A stretch of 64,000 nucleotides of DNA from Microthyrium microscopicum (lineage: Eukaryota), in assembly GCA_010405405.1 (NCBI GenBank), contig MU004233.1, positions 437,067 through 501,066 of the forward strand, given 5' to 3'. The notes below the pieces were generated by a model that was not told where the DNA came from, ran no database searches, and was given only the letters and a program-made list of their open reading frames with translations. The position numbers and the translations under genes were made by a program. How positions within the stretch are numbered: position 1 is the first letter of the stretch; each line of letters opens with the position of its first letter. Below are positions 1 to 64,000 of this stretch, piece by piece.

Positions 1-333
1 ATTTATCGAAAGCGATGGGAAATATAACACCTTTTAATTAGCAGCGTTCGTGGGAGCCATCGACGCTGATGGGAGAACGCCAGTTATTTGAGAGAAACGT
101 ACCAGAAATTTAGCCCAGATACTAAATTCATTTGACTGTGAGCGAGAATTGGAATGTGTATGATTCTTCTCCGTTACGGTATCAACCTTGGGGAGCACAA
201 TCTCCGGATGGCTGGACCCGTCAATTGATGCAAGTACGAGTGTCGGCCTTGACGGGTGAGATAGTACTGTTCCAAGCTGCAGCGGGCCATCGGAACTAAA
301 ACTGAAGTCTGGAGGTAGAAACCAAGTCGGCAT
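1..333 (-). CDS. Fungal gasdermin-like pore-forming protein (RCD-1/HET-Q1 family), 5' part only; runs off the left edge
   Basis: N-terminus MPTWFLPPDFSFSSDGPLQLGTVLSHPSRPT...LPKVDTVTEKNHTHSNSRSQSNEFSIWAKFL matches the WFLxPDF..G.LxLGxh..P pattern I recognise from fungal gasdermin N-termini. A GTACGT intron donor follows ...KFL (~102). The rest of the gene lies outside the window. Confidence 0.7.
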
Positions 334-1336
334 GATTATGCTTGCTGGAAAATGTAGATCAATTCAAAGAGCAAGCTGTAAGGTAAAAATCAGAGAGCAA
401 TATTAGTACGTGCTAGCGTTGGGCATGAGGTTACGCGGAAATGGCGCATTATTCTGCAGACGATATCGCTGGGCTGTAGCTGCATGCAAGCAAGCTATCA
501 AGATTAAAACTACCTGTTACTAGTAGCTCGAATTGAAGTTCAATTTTCTATTCCATAAAGCCCATAACTTTTGGGGAACAGTACCTTCTTTCCGACGTAC
601 TCACTATCTGAATTTATCTAACCTCGTTGTATCAGTCGAATTCGAATACGAATTTGAAGAGAGAGATTTTGAGTGATATATAATCCCGTCTTTTACAGAG
701 CGTGATGGGTATTTGTCCAGGTCGTGTCTGAACTTGAGTGAGACGAATAGACGTTACAAGATACTAGTAGATTCAAGTTATTGTAGAGCATCGTCACCTC
801 GCAACTAATAATCGATCGCACTCTTTACCTTGTCTTACTATTCCAAACGCGCGCTATGGCAACACTGGAGCGAACTTCGCTTCCCGATGCTCAACGGCAT
901 ATTTTTCGAAGGACATCCTATCTGCGCGCCAAGTTCAATTTGTAAATCGAAACAACGATGCAGCGAAGTGGTGAAGAACTTTTAACGACGTGCAGATGGC
1001 TGTGCCTCCTGTTGGAAGATTTCTTCTCGTGTATCTCGTGGTAACGAGTTTAGGAGATCAAGATCAAGCTGCGAAGATCACGGCTGTTCTGGAGAAGAAG
1101 ATGCTGCTTACCATAGCGTGGAGGGGGGAGTTATAGAAATCATCATATGATGATTTGGTACACAAATCTACAATTTCTTCCCCTTTGCCGATTAAAGTTA
1201 TGCAGACATTGTTGTTACGATGATGAAAGCATAATTGAGAAGAATAAAAACGATCATAACATGCTAAAGTTATTCGTTCTTGCCTAAGATTCCCCTATGA
1301 TCATTTGCAAAACTCCCCCTCGCGCGCTATTTATGG

Positions 1337-1451
1337 TAGGCAGCTGGACCGAACATGCTGGCCCAAGTCTATTTCGCAGATGCAGCCACAGCTGGTGCGA
1401 CTTCAGCATCAGGTTCTGAAGATCCAGTAGCATGTTCGGTCCAGCTGCCTA
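1337..1451. repeat. Perfect 23-bp inverted repeat with 69-bp spacer, overlapping the NLR stop codon
   Basis: TAGGCAGCTGGACCGAACATGCT (1337-1359) is the exact reverse complement of AGCATGTTCGGTCCAGCTGCCTA (1429-1451). Confidence 0.9.
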
Positions 1452-4397
1452 AGCCAAAGGAGTCTGATAAGCCGAACTTGCAGATGCTTGCATGAATTTA
1501 GTGCCAACAAGAATTCCTGGTGCGTGTTCAGCATTGGGATCTGAATATCCAATGCCAAAGGAGTCTGCCAAGCCGAATCTGCCATGTCTTTGTATGAAAT
1601 TAGTACCAACAACAATTCCGACCAAAGGTATGCTGTGTGAAGTAGTGAAGCATTTAATAAACAGAGATTTGGGACTGTGCCCAGTTAAAGGCAGTCCGAC
1701 TTCACCGGCTGGTGGAGATGTGTCCGAGTTTGAGTCCTTGAACCACCAGTCTGCTGCAACATCAATGATGGGCCACTCGAGGCTTTTCGCTAATGAGGGT
1801 GATATCCAATTATACCTGCTGCCAGAATCAAATCGGAGTTCTACAGGTATTATTTGGCCCGATTTTCGATTGATTGTTCTCATATCGGTGGTGAAAGTTG
1901 GTGTCGTGCTTCGAGGCCTTGGTGTCTCTCGAGCTGGTGGCAATTCTCGAGATATTGCGGTCTTTCCCTTGACAACATCTTTATGCAGCTTATTGACTGC
2001 GTTCATTGGAAAGCCCTGCAGATAGTGGTGAATCTCGCTGAGACTTTGTCCATCGATGATGAGATCCTCAACTTCTTGCAAGCCCAACTTGGCCAACAAG
2101 AAACTGCCTTCCGCACCATTGACTATGGTATCGACCATCATTTCCATCTGCGATCCGTCGAACTCATGAAGCGCGGATATTCGATCTTGAGCATACTTCG
2201 TAATGTCGTACCTGGTGCAGTCTTGCAGTCTTAAGTGTGGACAATCCCCCAAAATGTACGAAAGTCCAGGCCAGGATCGGCTCGAAACGCAAACTCGGAC
2301 TACAACGCTCCGTGCAACCTTCGGCGGAGTAGCTAGATCCTTAAGGAATTGAGCAATTTCTTCTGCTTCGTCAACTGCTTCGTCCAAAGCATCTACAAAG
2401 AGACAGACGCAAATATCCCTGAAAAGCAGGAGTATAGAATCTAGAATCTTTTTCAAAAGTTCTATCGACCACTTCGATGTCGGTTCATTCATGAATGTTA
2501 TGTGAAGCAAAGTATCGGAAGTATCGGCAAACCGAGGAACAGTCTCCAGAAGCTGGTAAATAAATGAAAGAAGCAAAGCCCTGAATGAATTGTTCGCATC
2601 GGAAATTTTGCTGTTGAAGAAGAATGAGTGTATCACAAGGAGACCATTCGTGAGTCCTCGCCGCGTGCGTGGATCATCGTAGAGGAACTTCATGAGTGTA
2701 GATTTGCCTGAACCCGCTTTTCCCTCAATCCAAAAGAGGCCGTCAACTCCATGAAGCCAGTTGGTGAAATGCGTTTCTGAATTGGTGAATACCCACTCGA
2801 AGGTTCCTTCATGCGCATTCTCGACGAAGCCAATGGCACCACTTACGTAATATAACACATGGCTTTCGAGTATCTTATGTTGAATCATTTCTAGTAGGAG
2901 TCAGTACTATGCCGATGGGTGGTCCATTATAGAAAACGAACCACGAGTAGGAGCTTCCTGGGGCTGGGAGGCTACAGTACTTTAGCTATTGTTGAACAGT
3001 TCAATGCGGACTACTCTACTTACTGCTTGTGTATGAAGCTGGTACGAGCTCAACTTCTTCATAGATGTATCTGGAAATCACACGCTCGACTTTCTGATAG
3101 TTGCTATCGTCCTCGCCTGTGAATTTGCACATGCCCAGATGATTGACGCTGTCGAGATATTCGTGTCCCGAGTATGCAGGAGCATATTCAGAGAAGCAAC
3201 CAGAAATATTGTCGACAACCTAAGGAATCAATAGTCAGCTTATCGTGAATGCAAGACTTTTGTATTCGCTAAGGCACTTTGTAGGTAAGTACCCAGGATC
3301 TACGCTCAGCTTGCAAATCACATTAGCATGTACACCCTCAAGCATTGGCGAGCAAGAAGTATGCACACTCCGCAGCGGGACCCCATAATTGTTCCATAGA
3401 GCAAATAGTCGGGCCTAAGAACGATGTATAGCCAGTTGATCACGAAGAAGCGCACAAGAAACGTCTAGGAGTGGTGTAAGAAGAGGAGACAACGACTAAC
3501 CAACTGTGAACGACTAGCATCAAGTTTGGATTTCTCTGTTTCCAAGAAGGAGTACGTTGGGAAGTCATTAGGTAGCATCTGATAGAAGTCCACACTCGCC
3601 CTTTTCAGGGACACCTCATCTGGATGTATTGAAGATGCGTCGGAGCTCATTCTGTTGAGAGCATTATCTCGGTACGTCGAGGTAGGCGTGTCTTCTGGTG
3701 TAAATGTTGTGGCAATGATGATGTCCTTCACTACCATGCCCAAGGTTTTGAATTCGTTCTCTCTATGAGGTGTACCAAAAAAGACAATACCTCGTGTCGA
3801 TTTGTGTATATCTCTGTGGAACTTGACGGAATTTTTAGCCTCGCATATGGCCTGAGAATACCGTCAGCACAGTTAGATGTGAAATCGGTTGAACCTACCT
3901 ACCTGCTTCAAAATGATACCCCCAAGGCTGTATGCAACAAATATGATAGGTCTTCTGGGACAGTCCAGTCTATAGCTGTATAATCTATCGAGAAGAATTT
4001 GTCCATGCCTAACAATATCTATGCGCTCGTGGTTGATGGGCCCCTTTGAGCCTCCAAACTGTCGTGAAAAAGTTGCGATACAGAAATCATGTCCATAACT
4101 TAATACTCGAACATGCGGAAAATCTCGAGCAAGCAAATCTTTCGGCCAGAAGATGGGGGCGTCGGTCGTCGAATTACGGCCTACCCAAGTATCGACTGGG
4201 TGGCCTTCTAGGCCGTGAATGAAAACAATGCTGCAATAAGTAACTCCAGTCAGCAGCGCTCGAATAAGTATGCTTTGGTCGGAGACGACTTGTAGCATCT
4301 AATGAGCATATCATTGGAGAAAGACTAACTCGGCTAGAGGGTCCACGCCCTGGGACAACACGGTGATTCCTTTACGCGATATATCAGATGGATCCAT
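1449..4397 (-). CDS. NLR-like STAND protein: SesB-like alpha/beta-hydrolase + NACHT NTPase + C-terminal retropepsin-like aspartic protease domain (spliced)
   Basis: Manual exon chain 4397-4330 / 4230-3903 / 3851-3501 / 3219-3024 / (possible 30-nt microexon) / 2890-1449 is in frame with GT-AG introns. Hydrolase motifs: DIVFIHGLEG, FWPKDLL, PIIFVAYSLGG, STRGIVFFGTPH, NHLGMCKF. NACHT motifs: FWIEGKAGSGKSTLMK (Walker A 2700-2723), CLFVDALDE, VCVSSR. Protease motifs: LRFDSGSRYNWISPSLA (DSG 1821-1829) and IVVGTNFI. Confidence 0.85.
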
Positions 4398-4861
4398 TAA
4401 TTTCCAGAGTGATTAGATCCAGAAAAGGCACTGGAGGTCAATAAGTACTGCTTAATCCACATCGATCGATTCTCTACCAATGGTGTGAGTGAGAGATCCT
4501 AAACGGGTAACAGGACTTGACGATTATTGAAGCGCAGGGAGTCAAAACGTAAGAATCGAGCTGTACTGCGTTCTTCGCAGAACTACTCCGAGGTAGCATT
4601 CACGACACGAGAGGATTAGAAAGTAGCAGCGAGTTCCGGGAGCCAAGCTGGAGTCTGAAAAGCTGAGGAGCCCAATATATGTGGCAGTGCAACAACAGCA
4701 CCAGCCACAGCTAGTCATACCTAAACCATGAGGTCCCATTCCCTAAGTTCAATCTACAACCACATAATTTCCCTACATGAGGCATCTTAGTAGAACTATC
4801 TGCGCAGTGCTAGATATAATGGAAACCGGAGAGGGTAAATCTTATAAAGTGTGGTGGTAGA

Positions 4862-4958
4862 CTATGACGGCGCATTACCGCCAACCCCGCTCAAGATAAG
4901 AACTTCTAAACTTCTAAACTTCTAAACACGTTACTATATTACTACATTAGCAACGTTA
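4862..4958 (+). repeat. Left terminal inverted repeat
   Basis: CTATGACGGCGCATTACCGCCAACCCCGCTCAAGATAAG(AACTTCTA)x3 AACACGTTACTATATTACTACATTAGCAACGTTA; reverse-complement match to 16119-16223. Confidence 0.95.
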
Positions 4959-5820
4959 CCCTATTACTATATTACTATATTACCCTTTAATCTCTAGAGC
5001 TCTAGGTTATAATTATAAATAATTATAATCCTACTTTACTACTTAGAAGTTATTATATTTATATTAAGATATATCTTTTTAATAAGTTAGTATAATTATA
5101 TATATATTATATAATAATTAGTAGGAAGTATAAAATATAAAGTATATAAATAATTACTAAATATAAGTTTATATTACTATCTAACGAATAGGTATATATA
5201 TATATATTTACCTAAACTAATTAAGTATTTATCTCTTTCTTAGAGTTATTCCTTATACTTTTTACTTTATTACCTTATCTATAATAAAATACTAGGCCTT
5301 ACTTCTATTAATTTAGAGTTCTATTAGGATAAAATTAAAAATCTTATTATAGAATAGTTTTTTACTTATCTAAAAATTATATATTAACTAAAAGAAAACT
5401 ATAATATTAATATTACGCTAAGTATACTACGTTAAAGAATTAAGTAATAGAAAATCTAATACTCTATAACTTTTCTATTAGAGCGCTATAAAAAGCTTAA
5501 AAAAATAATAAAATTCTTATTCTATAATAAGAATAATAATAAAGATAAAATACTCTTTACTCTTTAAACTATAAGATATTTAATAACTATATAAATTCTT
5601 TAGCATTATTAGTAAAAGCTTAATCTTAAACGTTACTATAAGTTTACGTTAAATAAAGATTTTATAATAGCTTACTACTAAGATAAAGTAATAGTTCTAG
5701 CTAAGCTTTATAAGACTTATTTATTAGTATTATTATATAGCTATTAAGCTCTAGCTACTAGACTTTATAAATATAGATACCTAATTCTAAAGGCCTAAAT
5801 TAATTAAATTTAATAAGATT

Positions 5821-6514
5821 TAGATCCTATTAATATATAAGCTTATTAAAAACAAAAATATTAAAAACGTAGTAAATATAAAACTAAAAGCTTAAACTAT
5901 ATCTAGTTAATTAATAAGTATAATAAACTTAAAAAAGTAAAAATTAAAATTTATAGCTATATTAATGCTTACTTATAAAATATAATCTAGTATTATATTA
6001 GTATATTAAATACTATAAGTATAAATTATTTATATTAGTACTTAGATTAGTTAACTATTAATCTTATAATCTCTTAGTTTATCTACTTAAATTAAAGAGG
6101 CAAAACTATAATACTTACTAATACTTATTATAAGTTTATAAAGACTCTAGAGTATAGAATTTCTTTCTTAAATTATTATCTATATAGAACTAGTATTATA
6201 AATTAGAGAATTAAGCACTAATAAGGAAGCCTTAATAAATTAATATTAACTAAATAGTAAGTAAGTTATATAACTACGTATACTTAAGAATTAGTACTAA
6301 TATAATAACCTACTAGATATTCTTTAATAAGCTAATTAATAAAAGTTCTTATTTAAAAGATAAACTTAAAGACTAAATTATAATACTAGTTATTTACTTT
6401 CTTATTCTATAGCGCGTAATAAAGAAATTTATTAATAACTAAAATAATTATAAGATTATTAATAATAAGAAAAAGTAACTATATATAGTAAATAATAAAC
6501 CTTAGTATCTATAT
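5821..6514 (+). pseudogene. RIP-inactivated integrase-core (IS3-like DDE) transposase, core region
   Basis: The frame starting at 5889 reads SLNYI*LINKYNKLKKVKIKIYSYINAYL*NII*YYIS...FIYLN*RGKT...NYYLYRTSIIN*RIKH**GSL. Reverting C>T/G>A changes gives GPNYIWSIDGHDKL..GIEIYGCIDAYSRNIIW...FIRSDRGGET...DCYLYGTS..NQRIE.WW. After a GTAAG intron (6261) it reads FV..WN.H.I....RP....G.P..LY. Confidence 0.8.
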
Positions 6515-8279
6515 ACTCTTTCCTAAAGAGTATAAGATATAAGCCTAGTTATTAATCTAGTAATACTTTAGGCTAAGAAAGTAGTAGTAGAAAACTAAAA
6601 TAAGGATACTTTTTTACTACCTAATATACTTTAATAGTATAATAAAAAGCTAGATATAATAAAATTTAATCCTAATAATAACCTCTTTAAAATAAAAGAG
6701 AATTAGCGTAACTTAATAAACTTATATCTTAGTTACTATCTTTACTTATAAAGAATAATTAATTGCTATATAGTATTAGGTAATACCCTAATTTTAGCTA
6801 TTCTTAAAAATCCTTAAGGTAGTAAAGCTTAGATTAGAGATTACTTAAATTACTCTATAGTTTAGAAGATATAGAGAGCTATAAATAAGGATAATAAAAA
6901 TGATAATATTATAGAGTTTTAAGCTACTATAGAACGTATAGGACTTAACTATCTTAATAATAATTAATTAAAGAATAATTCTAATATTAATTTAGCTAAA
7001 GAAGAGGAAATTTAAGCTAATAATATAAAAAGTAAAGGTAATATAGAAAAAAAGCTTTAGTTTATATTTAAGTATTCTAATTAATAATAATAATTTATAA
7101 TAATTTTATATACCTTAACTACTTTTTAAAACCTTACTATACTAGTAAAGCTTAATACTATAAAATATATTATTAGATAAATAGCATATTTTCTTTATAT
7201 TAAGTAGTTAAAGATTTCTAAATCTCTTAAGTCTTTTAAATCTCTTAAATCTCTTAAGTCTCTTAAAAAAGATAATATAGATATTACTTAAATTTTTAGT
7301 TTCTTTCTTTATTCTTAATAGCATTAATAATAGAGTAAGGGCCTATAGTAGCATTAGGCTTAGTACTCTTAGGTACTTATTCTATTATTATAAATAGCGT
7401 ATAAATTAATTATAATTAAGTAACTAAAATATAATACTTAAAGTGTTAGACGCTTATAGATATATCTTTTAAAAGAGTTATTCTTATGCTTTTAGTTATA
7501 TCTACTAACCTATAAGAGCCTAGGTAAAGATAGATAAAAGATAACCTAAGGCCTTATATATTATTACTACTAATACTATATATAATTAAAAACCTAAATA
7601 ATATAATTAAGGTTTCTAACTCTAAAATGCTACTATAACTATAGTAATATATTAAATAAGAGCTTCTTCTTATTAAAATAAAGAAATATAACGATATCCT
7701 ATTATAAAATCTAAGTAATAAAAGAACTCTAGATAATTCTATTAAGGTATAATATAATTAAAAAAGCTACTAGAACTATGTAGAATATAAATTAATAAAT
7801 GCTATAGTAAAGCTAAATCCTATTATATAAAAGATTTAATAAGGCATATTAATAATTCCTAAAAAAAAAGATATAAGATTCTATTAAGATATAAGTATAA
7901 AAACTTACCCTAGTTTAGTTCCTAAAATAACTTTAGTATAAATAAAATAAAAAGTAGAGATCTATTCTTATATTATTAACTATAAGACGTAGAGTAACTA
8001 TATATAATTTAACTTTATTAAAGAATATTATAAGTAGCCTAGTTATTAAGATAGCTTATACTAATGTATATAATAGCTTTAGTAAATATAAACCTTTTTT
8101 AAGGTAACGTTAAAGGTATTTAGGACTTTATTTATAAATACTTAGCTCCTTATTTAAACGATATAGTACTTACTAACTATAATAAAGTCTTTACCTATAA
8201 TAAGGGTATCTAAAACGTTAAACTTATTAATAAAATTAAACTAGGTAAAAGACCTATAAGTTGCGTATTCTTAAAGAAT

Positions 8280-9170
8280 AAGAAGGGTAAAGCTTTAAGC
8301 CTTTCTTTAAAGTAAGGAAAGCCTCCTAAGATTAGCCTTATTAGTAAAATATATAATATTATTAAGCTAGCTAGTATTACTATAAATAAGTTTATTAAAA
8401 GAGCTACCTTTAACATTAATAAGAAGGGTTAACTATAAATCTACTTAATTATATATAAGTATTAAGAAATTATTCTAGACTCTAATTCTAATATATTTAC
8501 CTTATTAGCGCTTATCCTAAAGACTTTAAAGGTACTTATCTTAAAGACTCTAAAAATACGCTAATAGCTACCTTTAGAATAAACTTCTTTAAAACTTAGG
8601 TTAAGTAAAGCTATTAAAGCTAATCTAGGTACTTAAGTAAAGCTTAAGAAAGTTAAGCTTAATATAGACGTTCTTAAGAAGATAAAAGCTACTATACTAA
8701 AAGCTAAGTAAATTATAAAGGACCTATAAATAGCAAAAGATCTAATAAAAAATAAAAGTAGATAAGGCCCTAAGTCTACTATAGATAATAAAGATAATAG
8801 CCCTAGTAATAAGAAAAAAGCTATAGCTAGTAGTAAAGATAATAATTCTAATACTTTATTATTATTACTAAGGACGTTATTCTAATAATTAAGAGAGAAG
8901 AAAGCTACTAAAGAAAAGAAAGAAGCTACCGCTACTAAGTAAAAAAAGAAAACTACTAAATAAGATATATAAAAGTAGGCTATATCCTAGGTTAAGCTAT
9001 TAAAGAATAGTATATCTACTTATACTTTCTAATTTTATAAGGTAGTACTTACTTTAGCGAATGAATAAGTAGCTATAGCTATTAAAGTAGATACTCTTAA
9101 GGCGGCTAAAGCTAACGTAGTAATAAAGAAGTATAAAGGGCGTAAAAGAAAGGATATAAAATATAAATAT
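8280..9170 (+). pseudogene. RIP-degraded Lys/Glu/Ala-rich (coiled-coil-like) ORF relic inside the element
   Basis: Long stretches of codon-like phase (AAG/GCT/CCT), e.g. KKATKEKKEATATK*KKKTTK*DI*K*A and AIAIKVDTLKAAKANVVIKKYKGRKRK. Stops are TAA/TAG, consistent with RIPped CAA/CAG. Confidence 0.4.
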
Positions 9171-12100
9171 AAAAATAAGAAGTAAGGTAGCGCTACTTAG
9201 TTATATTAAAAAGCTATTTAGATATCTTTACTTATTTAATACTTATTATAGTTTTATTATACTTATTCTACTCTTTTCCCTAATTCCTAAATAATTAAGG
9301 TAGCGTTAACTTACTAATAATTACTTAGTAAATACTTTCTTTATAAACTTAGTAGGAGTTCTATATATAATAGATATAATGCTATCTTAATTTAATAAAA
9401 AGGCTAGTAAAATCTATAACTACTACTAGCCTATTATTTCTAACTCTATTATTAGAGTTACTAACCTAGAAAAAATATATTAAATGCCTAGCTAAAAAGT
9501 AAAAAGTAGGCATAGAGAACTTACTAAGGTTCTTTTCTAATAGTAATACTATAACTAGGATTAAGCTATATTTAGTAAGTAGATCCTACGCTAGGCCTAT
9601 TAAACTATAAGCTACTTATAACTTAACTAAACTTTAATAAACTCTAGTTTCTTAAAATAATTATTCCTTAAAGTTAACTAAGTAATCTTTTATTAAATCT
9701 TAAATATTACGCCCTTTATATATAAACTTTAAACTTAAATAGGACTAAATCTTAGAAAGAGCTAATACCCTTCCTAAAATAAGACTAACTAATCTAATAA
9801 TATATTCTTATATAAATACTATACGTATACTATAAAAGAATAAGTAACTAGCTTATTAAACTATTATACTCCTTCTTTATTCTACTAAATTAATACCCTT
9901 ATAATACTTAAGTAGTTTATTAACTTATAAATTAAACCTAAATAAACGTTAATAAATATAATAATTAATATAATTTATTAAGTAGAAGTTATAAAACGTA
10001 GTATAGAAAACTACTATATAAAGATAAAATAGTTAAGAAATAAGCTTAAAGAATTTATATAATATTACTATAAATACTATTAGAACTAAAACTACTAACT
10101 AAAAATTAAATTAATTAAAAGTAGTACTAAACTATAAATCTAGAAACTAAGGAAGTTATTAATTAAGTATTAATATATTTCTATAAAAAATTAATTATAT
10201 TTCTATTTAATACTATTAGCTACTTACTAGGATATATAATAATAGTTATTAAGCTCTAACTCTAATTCTAATAGACTTTCTTAAGCTACTAGTTTATAGA
10301 AGAGTTATAGTTTTATTTAAGATAGATATAATATTAGTTAATAGGAAATAACTTAAAAAGAGTTAATAAAATTAATTATTAGGCCGCTAGGTACTTAAAA
10401 GTAAAAATAGTAGGCTCTTTAATATTTAGACTATATCCTTCTAAGACTCTTTAATTAAGAGTAACTCTATTATTTCCCTTATACGTAATATAGTTATCTA
10501 TATTCTTATTATTAAATTTATAATAGCGCTCTAATTACCTCTTACTATTATACTTATAAAGAAGGTAGCCTTTATTAAAGTTAACTTTCTAAACTAATTA
10601 CTTATTCTCTCTTTATTCTATCTTTATTTTATTTATCTCTTTTAAAGCTTTTAAAAATATATTAATTTTTTTAGCGTTATTTAAAATATAAATAAGCTAG
10701 CAATACTCTCTTTATTTAGTACTATCTATCTAAATAAAGCTTACCTTAGCCTTACTTATACTTTTAAGAATTCTTCTTACTTACCTACATAATCTCTATA
10801 GTCTACCTTAAAAGTATATTAATAATATTAATACGCCCTTACCTTTTAAAAGATTTAAGTTACTAAACTTAACTAATAAGCCTATTATATTACTATTATA
10901 ATCTATATATATCTTTATCTCTTCTACTTTTAAATATACCCTAAAAATATCTAACTTCTCTTTACTATCTATATAGCACTAAAGGTCCTTATAAAAGGGC
11001 GCTAGGTAAAATTCTTTAATTTAATATTATATTATATTAATTTATATCTAATTATTAGTATTAAGGACTTAATTAAATCTATAACTCTTAAAGTAAATAT
11101 TATTAAGATAATATACAAAACGAAATAAAGCTTATAAATCCCTAGCTACCTCCTAATAAACTAAAAAAGTAGCTAGGAATATATAAGCTTTATTTATTTT
11201 AAAAACTTTTTAACTAAATACTTCTATATTAGAATATTTTATAAAATAGTAACTTTAACTATAAAGTAAAATCTAAAGAAAGTTATATCTATATTAACTT
11301 ATAATTTTAATCTATCCTTTATCCTAAATAATATACTACTAAAAAGTATATTATACTAAAAGAGGGTTAAATTTAACTTATATATACTACTCCTAGTATT
11401 TTTAAGTCTTTATCTTTTAATATTAGACCTTAACTACTCCTTAGGTAAATTAAGAAAATAATTAGGGTCTAATATAGCTCTAGAGGAGCTAATACCTACC
11501 TAAATTAGAATTTTTATTAGTCTAATATTAAGTTAATATTCTTTTTAATAGTAAAAGGAAGTAAATAAATTCTTACCTATTAATTATCTCGTTGCTAATA
11601 TATATTTCTTCTACGTAAAGTACTACCTTAATTAATAATATAGTAGGTAGGAATCTAGTACTTTATTAATATATATATAATAAAGTCCTTAATAAAGATA
11701 TACTATTACGTTAGATATAATTATCTTTCTAAAAAGAAGTACTATTAGCTATACTCTAATTAATACTTATAATATATACTTAAGTTTATAATTAGCTTTA
11801 ACTTATTAACATAATACTATCTCTATAAATAAAAGACTTTCTAAAAAGATAAAAGAACTAAATATATAATAAGTACTTAGGGTAGGTAAAGTAATATACT
11901 TACTTTACTATCCTAGGCGTAGTAATAATAAATAAAAGTAAATATATTAAAAAATAACTATTAAAATAAATAAGAATACTAAAAGTAATCTCTACTATCT
12001 TAAAGTAAATTAGTAAATAATAAAATAAATTTAGGACTTACTTAAAGTATATATTATAGACTTAAATCTAATAAAGGATAGCCTATAATATGCTTTTTAT

Positions 12101-15100
12101 ATTTTTATTTTTATTAGTTATAATATATAAAATATAAGCCTACTATTCTATACCTCTAGATATCTTAAATAAATCCTTAGTTTATTCTTAAAGTTATTAA
12201 TTATTACTAAGTAATAAGGTAAATAAATGCGTAAGCCTTATAAGTTAAAAGTTTAATTACTTAGATTTTATAATATCCTTTTATAAATAAGCGTAATAAC
12301 TAGTTAGTAACTACTATAGCTAGTAATATATTTTTAGATATTAGCTAACTCTAAGCTACTTTTTTACTACTTAATCATCTAGCATTTAGATATATATTAT
12401 AGTTACTACTTTTACCTACTAAGGACTAATACTTTTTAACTTAAGAAGAATGCTACTTAAATAAAAATATTTAGAAATAGTTAACTAGCTTGCCTCTATA
12501 TATTAATAAACTAATAATAATATTTATTAATATCTATTTATATTATTTAGTATATATTAATAAAAAGCATATCTTTACCTTTCTTATAATATACTACTAA
12601 TTATATACTAAATAATAAAGTTTCTCTATTTTTTTAGAAGCTTTTATATCTACGTTCTTTTAATAATAATATTTACTACTTTAGATTAATAATATATACT
12701 AAGATTTCTATCTAAGGAAAAATTAGGTATATCTAAAATATAACTACTAGCTAATAAATAATATAGTTAAATTACCTTAATAAAGCTACCTAGAATCCTT
12801 ACCTAATAAACTTAACCTTCTTAAAAAAGATATATACTTTATACTAAAGTAAAAAGTATAACCTTTATTATATATTAAGGCTAACGTATTAGATATACCT
12901 ATTAATACTAGATTAAGGTAGAATTACTTTTTATAAATAAGAATACTCTTAATAAAATTAAGAGCTTATGATTTATATAAATTAATAATTCTATAACCTA
13001 CTTATACTATTTATATTATTCCTAATATAGTACTTATGCTTCCTAAGGATATAAGGTAGCGTATAGAATTATCTCTATATATAATAATAATAAGGCTATA
13101 ATAATATTAGAAAGTCTTTAGAGAGCCTAGTTTAAATAAAAATTATAGTAGAAAATTATAATAATTAGCTTTAGTTTTTAGGCTTTACCTTCTTCCTAAT
13201 TACTAACTTGCTAGTATTTAGTTTAGATAATATTTAAATAATATACTAATTTTTAACTAACTTTCCTCTATATTATAAAATATAAGCTTCTTTAATATAT
13301 AGAATAACCTAATTACTATACCTTAGACTAGAGTATAACTACTACGTAAGTATAATAAATTATATAGAACTATAGCCTTAAGAAAGTATTATTAGTAAAA
13401 TAGGTAAAAAAAGAATAAGATTAGACTTAAAAAGTATACTAGAATTACTCTATTATAACTAATAAGCTTATCTATAAGATAAAATCTCTAAATAAAGAAG
13501 TAATTAGTTATTATTAATAAGCCTACTATAGATAATAGTCTATAATAGGTTATAACTAATAAAGGGTAGTAATATTATTTATATCCTATATATAGTATCT
13601 CTAGGTAGTAAGTAGTTATAACATTTAGCATAACTAAAATACTAATTAATTAATAGTTAAAAACTACCTATATTACTATAAATTAACCTAGCGTAATATA
13701 ATATATTAATATAGAACGTATTAACGTTAAAGACGTTAAGACTTTTTTTTAAAAGAAAAAAATTAATATAAAAAATATCTTACTATTTTAATCTTCTCTA
13801 GAAAACGTATTAGAAAAGGGTAACTAATAAAGTATAATAAGACATCTCTAATAATAAATACTAAAGTATAAATAGTTATAAAGATTATTATAATATTATT
13901 ACCTTAAAAAAGTCTTAATATTAATTAAGATCTATTAAGATACTTTTATAGCAATTTTACTAAGTATTAGTATAAATATACTACTTAATAAACTTTATTA
14001 TAGAAAGCTCTACTTACCTAAGTAATATATAGTATTAAATAATACTACTTAGCAATAGAAAGGCTTTATAGCTATCCTAGCTAGTTAATATCTATATATC
14101 TAGAAAACTAAACTAAGTTATAGAAATAAGTTAGACTAGTAATCTCTATTAGTTTTAGCTACCTTAAAGCTAAGTAATTATTAAATAGTACTTTAAAAAG
14201 TAACTATAAGTTATTCTTTTTATTTTACTAAAATAAATATATATAATAAGTAAAATAATATCTTAATCCCTTATATAATAAATAAAATAATATCTTAATT
14301 CCTTATATAAGGCATTTCTTTATAAAGGGTAGATACCTTAATATATTCTAATAAGTTATCTATAAAGCGCGTACTATAAGTAAAATACTAAGTATTTTAC
14401 TATAAAGTATCTTACTATATATATTCTCTTAAGTAGTCCCTAGGAAAGAATAATATAGTAGACTTTATAATTAATTTTACGTATATAAAAGTATACTATA
14501 TTAGAGAGTATAGAATTAGAAGTAGAGAGAGCCTTTTAGCTAAGAAGGCTTACTCTATAATAGTAGGACGTTATTTCTAAAATAATACTTACTACTAAAT
14601 TATTATAGTAAAACTACGTAGGTATAAAACTACTATATAGTATAAGCTTAAATAATTACTATAAATTCTATATAATTTTAAGTTATATAAAATTTTTTAG
14701 ATAATTATAAATAATATTTTTTTCTTCTTCTATAAAATAGCTAAAAAAAAATTATTCTCCTACTAACCTAGCTCTTAATATAGCTATAGAAAAACTTAGT
14801 AAGACTTAAGTATATATACTACTTACTATATAAACTAGCTTAATACTACTTAGATATAATAGCTAGATTAGAGTTATAGTCTCCCTCTTACTTAATACTA
14901 AAAAATCTTACTTTACTAAACCTTCTCTACTATAATTCTATTACCTAATTATATTAATTATACTTAATTTAATAAGGAAAAATAAACTTATATATAATTT
15001 AGCCTTATAAGATTATTATATAGTAGTACTAACTATCCTAGCGCTAATCTTATACTATTTTCTTACTTTTTTTATATTCTTATAAGTATAATATTTTATA

Positions 15101-16118
15101 ATAGTAAGCTAGCCCCTTAGATATTTAAGTATAGATATATTTTATAAGATAATTAGTATTTATAAAGAATATTTATACCTCTAGCGTTAGTAGTTCTACT
15201 AATTAGTAAGCTAAATAGTATATATAATAGTTTAGTACACAAGCTAAAGAATATAGGCCTACTAGAACGTAACTTTACCTTATATAATATAAATAGAGAA
15301 GTTTAAAATACTCTATATTAACGTCTTAAAGCTTGCGTAATTATATTAAAAGCTAGAAATTACTTTTAGGGATATAAATTAGTAGTAGAGAAGCATTAGA
15401 AGACGTTATAGCTAAAAGAATAGAAGTTTTTAGTAATTTAGACTTACTAAAAGTTAGTAAAGTAGTTATAAGTAAAAAGAATAATATACTAGAATAATAT
15501 TATTTAGTAAGGGATTATGCCCTTCTTACTATTAAGATATAATACCTAACCTAAAGGAATAATATATAAAGGAATAACTTAAGAACTTACGAAAAAGATA
15601 ATACTCTAAAAAAAACATTATAGCTAAGGCTTACTTATAAGCTAATTTAGTAAGGAACTACTACTACTAAGCTTTACTAAACTTTACTATAGTTATAAAT
15701 CTATAACCTTGCTTTTATTCTTCTAAGGAAGGAGCCCTATAGTGCTTACTCTAATTAAAACCCTTACGTAGTATTATTTTATTTATTAAAACTATTTTAG
15801 AAAAGATATTATAAGTATAATTCTTCTAAAGAATATTCTCTTATTAAATTTAGTAAGCTTCTCTATGAACTAATATCTTTATTTATAATATATTCCTATA
15901 ACTATACTAAAATCTATATATAGCCTACTAGACTCTTCTATATAAGCTATAGTATTATATAAAGGCACTACTTTACTAAATATTAATAACCCTATTATAA
16001 ATAAAAATAATTTCTACTACTAAAATATAAAAAATAATTATTACTAAAAATACTATTTAAAGATAACCCTAATTAAGGGCAGGGCAGAATAAATATTAGA
16101 ATTATTATTAATAGAGGC

Positions 16119-16223
16119 TAACGTCGCTAATATAGTAATATAGTAACGTGTTTAGAAGTTTAGAAGTTTAGAAGTTTAGAAGTTCTTATCTTGAGCGGTG
16201 TTAGCGGTAATGCGCCGTCATAG
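16119..16223 (-). repeat. Right terminal inverted repeat
   Basis: Reverse complement reads CTATGACGGCGCATTACCGCTAACACCGCTCAAGATAAG(AACTTCTA)x4 AACACGTTACTATATTACTATATTAGCGACGTTA; one extra 8-bp unit and 4 substitutions relative to the left TIR. Confidence 0.95.
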
Positions 16224-16481
16224 GTAGACATCACATTCGATGGGAGCATGCCATTGATTCCAAGTCAACCTGTTATCAAGCCACATCATCATGATTTGGC
16301 CCCACTAGAATCGCTCCTGCCTGTTCGTCTCAGGCTCTCAGCGTACGTTGGCTGTCTCAGACTCTCACTTAACAACTCAACAACTGATATTACAGCTCCA
16401 GCATTCTGTTACCTCCTCTTCTCTTCATACAAATTGCCCTTGATATCTCCCATACAATTTCGCTTCCTAGGATCACACACG

Positions 16482-17560
16482 ATGGGCGAAGGCGACTCAC
16501 TTTACGCAAAGGCTGAAGCCAAGCTCAAGAGCGCGACCCGTGGCTTTTCCTTTTTCACAGACAAGCCAACTATCTACGACGAGGCCGCTGAGCTCTTCAA
16601 GGACGCTGGTCAGTAGCGTAGATGATCCGATAAACCCACTCGATATGCTAATATTCCTAGCCGCAAGATACTACGCAGATGACCAACTCCAACAATCCGG
16701 CAAGGCCTACGAACGATCAGCCAATATCCGTCTAACGAACCTCAACGATGAGCTTGAAGCCGCCGCCATGCTTGAAAAAGCCCATACCTCTTACCTATCA
16801 GTCGATCGTGCCAAGGCTATCTCCATTTCCGAGCAAGTCATCCAACTACAGACCAACAAAGGGCGCTTTGACCGCGCGGCCAAGACACATGAGGATTTAG
16901 GCGGCTTATATGCGACATCGAACAATCCACAAGACAAAGCCAAGGCCATAGAAAATTTAGAGAAGTCTATCAAGTACTACACCGATGCCAAGCGGCCGGC
17001 AAGCGCGAACAAGAATCGTCAGTTGGCGGCGCAAGTAGCCGCAGAGCTGGGTGACTACTACAAGGCAATCGATCTCCTGATGATAGGAGCGGAGACAACC
17101 GCAGCGGCACCCAATGGACGGTTTTTGGTGAAGACGTATTTGTTCAAAGTTGGTGGTAAGATTATTATACTCTGCTACGACTGGAACACTATGCTAATTC
17201 ACGACAGTTTGTTCTCTAGCGACTGGCGTATGACTTCTCACTCGCGAGCAGAGACTATAAGCTGACGATTTCTAGGATATCGTAGGTATAAAGAAAGTTC
17301 TCGATAACTGCGGACGGATAGACCCTGGGTTCTATCAAGAGCGCGAAGGTCGCTTTATCATAGACCAAATGGAGGCTTTGGAACAGCAAGATTCCGACCG
17401 AATCAAGGCAAACACAGCAGCTTGGGGTAAGATCAAGATCCTCAACCCCTCCTCGCGTCAACTGACATCGATAGTTCCGGCCCCAGAACCATGGATGAGG
17501 CAGCTTTTGGACACGGTGGTAGTGAATCATGCGACGGCTCCAGAGGAAGACTTTTCATAG
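16482..17560 (+). CDS. SEC17: Alpha-SNAP (Sec17-like vesicle fusion protein), spliced, divergent
   Basis: MGEGDSLYAKAEAKLKSATRGFSFF, KGRFDRAAK, LGDYYKAI, KTYLFKVGVCSLATGD, C-terminal EEDFS; four GT-AG introns. Confidence 0.8.
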
Positions 17561-17707
17561 ATAAAGCTGTAACTCTTGCTTCATTCTGTCATTTTCCAAC
17601 CGCTATGCAGAACTACATATCTGGAGTCCTCGTGGCATATCAGCGAGACATGATACAAATTAAATGATTAACGAGCATCTTCCCCAGTGCGCAATTTCCG
17701 TGTATAC

Positions 17708-20286
17708 TCAAACATCCAACTGCATCATAGCATCCTCATCCCCAACATCCATCTCAAACTCATCATCCTCCTCCAAATATCTCTGCCGCTGCCGTTCCTT
17801 CTGCGCCTGTAACTCCGCCTGCTCCTGCAACTCCATAATCTCCGCCTCCTGCTGTTCCGCCTGATGTTTCTTGAGATCCTTCATATCCCACACACTAACG
17901 CCCTCCTGCAACTTGAGCGCATACGGCTTACTCATATCTCTCAAAAAGGCTTTCGCTACCGCCACTGCTTGATCCACGCTGAGATTTATATCTGCTTCGG
18001 GGAGGGCTTGCGCGATCCATTTGGGCAACTGGTTGCGTTTCTTGGTAAATCGTTTGTCGGCCATGAGCATGATGCCGTAGTCTTCCTTGCCGCGTAATAC
18101 ACGGCCTAGACACTGTGCTGCGTGCCGCATGGCGTCGAAGGACAGAAAGTCTTGGTCGCGGATATGATATGTTTCGCGCATGAAGCGCAGACGGGCTTTG
18201 AGGATTCGCGACTCGGTGTATTGAAAGGGTACGCCGATACATAGAACCGTGCGGCCATATTGGTGGTCGAAATCGACACCTTCACTGACTTTTCCACGTG
18301 CGACGGAAAGGAGGACTGCGCCGCGGCCATTGTTGCAGGCGGTGCGGTATGTTTCGAGTGCGAGGGAGGTTTCTTGGGAATCGGGGGTTTCGACGAGGAT
18401 GAGCTTGTATTTCCAGATGGCGTCTAGGATGCCGGAGCCTTGCCAGTTGGAGATTGTGGATTCCATGTAGAGGTAGGAGGGGAAGAAGACTACGATGCCG
18501 TCGGGGGTGAGTTTGCAGAATTCGGTGAGGAGGGCGCCGTAGTTGCGGACGACGTCGGGATCACTGCGCTTTTCGAAGCCGGAGGTTATTACTTTTTGGT
18601 CGGAACCTTTGGAGACGATCAGTGGGAGGAAGGATTTGCGGGCGAGGGACATGGTGTAGGATTCGGTGATGAGGGCGCTGAAACCGAGCATGCGTGGGTA
18701 CATTTCGAGGGGAGAGATGGTTCCGGACGTGATGATTACGGAGCTGAAGCGGTCAAAGACGGGTTTTATTGCGATGGCGGCGTCAAGGCAGGCGAAGTGG
18801 GTTCGGGGGTTGGCCATCAAGGCACCTTCGACTTCGTAAGGTTCGAAAATTAGTTCGAAGCCTGTATCATAGGTTGCTACTAAAGTGGCGAATGTTGCTA
18901 TATCTTGGAGAGCTCTATAGTCTTCGATATTGGTAAGCTCTAGTGTACGTACGAGAGACGTGAGACGCTCCGCACAGAATCGTAGTGGTTTTCGCTCAAT
19001 GAACGTTAGCTCTTTGAGATGTGTGAGAAAGGATGGAGGAGTTTCGGCAAAAGAGTGAAGAACTTTCTGCCGAGTCTTCATGTATTCAATGAACCGTTTG
19101 AGAAAGGCAATGAAGTGTTCCGCTCGCCGTATATTGCCTGGTACAGCCTCTTGAAGTAGATCATCTGGTAATGTTGGATTTGACATGAAGGCATCTTCGT
19201 CTCGAGCCTCGTCGGCTCCTCGTAGCCCCTCGACGAGCTTATCATACTCGTCTTGCAGTTTTTGAGCGTCTGTCTCTTTGAGTCGAGTAATTTCTGTCTC
19301 TAGATTATCTGCTCCTTTTGAAGCTTTGCGTAACGAATCCGCAGTGATATCTATGCTGAGCGACTCTATACACACGTTGTCGATGTTATGTGCTTCGTCA
19401 AACACTACAATGCAATCCTTGGACAGTTCTTTCGATACTCGTTCAGCAATCTTCGGGTCTAAAAGATAGTGATATGAGTATATTATGACGTTGCAGAACG
19501 GCATCTGAGAAGTTAGTGTCGAGTCTGAAATGAGAGTGGGCAATGTACCATTCGTCGAGCAGTGAAATAGGGACATTGCTTTTGTTCTTCCGAGTATCTC
19601 GTGAGGTCGTCAAATGTCCAAACACCGGGCGGTATAAGGTTATGTGGTTCCAGCTTATCCAAATTCTTCAAACGGTTAGCGGAGAGCAGTACGCAGACAA
19701 ATACTAGTGAATACCTCGTGATATTCGCATAGCTCAACATCGTCACCACGTTCTTTTCGCTCTTTGACGAATCCAGCCGTCAAGCTTCGACATCTCGCAT
19801 CAACCACATTGCCATCCTTCTCGCGCCGTACAGAAGGATGCAGACACAAGTTCTTTCTGCTCGTTAAACCAAGCCCTCGGAACTCTTCTTGATACCCCAA
19901 TTGCTCCGTCCGATAGTGCATGAGGGATCTCAACTCGGCCAGGGCCTTTTCGATTTCGGACATGGTACCTATCCTGGTCAGGTCTTGATAGAATCAAGTA
20001 TGTAGCATTCCACACGCACGTGAGCAGTAGATCAACTGGCGCTTCTCCGGTTGGGCTTGCTGATACGCGACAATCAACGAAAGAAGAGAGATGGTTTTTC
20101 CAGTTCCAGACGGCATTTCCAGGACGCAATGACCGCCGCGGTCAATGGTCTTCTTGAGATCTGACATGTAGGCATATTGCTCGGGATAGATGCGCGGGTA
20201 CGGGAAAAGCACCTCGAGCTCACTATGTAATATTTAGAGATGACCTCATGATAGGCTCAGTTAACTGACTCAATATGGAACCTCAT
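17708..20286 (-). CDS. RAD3: TFIIH DNA helicase XPD/Rad3 (spliced)
   Basis: [91 protein letters not shown]. Confidence 0.97.
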
Positions 20287-20939
20287 AATGAATTATTTGA
20301 TGAGTCGGGTGTGATTGCGTTGAAGTTAGAGTTCTGGTGGACTGTTGTCGCCAGAAGTTCAAGTAAGGCTGCAGGCAGTGGCGTCGTTAGCGCGAATGAA
20401 GTTGGAGATGCTCTAGTCTCTTTACGGAAGCTATATTACCTTGATACGGAACCTCAATTCTTCAATCGCTTCACCATACCATGATTATTGGCATCGGCAG
20501 ACTCGTATGTATCTTCCATGTCACTGTACTTGAATGTGTTCTTCCTTATCAAGTCAGGATTTCCTGAGATGGAGGAATTGTGCTTACAACCTTTTGTTCT
20601 AGCTTGGCTGACTTAGCAATATTACTCCCATGCCAAGCTGAGCAGTTGTATTGTTCCCAATCGACTCAACCATTTCGGTGTCTCGTCTTGGTGAGCACAA
20701 CCAGTCTTGCTTCACTATTACAACATTTGAATCATCCAGGAACTCGGTGTCGAAGCTCTACCCATACATACGCTTTGTTGATGGAGACCGTTGCCCACTA
20801 CTTCAAAAGTAGGCAGTTTGCCACCTAATTAGCAATTTGCTTGCTTACAAAATTCGTCATCCTACACAACTTGAATACAGTACTCTCGTTGCACCTTTTA
20901 CAACCATTTTCCTGGAGTCATTTTCCATGATCGGCCATT

Positions 20940-23900
20940 ATGGTTTTTCCAAAGACCAATGCTAAGAGTAGTCATGCTGCTGCTGCTGGATCATCCTTTG
21001 GCGGTTTCGGTGGAGCATTCACAGCAGCCTCATCACCACTGTCCTACTTGGCCATCGTACCCGATATTTCACGAATTCAAGATCCAAACATAGTGGTGAT
21101 CTTCAAAAACCTCATCAAAAAGGACTCCATTACCAAGGCACGCGCTCTAGACGAATTGCACAAGCTCTTGACGGCAGAAAAACCTCCTAATATCGATGAA
21201 GCATTCCTGGACGTCTGGCTTGGATTGTTTCCTCGAACTTCTATCGAGGCTGACCGAAAGGTTCGATTACTGGCACATACTGTTCAGGGTCAAATAGCAG
21301 CCGCAGTAGGCACGAAGCTCGCAAAGCACATGAAGTCGTTGATTGGAGTTTGGCTACTGGGCCTGTACGACAATGACAAACAAGTGGCAAGTACTGCAAA
21401 GTCAGCTCTATCCTTGGTCTTCACAACACCGGATAAACGGCAACAACTTCGAAAGGTGTACCAGGATTCTATATTGGATCTTTGCCTTACTATCATTCAA
21501 ACAGAAACCCCGCAGACGTTGAGTGATGAAAAGACGACGAGCTCAGAAGAGTCCGAAGCGAAATATGCTCGCGTACTTGCTGCTGTTCTAGGTCTTCTTC
21601 CGGATGTCTTCAGAGCTGGTGATGCCAGCTTGAGATCCAAATGCATTTCGAAATATGAGGAGTTGCTTGGAGATAAGCAATTGTGGGCTCTAGCATCCGC
21701 GGATGATGCTTCAGTTCGCAGGGGAGCACATCGATTGTTAAGATCCACTTTGGATTATCTCGATCTAAAGCCAATGCTAGATACAAAGTCCCTCAGCTCT
21801 GCGTACCTGGAAAAGTCATTGGCATCCAACCAGACCGGGTCTGCTTCTGATTTCCTTGACACGATTACTGCTATTACTTCAGTCTATCCCACCATTTGGA
21901 CAGATGATTGGAAGGGTAAGAAGAGCCCAAGCTCGAGACTACGAAGTTTCCTTCGTAGTGGTACACAAGGATCGCAAGCAACATACTGGTCGAAGATCAC
22001 GGCTCTTCTGCAAGCTATTCCATCTTTGGCGTTTCCAACGTCTGTTGAGGACGTCGAGGCTTTGCTTGAGGCTTATCGCAAAGGCATCACGAAAAAAGAC
22101 GAACCTAAATCTTATCTACTACCGGGAGTGAATGGGCTATTACAAGCAATTCCCATCATTGCTAGCCAGTTGTCCCATGAAGACCACACTCTTGTGTTTG
22201 CCAGATATGTTTTGCCCTTAGCGCAATCATATCTACTACCGTCCCCAGAGTCACAATGGAGTCTTCCAGCAACAAGATCCACCGAAACTGTGGAAAAGAT
22301 GCTGCAGATTCCAGGGATGGCAAATATCTTGGCTGGTGAATGGACACAGATTACCGAGCAAGTGCTCGAGATGATGAAGCTATCTCTTCCTGAGCAATCG
22401 AAAGACTACAAAACCTCTCAAGATCGGATATCAGAGCTAGGCCAACGCTGGACCAATATCTCGGGATTCCTGTCAAAGTCGGCAGACGATAAAGCTTTAA
22501 TTCAAGCTTGCGTCAAGAAATATTTCTCTACCACTCTTGATCTGGTGAAAACACGACAGGGGAAGCCATATGGAGTAGCCGTCGCAATGGTGCACGTACT
22601 GCAATTAGAGACCTTGAAGGACAGTACGGAAATTTCAGACCTTTTGGACCACTTTTTGTTAAATGTCATGCCCGAGATATTTTTGTCCCCTTCCATCTCA
22701 TCCTTTGGACAGCTCCTTACCTTGTCCAAAGGTAATGATGTATTCGAAGAAAGCTGGAAATCGTGCCTTAAAACAACTTTTGCCGCAAGCGATCCCGCCA
22801 AACAACTCAACGGCTTCACCGAGCTGATGAAAACAGCACGAGGATCATCTCTGCAGGACAAGCTCTTGAGCTTGCCAGAAGTACACAAGTTCATTCAATC
22901 CCAACTTCAACATTCGCTTCAGAGTGATGCTAATTGGGATTTCCTTGCCGCAATTACGGCGCAGATCCAAGCAGAAGACCTTCAAATGGATATCCTTGGA
23001 ACAATGACATCCTCCTTGTCAATCTCTAATGAATCAACAAACCACGCTCTCCATGGATTCGAAATTCTGGGGCAACGAGACCCTGCGACACTGAAATCGT
23101 TCGCAGATACTACTGCCGGACAAGCTATGATGTCGTCTGTTCTTCGACTGACTGAAGACCATGATGAGACCATCTCAGAATCCGCCTCCAAGGTAAACTT
23201 AATAATTCATGGCCTTTCCGCAAGTCTTCCAAGTCAGCTGGCAGGGACGAAAACTCATACTCTCACCGAGGTCATTAAGGACGGGGTGGTAGAAGCGTCA
23301 ACGAAATCTGTATCAGTTCACACATTGGCTGCACAAGCAACTGCAATGATATCCGCCAAAGATCCTGCTACCATTCAGTCACTTCTACCGGATTTGGCTA
23401 TTTGGGAGAAAGAGTTGCAGAAGTTCTTAGCAGCACCTCCAGCGCTAGCTTTGAGAATAACACATTCGTCGGCAGGAGTTCTCCTCGTAGAACCATCTAC
23501 CTCTGTCACCCTTCAAGAAACGGATATTCCGCGAGATGTGGAAGGCCTTTCTATTCCACTTCGCATTGCCATGTATATCACAGAAATCATCAAAACTGCG
23601 GAGGACTTGGCAAATATACCTTCTGAGCTCGCCTCAAGGCTACTTCAACTTCTCACTGCGACCCGAATGCTAGCCAATGATAAATTGGGTTTTCTTGGAT
23701 GCAACAACATTTGGTCCTCCCAGAATGCGAGTCTGGAGGAAGACATTATTGATTTTGTGTCTAATAGCCAATTACTAATCTCTGGATGTATCGCTCAGTC
23801 TGGAGAGGGGTGGTCGGACGATGAGCCCTCTAGCAAATACTCTTTTGTTGGCGATGCTGCCAACCAGCTTTTTCAAAAGGCACAAGGCCTTTCCTCATCT

Positions 23901-25888
23901 TCATACTATTCCGCCATAGCGTATGCTCATCTCACGGCTGAATTGATTGAAGTCCATGGCCTATCACAAACCAAATCAGCGGCTCTGCCTACCGATCTCA
24001 CCAATCTACGGAAATCTAAGCAGGTCCTCCAAACCACGGCATTCATCAACACCCACTCTTCGTTCATTTCCAGTGTTCCAATAGCTAGTCGATGGTACAA
24101 TGAGTGTGTTGCCGACCTTACTGGCTTTGATTTCGCCGAGAAACCAGAAATTGGAATACAGAGACTTTGCTTACTTGATTTATTTCTGTCTAGCGAGGAC
24201 GAGGCATTCATATCAACTGCGGCTCATCAACGCCTCGTGTTTCTATTTAGAGACTTGGTATCAAGTCTTGAATCAACACTCGAGCTTTCAAAAGTGCAGA
24301 CGTTGATCCTGTCAATTATACGGCGACTCATTTCCCAGCTCTACACCGTGTATGGTGAATACTGGGAGTCTATAGTGGAACATCTGACGAGTCTTTGGCT
24401 GAAAACTAAAGATATTGGTGATAAGGATATTCATGATCCCACACTTAATGTGTTGTATGAATCCATACGTCTATATCAGACTCTGAAACAAGTCGCAACC
24501 ATCGAAGACTGCAACGATGATCTAATCGAAATACTTGCGGCACGCGAGAGCGATTGTCACAAGGGTCTCTTCAATCTCTTGATACTTGACCGGAGCGCAC
24601 CGGACGAGACAAATCAACCTCTTCGGATTGTGAACAACGCGATCGCTCGGCAAGCCTCCAAAATTTCACCTTCCTTGATACCCGAGGCTGAGAATATGTA
24701 TCATCTCATGAACTCGCCAAGTGAATCGATACAGCAAGCGGTGTTCGAGCTACTACACTCGCAGATACCAACAAAGCAAGAACAGGCTTCTCTGGATGCT
24801 GCGATCGAGCAACAGGTTATTCGACTGCCAGAGGAATTACTCTCCCTACTCATCATGGTCCCCAAAGTGTCTGATCTGGAAGGATTGAATTTGACTGTCC
24901 AGAACATTCCACTGAATGTTAAAGGCCATCTCCTTAACTGGATATTGGTCTTTGATCATTTCAAAAACGCCGTAAGTACATCTATGAAAACATTTGAACA
25001 TCTACTGACACTTTCAAGTCGCATCAACTTAGACTTATGTATGCAGACTCACTCAAAGAAGGCGACTATCTAGTCCCCCTTCTGGAGTTCGCCTTTGAAG
25101 TTCTTGGCCACACCAAAGGCTCCCCACCCAACATCAAATTCGACATTACCACCCTCCCCTTTTCTCCTGACTCTCCTCGTCAAGAACTTCAATGGTATCT
25201 TTGCCACCTCTACTACCTATCTCTTACCCACGTTTCTTCAATTGCCAAAGACTGGTGGGTAGACTGCCGCTCACGACTCACCAAAGCCACCGTCGAATCC
25301 TGGACCGCCAAATCTATCTCTCCCTCAGTCATTGCAGCCTCACTCGTCGATGTACGCACCTGGTCCGCCGCCCAAGAAACAAATCCCATCGACGATGATG
25401 CCAAACCACTCACCATCCGCATCAACGCCTCCGCTGCAGAAGTCACTGCGTCCTATGAACTCAACGCCGATGAAGAAGACAGCCGGTCCTGCTCCATCCT
25501 GGTCTCCCTGCCGCCTTCCTTCCCGCTCGCGCAAGCCGCAGTCTCATCACTCTCACATAAAACAACATTTGAGGAGCGACGATGGCGCAGCTGGCTACGG
25601 ATCACGCAAGGCGTTATCGCGTTTAGCAACAATAGTATCGTAGATGGACTGCTTGCATGGCGACGAAATGTGGCTGGTGCAATGGCTGGCAAGAGCGAGT
25701 GCACGATTTGCTATAGTGTTGTCAGTGAGGATGGCAAGTTGCCGAGCAAGCGATGTAAGACGTGCAAGAATAGCTTCCATATGCTGTGTTTGAGCAAGTG
25801 GTTCGCGAATAGTGGCGAGCGAAAATGTCCGTTATGTCGGCAGGAGTTTACTGGCTTGGGACGGGGTACGCGAGGGGATAGGGATTAA
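20940..25888 (+). CDS. LTN1: E3 ubiquitin ligase listerin (Ltn1/Rkr1), one intron near 24972-25018
   Basis: N-terminal FKNLIKKDSITKARAL, a long HEAT-like body, an RWD-like region (LPPSFPL...RWRSWL) and a C-terminal RING ECTICYSVV...KRCKTCKNSFHMLCLSKWF...CPLCR. Confidence 0.95.
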
Positions 25889-26950
25889 GGTCGTTGTACC
25901 TATCTTGTTGGATTCAAAAGGGGTTTTTATGCTGAAATTGTTGATTCAGGTGGATTCAACATAGTGATATCGTTTTTATAGCAAAATTCAGCGCGGGTAT
26001 TGCTACTGCTTGGGCCACTTGTTGCGAGGATATCGCGATATGGCTGCTGGAAAATGTAAAACTATACTTCAATGCTTCCCTTTTTCCGGCAGCGTGGTTG
26101 CAAACTCTCCATGTCCCGACTGGACGGATGGTGAAGTTAACGGGCAAAACGAAGCGCTTGCCACGTTTTGTCGCGCTCGTGGACATGAATCATAGAGATC
26201 TTGGGTATCGTAAGATCGGTTCTCATGCATGCTCATTCTGCTACCATCTTGGGACCGTGGACTTGAATAGACCCCATTTATGGACCTGGGTTGCTACGCA
26301 GGTGTGCTTGTGACAACCCGTTTGCACAGCATTTGCCGTGAATAATTCCCCATTTTTGCCGTTATCGAGGGCCGGCAAGCTGGAAGCCAAAAGAGACAGC
26401 TCAGAGAGAAAAAACTACCTCTCGTCGGCCTCGAGTTTCAGGAGCAAGTCGCTAAGAAAAAGGAATGGTATGGGAGTCTTGAATCTCCCCTAAAAGCTGA
26501 GTGCTCCCGGACTTGGCTGACTCCTGGTCCAGCACACAAGCCAGTCCCAACTACACTCAAGAAGAATGGACAACCTTTAAGTGGAAGTTTGAAGGTGGCC
26601 GTCGCTGTCACTGGATGGAAAAACATTCCATAGCCATCTGATTTGATGGATCAACTTCCCTACGTGTCATACTTTCTTCTCTATTTTTAGTTTACCATCA
26701 ATGTAATGAGGTCATAAATAGAATAGACGAAAAGGTACGCATTCCGTTCTTGACATATCGCATGCTTTATTGCGCTTGTTTCCCTAAGCCTTCATCTTTT
26801 TAGCTTTTAATATCCTCAATTCATTGTGTGCCTGCCCAACCAGCTTGGCTCCTATTCCGCGGATGGCTTATACAGATAGCACGCCCATATTTGTCTTCAT
26901 ATACAGCTTCTCACATTGGGACTTGTGGTCGCAGAATCTCTTCAAATGCC

Positions 26951-28570
26951 ATGAACAAAATGTCGCAAACGCCCCAGGTTGTTGCTGATCCACCACCAGG
27001 CCGAATGACGAACTTGGTAGATCCTGAATCTAAAGTCTACTTGGCCAGCATCTCATGCGCTGTTTGCGTGGTTATTTCGGTAATTGCTTTCGGTTTGCGC
27101 ATGTATACACGGGCAAGACTTGCGAGACGTTTTGGAGCAGATGACAGTTAGTGTTACCCACCGCTACCATGTCTATGATTACCAACAGAAGCTTATTGAA
27201 TTTTAGTTCTTCTATGTATAGCATATGTGATTCACCAATTTGGTCCAGTCATTATTGCGAGTTCGCTAAATCCATCTAGCTTTTCGTTCTGGCCAACACT
27301 GCTGGCATGCGATATCGTGAGTTTGAATACTCAGACTTACTTCATAACGATGTTGCTGATACAGCCCAGAAGTGCAAGTTCTTGGCGGAAAACATGCCTG
27401 GAACACGTTGGTCTCCGAGTACTATCCAGCTGTACCACGGGTATAGTAATCGAGCCTCTCAATCGGATCGCTTTTACAGCTGACGTGAATCTATAGCTGT
27501 CACTGATCAATTCAATCATATACTGGGCTGGAATGTGTTTCATCAAGCTGTCTCTCTTATACCTCTATCGCAGAATCTTCGGAAAGACCGGCTCTCCTTG
27601 TTGGAAGATATGCTGGTGGACATTATTCGTCATTGTTGTCGGTTATAGCATCTGCGGCAGCTTAGCAAAGTTATTCTCCTGTATACCAATCTCCAAGGCC
27701 TGGGAGTTTTCTCCTGATACGACCAACTGTATCAACTTGCCGGCTCTTTGGGTCACGACAGGAGTGATGCACATCGTCACTGATATAGCCATCCTCGTCT
27801 TGCCAATTCCGATAGTGTTGCGAACGCGTATGAACGTGCGGCAGAAAATCACTGTGTTAGTACTCTTTGGAACGGGTTTCTTGTGAGTTGTTGTATATAC
27901 ACGCCTGGCATATTTACTGAGCTTGAGCAGCACTTGCGCAACGAGTATTGTTCGATTGTGGAAACTAATGGGCTTGCTGAAACCGCACGACCTGACCAGA
28001 CAATTCCTAGCAACGACGATATGGACGTAAGTTTCTATATCAATTGGAGCTAGCATCTGCTGATACTTCACTAGGATCGCTGAAGAACACATGTCGATTG
28101 TCTGTGTCTCAGTGATAGCGCTAGCACCATTTGTTAACCGATGTCTCACCTATTTTGGCTTCAAGCAGTCGTCATCTAAAGATATCAGGCACGAACCTGT
28201 TAACACAAACAGCTGTAGCGGATTAGCACAGGTTTACGCTTCGTGGGGCACAAATCCGTCAACTTTTCACTCTAGCACAACCGTTCGTAAACCCCAAAGA
28301 GGCGATATTGAAGCGTGTTTGGCCAAAGAAACTTCCCTCAATGATGCTCATTCCCGATGGTATCAGAGGGAAAGTGAGATATATGGCAAAACGGTGGTAG
28401 GCTGTGAAGGACCTAGCCCAGGAAGTGCGGAGCGAATCGCTTCGGCGGAAATCGAAAGAGACACTGCGCCTGGTACGCCTACTACCATACAGGCTAAAAC
28501 TACTATTCAAGTGTCATATGACAATAAGGCGCGGCAGCCGGTTCGACCGAGAAGCCAGACGTTTGGATGA
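26951..28570 (+). CDS. PTH11-like integral membrane protein (rhodopsin-domain GPCR-like, no CFEM seen), spliced
   Basis: PPPG..NLVDP, LRMYTR...FGADD, FIKLSLLYLYRRIF, C.PISKAW, HIVTDIAILVLPIP, AEEHMSIVC; long cytoplasmic tail. Confidence 0.85.
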
Positions 28571-28762
28571 CTTTAAAGAAGAAATGTTTGCTGTCGTCAA
28601 TGAGACCTTATGCGAGAGACATCCATGCATCTTCAATTGTGAACTCACAGACTGAATGAGTGATTGTAAATCTGTCATGACTAGTTTCTGGAGTCTTCTA
28701 AGAGGAGAATCTTGACCAGCAAGTCCTCTTGCTAGTCTGAGCGTCCCTGGCAGGCTCATGCC

Positions 28763-31700
28763 TTATGTTAGAATTACTTCTGGGCTACCAACTCGCTCAA
28801 TTGTCCCGTTCTTAAGCAAGACGGCCTTATCTGCTCGTTTGATTGCATCTGCTTGGTGAGCAATTGTGATGACTGTACTATCACTGAACTCCGTTGCGAT
28901 CAGATTTTGAACCAAATTCGCCGTGTTTTCGTCTAGGCTGCTCGTGGCTTCATCTACGAGAATGAGCTTTGTCTTCTGAGCATTATGTTGGAGAACTGCT
29001 CGAGCAATGGAAAGTAGCTGTAGCTCTCCCGTTGAGAAGCTGCTGATATGAAATTCGGACTCAAGTCCTCCTAGAGACACGACTTTTCCGTGCAGGTGTA
29101 TCTTAGTCAGGATTGCTTGAACATCGGGATCTGTACATTGCTGAAAAGGATCCAGATTCAAACGTATCGTTCCAGGTAGGTGGACGAAGTCTTGGGTAAT
29201 GGATACGATGCGGCGACGGAGCGTGCAGAGTTCCACGCGTGAGGTGTCAATTGAGTCTATTTTGATCTCTCCGTTCATAGAGGGAAGCATTCGTAGCAAA
29301 GCTCCGAAGAGCGTCGATTTTCCACTTCCGGTGCGACCGCACAAGGCCACATGGTCTTTCTGATGAATGTCCAGGTTGATGTTGCGAAGGGCTAGGGATT
29401 GGGTTTCCATCCTAACACGATTAGAATCGTATATATGCGTGATTCATAACACAGATAGAACTTACCCGTAGGAAGCATTGAGGTTTTCTATGCTCACCTG
29501 ACCTTGAAATGGCCAGGAACTAGGAGGATACAAACAGTCGCCGTGGGGATCCTGCTCCGGTTTTACATCAATCTGAAGCTGACGAAGCCTAGCGATCGCT
29601 CCAAGGCAAGTCTCGAGATTTGTCCAGCCAGTTGTAAGTTGGGCAAGGCTTTGATTGAATGCTAGAGCGGTGTCAGAATTGTCCCATCACCTAAGCCTAC
29701 CGCCCTACTTACCAAGAACCGCGTTCAATGAGACGCCCAGTAAGCCAGGACTGGTAGAATATCGAAAATTCATAGCCAATGCCACCACAATACCAGCTAA
29801 TGAAGCTACAATAAGATCCAAAGCGAGCGAGAGCCATCGCTCGATACAAAACATGAGATAGTATGGTTTTTGTGAATAGTCGAGTCTTCTTTCGTGTTCC
29901 TGTTTCTCCTTGGACTGCCAGCCGAACGCTCGGACCGTTTCCATACCTTCCAGAGTTTCCAAGAAGTGGGCATATAGAGGTGATCGAGATTCCAATTCTA
30001 GTAGACGAAGCTGCCGGGACGTTTGTAGATAGAAGTGCTGTAAGAGATACATCAACAGAAACAGGATTGGGATTGTGGCCGCCATGTAATATGATCCAGT
30101 TGCAATCAATGCTGCTTCGCCAACAGCAGCGAGAAAGTCTAGAGCAACGTCAGAATGGGCTTTTTGCATATCACATGATTGTTGAGTTCATATTGACATA
30201 CTGGTGACTGTTTGAAGGAGACCAGTTGACAGTGGTCCTTGTATCATGCTCATATCTTGGCTGAATCTGTTGAGAATAGTGCCGGTCTCCGTGTTAGTGA
30301 AGAATGACATCGGTGCCCTGTTGAATATCAAATCTTGCGCTTTTGTTGAATTTGCAGCAGAAGAACTCACTTGAAAACAATATCAAGCAGGCTTTTATGC
30401 AAGTTTCGTCCTGTTGATGGAGCAATAACCACTGCAATGGCCCTATTATATTGTCAGATAATATATCAAAAAGCTTGCATACAGCTTACCAAGCATAACC
30501 TCCAATGCCTAATGCAACACCAATGGAGAGCAGAAAATATATGAGAGCATACGTTGCAGCCTGTTGACCGTGTATATCCGACCACCATTTGAGCCAAATA
30601 CCTGGAATTATTCGTTAGTCCACCCGACGGCGCTTAGTCCCATAGCAGATGACTTACTGCTGAAAGTATTGGAAAACGCCGTGAGAGATGCGAAAAAGAC
30701 GAATACTGCCAGTCGTCTAGGACCTATGACTCTTAGGTAGTAGGAGTAAACTGCCACGTCTCCCATCTTTCGATCGAGATCTTTGACTTCTTCAATGCTT
30801 GGACCCTCAAAGTCGGTCATCGCATCCAGTTTTCCCGATCCCATATCCGAGTGGTGATCATGTTCCTGAAGTAACGTGCTCTGAAGCTCTCGCGGTTTAA
30901 GGACCCCAATCGTGGTAAGTGCAGTGTACTTTCCTTGCACCACTTTGCCCTGCAGACGAGTCGATAGATACGCAATATTGTCCGCCTGACGAAGTAGTTC
31001 AACTGCTTTGTTAGCATCTGCTGATGAAAAAGAAGCTCGAGCCAGAAATTCTCACCATCATAAGTGACTATAACAACGGTAGCGTTGATACGTTTGAACA
31101 AACCATTACGACCGAAGAGACTTCCTGACACTTCCTTTTGTGTTTCAGCGTCCAGTGAGCTGAAAGTATTATCCAGCAGAAAGAGCCGACTCCGTTGATA
31201 CAAAGCTCTAGCTAGTGCAATGCGTTGTTTCTGTCCCCCACTCAATTTTCCACCTCTGCTTCCCACAACAGTGGCATCGGCGAGGGGAAAGCTAAGGATG
31301 TCCTGCGATAAGGAGCAAGCTTCAAGCACTGTGAGATACCACTCCTCATCTACGGGTTCCTTGGTACCAGAAAAGCAGCCACAGACAATTTCTTTGACTG
31401 TGCCCCTTGGAATCCATGGGTTCTGCGCACAGTATGCGATACTATTCACCGAAGGAGATCGATCAATGAAACCCTGGGTACATTCGATCTCTCCGAGAAG
31501 AGCCTTTAGTAGGGTCGACTTTCCTGAGCCAACAGGACCAGTTACGCAAAGCAAGGATCCTTCTTTGATCGACAAGTTTAGCCCCTTCAAAAGATTCTGC
31601 CCAGATGGCAAGCTAACGTCAACATGCTTGGCTGCTATGGCAAACCGGCTGGATCTACTAGCAGTTTGTTCGCTTCCGGAAATTCCATGCCCATTAGGCA

Positions 31701-33744
31701 ATGGGGTGTCATTGATGTGATCGTCTTCATTATCTCGATACGGGCCGAAATCTTCATTCCTTAGGGACGGCATCTTAGGTTTCAGAAGAAATGACTGTAT
31801 ACGATCCAAGGATCCCAGACTTGCGGCAACACGCGGCGCCGCACTCAATAATCGTGCTGCTGGATATGCAACAAGGTGGATCAAAGCAAGACTGGTAAAT
31901 GCTCGAACCGTGTCCAAGGAGCCAGATCCACGGATCCACGACTGAAGCATGTACACAGCAAACGTGGCAGCAGGAGCCATGGCAGATGGTATATTTGCTT
32001 TATTGAGTTAGAAAACAAGGGCGGTATTTGTTCCTGTGGGATATGTGCTTACCAACAACGTTTACCCATACCATGATCCAACAGAATCGCTCTTGCTTTT
32101 TGGTTTCGTATATACGTTCATCTTGCAACAGTGAGATGACCTTGTCGTCCAGTCCCATCATCTTGATGCCCTTGATTTCTCCCAAGACGGACTTGGTTTT
32201 TGAAATGCGGCTTTCTGTTGCTGCGGCCCATTCTGCACGGCGTGTTCCGATCAATCTGGTGACTATTGATGAGCCATAGGATGAAACTAGAAAACGTAAG
32301 TGACAAACGGTGTACTCTTTTCATAATTGACCTACTTATAACAACGAGGAATGGGACAAATGCTACCCAGCCGAGCTGTTGAACAAGGAGTGGTACTCCA
32401 ACAAACAGCTCAATGGAGCGTGCCCATACCTCATTCAACTCCTCGAGACATTCCGATATGTGATCTACATCGTTGCTCATCAAAGAAATAGCCGCGGCGT
32501 TTTCGATATCTGCTTGAGGAAGTTGCATACTATGATCGTAGATGAGCGATACGGTAGCCCCTCGAAACATGGCGATGAATCGAAAAAGCAGATGATTGCT
32601 GTGTAGTGTTGTAAACTGAGATCAAAGTCAGTGTCCAGACCAAACTCGAAGGCACTTCAAAGCTTACTGCGATGCCAAGATATACCAATACAGTTGCTGC
32701 GATCAGTTGATACCCATACTGCCTAGACTCTCGCGTGTCAGGCTCGTAGAGAATACCAATAACTCTTGATATGAGAAGTGGCTGAGCAAAAGTGAAGGCT
32801 ATGAGGCACAAGCGAGGAATGATGATAGATAACAGTTCCATTTTGAAGCATCGAAAGACCGACATAGCATACGATAATCGGCCTTCTGGTTTGGCTATGT
32901 GAGTTATCAGTTTCTAGATCAGTGCTAGTGTAGTCTTGGGAACGGAGAACATACACCGTTTTGACCAGGATTTCTTGATTCGATGGCTCAAATCACCTCG
33001 TTTGAGACTCTCATCCAGTTCATACGTATCATCTGGAGTCAGTCTTCGTTGTGTGGCTTTCAGCAGCAGGTCCTTCAGCCACCAGAAGAGCGACCTATTG
33101 ATGAGACCACTAAATTCCTCTGGGCATACATCCCGATATTTCTGTACAAAGTATTTTCTTTTCGACCGATTCTCGACGATGAGAAGAGCGACTTTCAAGG
33201 CAACACCAGGAATAAGAATTGCGGACGTCTCTGCGAAGTCATGGCTAGTTGAAACCCACGAGGCGAACACGTCGATGAGCACGCTGGCGACCAGATATAA
33301 AGTCAGAGTCGAGGATGGTCTCAACTCTCTTTCATCCTCCAAGTATGATAATGGCAAAATTGCTAGAGATGCCACAAGATTCAGCACTGCAATCGTAATC
33401 GACATAGACCTGTAGTGGTGAGGAATGGTTTGTACCATTATATATGCATTGAATATCACGAATATCGTCGCGAAAGCCTGTTACTTGATTTAGTTCTTTC
33501 ATCTCATATCATCGCCAAGACTAACCAGCTTGACGTATCGATTAGGATGGCGTCGAACTTTCGGGGACGACATCCATAAAGAGTAGAGCAGCCACGGTGT
33601 GGCTAAAAGAAGCAGAAGCGATGCTAGACCAAACAGAGAGTCTATCGTGTCCAGATGTTGAGAAACATTTCGTTGTAGCCGCTCAAATTGAAGTTCACCT
33701 GCTCGAAGGGTTTCGTGTCCCTTGAGAACAACTTGGATGGACAT
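28763..33744 (-). CDS. ABCC/MRP-type ABC transporter (multi-exon; start approximate)
   Basis: PEEFSGLINRSLFWWL; NBD1 GPVGSGKSTLL and LSGGQKQRIALARA; ILNRFSQDM; SRQLRLLELESRSPLY; NBD2 GRTGSGKS, FSTGELQLLSIARA, VDEATSSLD. Confidence 0.92.
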
Positions 33745-34498
33745 TGTCTTGAGCTTCGCGTTCGCTCTGGGTCGGGGTTTGCAATCTCAACTTCTGATGG
33801 AACAGTTCTTGACAGCAGCTTAGTTCAGAAGGCCGGGTTCCTCTTCTCTGAACGAGATGAGAATCACAAAGTACTGTTCGATGAAGATGGAGGGAATTGG
33901 ATGACATGGGGTCAAGCGCAGACTTCTTCACTTGATTGAGCTGAATCCTTCGCTGAAAATGTCTTCATTGGCCAGTATGTCTATCGTTCGCGTTCTACGT
34001 GTACCTATTGCTGGCTTTTATACAAAAGATTGTTATGTACGCAATACGTTGATACATATTCTAATGCAAGAAAGTCTCAGGCGCGTATCGCAACCACTAG
34101 TAGTTAGGAGGTGAGCTTGCTTGGTTGTGTCCGAGCGGTGTCCCAATCGAGAAGTATGCTAGGCTATAGAGTACTGTTCTGTAGAGCTTGAGCGAGCTTG
34201 ATCTTGAATATACCGAGGCGATACTGAATTCGATAGGGCTGAGTACAGTAGTGGTAGGTATTGGGAGCCAAACAGGGAGGGCGTGGTGGTGATAGATTGA
34301 AGTCAGGTACGACATGCGGCTCAATGCCGATCTCGGCCGATTATTTCCGATCTACAAATTTCAACAACTTTGCGCTGAGCTTCGTTGCGGCATATCATGA
34401 TCATGAGAGCCTTGATTCATAATTCTTTTGCGTATACATTTATTCAAGCCCGATGATGTATCTTGATATACGCTCCTCCTAGCCGTGCCACCTCCACG

Positions 34499-35370
34499 AT
34501 GATCGCGCGAAGCCACGCTGGCAATGTCCTTCGGCGACAATTCCTTACCTCGCGACCCATTTTCCGTCAGCGACGTTTCAATACCACTCAATCAAAGAAA
34601 GAAGCAGACACGAGCACTGTTAAATCTCCGCGATCGATCGAAACGTCATTGAATGGATCTACAGGATCCTTCTCCAGCGCGGAGCCTGCTGCCCAGTCCG
34701 CACCGAATACAATACCAGGGCCAGCGTTTTTCTGGGTAGACTCACTGAGCGCGCCATTACGAGCGTATACTCGAGCACACAAGAAACATCCTTATCTGGT
34801 TCAGTTTGGTACTACGCTCATAATATACCTGGTCGGTGATATATCCGCCCAGAGGATCAACCGGACGAGCCCCGAGGACAAACATGACCCCATGCGAACC
34901 GTTCGATCGTTGATAATCGGTGGGCTTGCTGCAGTTCCAGGGTACAGGTGGTTCCTGTTTCTGGGGAATATCTTCAACTACCCGTCTAAGATCCTGTCGA
35001 TTGCTATCAAAGTGGTCATCAACCAAATCATCTTTACGCCCATATTCAACTCGTATTTCTTCGGAATGCAGTCTGCGCTGGCCGGTGGAAGTCTATCAGA
35101 TATCGCTATTCGCATAAGAGATACAGTTCCCACAAGTTGGGTGAATTCTTTGAAGCTATGGCCCGCTGTCATAGCATTCAATTTTGCATTTGTACCATTA
35201 CATTTTCGCAGCATTTTCGCAGGTGGGTGATAAGTCTTTGGTGAGGCCACCTATATAGAGACTAACATGATCATATAGGAGTCATTGCCATCGGGTGGCA
35301 AACATATCTTTCATTTTTAAACCAGAAAGCTGCAGCGAAGGAAAAGCTGCAGCAGGCTCTGTCACAATAG
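34499..35370 (+). CDS. Mpv17/PMP22 family membrane protein (Sym1-like) with mitochondrial-type presequence
   Basis: GDISAQ, RTVRSL, KVVINQIIFTP, SLKLWPAV..FNF.FVP; last exon VIAIGWQTYLSFLN. Confidence 0.9.
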
Positions 35371-35992
35371 ATTCACAAAGCGACTTTAGATTATTGCATA
35401 GAATGGATGCTTACGACGCTTCCAACATAGAGATACCCATCAATCAAATGAAAACCGAACATCTACAGTAATTTTTGAATGAATGTGGTACACGATAAAG
35501 TTAGCAGCTTAGAGGCGCCTGATTGAGCATCAGGAAACGAAATCGATCTGAACATTTCATCTGGCATTATTTGTCCGACAGCTCAGACATCAAAACACCA
35601 ATGTTTTACTTGAAGTCTGGAATATTTTTGGGAAGAATTGCTCAACCAAATCTGTGAAGTACACTTTTTTCGGTTGGTCCAAATGTGCATTTTTTTTTCG
35701 ATTTGGTCCTGAAAATCATTTGGCCAAAACAACCTTGACAGCTTTAGGTCAACTTCACCGACAACTTCGCCGAACTTCACCGATGCTGCAACTCCTTCAT
35801 CCTTCATCCAAACTATCAACTTTTGATTACCAGAACACATGTTTCGAACTCGCTCTCCATACATTCAACACTCAGTGGATCACATTTTCGAAGTCCAATC
35901 GCCGCGTCTGCACCCGCTACAGATATCACTGCTCGAGAAGCGAATGCCAAAATTGAAGCCAACTCTTAAGTCCAGGTTCCGTTCATCGAGTG

Positions 35993-37039
35993 ATGTCCTT
36001 TTCCTCATCTACCTCAATTGGAAAACAGCGATCGTCTTGCAATCGCTGTCACCTTCACAAGCTTCGTTGCATCAAGCGACAAGACACAAACACATGCATT
36101 CGCTGTGCTAATGCCGCAAGTCCATGTGTCTTCAGTCAATCTCGACAAGGCACTCGTCCTCGGAAGAAGACTACGAAACAAGCACAGCCTCTGGAGGATG
36201 AATTTCTTGAACCGGTGATGCTGGCTTTACATCCGGAATATGGATCATCCGCTGCTACGATGGTCGATACGCCGGTTCTAGAGGATTTTGGATTTTCATC
36301 ACCTTCCACTGACATGGCTCGGATGGATGCATTCGATCTCAACCTCATTTCAGGGATGCCTGAGATCTCTACCATTCCAGACCTTCCTCTCCCTAGCCTA
36401 GGACTCGATCATGACCTGGCCGTGCTGTCTCAAGATATAAGGAAAGGGCTTCAAGCAATACCACCCTTAACTATCTGGGACAGCGCGGATATCGACCCAG
36501 AATCAGCATCCTTCCAAGTCGATAAGCTTTTTGTAGTCACACAAACTTTAGCCGATATCTATCTGCAATTGAACGCCTCTTCGGATGCGCATTTCACTAC
36601 CGAGTCATTTGTCTTTTTGGTTCTTTCCTGCCATCATCGACTTTTCGACATGTGGAAGTTAATGTTTCAGCATATGCGAAGGTGTATTGACCATCAGGCG
36701 GAATCTCTGAGTATCTCAGTGCCATCGTTCGAAATGGGCGCTTTCAAGTCGTCCCCTTACTCGACCGTCACTCTACAGACTGCACTGATGGTTCAATTTG
36801 CGAAACGGTTGCATCGGGGTATACGGGATCTGTATCAAAGAGTGACACTGTTCAGCGGTTCTCAAAAAGATCCGGATCTAGTTGATTTTGAAACAGCGGT
36901 ATTGGACGATATAGAGCCTGAGGTAGACAGCAGTCGTGCTATACAGCTTAGTTGTAGAAGCACGGCAGATAGAGCTGCAACTATGGTAAGGGATGTTCAA
37001 GATGCTATTTCGAAGATTCCGGAAAAATATATGATATAG
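35993..37039 (+). CDS. Zn(II)2Cys6 transcription factor
   Basis: SCNRCHLHKLRCIKRQDTNTCIRCANAASPCVFS binuclear cluster motif. Confidence 0.88.
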   Translation: MSFSSSTSIGKQRSSCNRCHLHKLRCIKRQDTNTCIRCANAASPCVFSQSRQGTRPRKKTTKQAQPLEDEFLEPVMLALHPEYGSSAATMVDTPVLEDFGFSSPSTDMARMDAFDLNLISGMPEISTIPDLPLPSLGLDHDLAVLSQDIRKGLQAIPPLTIWDSADIDPESASFQVDKLFVVTQTLADIYLQLNASSDAHFTTESFVFLVLSCHHRLFDMWKLMFQHMRRCIDHQAESLSISVPSFEMGAFKSSPYSTVTLQTALMVQFAKRLHRGIRDLYQRVTLFSGSQKDPDLVDFETAVLDDIEPEVDSSRAIQLSCRSTADRAATMVRDVQDAISKIPEKYMI

Positions 37040-37390
37040 CAGCGAGCCTTCGCAATCGCTCAGTCAAAACGGTATCAGTCAGGCCGCTTAATCTTACAGT
37101 ACTTGATGCTTGTATCGCCCAATGTGTTGGAAATGGTATACCCATTGTGCTTCCATTACTCTAGATACCGACATGGCAGCTTGACTTGTTACGGATTATT
37201 CAGAAAAAATTGAGGCACAGTAACAACTAACAAGCCAATGGAGAACCTCCCATTTCTTAGAACAAATATCTGCTAAGTCATGCTATTATGCTCCACTTGA
37301 TTGGGAGTTTTCGACCTTTCAGCCATGACCTTGCATCGCTCCTTCATCCACAACAACAACGTGTACAAAGTTATACAATAATACGACACA

Positions 37391-37981
37391 ATGCCAACTA
37401 AATCCACCATTCTCCCAAAATCCTGGCCGACAGATCTCGCGGTGACCTACCTCACTCAGCTCAAGTATTCCTCCAAGATAACACCAGGCATCCTTACAGC
37501 ACTAAACACCCCACCACCAGCAAACACCATCATAAATACCCCAATTTCTCCCTCCGCCATTATCCGCATCCGACCCATCACCCTATCGACCCATCCGGCA
37601 TATAACCAGCACGGCCTTTTCGCGCTTCGCGCTCTACAACCCGATAGCTTCATCCTGCTCTACCTAGGCTACGTACATACCCAAGATGACACGGATGAGA
37701 CAAGCGACTACGACCTCAGCATGGACCGCGAACTAGGCGTTAGCATCGATGCTGCCAAAATGGGAAATGAAGCACGTTTCATCAACGATTACCGCGGCAT
37801 CACCGCTCGCCCGAATGCAGAGTTTCGCGATGTCTGGATCCGCCAAGGCGCGCGTGTGGAACGGCGTATCGGCGTATATGTCAAGCGTGACGTTGGCAAA
37901 AAAGGCATCAGCAAGGGTGAGGAGATCGTAGTGAGCTACGGCAAAGGATTCTGGAACGAGCGAACTGGCGCTACCGAATGA
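37391..37981 (+). CDS. Small stand-alone SET-domain protein
   Basis: QHGLFA, YLGYVH, IDAAKMGNEARFINDYRG, ISKGEEIVVSYGKGFW. Confidence 0.88.
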   Translation: MPTKSTILPKSWPTDLAVTYLTQLKYSSKITPGILTALNTPPPANTIINTPISPSAIIRIRPITLSTHPAYNQHGLFALRALQPDSFILLYLGYVHTQDDTDETSDYDLSMDRELGVSIDAAKMGNEARFINDYRGITARPNAEFRDVWIRQGARVERRIGVYVKRDVGKKGISKGEEIVVSYGKGFWNERTGATE

Positions 37982-38030
37982 GGTTTCACGAAAAATGACC
38001 ATCTATTGTAATATATAGGGGAGAGGTGCT

Positions 38031-39806
38031 CTAGTCCATCTTCTTCCCAGCAGCCTCTGGCACCATTCCTTTCGCTTCTGCCTCAGCGACAGCTTCTGGG
38101 TCATCAATGTCGATACCGAGACGCTCGAGCTCGATTTGGCGGACGGGTCCGGTGAACCATTTGCGGGCCCAGGGGAACCAGCTGGCGGCTATGAAGAAGG
38201 CGACTATGCCGACGGCGACGGGCGTGTAGTTGAGGGTTTGCTCACCCACGGGATTTAGGGTTGGTAGGCAGAAGACGATGGTGATGAATGTTACCTGTTA
38301 CAATTAGTTGAAAATATCTCGGGAATGTGAGGGGAGGACTTACCCAGAGACAGGCTATGATGCCGCAGGGCCGAGAGAATTTGCCAAGCGTCCAGACACC
38401 GCGCTTGAAGTTTGCTGGCCAAATGACAGCGATGAGAATGGGGATGGTGTAGCTGACGTAGAGACCAATGGTTGCGATACTTGTTGCTGCCGAAAAGGCT
38501 ACTGCGGATCCCAGACTGGGCAAAGCTAGGATGAAAGCTAATGTTGCAGCAAGCCAGATGGTTCGGGTTGGGCTGTGGAAGCGCTTGTCAACGTGGTCGA
38601 AGAAGTGTGGTAATGCGCGATCGCGACTGAAGGCAAACATCATGCGCGAATTACTTGTCAGAGAAAACAGTCCACAATGCCAGACACAGATCATGACGAG
38701 GCACATGGCTACTACTGCTCCGGTTTTGCCGAAGACATCGACGAAAATTTGGAGAACGGGTTGGGCGTATTCGCTGTTGATTGTACGGTCGAGATCTTGG
38801 ATCGAGAAGAGCAGACATAGCATGTAGAACCAGCCAAATAGAAATGATACACCAATGCTAGTTATAACGCCGATTGGCGCACTGCGTGACGCATCGCGAG
38901 TTTCTTCTGAGAGATGCGCAGAAGCATCAAAACCAGTGATGCTGTGAACAGTGAGTTCTTTGAGCAATCAAGCAGTCATAGTTGGAGACTTACGTATATT
39001 GAGCTACCAGAATACCACAAATGGCAACATATGCTGGACTGGCTCTTTCGCTCCACCCTGGCGCACCATCGACTCCTGTTCCATCATTGAAGGTAGCGAA
39101 TACCTGTTTTGCGCTCATATGCGTTGGCGCTTTTGCAACAACTGCAATTGCAAGCGATCCAACTCCAAGGGAATGAAGTATGATGGAGGAATTGTTCAGA
39201 TATCGAAGAATATGGACACCAAATGTATTCACAAGGCCATGTGATACCAAAATCGCCAAATGAATCGCGATTGTCTTTCCAGGTGTAGGCGTGTAGTCGT
39301 TCAATACTGTCGCTGTGGTTGAGATCAATCCAGCCAGACCAAAGTCAATACCCGTCGTTACAGCAAACTGGCCCACAAAATTGGACCATCCAGTAACCCA
39401 CGCGAGGAATGGCGCGTATTCCTTGGGAGCCAGCATAGCTGCCCAGAAGTATGGTCCTCCAGATGTAGGGATTGCGGAGACGATTTCGGCCATGGAGAGA
39501 CCGACGAACATGGTCATCATACACACGATGAGCCAGCCTATAGACATGACGCCTGGTCCTCCAGTAACTAGACCGAAGCTGAAGAGGGTAGTGATACCAG
39601 TGACGATACTCTATCAAAAGCTGTTAGTATCTTGCCCAAATGTGCTCCAGGATTGTACGTACAATGATAGAGAAAGAAACACCAAAATTGTGCATAACAC
39701 TCCAATCTCTCTGCAACTCTTGCTTATACCCCAGCTCTGCAAGTTTACTCTCATCTGCTATCTCAACCGTAGACATCTTGCGCCCAGTCCCGTGTTCTGT
39801 AGCCAT
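38031..39806 (-). CDS. APC-family amino acid/GABA permease (spliced)
   Basis: LAELGYKQELQR, SMAEIVSAIPTSGGPYFWA, GFDASAHLSEET, SRMMFAFSRDRALP, LNYTPVAVG. Confidence 0.93.
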
Positions 39807-41947
39807 ACTTGCAGTTCGCGATCAGCTCACAGCCTATTCAAATTATGCGATTAAGGACGAAACCGCGAAAGAACAAGAACGCGACCAAAAGCCAGCTCCC
39901 CTCGCGGGCGGATAGGCGATTCGTTTTGTATGCAGTCATAACTGATAAGTGTCGAGGCTCTAACTGCGTCTGGCCTAGACTGGCGTGGTGGATGCATGGT
40001 CTCGCGTGTGCGACCATCTCCACTTGCATTTCAATTGCTACCTCACCCACTCTCTTTATCATCACAGCTTGGCATACCTCGTGGTCTGGAACTCATATCT
40101 GCCTATCGCCAAATGAACTATGGAGTGAATGGTGAGAAGAGCTGTTGCATCCGGGCAGACCTTACTGGTCGCAGCTTCGGGCCGAGTACCAGTACTTGAC
40201 GGCGACCGCGGTCCTGGTAACTGGGTCTTGGTACTCATGTACAATCGCAGCGTCTTCCTACCGGTAGATATATGTGACTTGGTCTGATGGGTTTTGATGA
40301 AAAGGTATGTTTCTATAACTGCAGCGAACTTGATTATTACGGCACCATGATTATCAATACAATTGTGCGTACGGTAGACGATTTAACGATTTAACGTGGT
40401 GGTTGGGACGACTCGTACCGTGCCTACCCCTGTACAGATCTATATCCACATAAATGTACCAAAGCGGCATGGCTTCAGATGTTTTTGGTGTGAGAAGGGT
40501 TTGTCTCCATTCTTAAAAAGGCAAATTAATCAAATGGTTACAGTAGAGTGAATTGAGGATCCGCTTTCATTAGGGTGTGTATATCTCTCAAATTTGTCAC
40601 CTCTATGACGTTGATACGAGTACTATCAAAGCAATAATTGTGGTTATGTGTTTCGATCAGCCAGTCTCGATGAGGACAACTTCATTGGACTGGATTACAA
40701 AAGATTGTGAAAGTTAGATATTTTGGAGATCATTGGGCTTCGTGTTATCCTTTCGAAAACGAAAGACATCAGATATTGGAGAACTCAAGTCAATATTTTG
40801 CAGTGAATCAAGTCACAAACGGTCACTATAAACCTGTAAGGAAATAATCTCTGTGTTGAATATGAAATGATGCGTTGACCATAGATTTCCATATAGAAGT
40901 ATAGAAGTAAGTTCCAAAGTATTCTCCAGTGGGAAGCGACCGAGTTGGCTGCCTCCTCCCTTTCCCGTCAGAGTTCTGAACACTTCGGTCCTTGTTGGGA
41001 CTTTATTTGCACTAAGCAGGCATTTAGTCACACAATCGTACTGAAGAACTTGTACAATACCTTAGCGAGTTTCTTATTGCATGTGCCATGCCTACATCAC
41101 AAGAGGATAACCCCAGTGCAGTATTGGCCTGGCTGAGAGCAACCTGCTCTTCCTTCCAGATGGGAAGCATTGGTGACAGCAATGCCAGAGATGGCAAGTA
41201 GGAGAAGACTGCAAAGCTTCCTGGTGGGAGTTACAGTTTGGCTCAAGTTGATGCTGTTGGTTGATAGAACACGTTCTTGACTTCTTCCATCTGCAAGCGT
41301 ATGGGATTCTTATATGTAATTTGCCCAGGTAGGTATGGACATCATGATGATTCATGATTTTTTGTGCTACAGAGCAGACATAATTTTACTCATTGCACAA
41401 CTTGCGGCATGAATGGCTCTGGGAGGTACCATCTCGAGATCAGCCAAGGTGATTACCGACATATATCCTGTGAAGTTGATTCGTTTCAAGGAAGGACCAG
41501 AGATGTGCATTCAGTCACAAAGTGCATGCGCAAATGGCATGTTGTCGCCTCGCCACATGCTGTAGAACGTAAGCGGCGAACTGACCTTCCATGGGAAAAA
41601 TTCTGGAATCTGCATTGTCTGTCATAGAGTGCTGATTGTGAGTAGTATGCCTATGGCCTTAGAAATCCACTATGATTTTTGATATCAACTCATTTCATGT
41701 AAAGACATAACTTTCTGGCATTAGTTGAGGTACTGGCGTCCAACGTTATGAAAGGATAATAAAGCAATCACAAATTGCAATGTCCTACCCAGTCTCACAA
41801 CGCTGGTGATAGCAGCTTTCATACTGGGAAGGAATTATATATTGAAAAACAACCATTGTTCTCGCAAATCGTTTTGATAGTAGACCTGGTGAATAGGCAA
41901 GAAACACAGGAGAGAAGCCCATTAACTGCACATTTCAAGCTCTTATT

Positions 41948-42812
41948 CTACGAGAGACTTGTCCCATTCAAAATCGCAGTCCTTGCCGTCGTAATTGCCG
42001 TCGTAATCTCTCCATCAAACGTAGCCGTCAGCACAGTATCACTTCTCTGGTAACCAAGCTCAACCGGAAACCTCTCCTCATCCAACCAAGCCTTTACAAT
42101 ATCCTTTTTTGCCTGCCTCGCTGCGCCTTCTCCTAGTCCAGTGACCAACAACACAAACGCTGCTTCGCCTAGCGAAACACCTACAAAGTGATCACTCAGG
42201 GGTGGACTTCCCGCTGCCACACTTTCCTTCTCTCGGCGTACGCGAGATATAGCCAGAGAGTTCGTAGTAATGAATCCAGTGTCTGAATCTGCGAGCAAAG
42301 CATCGACCAGGGACGGCTGGACTGTTAGCGTTTGTCCTTGAATCTTGTCAAGCCGGGTCAGTGATGCGTCATGTTCATCAACGTCATGAACGTCCAACTG
42401 GTCGAGCGAAAAGGACGCAGACTCATTAGCAGGCGCACCGAGAGCCCCAATGGCTCCGTTTGTGATGATGGCGGCAAATGATGGGTCAACGTTCAAGGCT
42501 GTGGCAATCCCATCTGTAAAGTTTGTCTTGGTGATACCTTTGCCGTCTCTCGAACTGGATCTTTTTTAGTATTTGGGATGAGTGAAAGGGAATGGAAGAG
42601 TACATGAAACCGTGGTTGGCTAGTGTGTTGAGAAGTGGACAGGGAGCCCGACGTGCGTCTGGAATCTTGGATGCGGGAATCCAGGCGTGGTTTGCGAGGA
42701 AAGCATCGCTGGATTGACGAGATACCAGATCACGGGCATTGTGATAACTGGGGAGAGCCTCAGTTAAGAGAATTGGTAGGAAACTGGTTAGAAGGATGGT
42801 GGGAAAATGCAT
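41948..42812 (-). CDS. Secreted heme-thiolate peroxidase (short unspecific peroxygenase / chloroperoxidase-like)
   Basis: Signal peptide, RAPCPLLNTLANHGF heme-ligand motif and EHDASLTRLD; one intron. Confidence 0.9.
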
Positions 42813-43957
42813 TGTGTGAGAATGACTTTGGTCAATATTATAGAATGTTCAGAATACCATTACTGCATCAGAAGTTATGAGACTGGACGGGCTTTTATAT
42901 CTATACGTGAGTGGTATTCCTAAATAACGATCTACGAAACTACCATCGGTTAGTAGGATATCAAAACATCGGCATACATTGTCGCCGCGGTAGATGCTGG
43001 ATCAACAACCTAGACAGAAGTGGTCAAGCACTTAGGTTAATGAGATGCTTCATTGGACAGTTAGAAGTTCTGTACATCGCTACCGTGATCAAGGACGAGG
43101 AACAAAGGATCTGCACCAGCAAGATTCAAGGGGGGATGGTCAAGTGGGTACTTGTTGAGGCTCCTATAGGTGTCTCGACCGGCACATACGACTCTTTCTG
43201 CTCAGCATCACTGAGTTGATAATCAGCCAAGAAAGTATGTAGGAGGCTCGGAAAGCCGACTGAGGAGTGATTATAGGCCTGCAAACACCCAAAAGTGGTA
43301 AGATAATCGATATTTGGAATAGATCCTTGAGAGTTTTGATCGTGGACATTCTGGGCGTACCGTCCCATGGGTATCCGGGAATAGAGCTAAGTTGAGAGTT
43401 GAATCTTCTCTAAATAAATAAAAAACTCACCTTTACATTCTTGATACATGCGTTCTTGACTTGTCTTCGTCTTTTCCACTCTTTGAAATCAGTTCAACTG
43501 TACTTCGTAGTTATTCCAGTAAAAGTCTGGGGATGTGCGTGGGAATTTTGTGCATGCATGTAACTAATATCTGACTTGAGGCATAAAAGATCTAGGACAC
43601 TATAGATCTACACAGGGTTTGATACGTGCCTTGCAAGTAGCAGTACGCATACGAGAAAGCGCTTTTGCGCCATCACCATCCAATCGATGCTTCCCTGCTG
43701 ATGAAATACGCGGGCTGAATCTAGGAAACCTATACTGATTCATGAAACAAACTCGCAAAATACGCCAGAGGCCAGGACAACTTTTTCACAAGGGCAGAAC
43801 AACACAATCAACTAAGAGCACCAAGCGGCCACAAGTATAAATTGCATTTCGATGCAGAGGAGAAGATGCTCCTTAAACCAGTTAGTATGGCTCAAATATT
43901 CAAGCGTTTCCCTAGGAAATATACTCACTAATCTTCAATGCCAAATCTCACGATGAC

Positions 43958-44440
43958 TTAAAGCTGCCAGTACGTTAAACGGCTCGTAGATTGACTCGCT
44001 GGTCGGCTTGACCGGTTCGCCGACCTTGAGAGCTGGCCTGGGTCTCGCCCAGCCATGTACGTGTGCCCGGGAGCGGTCTTTGCTCTGTTCAGCTTCAATA
44101 ATAGGAAAGCGATCGTAGCAAGGGAGACACCTAGTAGCGAGCTACGAACGGCACCAAGGACAGTGATTGAAGTATCAATCTGACCGCTGCCACCAGCACT
44201 ACCCGTCGCTACTTGTTCAGCATGTGGACGGGCAGAAGGTTTGATAGCTAGAATCTCCAATGGTTCTGTCAGTATAGCCATCTGCGTAGAGGAAGCTGAC
44301 GCTGGAAGTAGATCCAATGCCCGGGTGGAGGCATACTCCGGATGCAAGACAAATGTCTTTATGAGCCTCATCGCAGCAGGACCTGTGGTAGTTTTGGTTT
44401 CTAATGATGCTGCCGTTGCATGGCTGATAGTATCTCACAG
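43958..44440 (-). pseudogene. Probable relic of a Cys-rich, membrane-anchored protein
   Basis: SCCDEAHKDICLASGVC...YADGYTD...FCPSTC* is followed in another frame by a TM-like segment (GAVRSSLLGVSLATIAFLLL). No clean start or splice solution was found. Confidence 0.35.
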
Positions 44441-44552
44441 ACTCAAATTTGAGACCAGTTGTGTCATGGAGGTCGATTTTAATTCGTAAGTTAATGAAGG
44501 TTCCGGGCCAAAGGGATGTGCAACTATGAGGCAGTAGTGCTCGCTTTGAGCC

Positions 44553-46706
44553 TTACAGCAAACTTTCCCAGGCAGACCAATCAACCATATCAAAGTCAAA
44601 ACCGATTGGTAGTTGCTGAGCTATGTCGTTTATGAGTGGTTGTTCGACTTCGTCAGGTAAGGGCATATCGAAATTGAGGTACAACTTCCGAATCCAGTCA
44701 GGGGTTCCATCAATCAATGGGCTATTGACGGTTTTCTGCGTCCGATGAAGGCGAAAGTCGTTATTGCGCCACGCAGCAATCGTAATACGCGCTATGAATC
44801 TCACTTCAGGCTGATCGACAGCCGTTAGAAGATCTGGATGTACTTCATACACACGGCCAATGATGTCCCATAGATCCGCAACCGTCTCTTCGTGAGAACG
44901 CTGATGAGCTTCAAGGACCACATAAACAACTAGAATGAAGTATCAGAATATCTCACAGCTGATTGAAGTAAAGAGGAAAGACACGACAACACTTACAACA
45001 GGCAACCTGAAAATGGACATCGTTGCTCCAGCGGAACCCCAAGAGAGACGGAGTTGTCTGACTCATCACGAAGTACTCCAAGCTCTTTGAGCAAATCTCA
45101 AGCATCTCATTACGCCTTTCTATTGTCATTTCAGAGATTTTAGCATTCGACAGTGACGGCTGTCGCGCACTGCTACGAGCTGCAAGCACAAATTGACGAA
45201 TACCGATCTGTATGTGAACATGGAGGGGATTAATTGGTTCACAATGTTGCAAAAACCGCTCCGCCAACATCTTCTCGATGCTATTAATTTTGGCCTCCTT
45301 TTCTTCAAGTGGCACCTGCGGAGATAGCGGCCAAGTCAGCTTTTCAAAGCCATCCTTGGCTGGCGCTTCACGGTTCATCTGGATGATGCTATATCTCCAT
45401 AGGCAGGGCGACATATCGGTAAGACCTTTGCGCTCGGCGGGCATGGCTACCATATCCGAGCTCAGATCGCTGTCTTCCAGGTTCGAAGGGATCTTGGTAT
45501 CCCAGCTACTGGCAAACACGGTCAAGGAAACATTGCCAACCAGACGCGCGATAGCAATGTCCATGTATTGCAGTTGCCACCACATGCGTCTTCGTTCTTC
45601 GGTCCGTACAGGGAACAGACCGAATACCGTGCCGTCACGATGCAAACCCATTCGTTCGGCGATTCGGCATGCGATGCCCAAAAGCGAGTAGATAGCTGCA
45701 GGTCGTGCTCGATTGCGTATGGCAAGCTGTAGCAAAACTGTCAGTCAGAATCAGGATTATTGACTGCCACATACGAGATAAAACATGAATGCTTGCAAGA
45801 CATAACGGTCTGTTGTCTCTGCATATCTACTAAGCAGTAAAGAACGCTCCAAGCATTGTTGCAATTGTGTTTGAAGACGAGGCTTTTCCTCAGACAGCAT
45901 ATCTCGGCATTGTTCACACGACAAAGTCAAGACAGCGATGAGACTAATTCCAAACAACAGCGACTGTTCGCTCATTGACAGTGAACTGCTTTGCTTCTGT
46001 GTTTTTTGAATCACGGACTCTATTTCCCAGTCGAAGAATATCTTAATCAGGGGATGTGCATTCTTTAAGAAGACTGGCCATAGAATGTGTATGTGTTCAT
46101 CAGTTGACAAGGACGCGAAAGAATCATCGAGTTCAGCTTGTTGGATTGGATCCAGTATTGTCCTTTGGTAATGAGTCTTCGAACTCAGAGCATCTCGTCG
46201 ATCTAAGTTTTTATCGTCATCATGTCCTCTCCAGCTATGCCACATCGGCCTGGATTGTGTATCAGCTGCGCTGAGATCGGTAAGATGCTTTGGCCTGACA
46301 CTTACGTCTCAATATAGGAGACATCGTCGTCATTCTCCACAATCTTTGAGGTTGTTTGGCTAGGTAGCTGCGTCCTTCTCACAAGAGCCGGCCCTCTCTC
46401 AGTAGTTACAAAAACACCACCCGGATTTGACTCGAGAGCGGGAGATGTCCCAGCTTGTGTAGTATCCAGCGGAGCACGCGCATCGAGGTCATTCGGACCA
46501 CCTCCGAGATGTCGTACATATTCTTCGAGCTTCTTGATCCGGACCGCTTGATCCCGTATGCGCTGGTCTTTGACTCCTTCGGAATCAGGATACTTACAAG
46601 TCTCTTGCTTTCGTCGCTTGCAGTGACTGCACGGTTGGAGTCTATCGCAGCGTACTTTTCGTTTTGCACATGGCATACAGCTTACAAGCTTTTTGCTCTG
46701 ATGCAT
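44553..46706 (-). CDS. Zn(II)2Cys6 transcription factor with fungal-specific TF domain (spliced)
   Basis: SCMPCAKRKVRCDRLQPCSHCKRRKQETCKYP; AERMGLHRDG...EERRRMWWQL. Confidence 0.92.
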
Positions 46707-47027
46707 TTTGGGTCAATATCTATCCCATCAGAAGACGTCATCAGTATTTTGGCCATTCAAGATCTGGGTGATGGAGTTGGTAGAGATTTTGAGGAGCTTC
46801 GGGGAAGAGCCGAGCTTCGAGTTCGGGTCCGAACCGAACTAGCTACTGCATTGGCCGTGGCCAGCATTTTCGAAAGAAGTTGCCCAATACACAGTACTGG
46901 TATAGATGGCAAGATAAAAAATGTGAGGAGTTAGCACTGAAGATTCTGGTATTTAAACTCAACTTTCCCCATAGAAAATGGTCAAACATATCTCCTCGAC
47001 ATACTTACCTTGTCCCATACACCAAAC

Positions 47028-47738
47028 ATGCCCACTGGAAAAACCATGCATCAGTCTCATGTCCCCACCGAAGTCCTAGATCGCGCAGCCTGGATGCGTG
47101 GTGGCCATCATGACATCAAAGTCAATCCAGCTCGCACTGCGCATGTCATCATCGACCTCCAGGTCGGCTTCATGGCCGAAGGGGCCCTCCTTGAAATGCC
47201 AGCCGCGCGCGCTATAGTCCCGAACGTCAATCGCGTGTCCCAAGCACTCCGATCAGCCGGGGGGACAATTGCCTACGTCCAATACAAAGTTGATCCCAAA
47301 GAACCACACCATTGGAGATCACACTACGACCGCATGACCCCCGAAGCATACGAGCGTATACGCACAGCATTCACACCCGGCTCGGAACAACATGCCCTAT
47401 GGTCTGGTCTTGACGTCCAGCCCGAGGATTTGATCGTGCCGAAGACGCGCTGGAGCGCCTTCACTCCTGGTACTTGCGATCTTGACGAACTGCTGAGGGC
47501 CAGGGACATCGATACGCTGATTGTTACTGGCACTACGACGAACATTTGCTGCGAGTCGACTATGCGGGACGCGATGCAGATGGGCTATCATGTACTGTTC
47601 GTTCAGGATGGGAATGCGACACATGGGGACGCGCTGCACAATGCTAGTTTGGCGAATATGGTTCTCTTTGGAGATGTAGTTACGGCGGACGAGGCGATTG
47701 CGCGCATCGAGGGTGGCCAGCCTGGCAAAGTCGCGTGA
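47028..47738 (+). CDS. Isochorismatase-family cysteine hydrolase (RutB-like), intronless
   Basis: Catalytic triad motifs IIDLQ (D), VPKTRWSAF (K) and VTGTTTNICCESTMRDA (C). Confidence 0.9.
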   Translation: MPTGKTMHQSHVPTEVLDRAAWMRGGHHDIKVNPARTAHVIIDLQVGFMAEGALLEMPAARAIVPNVNRVSQALRSAGGTIAYVQYKVDPKEPHHWRSHYDRMTPEAYERIRTAFTPGSEQHALWSGLDVQPEDLIVPKTRWSAFTPGTCDLDELLRARDIDTLIVTGTTTNICCESTMRDAMQMGYHVLFVQDGNATHGDALHNASLANMVLFGDVVTADEAIARIEGGQPGKVA

Positions 47739-48171
47739 TGGATAACGGTGATGCGGATGTAGATATTCACAACTAGAAATCTATGAGTTTCATCGTTCAG
47801 AAGCAAGTGAGAGGGTTCTTGCTGATGGCTGTACACTTCATGGTGCTAAACCGACCTAGGTAGAGTACCTCTCAGCACTTTTTCGTCTTGTAAGAATAGT
47901 TAGCTAGCAATGAGATACCTCCAACTAGTAGTAGTACTAATAGCTAGCAATTGGTATTGAGACCTATTGTTAGGATACTCTCGTCTAACATTACGTGCGA
48001 ACTTGAACTGATCAAGTCGATTGTTGGCCTAGGTGCCTGAGGGCGCACGCATGGAACTGGATCATTTCTCCAAAAATGACGTAGCTGGCGTTTCGACGCG
48101 ACTTGATTTCGAGCACCACCACAACTTTCAGCGAACTGCAAAGTCTTCCTCATACTTTCTACGCATCCAAA

Positions 48172-49482
48172 ATGAACTACCTACCAAGCATGTCTAAAAA
48201 AGCAGAATCCAAACCTCCCGACCCCACCTCCCCAACGGACTCGTGTCCTCCAGAACCTCCAAACCCGCCAGTAGATCTCGACAACCCACCAGACGAAGAA
48301 GAACTAGAAGACCGCTTCGGCGAAACCATAGCCGCCGCACAAGCCGCCAAAAACTCCTACGATCGCGCCGAAGAAGCCCGACAACGAGCCCTCAAAGCCC
48401 AAACGCGCGTCCAACGCCTGCAAGCCGAATATGAGGCTGCCGACTTTGAAAAGATGGCGACCACACAGATTGAGCGCGCGAAAGTGCTAGAGAGTGGCGC
48501 ATGGCAAGGTTTTGGAGCGGGAGCGGGTATTGGGGCGGCGACGGGGATGGGAGTTGGCACGATCGTGGGGACGATTGTGGGCGCGACTACTACTATAGGC
48601 ACGGCTGGTCTTGGGGGATTGATTGGGGCGGGGGTTGGAGCGCTGCATGGGCCTTGGTTGAGTTTTACGGAGAAGCTTAAGCGTGGGGAGGTTGGACAGG
48701 GTGGAGAGGGTGGAGAGGAAGAGAAGGGTGAGAAGATGACCGATGGGAAGGGAGTGACAGGTGATGATGGGCAGGGGAATGGGAATGAGGATGGGGATCA
48801 AGAAATGGAAGACATTAATGCTGGCGCCATAGATGAGAAATCTGAAGGTGATGTTGATGAAAGCCATAAGAATACAAAGCCAGGACTGGATACGGAGCAA
48901 AGTGAAGATGTCCAAGCTAGCCAAGATGAAGAGTCTCAAGATGATGAGGAGAAGGAAGAAGAGGTAGACAGCAATTTGGGATACGAACAGCTTCAGTCTG
49001 ACGAGGAACCCGAACAAGACAAGGAACCTGAACAAGACAAGGAACCTGAACAAGACGAGGAACCTGAACAAGACGAGGAGCAAGAAGAGCAAAGCAATAA
49101 GCCTGAAGAGGATGTCATGGACCAAAAAGACGAAAGTCAGCCGCATGGGCCAAACTCCGACCAGTCCGATGAGAAACCAGAGCACGTTGAGAAACCTAGC
49201 AACACATCAATAAGGGTAGCTCGGTCGGACGAACCATCCAAGCACAAACCCAGGAAGTTGAAACGGAATCGATCCAAAGATTCGACAAACGCAGTGCGGA
49301 ATACGCCTAAAGCAGGACGAAACCCGCCGAGAAAGCTTGAATCTCGAGCCAAGTCGTCGCAATCTGCATCCCACGACATCAAGTGGGAAAATACTCAACT
49401 TCGAAAATTGCTCGATAGTAAAGATGTCACTAAAGCTGAGATCGAACAATTTCTACAAGAATCTTCCAAGAAAGTTGACTGA
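48172..49482 (+). CDS. Hypothetical protein: coiled coil + glycine-zipper membrane segment + acidic low-complexity tail
   Basis: Long uninterrupted ORF; GFGAGAGIGAATGMGVGTIVGTIVG...GLGGLIGAGVGALHGPW; D/E-rich tail. Confidence 0.7.
   Translation: MNYLPSMSKKAESKPPDPTSPTDSCPPEPPNPPVDLDNPPDEEELEDRFGETIAAAQAAKNSYDRAEEARQRALKAQTRVQRLQAEYEAADFEKMATTQIERAKVLESGAWQGFGAGAGIGAATGMGVGTIVGTIVGATTTIGTAGLGGLIGAGVGALHGPWLSFTEKLKRGEVGQGGEGGEEEKGEKMTDGKGVTGDDGQGNGNEDGDQEMEDINAGAIDEKSEGDVDESHKNTKPGLDTEQSEDVQASQDEESQDDEEKEEEVDSNLGYEQLQSDEEPEQDKEPEQDKEPEQDEEPEQDEEQEEQSNKPEEDVMDQKDESQPHGPNSDQSDEKPEHVEKPSNTSIRVARSDEPSKHKPRKLKRNRSKDSTNAVRNTPKAGRNPPRKLESRAKSSQSASHDIKWENTQLRKLLDSKDVTKAEIEQFLQESSKKVD
49000..49089 (+). 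repeat. 18-bp coding tandem repeat (D-E/K-E-P-E-Q) x4 plus one degenerate unit
   Basis: GAC(G/A)AGGAACC(C/T)GAACAA units at 49000, 49018, 49036 and 49054. Confidence 0.9.
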
Positions 49483-50507
49483 TCTCTCATGAAAGAGAAC
49501 TTTTACCAGAACTCAACATCACATCCACTGGTTGACATGCGATAAATCTTCCACTCAATCGAAATGTGCTGCACGGTTCGGAGTTACAATCCCCAAATGC
49601 CCCTCGAAGGATTTGCTAATTACTCGGGAGCATCCGCATAATGCACCAACGGACATGAAAACGACAATTCATCCATGTCGACAAGGCTGAATTGTCCGGT
49701 TGAGACCCTAGCCTACTTACGCGGAATCTACTTCGCAGAACACAGCATTGTCCGCCAGTTCATTGGATTTACCATTCCAGAGCTGTTGGCTAACGATTAT
49801 ACCTCTTCATTGGGACCAGCACCGTCTGCCTTCAATGCCAATACGCTGAAGCAGTTACCGACTTGCCAGCGCTGCAGAGACCAATACAACCACAAGAGTC
49901 TTAGTGAGAATTCCTGAACTACCGAAGGGAGGATGTACCTCTAAGATCAGACATGATCATCCTGTGTAGGAAGAATGTATTGACGCTCCCGAAACTCAAG
50001 CGGCAGTACACGCCAAATTAGGAAGGAGATATATATCATTTTCCAAATTTTTACACGCAAAGAGCAAAAGTCTGAGAGGAGTAATGGAAGCAAATACAGC
50101 ATGAAGATAATCTCCTAATTCGCGCTATATTTAGTCGAACTGAGATCGGATTCAGGGTCTGGGAGCCCAAAACTTTCTTTCCTGACCAAAGTACGGCAAA
50201 TAGGCTCAAAATGGCTCAAGGACCGATCGGTACATCTTACCGGAAAATAGGATCTAGGTTTGCCTGGAGTCAATGTCCCTGTTGATTATCCTCGTATTAC
50301 ACAAAATCAGCCAATTAGCCCTCAGCTAAATCCTTCTCGGACGTTGTATGAATTATACCTGTACACCAAGGGGCCAATTCAATAATCGAGAAGATACCCA
50401 GAGACTACGCTTTCAGTAAGAGAGTGTTCAAAGAGTACTTAAAGGACAAACAATCGCAAATTGGAAAATGCAAAATGATCAGCCTCAAACGCTTGAAAGT
50501 CTTCGAT

Positions 50508-52257
50508 ATGTTATCTTTTCCAAAAGTACTTATTTTCTTGCGGGTCATAACACAGACTGTATATGCCGACGAAGTCAGTGATGCATTGAAACCAACACCA
50601 ACAGCCACCGTTGCAAGTGGCCAAATCATCGGAACGACCACCCAGATCACAGGCGCAACAGGTTCAGTCACTATCAACAAGTACTTGGGTATCCCATATG
50701 CCGCGCCTCCAACAGGAACGAATCGGTTCTCAACTCCGCAGCCGCCAACAAAATGGACGACACCTCTGAGTACCACAAAGTACGCAAGTTCGTGTGTCCA
50801 GGTTTTTGGTTAGTAACACTTTTTTATTGAGCACTTCTTGTACGAAAACTAATCTGAGTTATAGCACCATTGTCTTTCCGAAATTTTACAGAGGCAGTGT
50901 TCAACAATCCTGCACCTGCTGAAAGCGAAGATTGTTTATACATCAATGTTTATGCTCCAAAGAAATCTTGGAACATTACTGCGCCTCCGTACCCGGTCAT
51001 GTACTGGATGTATGGAGGAGCATGGGAATTTGGAAATGCTGGCCAGCCCTGGTATGACGGGTCGCATTTCGCGGCTTTGGAAGACGCTGTGCTAGTCAGC
51101 GTGAACTATCGCACAAACGGTAAGCATTTTCAACCTCAAGGGTCAAATATTCATGTCTAAACTGTACAGTATTTGGCTTCCCAATCAGCCCAACAACAGA
51201 TCTGAAAAGTCAAAATCTCGGGATGCTAGACCAACGCGCCGGTCTCCAGTGGGTGCAAGACAACATCGTCCACTTTGGAGGCGATAAGAACCGCGTCACA
51301 ATCTTTGGGCAATCCGCCGGTGCCTTTGCTGTAGATGCGCTCATCACAAGCTACGCATCTGGTGCCTCTCGCCCATTCCAAGCAGCAATCATGCAAAGCG
51401 GCGTATATGCCTATCTCGTAGCGCCAGTCTGCAACAACGCAGACTATGCCTCCTGGAACAGCCTTGCCACCGCCTTGAAATGCACCGGCACAGATGCTCA
51501 AATCTACAGCTGCGTAAAATCCGCGACCGCCGCGCAACTCAAAAGCGCCCAAGAAGCCGACCCAGGAATCACATTCGGCAAAGCATGCGACGAAGTAACC
51601 ATGGTCTCCAATCCACGCACCCGCCTAGAAGCTGGAAACACCGCCAACGTACCCGTAATGCTCGGCACGAACACCGAAGACGGTAGTTTCTACAGCTTTC
51701 CCTACGGTCTAAACACAACAGCCTACATGAACACGTACTTCCCAGGAAACGCGGCTTTCCAACAACAAGTCCTGGCCGCATATCCCATAGGCTCAGAGGG
51801 CCGCACAGATGCGCAATACCAATTGGCTCAGATCCATACAGATTGGTTCTTTCACTGTCCGGCAGTGTGGTATGGTCAAGCATCTTCGACGTTCAAACCG
51901 ACATATCGGTATCTCTTTAGTGCTACATTCACGAATACGCGCGCTCAGGAGTCGCAGTGGCTGACTCAATACCAAGGAGCGTATCATACTTCTGAGATAC
52001 CCATCGTGTTTTCCTCTTACAGTACATCTAATGTAGATGCCACTGAGCCGGTGTTATCGAATACCATGAGAGGTGCCTGGGCAGCTTTTGCGAGAAATCC
52101 AAATGCTGCGCCTATTTCGAATTGGCCAAAGGTTGGGTCGGCGGCGGCGGATGTGTACAGTTTTGGAACGAGCAGTAGTGGTGCAGTGAGTGATACTGGT
52201 GCGAGTAGGTGTATGGGTACCGGTGTTTGGGCGCCGCTTAGGACGTATCATGCGTAG
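50508..52257 (+). CDS. Secreted type-B carboxylesterase/lipase (spliced)
   Basis: YLGIPYAAPP, SEDCLYINVY, WMYGGAW, VSVNYR, VTIFGQSAG (nucleophile), GAYHTSEI. Confidence 0.93.
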
Positions 52258-53352
52258 AAAATTGTTGGTGATGTTGGGTTGGAGACGATTCAATGAAGCT
52301 TTTGTCGATATTTGCACAATGTCATCTCGGGTAGATTCTCAGGATGGTGATTCCCAATATACAATGTTTGCTCATTATATCTGACTGACGTTGATTTTGA
52401 AAGTCATGAATTATTGAACTTGTAGCATGGATTGACGAGATCGAAGGACCAGAAGTTGTCATGTAGTTGATTTGAATTGGAATTTCGAAGATTTCCAAAA
52501 CAAAGGATGTCACTATTAACAATATATAGTTCGTTCATCTTTATATCAAATTGCTATTCCCATTACTTCATGTTCTTGTCAGTCGATGTTCTTGTGCAAA
52601 TGCTGAATATCTAGAGATAATAAAACAGTTACCATTCTGGGTTGGAATTCTAGTAATTACTAGGTGCACCATTTGCAGGATATATTTCAAATATTGTGGA
52701 TTTCTGATATCTGTCAGTAGAGTAACTGTTCCTGTGGTCGTTAAGGTGCCTTCAATGTGGCCATCCAAACAATTTTGGAGAAGCAGACAACTACTGGATT
52801 TTTCACCTGCATACAGAAAGAAAGCATTACATTATTTCTATTTGTACTTACAACTTTCAACTTTCAACTTACCAGTCGACTAATGTAATCTTAGTCATTT
52901 ACCGTCATCTCAGTGTGGAGCTTGGGCTGCGCTTTGCTGCCTTGCAATTGGCTACCCGCATTTCTCCCTCCAACTCCCTGCCTCGCGTCTGTTCTCGACC
53001 TCAAATCTTATCACAACTACAGTTCTCGCAGTCTCGAGTCGTCCACCCCCATAGCCGTTCAGTAATACAGATCATCATCTTATCGTCATATTGTTTTTAC
53101 TTCCAGTAGTACACATGGCTTGACAAGCGCTTCCTCGCCTTCTCCCTGCGACTTGCGAAGAATCAGTTGTCTTAAAGCAGGAGCTCTACACCCATTGTGC
53201 TAGAGCGATCCGAATCCAAGGCGCTGGTTTACCATCAGGATCGTCATCCAAAGCTGGAACACAGCTCTATCCATGCGCATCAATTTGGACCAAACATCTT
53301 TTTACTGGTCATATCACCACTCCATTATAGGTCATTGTTTTAGACGCTCATA

Positions 53353-54759
53353 ATGCAGAGCCCTCCCTCAGAGTCTCAACAAGTCGCGGCAGAGCCCTTG
53401 CCAGCTGCCACCGACGGCCAGACTACATCATCGACTGCCAAACATGAAAGCCCACCGCCATCCCCTGGAGTCTGGCGGAGAAGAACTCTGTCCCTAATCC
53501 AGGCCGACATCCCTCGAGGCATGTCCGGTATGACCGGTATAGCAGCTGGTCGCGCCCCAACGCTCTCCGAAGTCCGCCAAGGAGCCTTCGTAGTCGACGA
53601 CAACGAGCGACGACAACAATTCGAAACCGCCGATACACCACCAAGTCGGCGCTCAACAATGTCAGGACGTAAGGGGTCCAAGGCATCGATCACATCACCC
53701 ACCACAGCTGGCGTAACGCGCCAACCATCTCACCCCATCACTGAAGAACCTTCAAACCTTGATGGACCGGCTCTAGACCGCTCCGCAACAACAACTTCCA
53801 TCTCGCACACCCAAACAGTCCCCGATAAGCTCGACGCCACTGTCACGCCGAATCCCTTAACATCTCACCCTACCATAATAGATCTTGAACGTACCGATTC
53901 AGGAACATACCCCAATGGTTACAAATTTCCACCCAAGCACACATGGAAGGAAGCCACTGTAATAGGCTTCAAAGCCTTCATCAAATTTACCTTCGGCTCC
54001 TGGTTCGGCTTCGCTATAGTATTCTACTGCGTCCAGATCGTCGGCTGGGGCGGCATGATCTTCCTACTCCTATGCACCGCCGGCGATCCACGCATGTGCT
54101 GGCTCCAAAAGCCAAACGGCGAATGGTACACAGACTGCAGCGACAAACACACTAGCAAGAGTCTGTGGATTGAGATTGATGCTCAGGTGTTAACAGGGCT
54201 ATTCTGCGTGACAGCCTTTGGGCTGGCGCCATGGCGGTGTAAAGATTTATATCATTTGATGCAATTTCGGGCGAAGAAAGATTATATGGCACTGCGCAAG
54301 TTGGCGGCGGCTAACAATGGATGGTTTCGCTTACCGGGAAGCCATCATCTGGATCCGTTGATCAATCCAACCGAGTTGGTAGCTGGACGTGACGATGATG
54401 CGATTGAATTACTTCCATATCCGCTGGAGAAGGCATCGCCGGCGCCATGGACGGGACTACGTGCCATGCCGACACCGTTGTGGAAGTTGGATTTTGTGGT
54501 GTGGTTGATGTTCATGAACACGATCTTTCAGGTTATTCTCTGCGGGTTCATGTGGGGACAGACGCGCTATACTAGAGCTTCGTGGACGACTGCGTTGTTC
54601 ATTGTATTGGGTATGTTGAGTGGTATGGCGGCGGGATGGGTTCAGTTTACGGAAACGAAGAAGATCAAGAAGCGGGAGGGTGTTCCATTGGAGAAGAACC
54701 AGGAGCTTGAGCTTGCGAAGATGGACAATAAGGAGGCTAGGACGCAAGAAACTGTTTGA
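53353..54759 (+). CDS. DUF2985-type membrane protein
   Basis: YPNGYKFPPKHTW, IVGWGGMIFLLL, WIEIDAQVLTGLFCVTAFGLAPWR, T.LWKLDFVVW. Confidence 0.75.
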   Translation: MQSPPSESQQVAAEPLPAATDGQTTSSTAKHESPPPSPGVWRRRTLSLIQADIPRGMSGMTGIAAGRAPTLSEVRQGAFVVDDNERRQQFETADTPPSRRSTMSGRKGSKASITSPTTAGVTRQPSHPITEEPSNLDGPALDRSATTTSISHTQTVPDKLDATVTPNPLTSHPTIIDLERTDSGTYPNGYKFPPKHTWKEATVIGFKAFIKFTFGSWFGFAIVFYCVQIVGWGGMIFLLLCTAGDPRMCWLQKPNGEWYTDCSDKHTSKSLWIEIDAQVLTGLFCVTAFGLAPWRCKDLYHLMQFRAKKDYMALRKLAAANNGWFRLPGSHHLDPLINPTELVAGRDDDAIELLPYPLEKASPAPWTGLRAMPTPLWKLDFVVWLMFMNTIFQVILCGFMWGQTRYTRASWTTALFIVLGMLSGMAAGWVQFTETKKIKKREGVPLEKNQELELAKMDNKEARTQETV

Positions 54760-55468
54760 TTCATTCTTTGGGTTTGAGTATTAGCGATTTATTCGACGCA
54801 TGAGCTTTTATTCTTATAATACTAGTATACTAATTGAGTATTCTGAAGTCGCCTTTAAGACTTTCCGATTCTCGTCAACCAGCAATGAGAGCTTTGCTTG
54901 CATCATACGTTCTCAACTATTATCCGCATTTTCGGGATTTGCAAGTCAAGGACCATTCTTACTCATAACTGCGAACCAAATTGTAAAGTGGATGCCCGTC
55001 AGGTTGCTGTAGCTTATTACTTGCGTGATCCTGTGATCTCTTAACATCTGGAGGATGCGGTTCAAAAGCGTGAGGCTCGGACAAGCAACCGACTATCAAT
55101 ACCCCGGATATTCATATCCCCACATTTGTGACGAAGCATAGCTCATGTAATCTCTCAAAATCAAAAACTCAAATTTGAGTTATATTTGCAAGACTCTAAA
55201 ACACTTGTAAGCAAAACTCAAAATCTTCGTCGCGAGTATGACAGCCGTGATCGAAGTGTGCGACCATAAATTCAATGCTAACATGTCAAAATCTTGTTCT
55301 AGTCCATGTCCCTTAAGTCGCATGAGAATGAAAATGACAGCCGGTCCCGATGTGATTAACATTGGTCCTATGACAACCTGAGAGCATACATATAACTCCA
55401 GAGGATCCCATCGGTGATATCTGCCTCAAACCATAGCATCAAATATCATTTTGCAAACCTTCCACAAC

Positions 55469-56049
55469 ATGTCTGAATACGATAAAAATCCTCACGCACC
55501 AAACGGCAAGCAAAGCAAGCTCATCAAGATAACAGAATATCTCAAGAAATTGCCAAACATCACTGATGAGCAATTTCATCAGCACTGGAATTCTACTCAT
55601 GTTAATATTGCCATGAAGAGTCCCCTGTTTCGGAAACATGTTCGCTACTATAATCAGGTTTGGCACTCGCTCCCCCAAGACCAATTGGTAACTGAGATTC
55701 CCTAGTTCCATATTACTCCCGAAGATCGTGCATTGGCAGCAAAGCTAGGTCCCGTGCTAGAGTATGATGGTGTAGTCGAGTTGTGGATGGACAGCATGGA
55801 AGATTGGGAAGCAATTGTCGCGGACAAGGAGTTTTTGGCGACCATTTTCCGTGAGCTGAGACGTTTCTGGGAAGGGAACTGTGCTAATGGTGTGTAGCTG
55901 ATGAGAAGAAATTTCTGCAAACGCCGGTGCAGTTCATGATTGGAAGAGATACACTCGTTATTCCATATAATGAGAGTAATGAGGATGCGAAGGACATGAG
56001 GATCAAGACTGGAAGAGAGTCAGAGCCTGCAGAGGCCTGTATACCATAA
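55469..56049 (+). CDS. EthD-domain protein (spliced)
   Basis: YLKKLPNITDEQFHQHWNSTH...YYNQ / FH...YDGVVELWMDSMEDW...F / PDEKKF; two GT-AG introns. Confidence 0.85.
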
Positions 56050-56134
56050 ATTCTGATATTTGTTACTGTTCTTAAAGGCAGGCTCACTCGTCTATGAGAA
56101 GGTCTAGTGTCTAGAATGGAGCTATATTCTAGTG

Positions 56135-57778
56135 TCATTTGTTCTCCTGTAGCGCTTTTTCTGCTCTTTCGTCGACCGTCAGCTCGCTTTTTGCCTTTCC
56201 TATTTTGACAAATACAGCGATGATGACGAGGGACATGATTGCACATGCAGTCGCCAGCCAAAAGGCTGCCTTGTATGTACCATTCGTATTCGATTTCTGG
56301 CTTGCTTCTGCCATATCTGCAACTCCAAGCCAGAAACTCATGCCCAGAAATAGGACGCTGTTGATGACGGCACCGGCTAGACCCTGTCTACGTTTGGGTA
56401 AGCTGGTAGTGATGAAAATGTTGGCTACGCCGTAGGTGACATCCACGCCAAGGGTGGCACCTAGCATGGCTGGAAAGATATACGCCCAGTAGCTCGGATT
56501 ACCTGACGGTATCGTTGCTAGAAGCACAGCACAGACCAAATATCCAAGAGAGGCAACGAATAAAGCCACCTTGCCAGACAGGAGATGAAGGGTGAAACCC
56601 CCGACTGTAGCGACGAATATTCCTCCCAGTGCCATGGGAACGTACCAAGCAACACAAAGAAGACCAGTGACACCGCGAACGTATTGAATACTATTTGAGA
56701 TTAGATCAGGTCGATGTGATGCAAGGAGACGACTTACTAGAAGCTCGAGTACAGCAGATATATTCCAAAGACTCCAAAGGAGAAGAAGCAAGAGAACAGT
56801 AAAGGAACCATTGACTTGACCTTGAATAAATCAAAAGGCAGCAGCGGCGATTTCGACACCCATCCTTGCGTGTAAAATGCGGCGATTAGAAACATCGTAC
56901 CAAATGTGAACGTCAAGTATATTTGTGGTGATCTCCAGCCGCCTTCAGTATGAGCGCTGTCTGTCAACGCAAATACAACTAAAAGTAAGCCGGGCACGAT
57001 TGTAAATACTCCCCACCAGTCCATCGTGGCTCCTTCTGTCTTGATCGTTTCTGATGGAGCAGCCAGCAATGCCATTGGAGCAACGACGAAGAGTACGATT
57101 GCACCAATCCAGAAATACCACCGCCAGGAGAGATATTGCGTCGTGATACCACCTGAAAAGATGCCAGCAAAGAAACCAATAGGCGATAGAGCTCCGTAAA
57201 GACTGAAGACGAGATTCTTTCGTGGCCCAGGACGGTATGTGCTTCCCATCAACATAACTCCTGATGGTAAGAACGCTGCTGGGCCGAGTCCTTGCAGAGA
57301 TCGGCAAATTATGAGCATGATGTAAGTCTGGCTGAATCCACAGATCAGGGACCAGATTGCGAACCAGAACAGTCCGCAAACAAACACTCGATAGCTACCC
57401 CAGACGTCGGCCAGGCGAGCGAATGGTAGCAAAACTGCACCGGCGACGAGCGAGAAGGCGCTTGCAGGCCAGATTTGTAGCTCTTCTGGTATGTTGAGTT
57501 CTGTTGCCAGTGTGGGAGCGATTAGTCCGAATCCGCTGATGAAATATTCCTGGACAATATTTTAGGAACCATAGAGTACACTAGTTACCGGGATAAACAC
57601 TTACCGCTATGAACATCGAGGCGAGCAACGAGAAGCAGAACCCGATCTCTGCAAACGATGTACGGAAGGCATCAGGTCGTTGTCTACCGAGCCTTTCAAT
57701 GTCTGCTTCTGAGAGTATGCCGGCTGGTAAACCCAACTCGGCGTCCTTCGATACATGGTCATTTCGTTCCGCCTTCAT
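56135..57778 (-). CDS. MFS drug:H+ antiporter (DHA2-like, spliced)
   Basis: LPFARLADVWG, CRSLQGLGPAAFLP, PGPRKNLVFSLYGA, WRWYFWIG, RQGLAGAVINS. Confidence 0.92.
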
Positions 57779-58195
57779 AGTCTGGGTACCTAATTACCGA
57801 CTTGGTGAATGGAAAGATGCATCTTGAGCATAGAGAAGTCTGGACATATTTATGCGCGACGAACTAGCTTCGAATCCCATCGAACGCGCCCTATAGAGGA
57901 CAAGTTCGTCATGCTTATATTTGCGCCGTCGCGACTTGTATTTCAAAGCCGGTTCTCACAATCAATGCTCGAGCTAGTGTCGATGAGATTGGACGTTCTT
58001 GACGTTCCAATGATGAAGAAAGCCCGCAAAGATGACGATCTAGTCCGAAATAGGAAGCCAAGACACAACTCTTGCATCGCCAGGTTTTAGCGTCGGATCG
58101 TGAGTTCGTACCTAACCTAACTTCACTTTCCCCAGATCAGAGCTTGCCAGTATCCGAAATGTAGGTTTGACCACTTTCTTATCATTCGTTATCAT

Positions 58196-59985
58196 CTAAA
58201 CGCGACTTTTTGGGTTTGTGGGCAGCTCAATGATTACCGAGCTTCCACTACTCATTTCCACTCTGCTTTGGCCATCCAATTCTCCTGCCGTTGCACTTGC
58301 AACGCCAGCATCTACTTCGAATAACTGGCTCTCTTCGAGCTTCATGGAGGCGCCAACCTCACCAGATTGCTTAGAGATCCGTACTTTTTTACTTGCATTT
58401 CGACGCCGCAAGATTAGCCCAATGAAGGCGGCAAGACTGAGCATACCAAGAGTTATGCCAACGCTGACACCGATTATCTTTCTCACTTTGCTATTATCCT
58501 CCGCAATACCTAGTGGGACGATAGCAGTGAGGTTAGGACTTGTAGCTTCCCAGTTGACTTGAGCAATTGAAAAATTCTGCCGCTCATAGTCTGCTATGAT
58601 ATATGCTTCTTGAAGAAACGCGCGACCAATTGTGAACTATGAAATCCTTTCATTAGCTTTCACCGCTATCATTTAAAGGGGATTGATGTATTACCTGTGT
58701 GTGGTTGGCTGCTCGTTTCAAAGGAAAGTACTTTCTGGGGCGTGCAACAATTGGAAGATCTGCTGTCAGGTCGAATGAGCCATATGGAATGTGGAGGTCA
58801 ATTGTCTTGGCAGACGATGTATCATCCGCGAGTGTCATTACCACTGTCGTGTTACCGCGAAGTAGTTCGGAATGAATCGTTTCATTGATGAAGTACATGT
58901 TTGCTGTCTCGTTCCAAGAAAGGCCAAATGCGAGCTCAAACAACCGGCAGTCTTCTGCTGGCAACCAAAGATTTGGCCGACTCGAGTCAAGAGCAGCTAG
59001 GACTGGTGAGTTTATCAAGGGTTCTTGACCTGATTCGTCTGCAATCTTCTTCATACTACGGATAGCAACGACTAGTTCACGACCAGTGTCTCGGTTGAAC
59101 TTGAACGATATCGGCTCTCCGACAAAGCGAGAGTTGTCGTAGCCACCCAGGACCAGCGAACCAAGTGAATTTTTATAATATTGTGTTCGATAGTAAGAAC
59201 CTGGGTTGAAACCCCAAGAGAGGCTTGGGATCTTTCCATTTTGTTTAAGCAGTGATAGATAACTCGGTGTCTAGAGAAGCTTGGTAAGCAGAAAGTTAAA
59301 TGTGCCATATTCTACTAACCCTGAACATAGGCTGACTACGGAGTTTTCCAGTGAAGTTTGATACTCTTGGACTCAATCCAAACTGGCCAATATAGTAGTC
59401 GGGTGTCTTAATGGTTGCTACAACAGTCTGATTCAATGTTGCTGATGTTGATTCGTTCCATGAAAGAGCTACAGTTTCAAGAGCATACTCACCACGCTAT
59501 ACATGAATATGTCAACGGCGGCGCTGATGCTAATCGAAGTGAACGTACGTCATTGACTCCAAGGCCTTTACCGACAATATCACCAAGACTGAAGTATTGT
59601 TTATAATCGAATGATCGCGTAGAATTCCACGTCGATGATTCATTAATGCGGAAGATTCCTCCTCTACGTTCGCCACAAACATTGAGGTCAATGTCAACAC
59701 ATCCATAAGGTCCCACTAGTAAGGTTTCTTGATTTGTTATGGCAGGTACGACCCGAAATCGCTGTGGAGGTGTTCCGGCTTGTATTGCGAATGTCGACCA
59801 TTTCCCATCATTTCCCTCCCTGGAGAAACTGGTCAAAATCTATAAGCCACAGGGAATAGGAAAGTTGCCACTAACCATCGCTCAGTTGGGTCAACCACAA
59901 GTGGGGAGAGACTGCAAGACACAGCTATATCAAGCAACAACAGTATAATTGCGATATCAAAGAGCAGCCTCGAAAATTCATACAT
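58196..59985 (-). CDS. Pepsin-fold (A1-like) protein with signal peptide and C-terminal TM anchor, probably non-catalytic (spliced)
   Basis: W.GNDGKWSTFAIQAGTPPQ, IPSLSWG, GSLVLGGYD, ALDSS.PNLWLP, YFPLKRA, IGRAFLQEAY, TM IIGVSVGITLGMLSLAAFIGLIL-RRR. Confidence 0.82.
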
Positions 59986-60623
59986 AGAGGCTGAGAAATG
60001 CTGAAATGATATCTATAATCTCGGAATTGTGTCTTTTGTCACATTGAGTTTATGCAGGTAGTCTCCAGTTTGTCTGAATTTCGACGTCTCCTTGTAGGTT
60101 AACATTCCCGAATTTGATTTCCCATAGAAGCCAATTAATAGATATCTAAAGATAGCCATCAGGATGGAGTTGGTCATGGTTGGGTCCCAATAAATAACCT
60201 TGGACAACACATTTGATTTTGTGATATTCGTGAAACTATCAATAAGTAAAGGAGTCGCATGCAACATCTCAACCTACAGATTATAGCCTATTCGTATTGT
60301 TCATGTATACAAGTCATGGGCTCAAATTATCTAACCTATAGAATGAATGGACATTAGTTCACCTACAGCTCATAGTGTGCCCTATCCGTTGGGGGCTGGG
60401 ATTATTTAGAGTATTGGGGGTAAGCGTCAACTGTCCATGGGACCCAAAGGTATCAAGGCGTAAATCCAGAATTCCTACAGGAATGAGCTCGCCTCTAATA
60501 CGGTAGGTGATTGATGAATTCAATCATGAAAACTTGATCCTAATCTTTTGGAAGTTAGGTTGATGAAGATAAATATATAAGTTAGGTTCGTTGTGAAATG
60601 TGAATCAAGCTAACGTAGTGAAT

Positions 60624-61495
60624 ATGAACTGGCTACGTATAGTCTTATCATTATTTGTCGTGGTATCAAACTGTAGGGCGCGTAGTCCTGACAGCTATTT
60701 AGCGTAGGTTCATACTCAAATCTAGAAATCGAAGTTGTCTAATGCAATCTTGCCAGGCGAAAACTTACTGCACACTCGAGCCAATCCAATACTACCTACA
60801 GCAGATGTGGACCAGATTTTGGCTCGTGTCTTTAAGGGCATTGCTGTAATGAACTTGGACAGTGTGGAACAGGAGAAGCGTATTGCGGATCCAGTTGCGA
60901 GCCTCGTTACGGTGACTGTGATCGCATTGGCAGATGTGGGCAAGAGTTTGGATCATGTCCGCAAGGAGAGTGTTGCAATGCATTTGGCTCTTGTGGGAAA
61001 GGAGAGCTGTATTGCAAATATGGCTGCCAACCTGAGTACGGCAACCGTGATAAGATGGTTGGTAGTGGCGGCTGTGGCCTAGGCTTAGGCTCCTGTCCCC
61101 TGGGCTATTGCTGTCACGTATTCAATGGCTGTGGGAAGGGAAAGGTCTACTGTGGCGCCAATTGTCTGCCCGATTATGGCAGCTGCGACAGTGCTAGCAG
61201 GTGTGGACCAAGCTACAGTTCATGTCCCGAGAGCGCTTGCTGTTCTGTCCGTGGGACATGTGGGAAAGGACACGACTATTGCGAACCATGTATTTGTTCG
61301 CCAGAATATGGGTTCTGCGACTATAGCAAAGGAAACTGCGGGCAGAACCTCTCCCCCGTAGACGACAAGGACGGATTCGACGATATTGGGTCACTCAAGC
61401 CTACCTATTCTTATCTGAATATGCCCGCAGTCACAGAAATCCTTGAAGACGAGAAGCTTGGAAAGGAAAGCTTGTGTCCCACAGGTTTACCATAA
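60624..61495 (+). pseudogene. Secreted multi-hevein (CBM18 chitin-binding) protein with a premature stop
   Basis: Signal peptide MNWLRIVLSLFVVVSNCRA, intron ~60704-60755, then four CG..FGSC..G.CC...G.CG....YC...C...YG.C repeats; in-frame TAA at 60833-60835 inside repeat 1. Confidence 0.75.

Positions 61496-64000: not shown

Follow-up and report, generated by a model that had tools for sequence, protein, structure and literature searches.

A gasdermin gene of Microthyrium microscopicum and its neighbour, a chimeric NLR-like gene ending in a retropepsin-fold domain

Two co-oriented genes at the left edge of the window

Two neighbouring genes occupy the left edge of the window, by which we mean the whole 64-kb stretch of DNA that was analysed, and both encode proteins that match Microthyrium microscopicum entries (NCBI names) with 100% identity. 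The first-pass annotation of this DNA had placed a gasdermin-like start at 333, about 1.1 kb downstream of, and co-oriented with, a gene encoding a SesB-type hydrolase, a NACHT domain and a retropepsin-like end. This layout holds: both genes lie on the minus strand, and the gasdermin start codon (ATG at 333-331, minus strand) is found 1,115 nt 3' of the stop codon of the NLR-like gene (1449). The spacer between stop and ATG (334..1448, 1,115 nt) contains neither a protease ORF nor any recognisable remnant of a repeat domain among its stop-to-stop ORFs, which were inspected by eye only, and tblastn with the gasdermin relative P0032 (see below) gave no S8 match there. The adjacency of the two genes is a fact, and by itself it is no evidence for a functional link. 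The domain assignments in both genes are far beyond chance.

The window holds the beginning of the gasdermin gene. Exon 1 of this HET-Q1/RCD-1-type gene (103..333, minus strand) encodes 77 residues, which agree at every position (100% identity) with residues 1-77 of the 284-aa M. microscopicum protein P0001; in tblastn these residues alone map to the window, the other 207 of the 284 being encoded to its left. Intron 1 is seen only at its start (1..102, minus strand), where a GTACGT donor (102-97) opens an intron that runs past the left edge; a short-intron model was rejected, as it disagrees with the annotated P0001. In a Foldseek search with the AlphaFold2 model of P0001 (pLDDT 72.1), ranks 1-9 are all gasdermins, the top match being the RCD-1 pore (8jyz_A, E 3.5e-10), followed by Trichoplax, bacterial, GSDMA3, GSDMD and GSDME gasdermins. 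A profile of 31 gasdermin-family members has rcd-1-1 (8jyz_A) as its best PDB match (E 0.0015, 124 positions); P0001 itself has no Pfam match, and the single-sequence search gave no match to a characterised fungal gasdermin. Judged from the structural model, the small gene encodes the gasdermin pore-forming fold, and the Foldseek comparison of the full protein, which the first-pass annotation had called for, thus agrees with its identification of a gasdermin. RCD-1 of Neurospora crassa (PDB 8jyz, 8jyy), although the best structural and profile match, shares 12-16% identity, and the P0001 family differs from it by a longer acidic C-terminal extension. Activation of RCD-1 proceeds through heteromers of its two allelic forms; it is not known to require cleavage.

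The NLR-like gene (1449..4397, minus strand), delimited by exact-match mapping of its 804-aa protein P0033, comprises six exons at approximately 4397-4330, 4230-3903, 3851-3497, 3219-3024, 2970-2943 and 2891-1449 (minus strand). They encode, in this order, an alpha/beta-hydrolase, a NACHT domain and a C-terminal retropepsin-fold domain. The hydrolase region (residues 1-315; 3024..4397, minus strand) has a nucleophile elbow, A-Y-S-L-G-G, and Pfam matches that are all sub-threshold (Cutinase, E 5.4e-5, 23.6 bits against a cut-off of 25.9; DUF676, E 0.006, 16.5 bits; Abhydrolase_6, E 0.015); we take it to be a SesB-type, lipase/esterase-like domain, a label for which Pfam has no model. The P-loop NTPase region (NACHT/NPHP3_N; residues 353-561; 2181..2807, minus strand) matches NPHP3_N with an E-value of 1.2e-24 (87.8 bits, cut-off 24.8) and NACHT with an E-value of 8e-6; against the NACHT cut-off of 26.7 bits, the whole protein scores 26.2 and the last exon by itself 27.5. 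It includes the Walker A motif G-K-A-G-S-G-K-S-T (2723-2697, minus strand), and LFVDALDE is also present in P0033, which on sequence is predicted to carry a NACHT-type P-loop NTPase with Walker A and B.

Beyond the NACHT match P0033 continues for 243 residues, and Pfam found no ANK, WD40, TPR or LRR repeats in it at E <= 0.1. Neither an S8 nor a CHAT domain was found in the Pfam scan, and since HET-Q2-like proteases are defined by one or the other, P0033 would not be classed among them on its sequence. In its N-terminal alpha/beta-hydrolase effector followed by NACHT, P0033 resembles the SesB-like/NACHT/repeat NLRs of the survey by Dyrka et al. (2014, PMC4986451), in which sesB-like is one of the four most frequent N-terminal domains with an annotation and roughly half of the NLR C-termini lack a Pfam annotation; unlike those NLRs, P0033 has no ANK, WD40 or TPR repeats and terminates in a retropepsin-fold domain.

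The retropepsin-fold domain and the rearranged 3' end

The C-terminal domain (residues 661-762; 1578..1883, minus strand) was delimited from its relatives, an AlphaFold2 model and Foldseek. It contains a D-S-G motif at residues 679-681 (Asp679; 1829-1821, minus strand), and its model has a pLDDT of 75.6, exceeding 85 over most of model residues 21-110. Among the PDB matches listed by Foldseek, almost all are retropepsin-type (Ddi1, ApRick, RSV, HTLV, HIV, EIAV; probability 0.98-1.0), the best fold match being Ddi1/retroviral proteases (E 2e-4); retropepsin-type proteases were again obtained from BFVD, and the Atlas look-alikes all carry clan AA families. The likeness to Ddi1-type, retroviral and retrotransposon retropepsins (family A2 and relatives) consists of the fold (TM 0.53-0.67, target-normalised, over 105-115 aligned columns), a D-S/T-G in the expected loop and the h-h-G-x-x-F/L helix motif. 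Sequence identity is 11-16%, however, and the domain scores below the cut-off of every Pfam model, Asp_protease_2 giving E 0.03-0.07 (14-16 bits, cut-off 24.3). As modelled, the C-terminal domain of P0033 has a retropepsin fold with a catalytic-type D-S-G motif, which accords with the first-pass annotation, as do the NPHP3_N match and, below threshold, the hydrolase matches.

Relatives of this domain are 20 clusters among 1.84 billion representatives (E 2.8e-11 to 2.8e-4), all of them small stand-alone proteins of 110-319 aa. ED(T/S)G is found in 19 of the 19 that cover the column, a further one being truncated there; they share a C-x-C-H...G-C-x-x-D-H motif, and reverse transcriptase, integrase and ubiquitin-like domains are absent. 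None of the 20 matches a curated Pfam model above its cut-off (14 have sub-threshold matches). The source of the domain is this rare small-protein family with its ED(T/S)G...NWIS signature. The copy in P0033 is without the relatives' N-terminal Cys/His motif and conserved C-terminal tail, has a 5-residue insertion after the last helix, and is modelled at its C-terminus as a helix leading into disorder, at the place where retropepsins have their C-terminal strand. In retropepsins this is the dimer strand. A NACHT+retropepsin architecture was found only in P0033 itself, among 348 candidates and among the 8,000 scored.

The 3' end of the NLR reading frame is rearranged (1453..1601, minus strand), as seen by repeat finding, local alignment and three-frame translation. 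About 48 nt (1554-1601) recur at 1453-1499 with two 1-nt indels; the local alignment of the two copies scores 42, while 300 shuffles gave at most 25. As a result, the last ~20 codons duplicate earlier sequence in a shifted frame; the corresponding tail of P0033 is disordered (pLDDT < 50 at domain-model residues 126-153). The TAG stop codon is supplied by the upstream arm of a perfect 23-nt inverted repeat (arms 1337-1359 and 1429-1451, 69 nt apart, 100% complementary), whose arm sequence has two matches in the window, against none expected, those being the arms. At the other end, a RIP-degraded block of 11.5 kb starts about 100 nt upstream of the gene, while the gene itself has normal base composition, no RIP signature (TpA/ApT 0.72) and consensus splice sites; its 804-codon frame, Walker A, hydrolase elbow and D-S-G are all intact.

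The gasdermin's partner protease and the place of the NLR

Exon 1 of the gasdermin has 32 relatives, none of which contains a NACHT domain or an aspartic protease; the single long one, P0032 (1,198 aa), unites DUF7580, Peptidase_S8 and gasdermin in one annotated gene model. In the catalogue of Clavé et al. (2022, PMC8851545), 63% of 1,884 fungal gasdermins are paired with an S8 protease and 19% with a CHAT protease, clustering being defined as location within 10 kb of the gasdermin; the partner (S8 or CHAT) differs by clade, with occasional re-association. Its Dataset S1 lists, for M. microscopicum CBS 115976, het-Q1 KAF2670813.1 together with the het-Q2-like KAF2670812.1 (Peptidase_S8), which Dataset S2 describes as a 604-aa unannotated N-terminus, S8 and 33 aa, and Dataset S3 counts one gasdermin in the species (#GAS = 1). 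The single Dataset S1 row for this species names S8, and a retropepsin-type neighbour may have been missed in it. We infer that P0001 is KAF2670813.1 because the species is the same, one gasdermin is counted in it and KAF2670812.1, compared by eye, resembles the S8 portion of P0032. In tblastn with P0032 the gasdermin part alone matched, and no S8/DUF7580 gene was found in the 64-kb window; the S8 partner gene should therefore sit to its left. The partner protease of the gasdermin is most likely this subtilisin (S8) gene just outside the window. The locus probably belongs to a gasdermin/protease cell-death module, as first proposed. The gasdermin cluster appears to be already in the published catalogue with its S8 partner, so that the gasdermin part adds nothing new.

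In P0001, E-L-F lies within a low-confidence linker (residues 216-237), with about 61 aa C-terminal to the motif; across the 31 family members it is conserved in 26 (E-M-F in three, E-A-F in one and a gap in one). The family's E-L-F is likened to the HET-Q1 L237-F238 cleavage site by motif and not by alignment to HET-Q1 itself. With HET-Q1/HET-Q2, as described by Clavé et al. (2022), the locus shares a gasdermin of about 280 aa, a short putative C-terminal inhibitory peptide, Leu-Phe in the linker and a likely partner S8 protease with a long N-terminal extension, M. microscopicum itself being in Dataset S1; unlike there, the released peptide, if the cut falls after F223, is predicted to be ~61 aa, against ~40 aa.

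The locus probably combines a gasdermin/S8 pair that is already known with a chimeric NLR that is lineage-specific and unrelated to the pair. At its left edge the window would then contain one flank of a canonical het-Q1/het-Q2-like cell-death pair, in which the gasdermin is held inactive by a C-terminal peptide of ~60 aa until, most likely, the DUF7580-S8 neighbour cuts after Leu222-Phe223 and the freed N-terminal domain forms membrane pores. The NLR would act independently as a separate receptor with a SesB-type hydrolase effector and a NACHT switch, in which a piece of a small, stand-alone gene of the retropepsin-like kind has replaced the usual repeat sensor; we take it for a lineage-specific chimera, perhaps a decaying one, within an accessory region that borders on RIP-degraded DNA. 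Against this reading stands the position of the NLR, which lies immediately upstream of the gasdermin and is co-oriented with it; the intact NLR frame argues against simple decay.

Among the alternatives, the one that survives best, though unlikely, is that the NLR gene is a chimera without function. A SesB-NACHT gene, itself truncated, would read accidentally into a captured retropepsin-like fragment, and the annotated ORF would have no selected function. The fusion is a singleton, no C-terminal repeats or (by eye) relics of them are seen downstream, the domain is without the family's Cys/His motif and tail, the end bears a frame-shifted duplication and a stop codon taken from an inverted repeat, and the 11.5-kb RIP-degraded block is close by. 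However, the intact frame with its six exons and consensus splice sites, Walker A, elbow and D-S-G argue against this alternative, as do the normal base composition and the lack of a RIP signature.

It is distinctly improbable that the retropepsin-fold domain has a function within the NLR. It might be an integrated bait, placed where the sensor normally is, that pairs with, or is cut by, the protease from an active retroelement or one of the small stand-alone retropepsin-like proteins and so triggers the SesB effector, which would by analogy resemble the integrated decoys of plant NLRs; or it might be a second, oligomerisation-activated protease feeding the adjacent S8/gasdermin pair.

We attach a still smaller probability to a three-gene cascade headed by the NLR as sensor. 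Its retropepsin or SesB domain would process or license the DUF7580-S8 protease, perhaps by trimming off the long N-terminal region of that protease, which would in turn cleave the gasdermin. The NLR, gasdermin and S8 genes would be contiguous and the S8 partner has its 604-aa unannotated N-terminus; long extra regions occur in 93% of HET-Q2-like proteins, and 88 three-gene clusters are catalogued, those, however, with two het-Q2-like genes each (Clavé et al., 2022). No conservation of the cascade is demonstrable, because the NLR architecture is unique. Filamentous fungi have many NLR genes, so that adjacency alone is weak, and we know of no precedent for an NLR/S8/gasdermin cascade.

The first-pass annotation had favoured an analogue of the inflammasome based on an aspartic protease, in which oligomerisation of the NLR brings about retropepsin dimers that remove the C-terminal peptide of the gasdermin. 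Retropepsins favour hydrophobic P1/P1' residues, so that the L-F site does not exclude cleavage by one of them; the fold is that of a genuine retropepsin with D-S-G, the NACHT domain is intact, the NLR adjoins the gasdermin, and partner proteases vary by clade. Protease and NACHT are also joined in one polypeptide beside a gasdermin gene in HET-Q2-like NLRs (S8/NACHT/WD40, and CHAT NLR-like), but there the protease is serine S8 or cysteine CHAT and not aspartic clan AA, and P0033 has its protease at the C-terminus, another enzyme domain at the N-terminus and is free of repeats. In the NLR, apoptosome and resistosome wheels that have been solved, N-terminal domains cluster at the hub. The protease of P0033 lies at the opposite, sensor end, whereas in the protease-NLR named by Clavé et al. 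(2022), S8/NACHT/WD40, protease and repeats occupy opposite ends. The altered C-terminal part of the domain, with its insertion and missing tail, likewise speaks against this reading. The first-pass annotation had itself named a canonical protease just left of the window, or a pairing that is not conserved, as refuting its proposal. The pairing cannot be conserved, since no second protein with the NACHT+retropepsin architecture was found, and with a canonical S8 partner apparently on record for this gasdermin and P0032 tying its family to S8, a retropepsin activator is disfavoured, though not disproved, and is the least probable of these readings.

A new element in a fungal NLR

One new element at this locus is a retropepsin-fold domain that replaces the sensor end of an NLR; another is the rare small-protein family from which the domain comes. 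'Retropepsin' and 'NACHT' occur together in no paper found in our literature search, and aspartyl or retroviral-type proteases go unmentioned in the main texts of the fungal NLR surveys queried, including that of Dyrka et al. (PMC4986451). If the domain works, whether as bait or as protease, it would give NLRs their first described aspartic-protease module, and a functional fusion would add to the protease classes that are known to be coupled to NLRs. The locus also warns against inferring function from adjacency at the edge of a window. It is more likely that the NLR fusion is a one-off chimera, and as such it would illustrate domain shuffling in fungal NLR genes beside RIP-degraded DNA.

The gasdermin gene and its probable catalogued partner

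The small gene lies on the minus strand, with its ATG at position 333 and a first exon of 77 codons that ends at 103 and is directly followed by a GTACGT splice donor, intron 1 leaving the window at its left edge. Its translation is 100% identical to P0001, a 284-residue protein (BT63DRAFT_423112) from Microthyrium microscopicum by its NCBI name, a dothideomycete, of which the whole window encodes residues 1-77 only (tblastn). A short intron with an acceptor at 31, followed by a second exon reading VLYFPSLSIN, was ruled out, since the annotated P0001 continues otherwise, outside the window. P0001 has no Pfam match, and no useful PDB match was obtained from a single-sequence search. A search with exon 1 returned 32 relatives, all but one of them (31/32) of 257-313 residues, and a profile of 31 family members ranked Neurospora rcd-1-1 ahead of every other PDB sequence (E 0.0015). 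The AlphaFold2 model of P0001 derived from the 31-member alignment (mean pLDDT 72.1, pTM 0.66) has extended, pore-like hairpins; in a Foldseek search against the PDB its ranks 1 to 9 were all gasdermins, the RCD-1 pore (E 3.5e-10) being followed by the Trichoplax, bacterial, A3, E and D pores. The small gene is thus a gasdermin gene, at the location and on the strand proposed in the first-pass annotation, and the structure search suggested there recovered the expected fold.

In the P0001 model, residues 216-237 form a low-confidence linker after the last core strand, containing the tripeptide E-L-F at 221-223, with ~61 residues C-terminal to it. Across the 31 family members this motif reads E-L-F in 26, E-M-F in three and E-A-F in one, with a gap in the remaining one. 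HET-Q1 is cleaved after F238, and cleavage is blocked by L237A and by F238A, according to Clavé et al. (2022, PMC8851545); the P0001 family appears to have the same Leu-Phe signature at an equivalent place.

Among 1,884 het-Q1 homologues, an S8 gene is reported within 10 kb in 63%, a CHAT gene in 19% and neither in 20% (Clavé et al., 2022, PMC8851545). In Dataset S1 of that study, M. microscopicum CBS 115976 takes up a single row, which pairs het-Q1 KAF2670813.1 with the het-Q2-like KAF2670812.1 of the Peptidase_S8 type; the partner consists of a 604-residue unannotated N-terminus, the S8 domain and a C-terminal stretch of 33 residues (Dataset S2), and the gasdermin count of the genome is one (Dataset S3). 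P0001 should be KAF2670813.1, because it is a gasdermin of a species with a single counted gasdermin. In 11 searched supplementary files of Wojciechowski et al. (2022), neither Microthyrium nor a neighbouring KAF accession occurs.

P0032, a Chaetothyriales gene model in which DUF7580 and Peptidase_S8 are fused with a P0001-like gasdermin, and whose flanks N- and C-terminal to S8 resemble, by eye, those of KAF2670812.1, was used to represent the S8 partner. With P0032 as tblastn query no S8 gene was found in the 64-kb window, the gasdermin part alone giving a match; an S8 gene within 10 kb of the gasdermin would therefore sit to the left of the window. P0032 (1,198 residues) itself probably arose when gene calling joined two neighbouring genes of the same orientation, and displays the tandem order S8-then-gasdermin in this Chaetothyriales species.

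The NLR-like gene and its retropepsin-fold domain

The large gene, also on the minus strand, runs from an ATG at 4397 to a TAG at 1451-1449, leaving a spacer of 1,115 nt to the gasdermin ATG, so that the co-orientation and ~1.1 kb spacing first noted for the two genes are confirmed. Its translation is 100% identical to the 804-residue P0033 (BT63DRAFT_468603, M. microscopicum by NCBI name), which maps back to the window as six exons with consensus splice sites. In this predicted gene model, a nine-codon mini-exon at 2943-2970 (residues 316-324) lies between the hydrolase and NACHT parts, and exons 3 and 4 are separated by an intron of unusual length (~280 nt). The segment 353-561 of P0033 is recognised as NPHP3_N (E 1.2e-24) and, right at the cut-off, as NACHT (E 8e-6); it contains a Walker A motif GKAGSGKST and a Walker B motif LFVDALDE. 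The first ~315 residues give alpha/beta-hydrolase matches around an AYSLGG elbow, all of them sub-threshold (Cutinase, DUF676, Abhydrolase_6). The proposed hydrolase plus NACHT organization is thereby supported, the N-terminal region being a putative hydrolase, presumably of the SesB type; its sequence fits a sesB-like lipase/esterase domain, which Dyrka et al. (2014, PMC4986451) place among the four types found most often at the N-terminus of fungal NLRs. Pfam reveals no ANK, WD40 or TPR repeats in P0033, no relic of them was seen by eye in stop-to-stop ORFs of the 334-1448 spacer, and searching the PDB sequences with P0033 as single query brought no useful match.

At the C-terminus, Pfam yields Asp_protease_2 alone (E 0.03-0.07). 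When the last 160 residues of P0033 were run with phmmer exhaustively against 1.84 billion representatives, 22 matches came in at E <= 0.001, namely P0033 itself, an evidently spurious 2,939-residue Calx-beta/fibronectin protein, and 20 relatives of 110-319 residues (E 2.8e-11 to 2.8e-4). Nearly full gag-asp_proteas or Asp_protease_2 models match 14 of these 20 below threshold and none above the cut-off. ED(T/S)G followed by NWIS is present in all 19 relatives covering the column; the window domain has FDSG...NWIS, its Asp being residue 679 of P0033 (window 1829-1827), and shares with them a later h-h-G-x-x-F helix motif. A profile of the alignment of these relatives (P0034-P0053) gave non-significant matches to PDB sequences throughout (ApRick, E 0.49). 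The AlphaFold2 model of the domain (mean pLDDT 75.6, exceeding 85 across the greater part of residues 21-110) retrieved retropepsin-type proteases as almost all PDB matches listed by Foldseek, with Ddi1 RVP domains (E 2.4e-4) followed by the ApRick, RSV, HTLV, EIAV and HIV proteases; BFVD matches were viral and phage aspartic proteases, and a language-model atlas is in accord with the retropepsin fold. A retropepsin-like C-terminal domain with a DSG motif, as initially claimed, is consequently well founded.

P0034-P0053 represent a rare family of small, stand-alone retropepsin-like proteins, with a conserved tail past the protease core and, in longer members, an N-terminal C-x-C-H..G-C-x-x-D-H motif. 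We rejected insertion of an LTR retrotransposon as the source of the domain, since the relatives are small and lack RT or integrase domains, and the structural matches give no preference for retroelement proteases over those of Ddi1 or phages. The window domain lacks both the motif preceding the protease in longer relatives and the conserved tail, and five extra residues follow its last helix motif; on sequence comparison it is a fragment of its family. In retropepsins the C-terminal strand serves dimerisation, and at its position the model has a short helix and then disorder.

Rearrangement and surroundings of the locus

A stretch of ~48 nt (1554-1601) recurs at 1453-1499 with two single-base indels (local alignment score 42, where 300 shuffles gave 25 at most), the final ~20 codons of the NLR gene being a frame-shifted copy. 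A perfect 23-nt inverted repeat (arms 1337-1359 and 1429-1451, around 69 nt), with no other copy in the window, supplies the TAG stop from one arm, and the enclosed sequence resembles the upstream 3' coding sequence. A MITE was ruled out on account of the single occurrence in the window and the likeness of the inner sequence to the gene's own 3' end; to judge from the sequence, local duplication/inversion is a more likely origin than a mobile element.

Positions 1-4400 have normal base composition and no RIP signature (TpA/ApT 0.72; (CpA+TpG)/(ApC+GpT) 1.28). An 11.5-kb AT-rich block at 4500-16000 (GC 0.21) has a strong one (TpA/ApT 1.63, (CpA+TpG)/(ApC+GpT) 0.12; 0.7 and 1.3 in its flanks) and stands between the gasdermin/NLR corner and housekeeping genes. 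By Pfam, 16540-64000 holds ordinary housekeeping and metabolic genes, among them SNAP (16540-17265), an XPD/Rad3-type helicase (17708-19576), listerin/LTN1 E3 ligase (20940-25888), an ABC ATPase (30817-31980), Zn2Cys6 transcription factors (35990-37039 and 44953-45735), isochorismatase (47010-47738), a carboxylesterase (51223-52257), DUF2985 (53353-54759) and DUF4246 (62018-63985). The 13 large ORFs scanned showed no additional domain of the NLR, protease or cell-death kind.

Gasdermin activation and the role of the NLR

In the reading we consider probable, activation of the gasdermin falls to its S8 neighbour and the NLR is a separate, chimeric receptor. That the NLR is purely a non-functional chimera, a reading overlapping this one, is unlikely, as its frame is intact, the P-loop, hydrolase elbow and catalytic D-S-G are all kept, and its region is free of RIP. 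A three-gene cascade is very improbable.

Least probable is the model of the first-pass annotation, in which the NLR retropepsin, switched on by induced proximity through NACHT oligomerisation, would activate the gasdermin. A canonical S8 partner is catalogued for the species' sole gasdermin (Clavé et al., 2022, Datasets S1 and S3), and the supposed conservation of a gasdermin/NACHT-retropepsin pairing fails, the NACHT plus retropepsin architecture being found in P0033 alone; two of the three outcomes that the annotation named as refuting do occur, the first provided that P0001 corresponds to KAF2670813.1. The query was the sole match among 348 word-seeded candidates for the C-terminal region (proteins of 263-839 residues) and the only one of 8,000 scored candidates in a profile search (560-2,000 residues); relatives in the exhaustive representative scan were all small and stand-alone, without fusion. 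Fusion to a NACHT or aspartic-protease domain occurs in none of the 32 gasdermin relatives, and fusion to S8 in one. The wheels solved for NLRs, the apoptosome and resistosomes have their N-terminal domains gathered at the hub, whereas P0033 carries its protease C-terminally, on the sensor side. The fragmentary domain, with its insertion, missing tail and helix-then-disorder in place of the dimer strand, and the rearranged 3' end, with its stop inside a repeat arm, also argue against the model. NLR-type HET-Q2-like proteins, as described by Clavé et al. (2022, PMC8851545), have an S8/NACHT/WD40 architecture with the protease opposite the repeats, unlike P0033.

S8-driven activation is most likely, to judge from family membership, motif and published catalogue: the S8 neighbour would cut the gasdermin after L222-F223, as in HET-Q1/HET-Q2, releasing the pore-forming N-domain. 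As a gasdermin/S8 pair the cluster is nothing new, having been catalogued before. NLRs with a retropepsin fold at their C-terminus seem not to have been described in the literature searched, where no paper combines retropepsin and NACHT; the main texts of Wojciechowski et al. (2022) and Dyrka et al. (2014, PMC4986451) do not mention aspartic/aspartyl proteases, nor the former retroviral-type (RVP) ones, and that of a 2025 Sordariales survey uses 'aspartic' for a Walker B residue only. In the reading preferred here the NLR would be a lineage-specific chimera bordering a repeat block degraded by RIP, in which a fragment captured from a small retropepsin-like gene has taken the place of the sensor region, and would act as a separate receptor with output through its SesB-type hydrolase.
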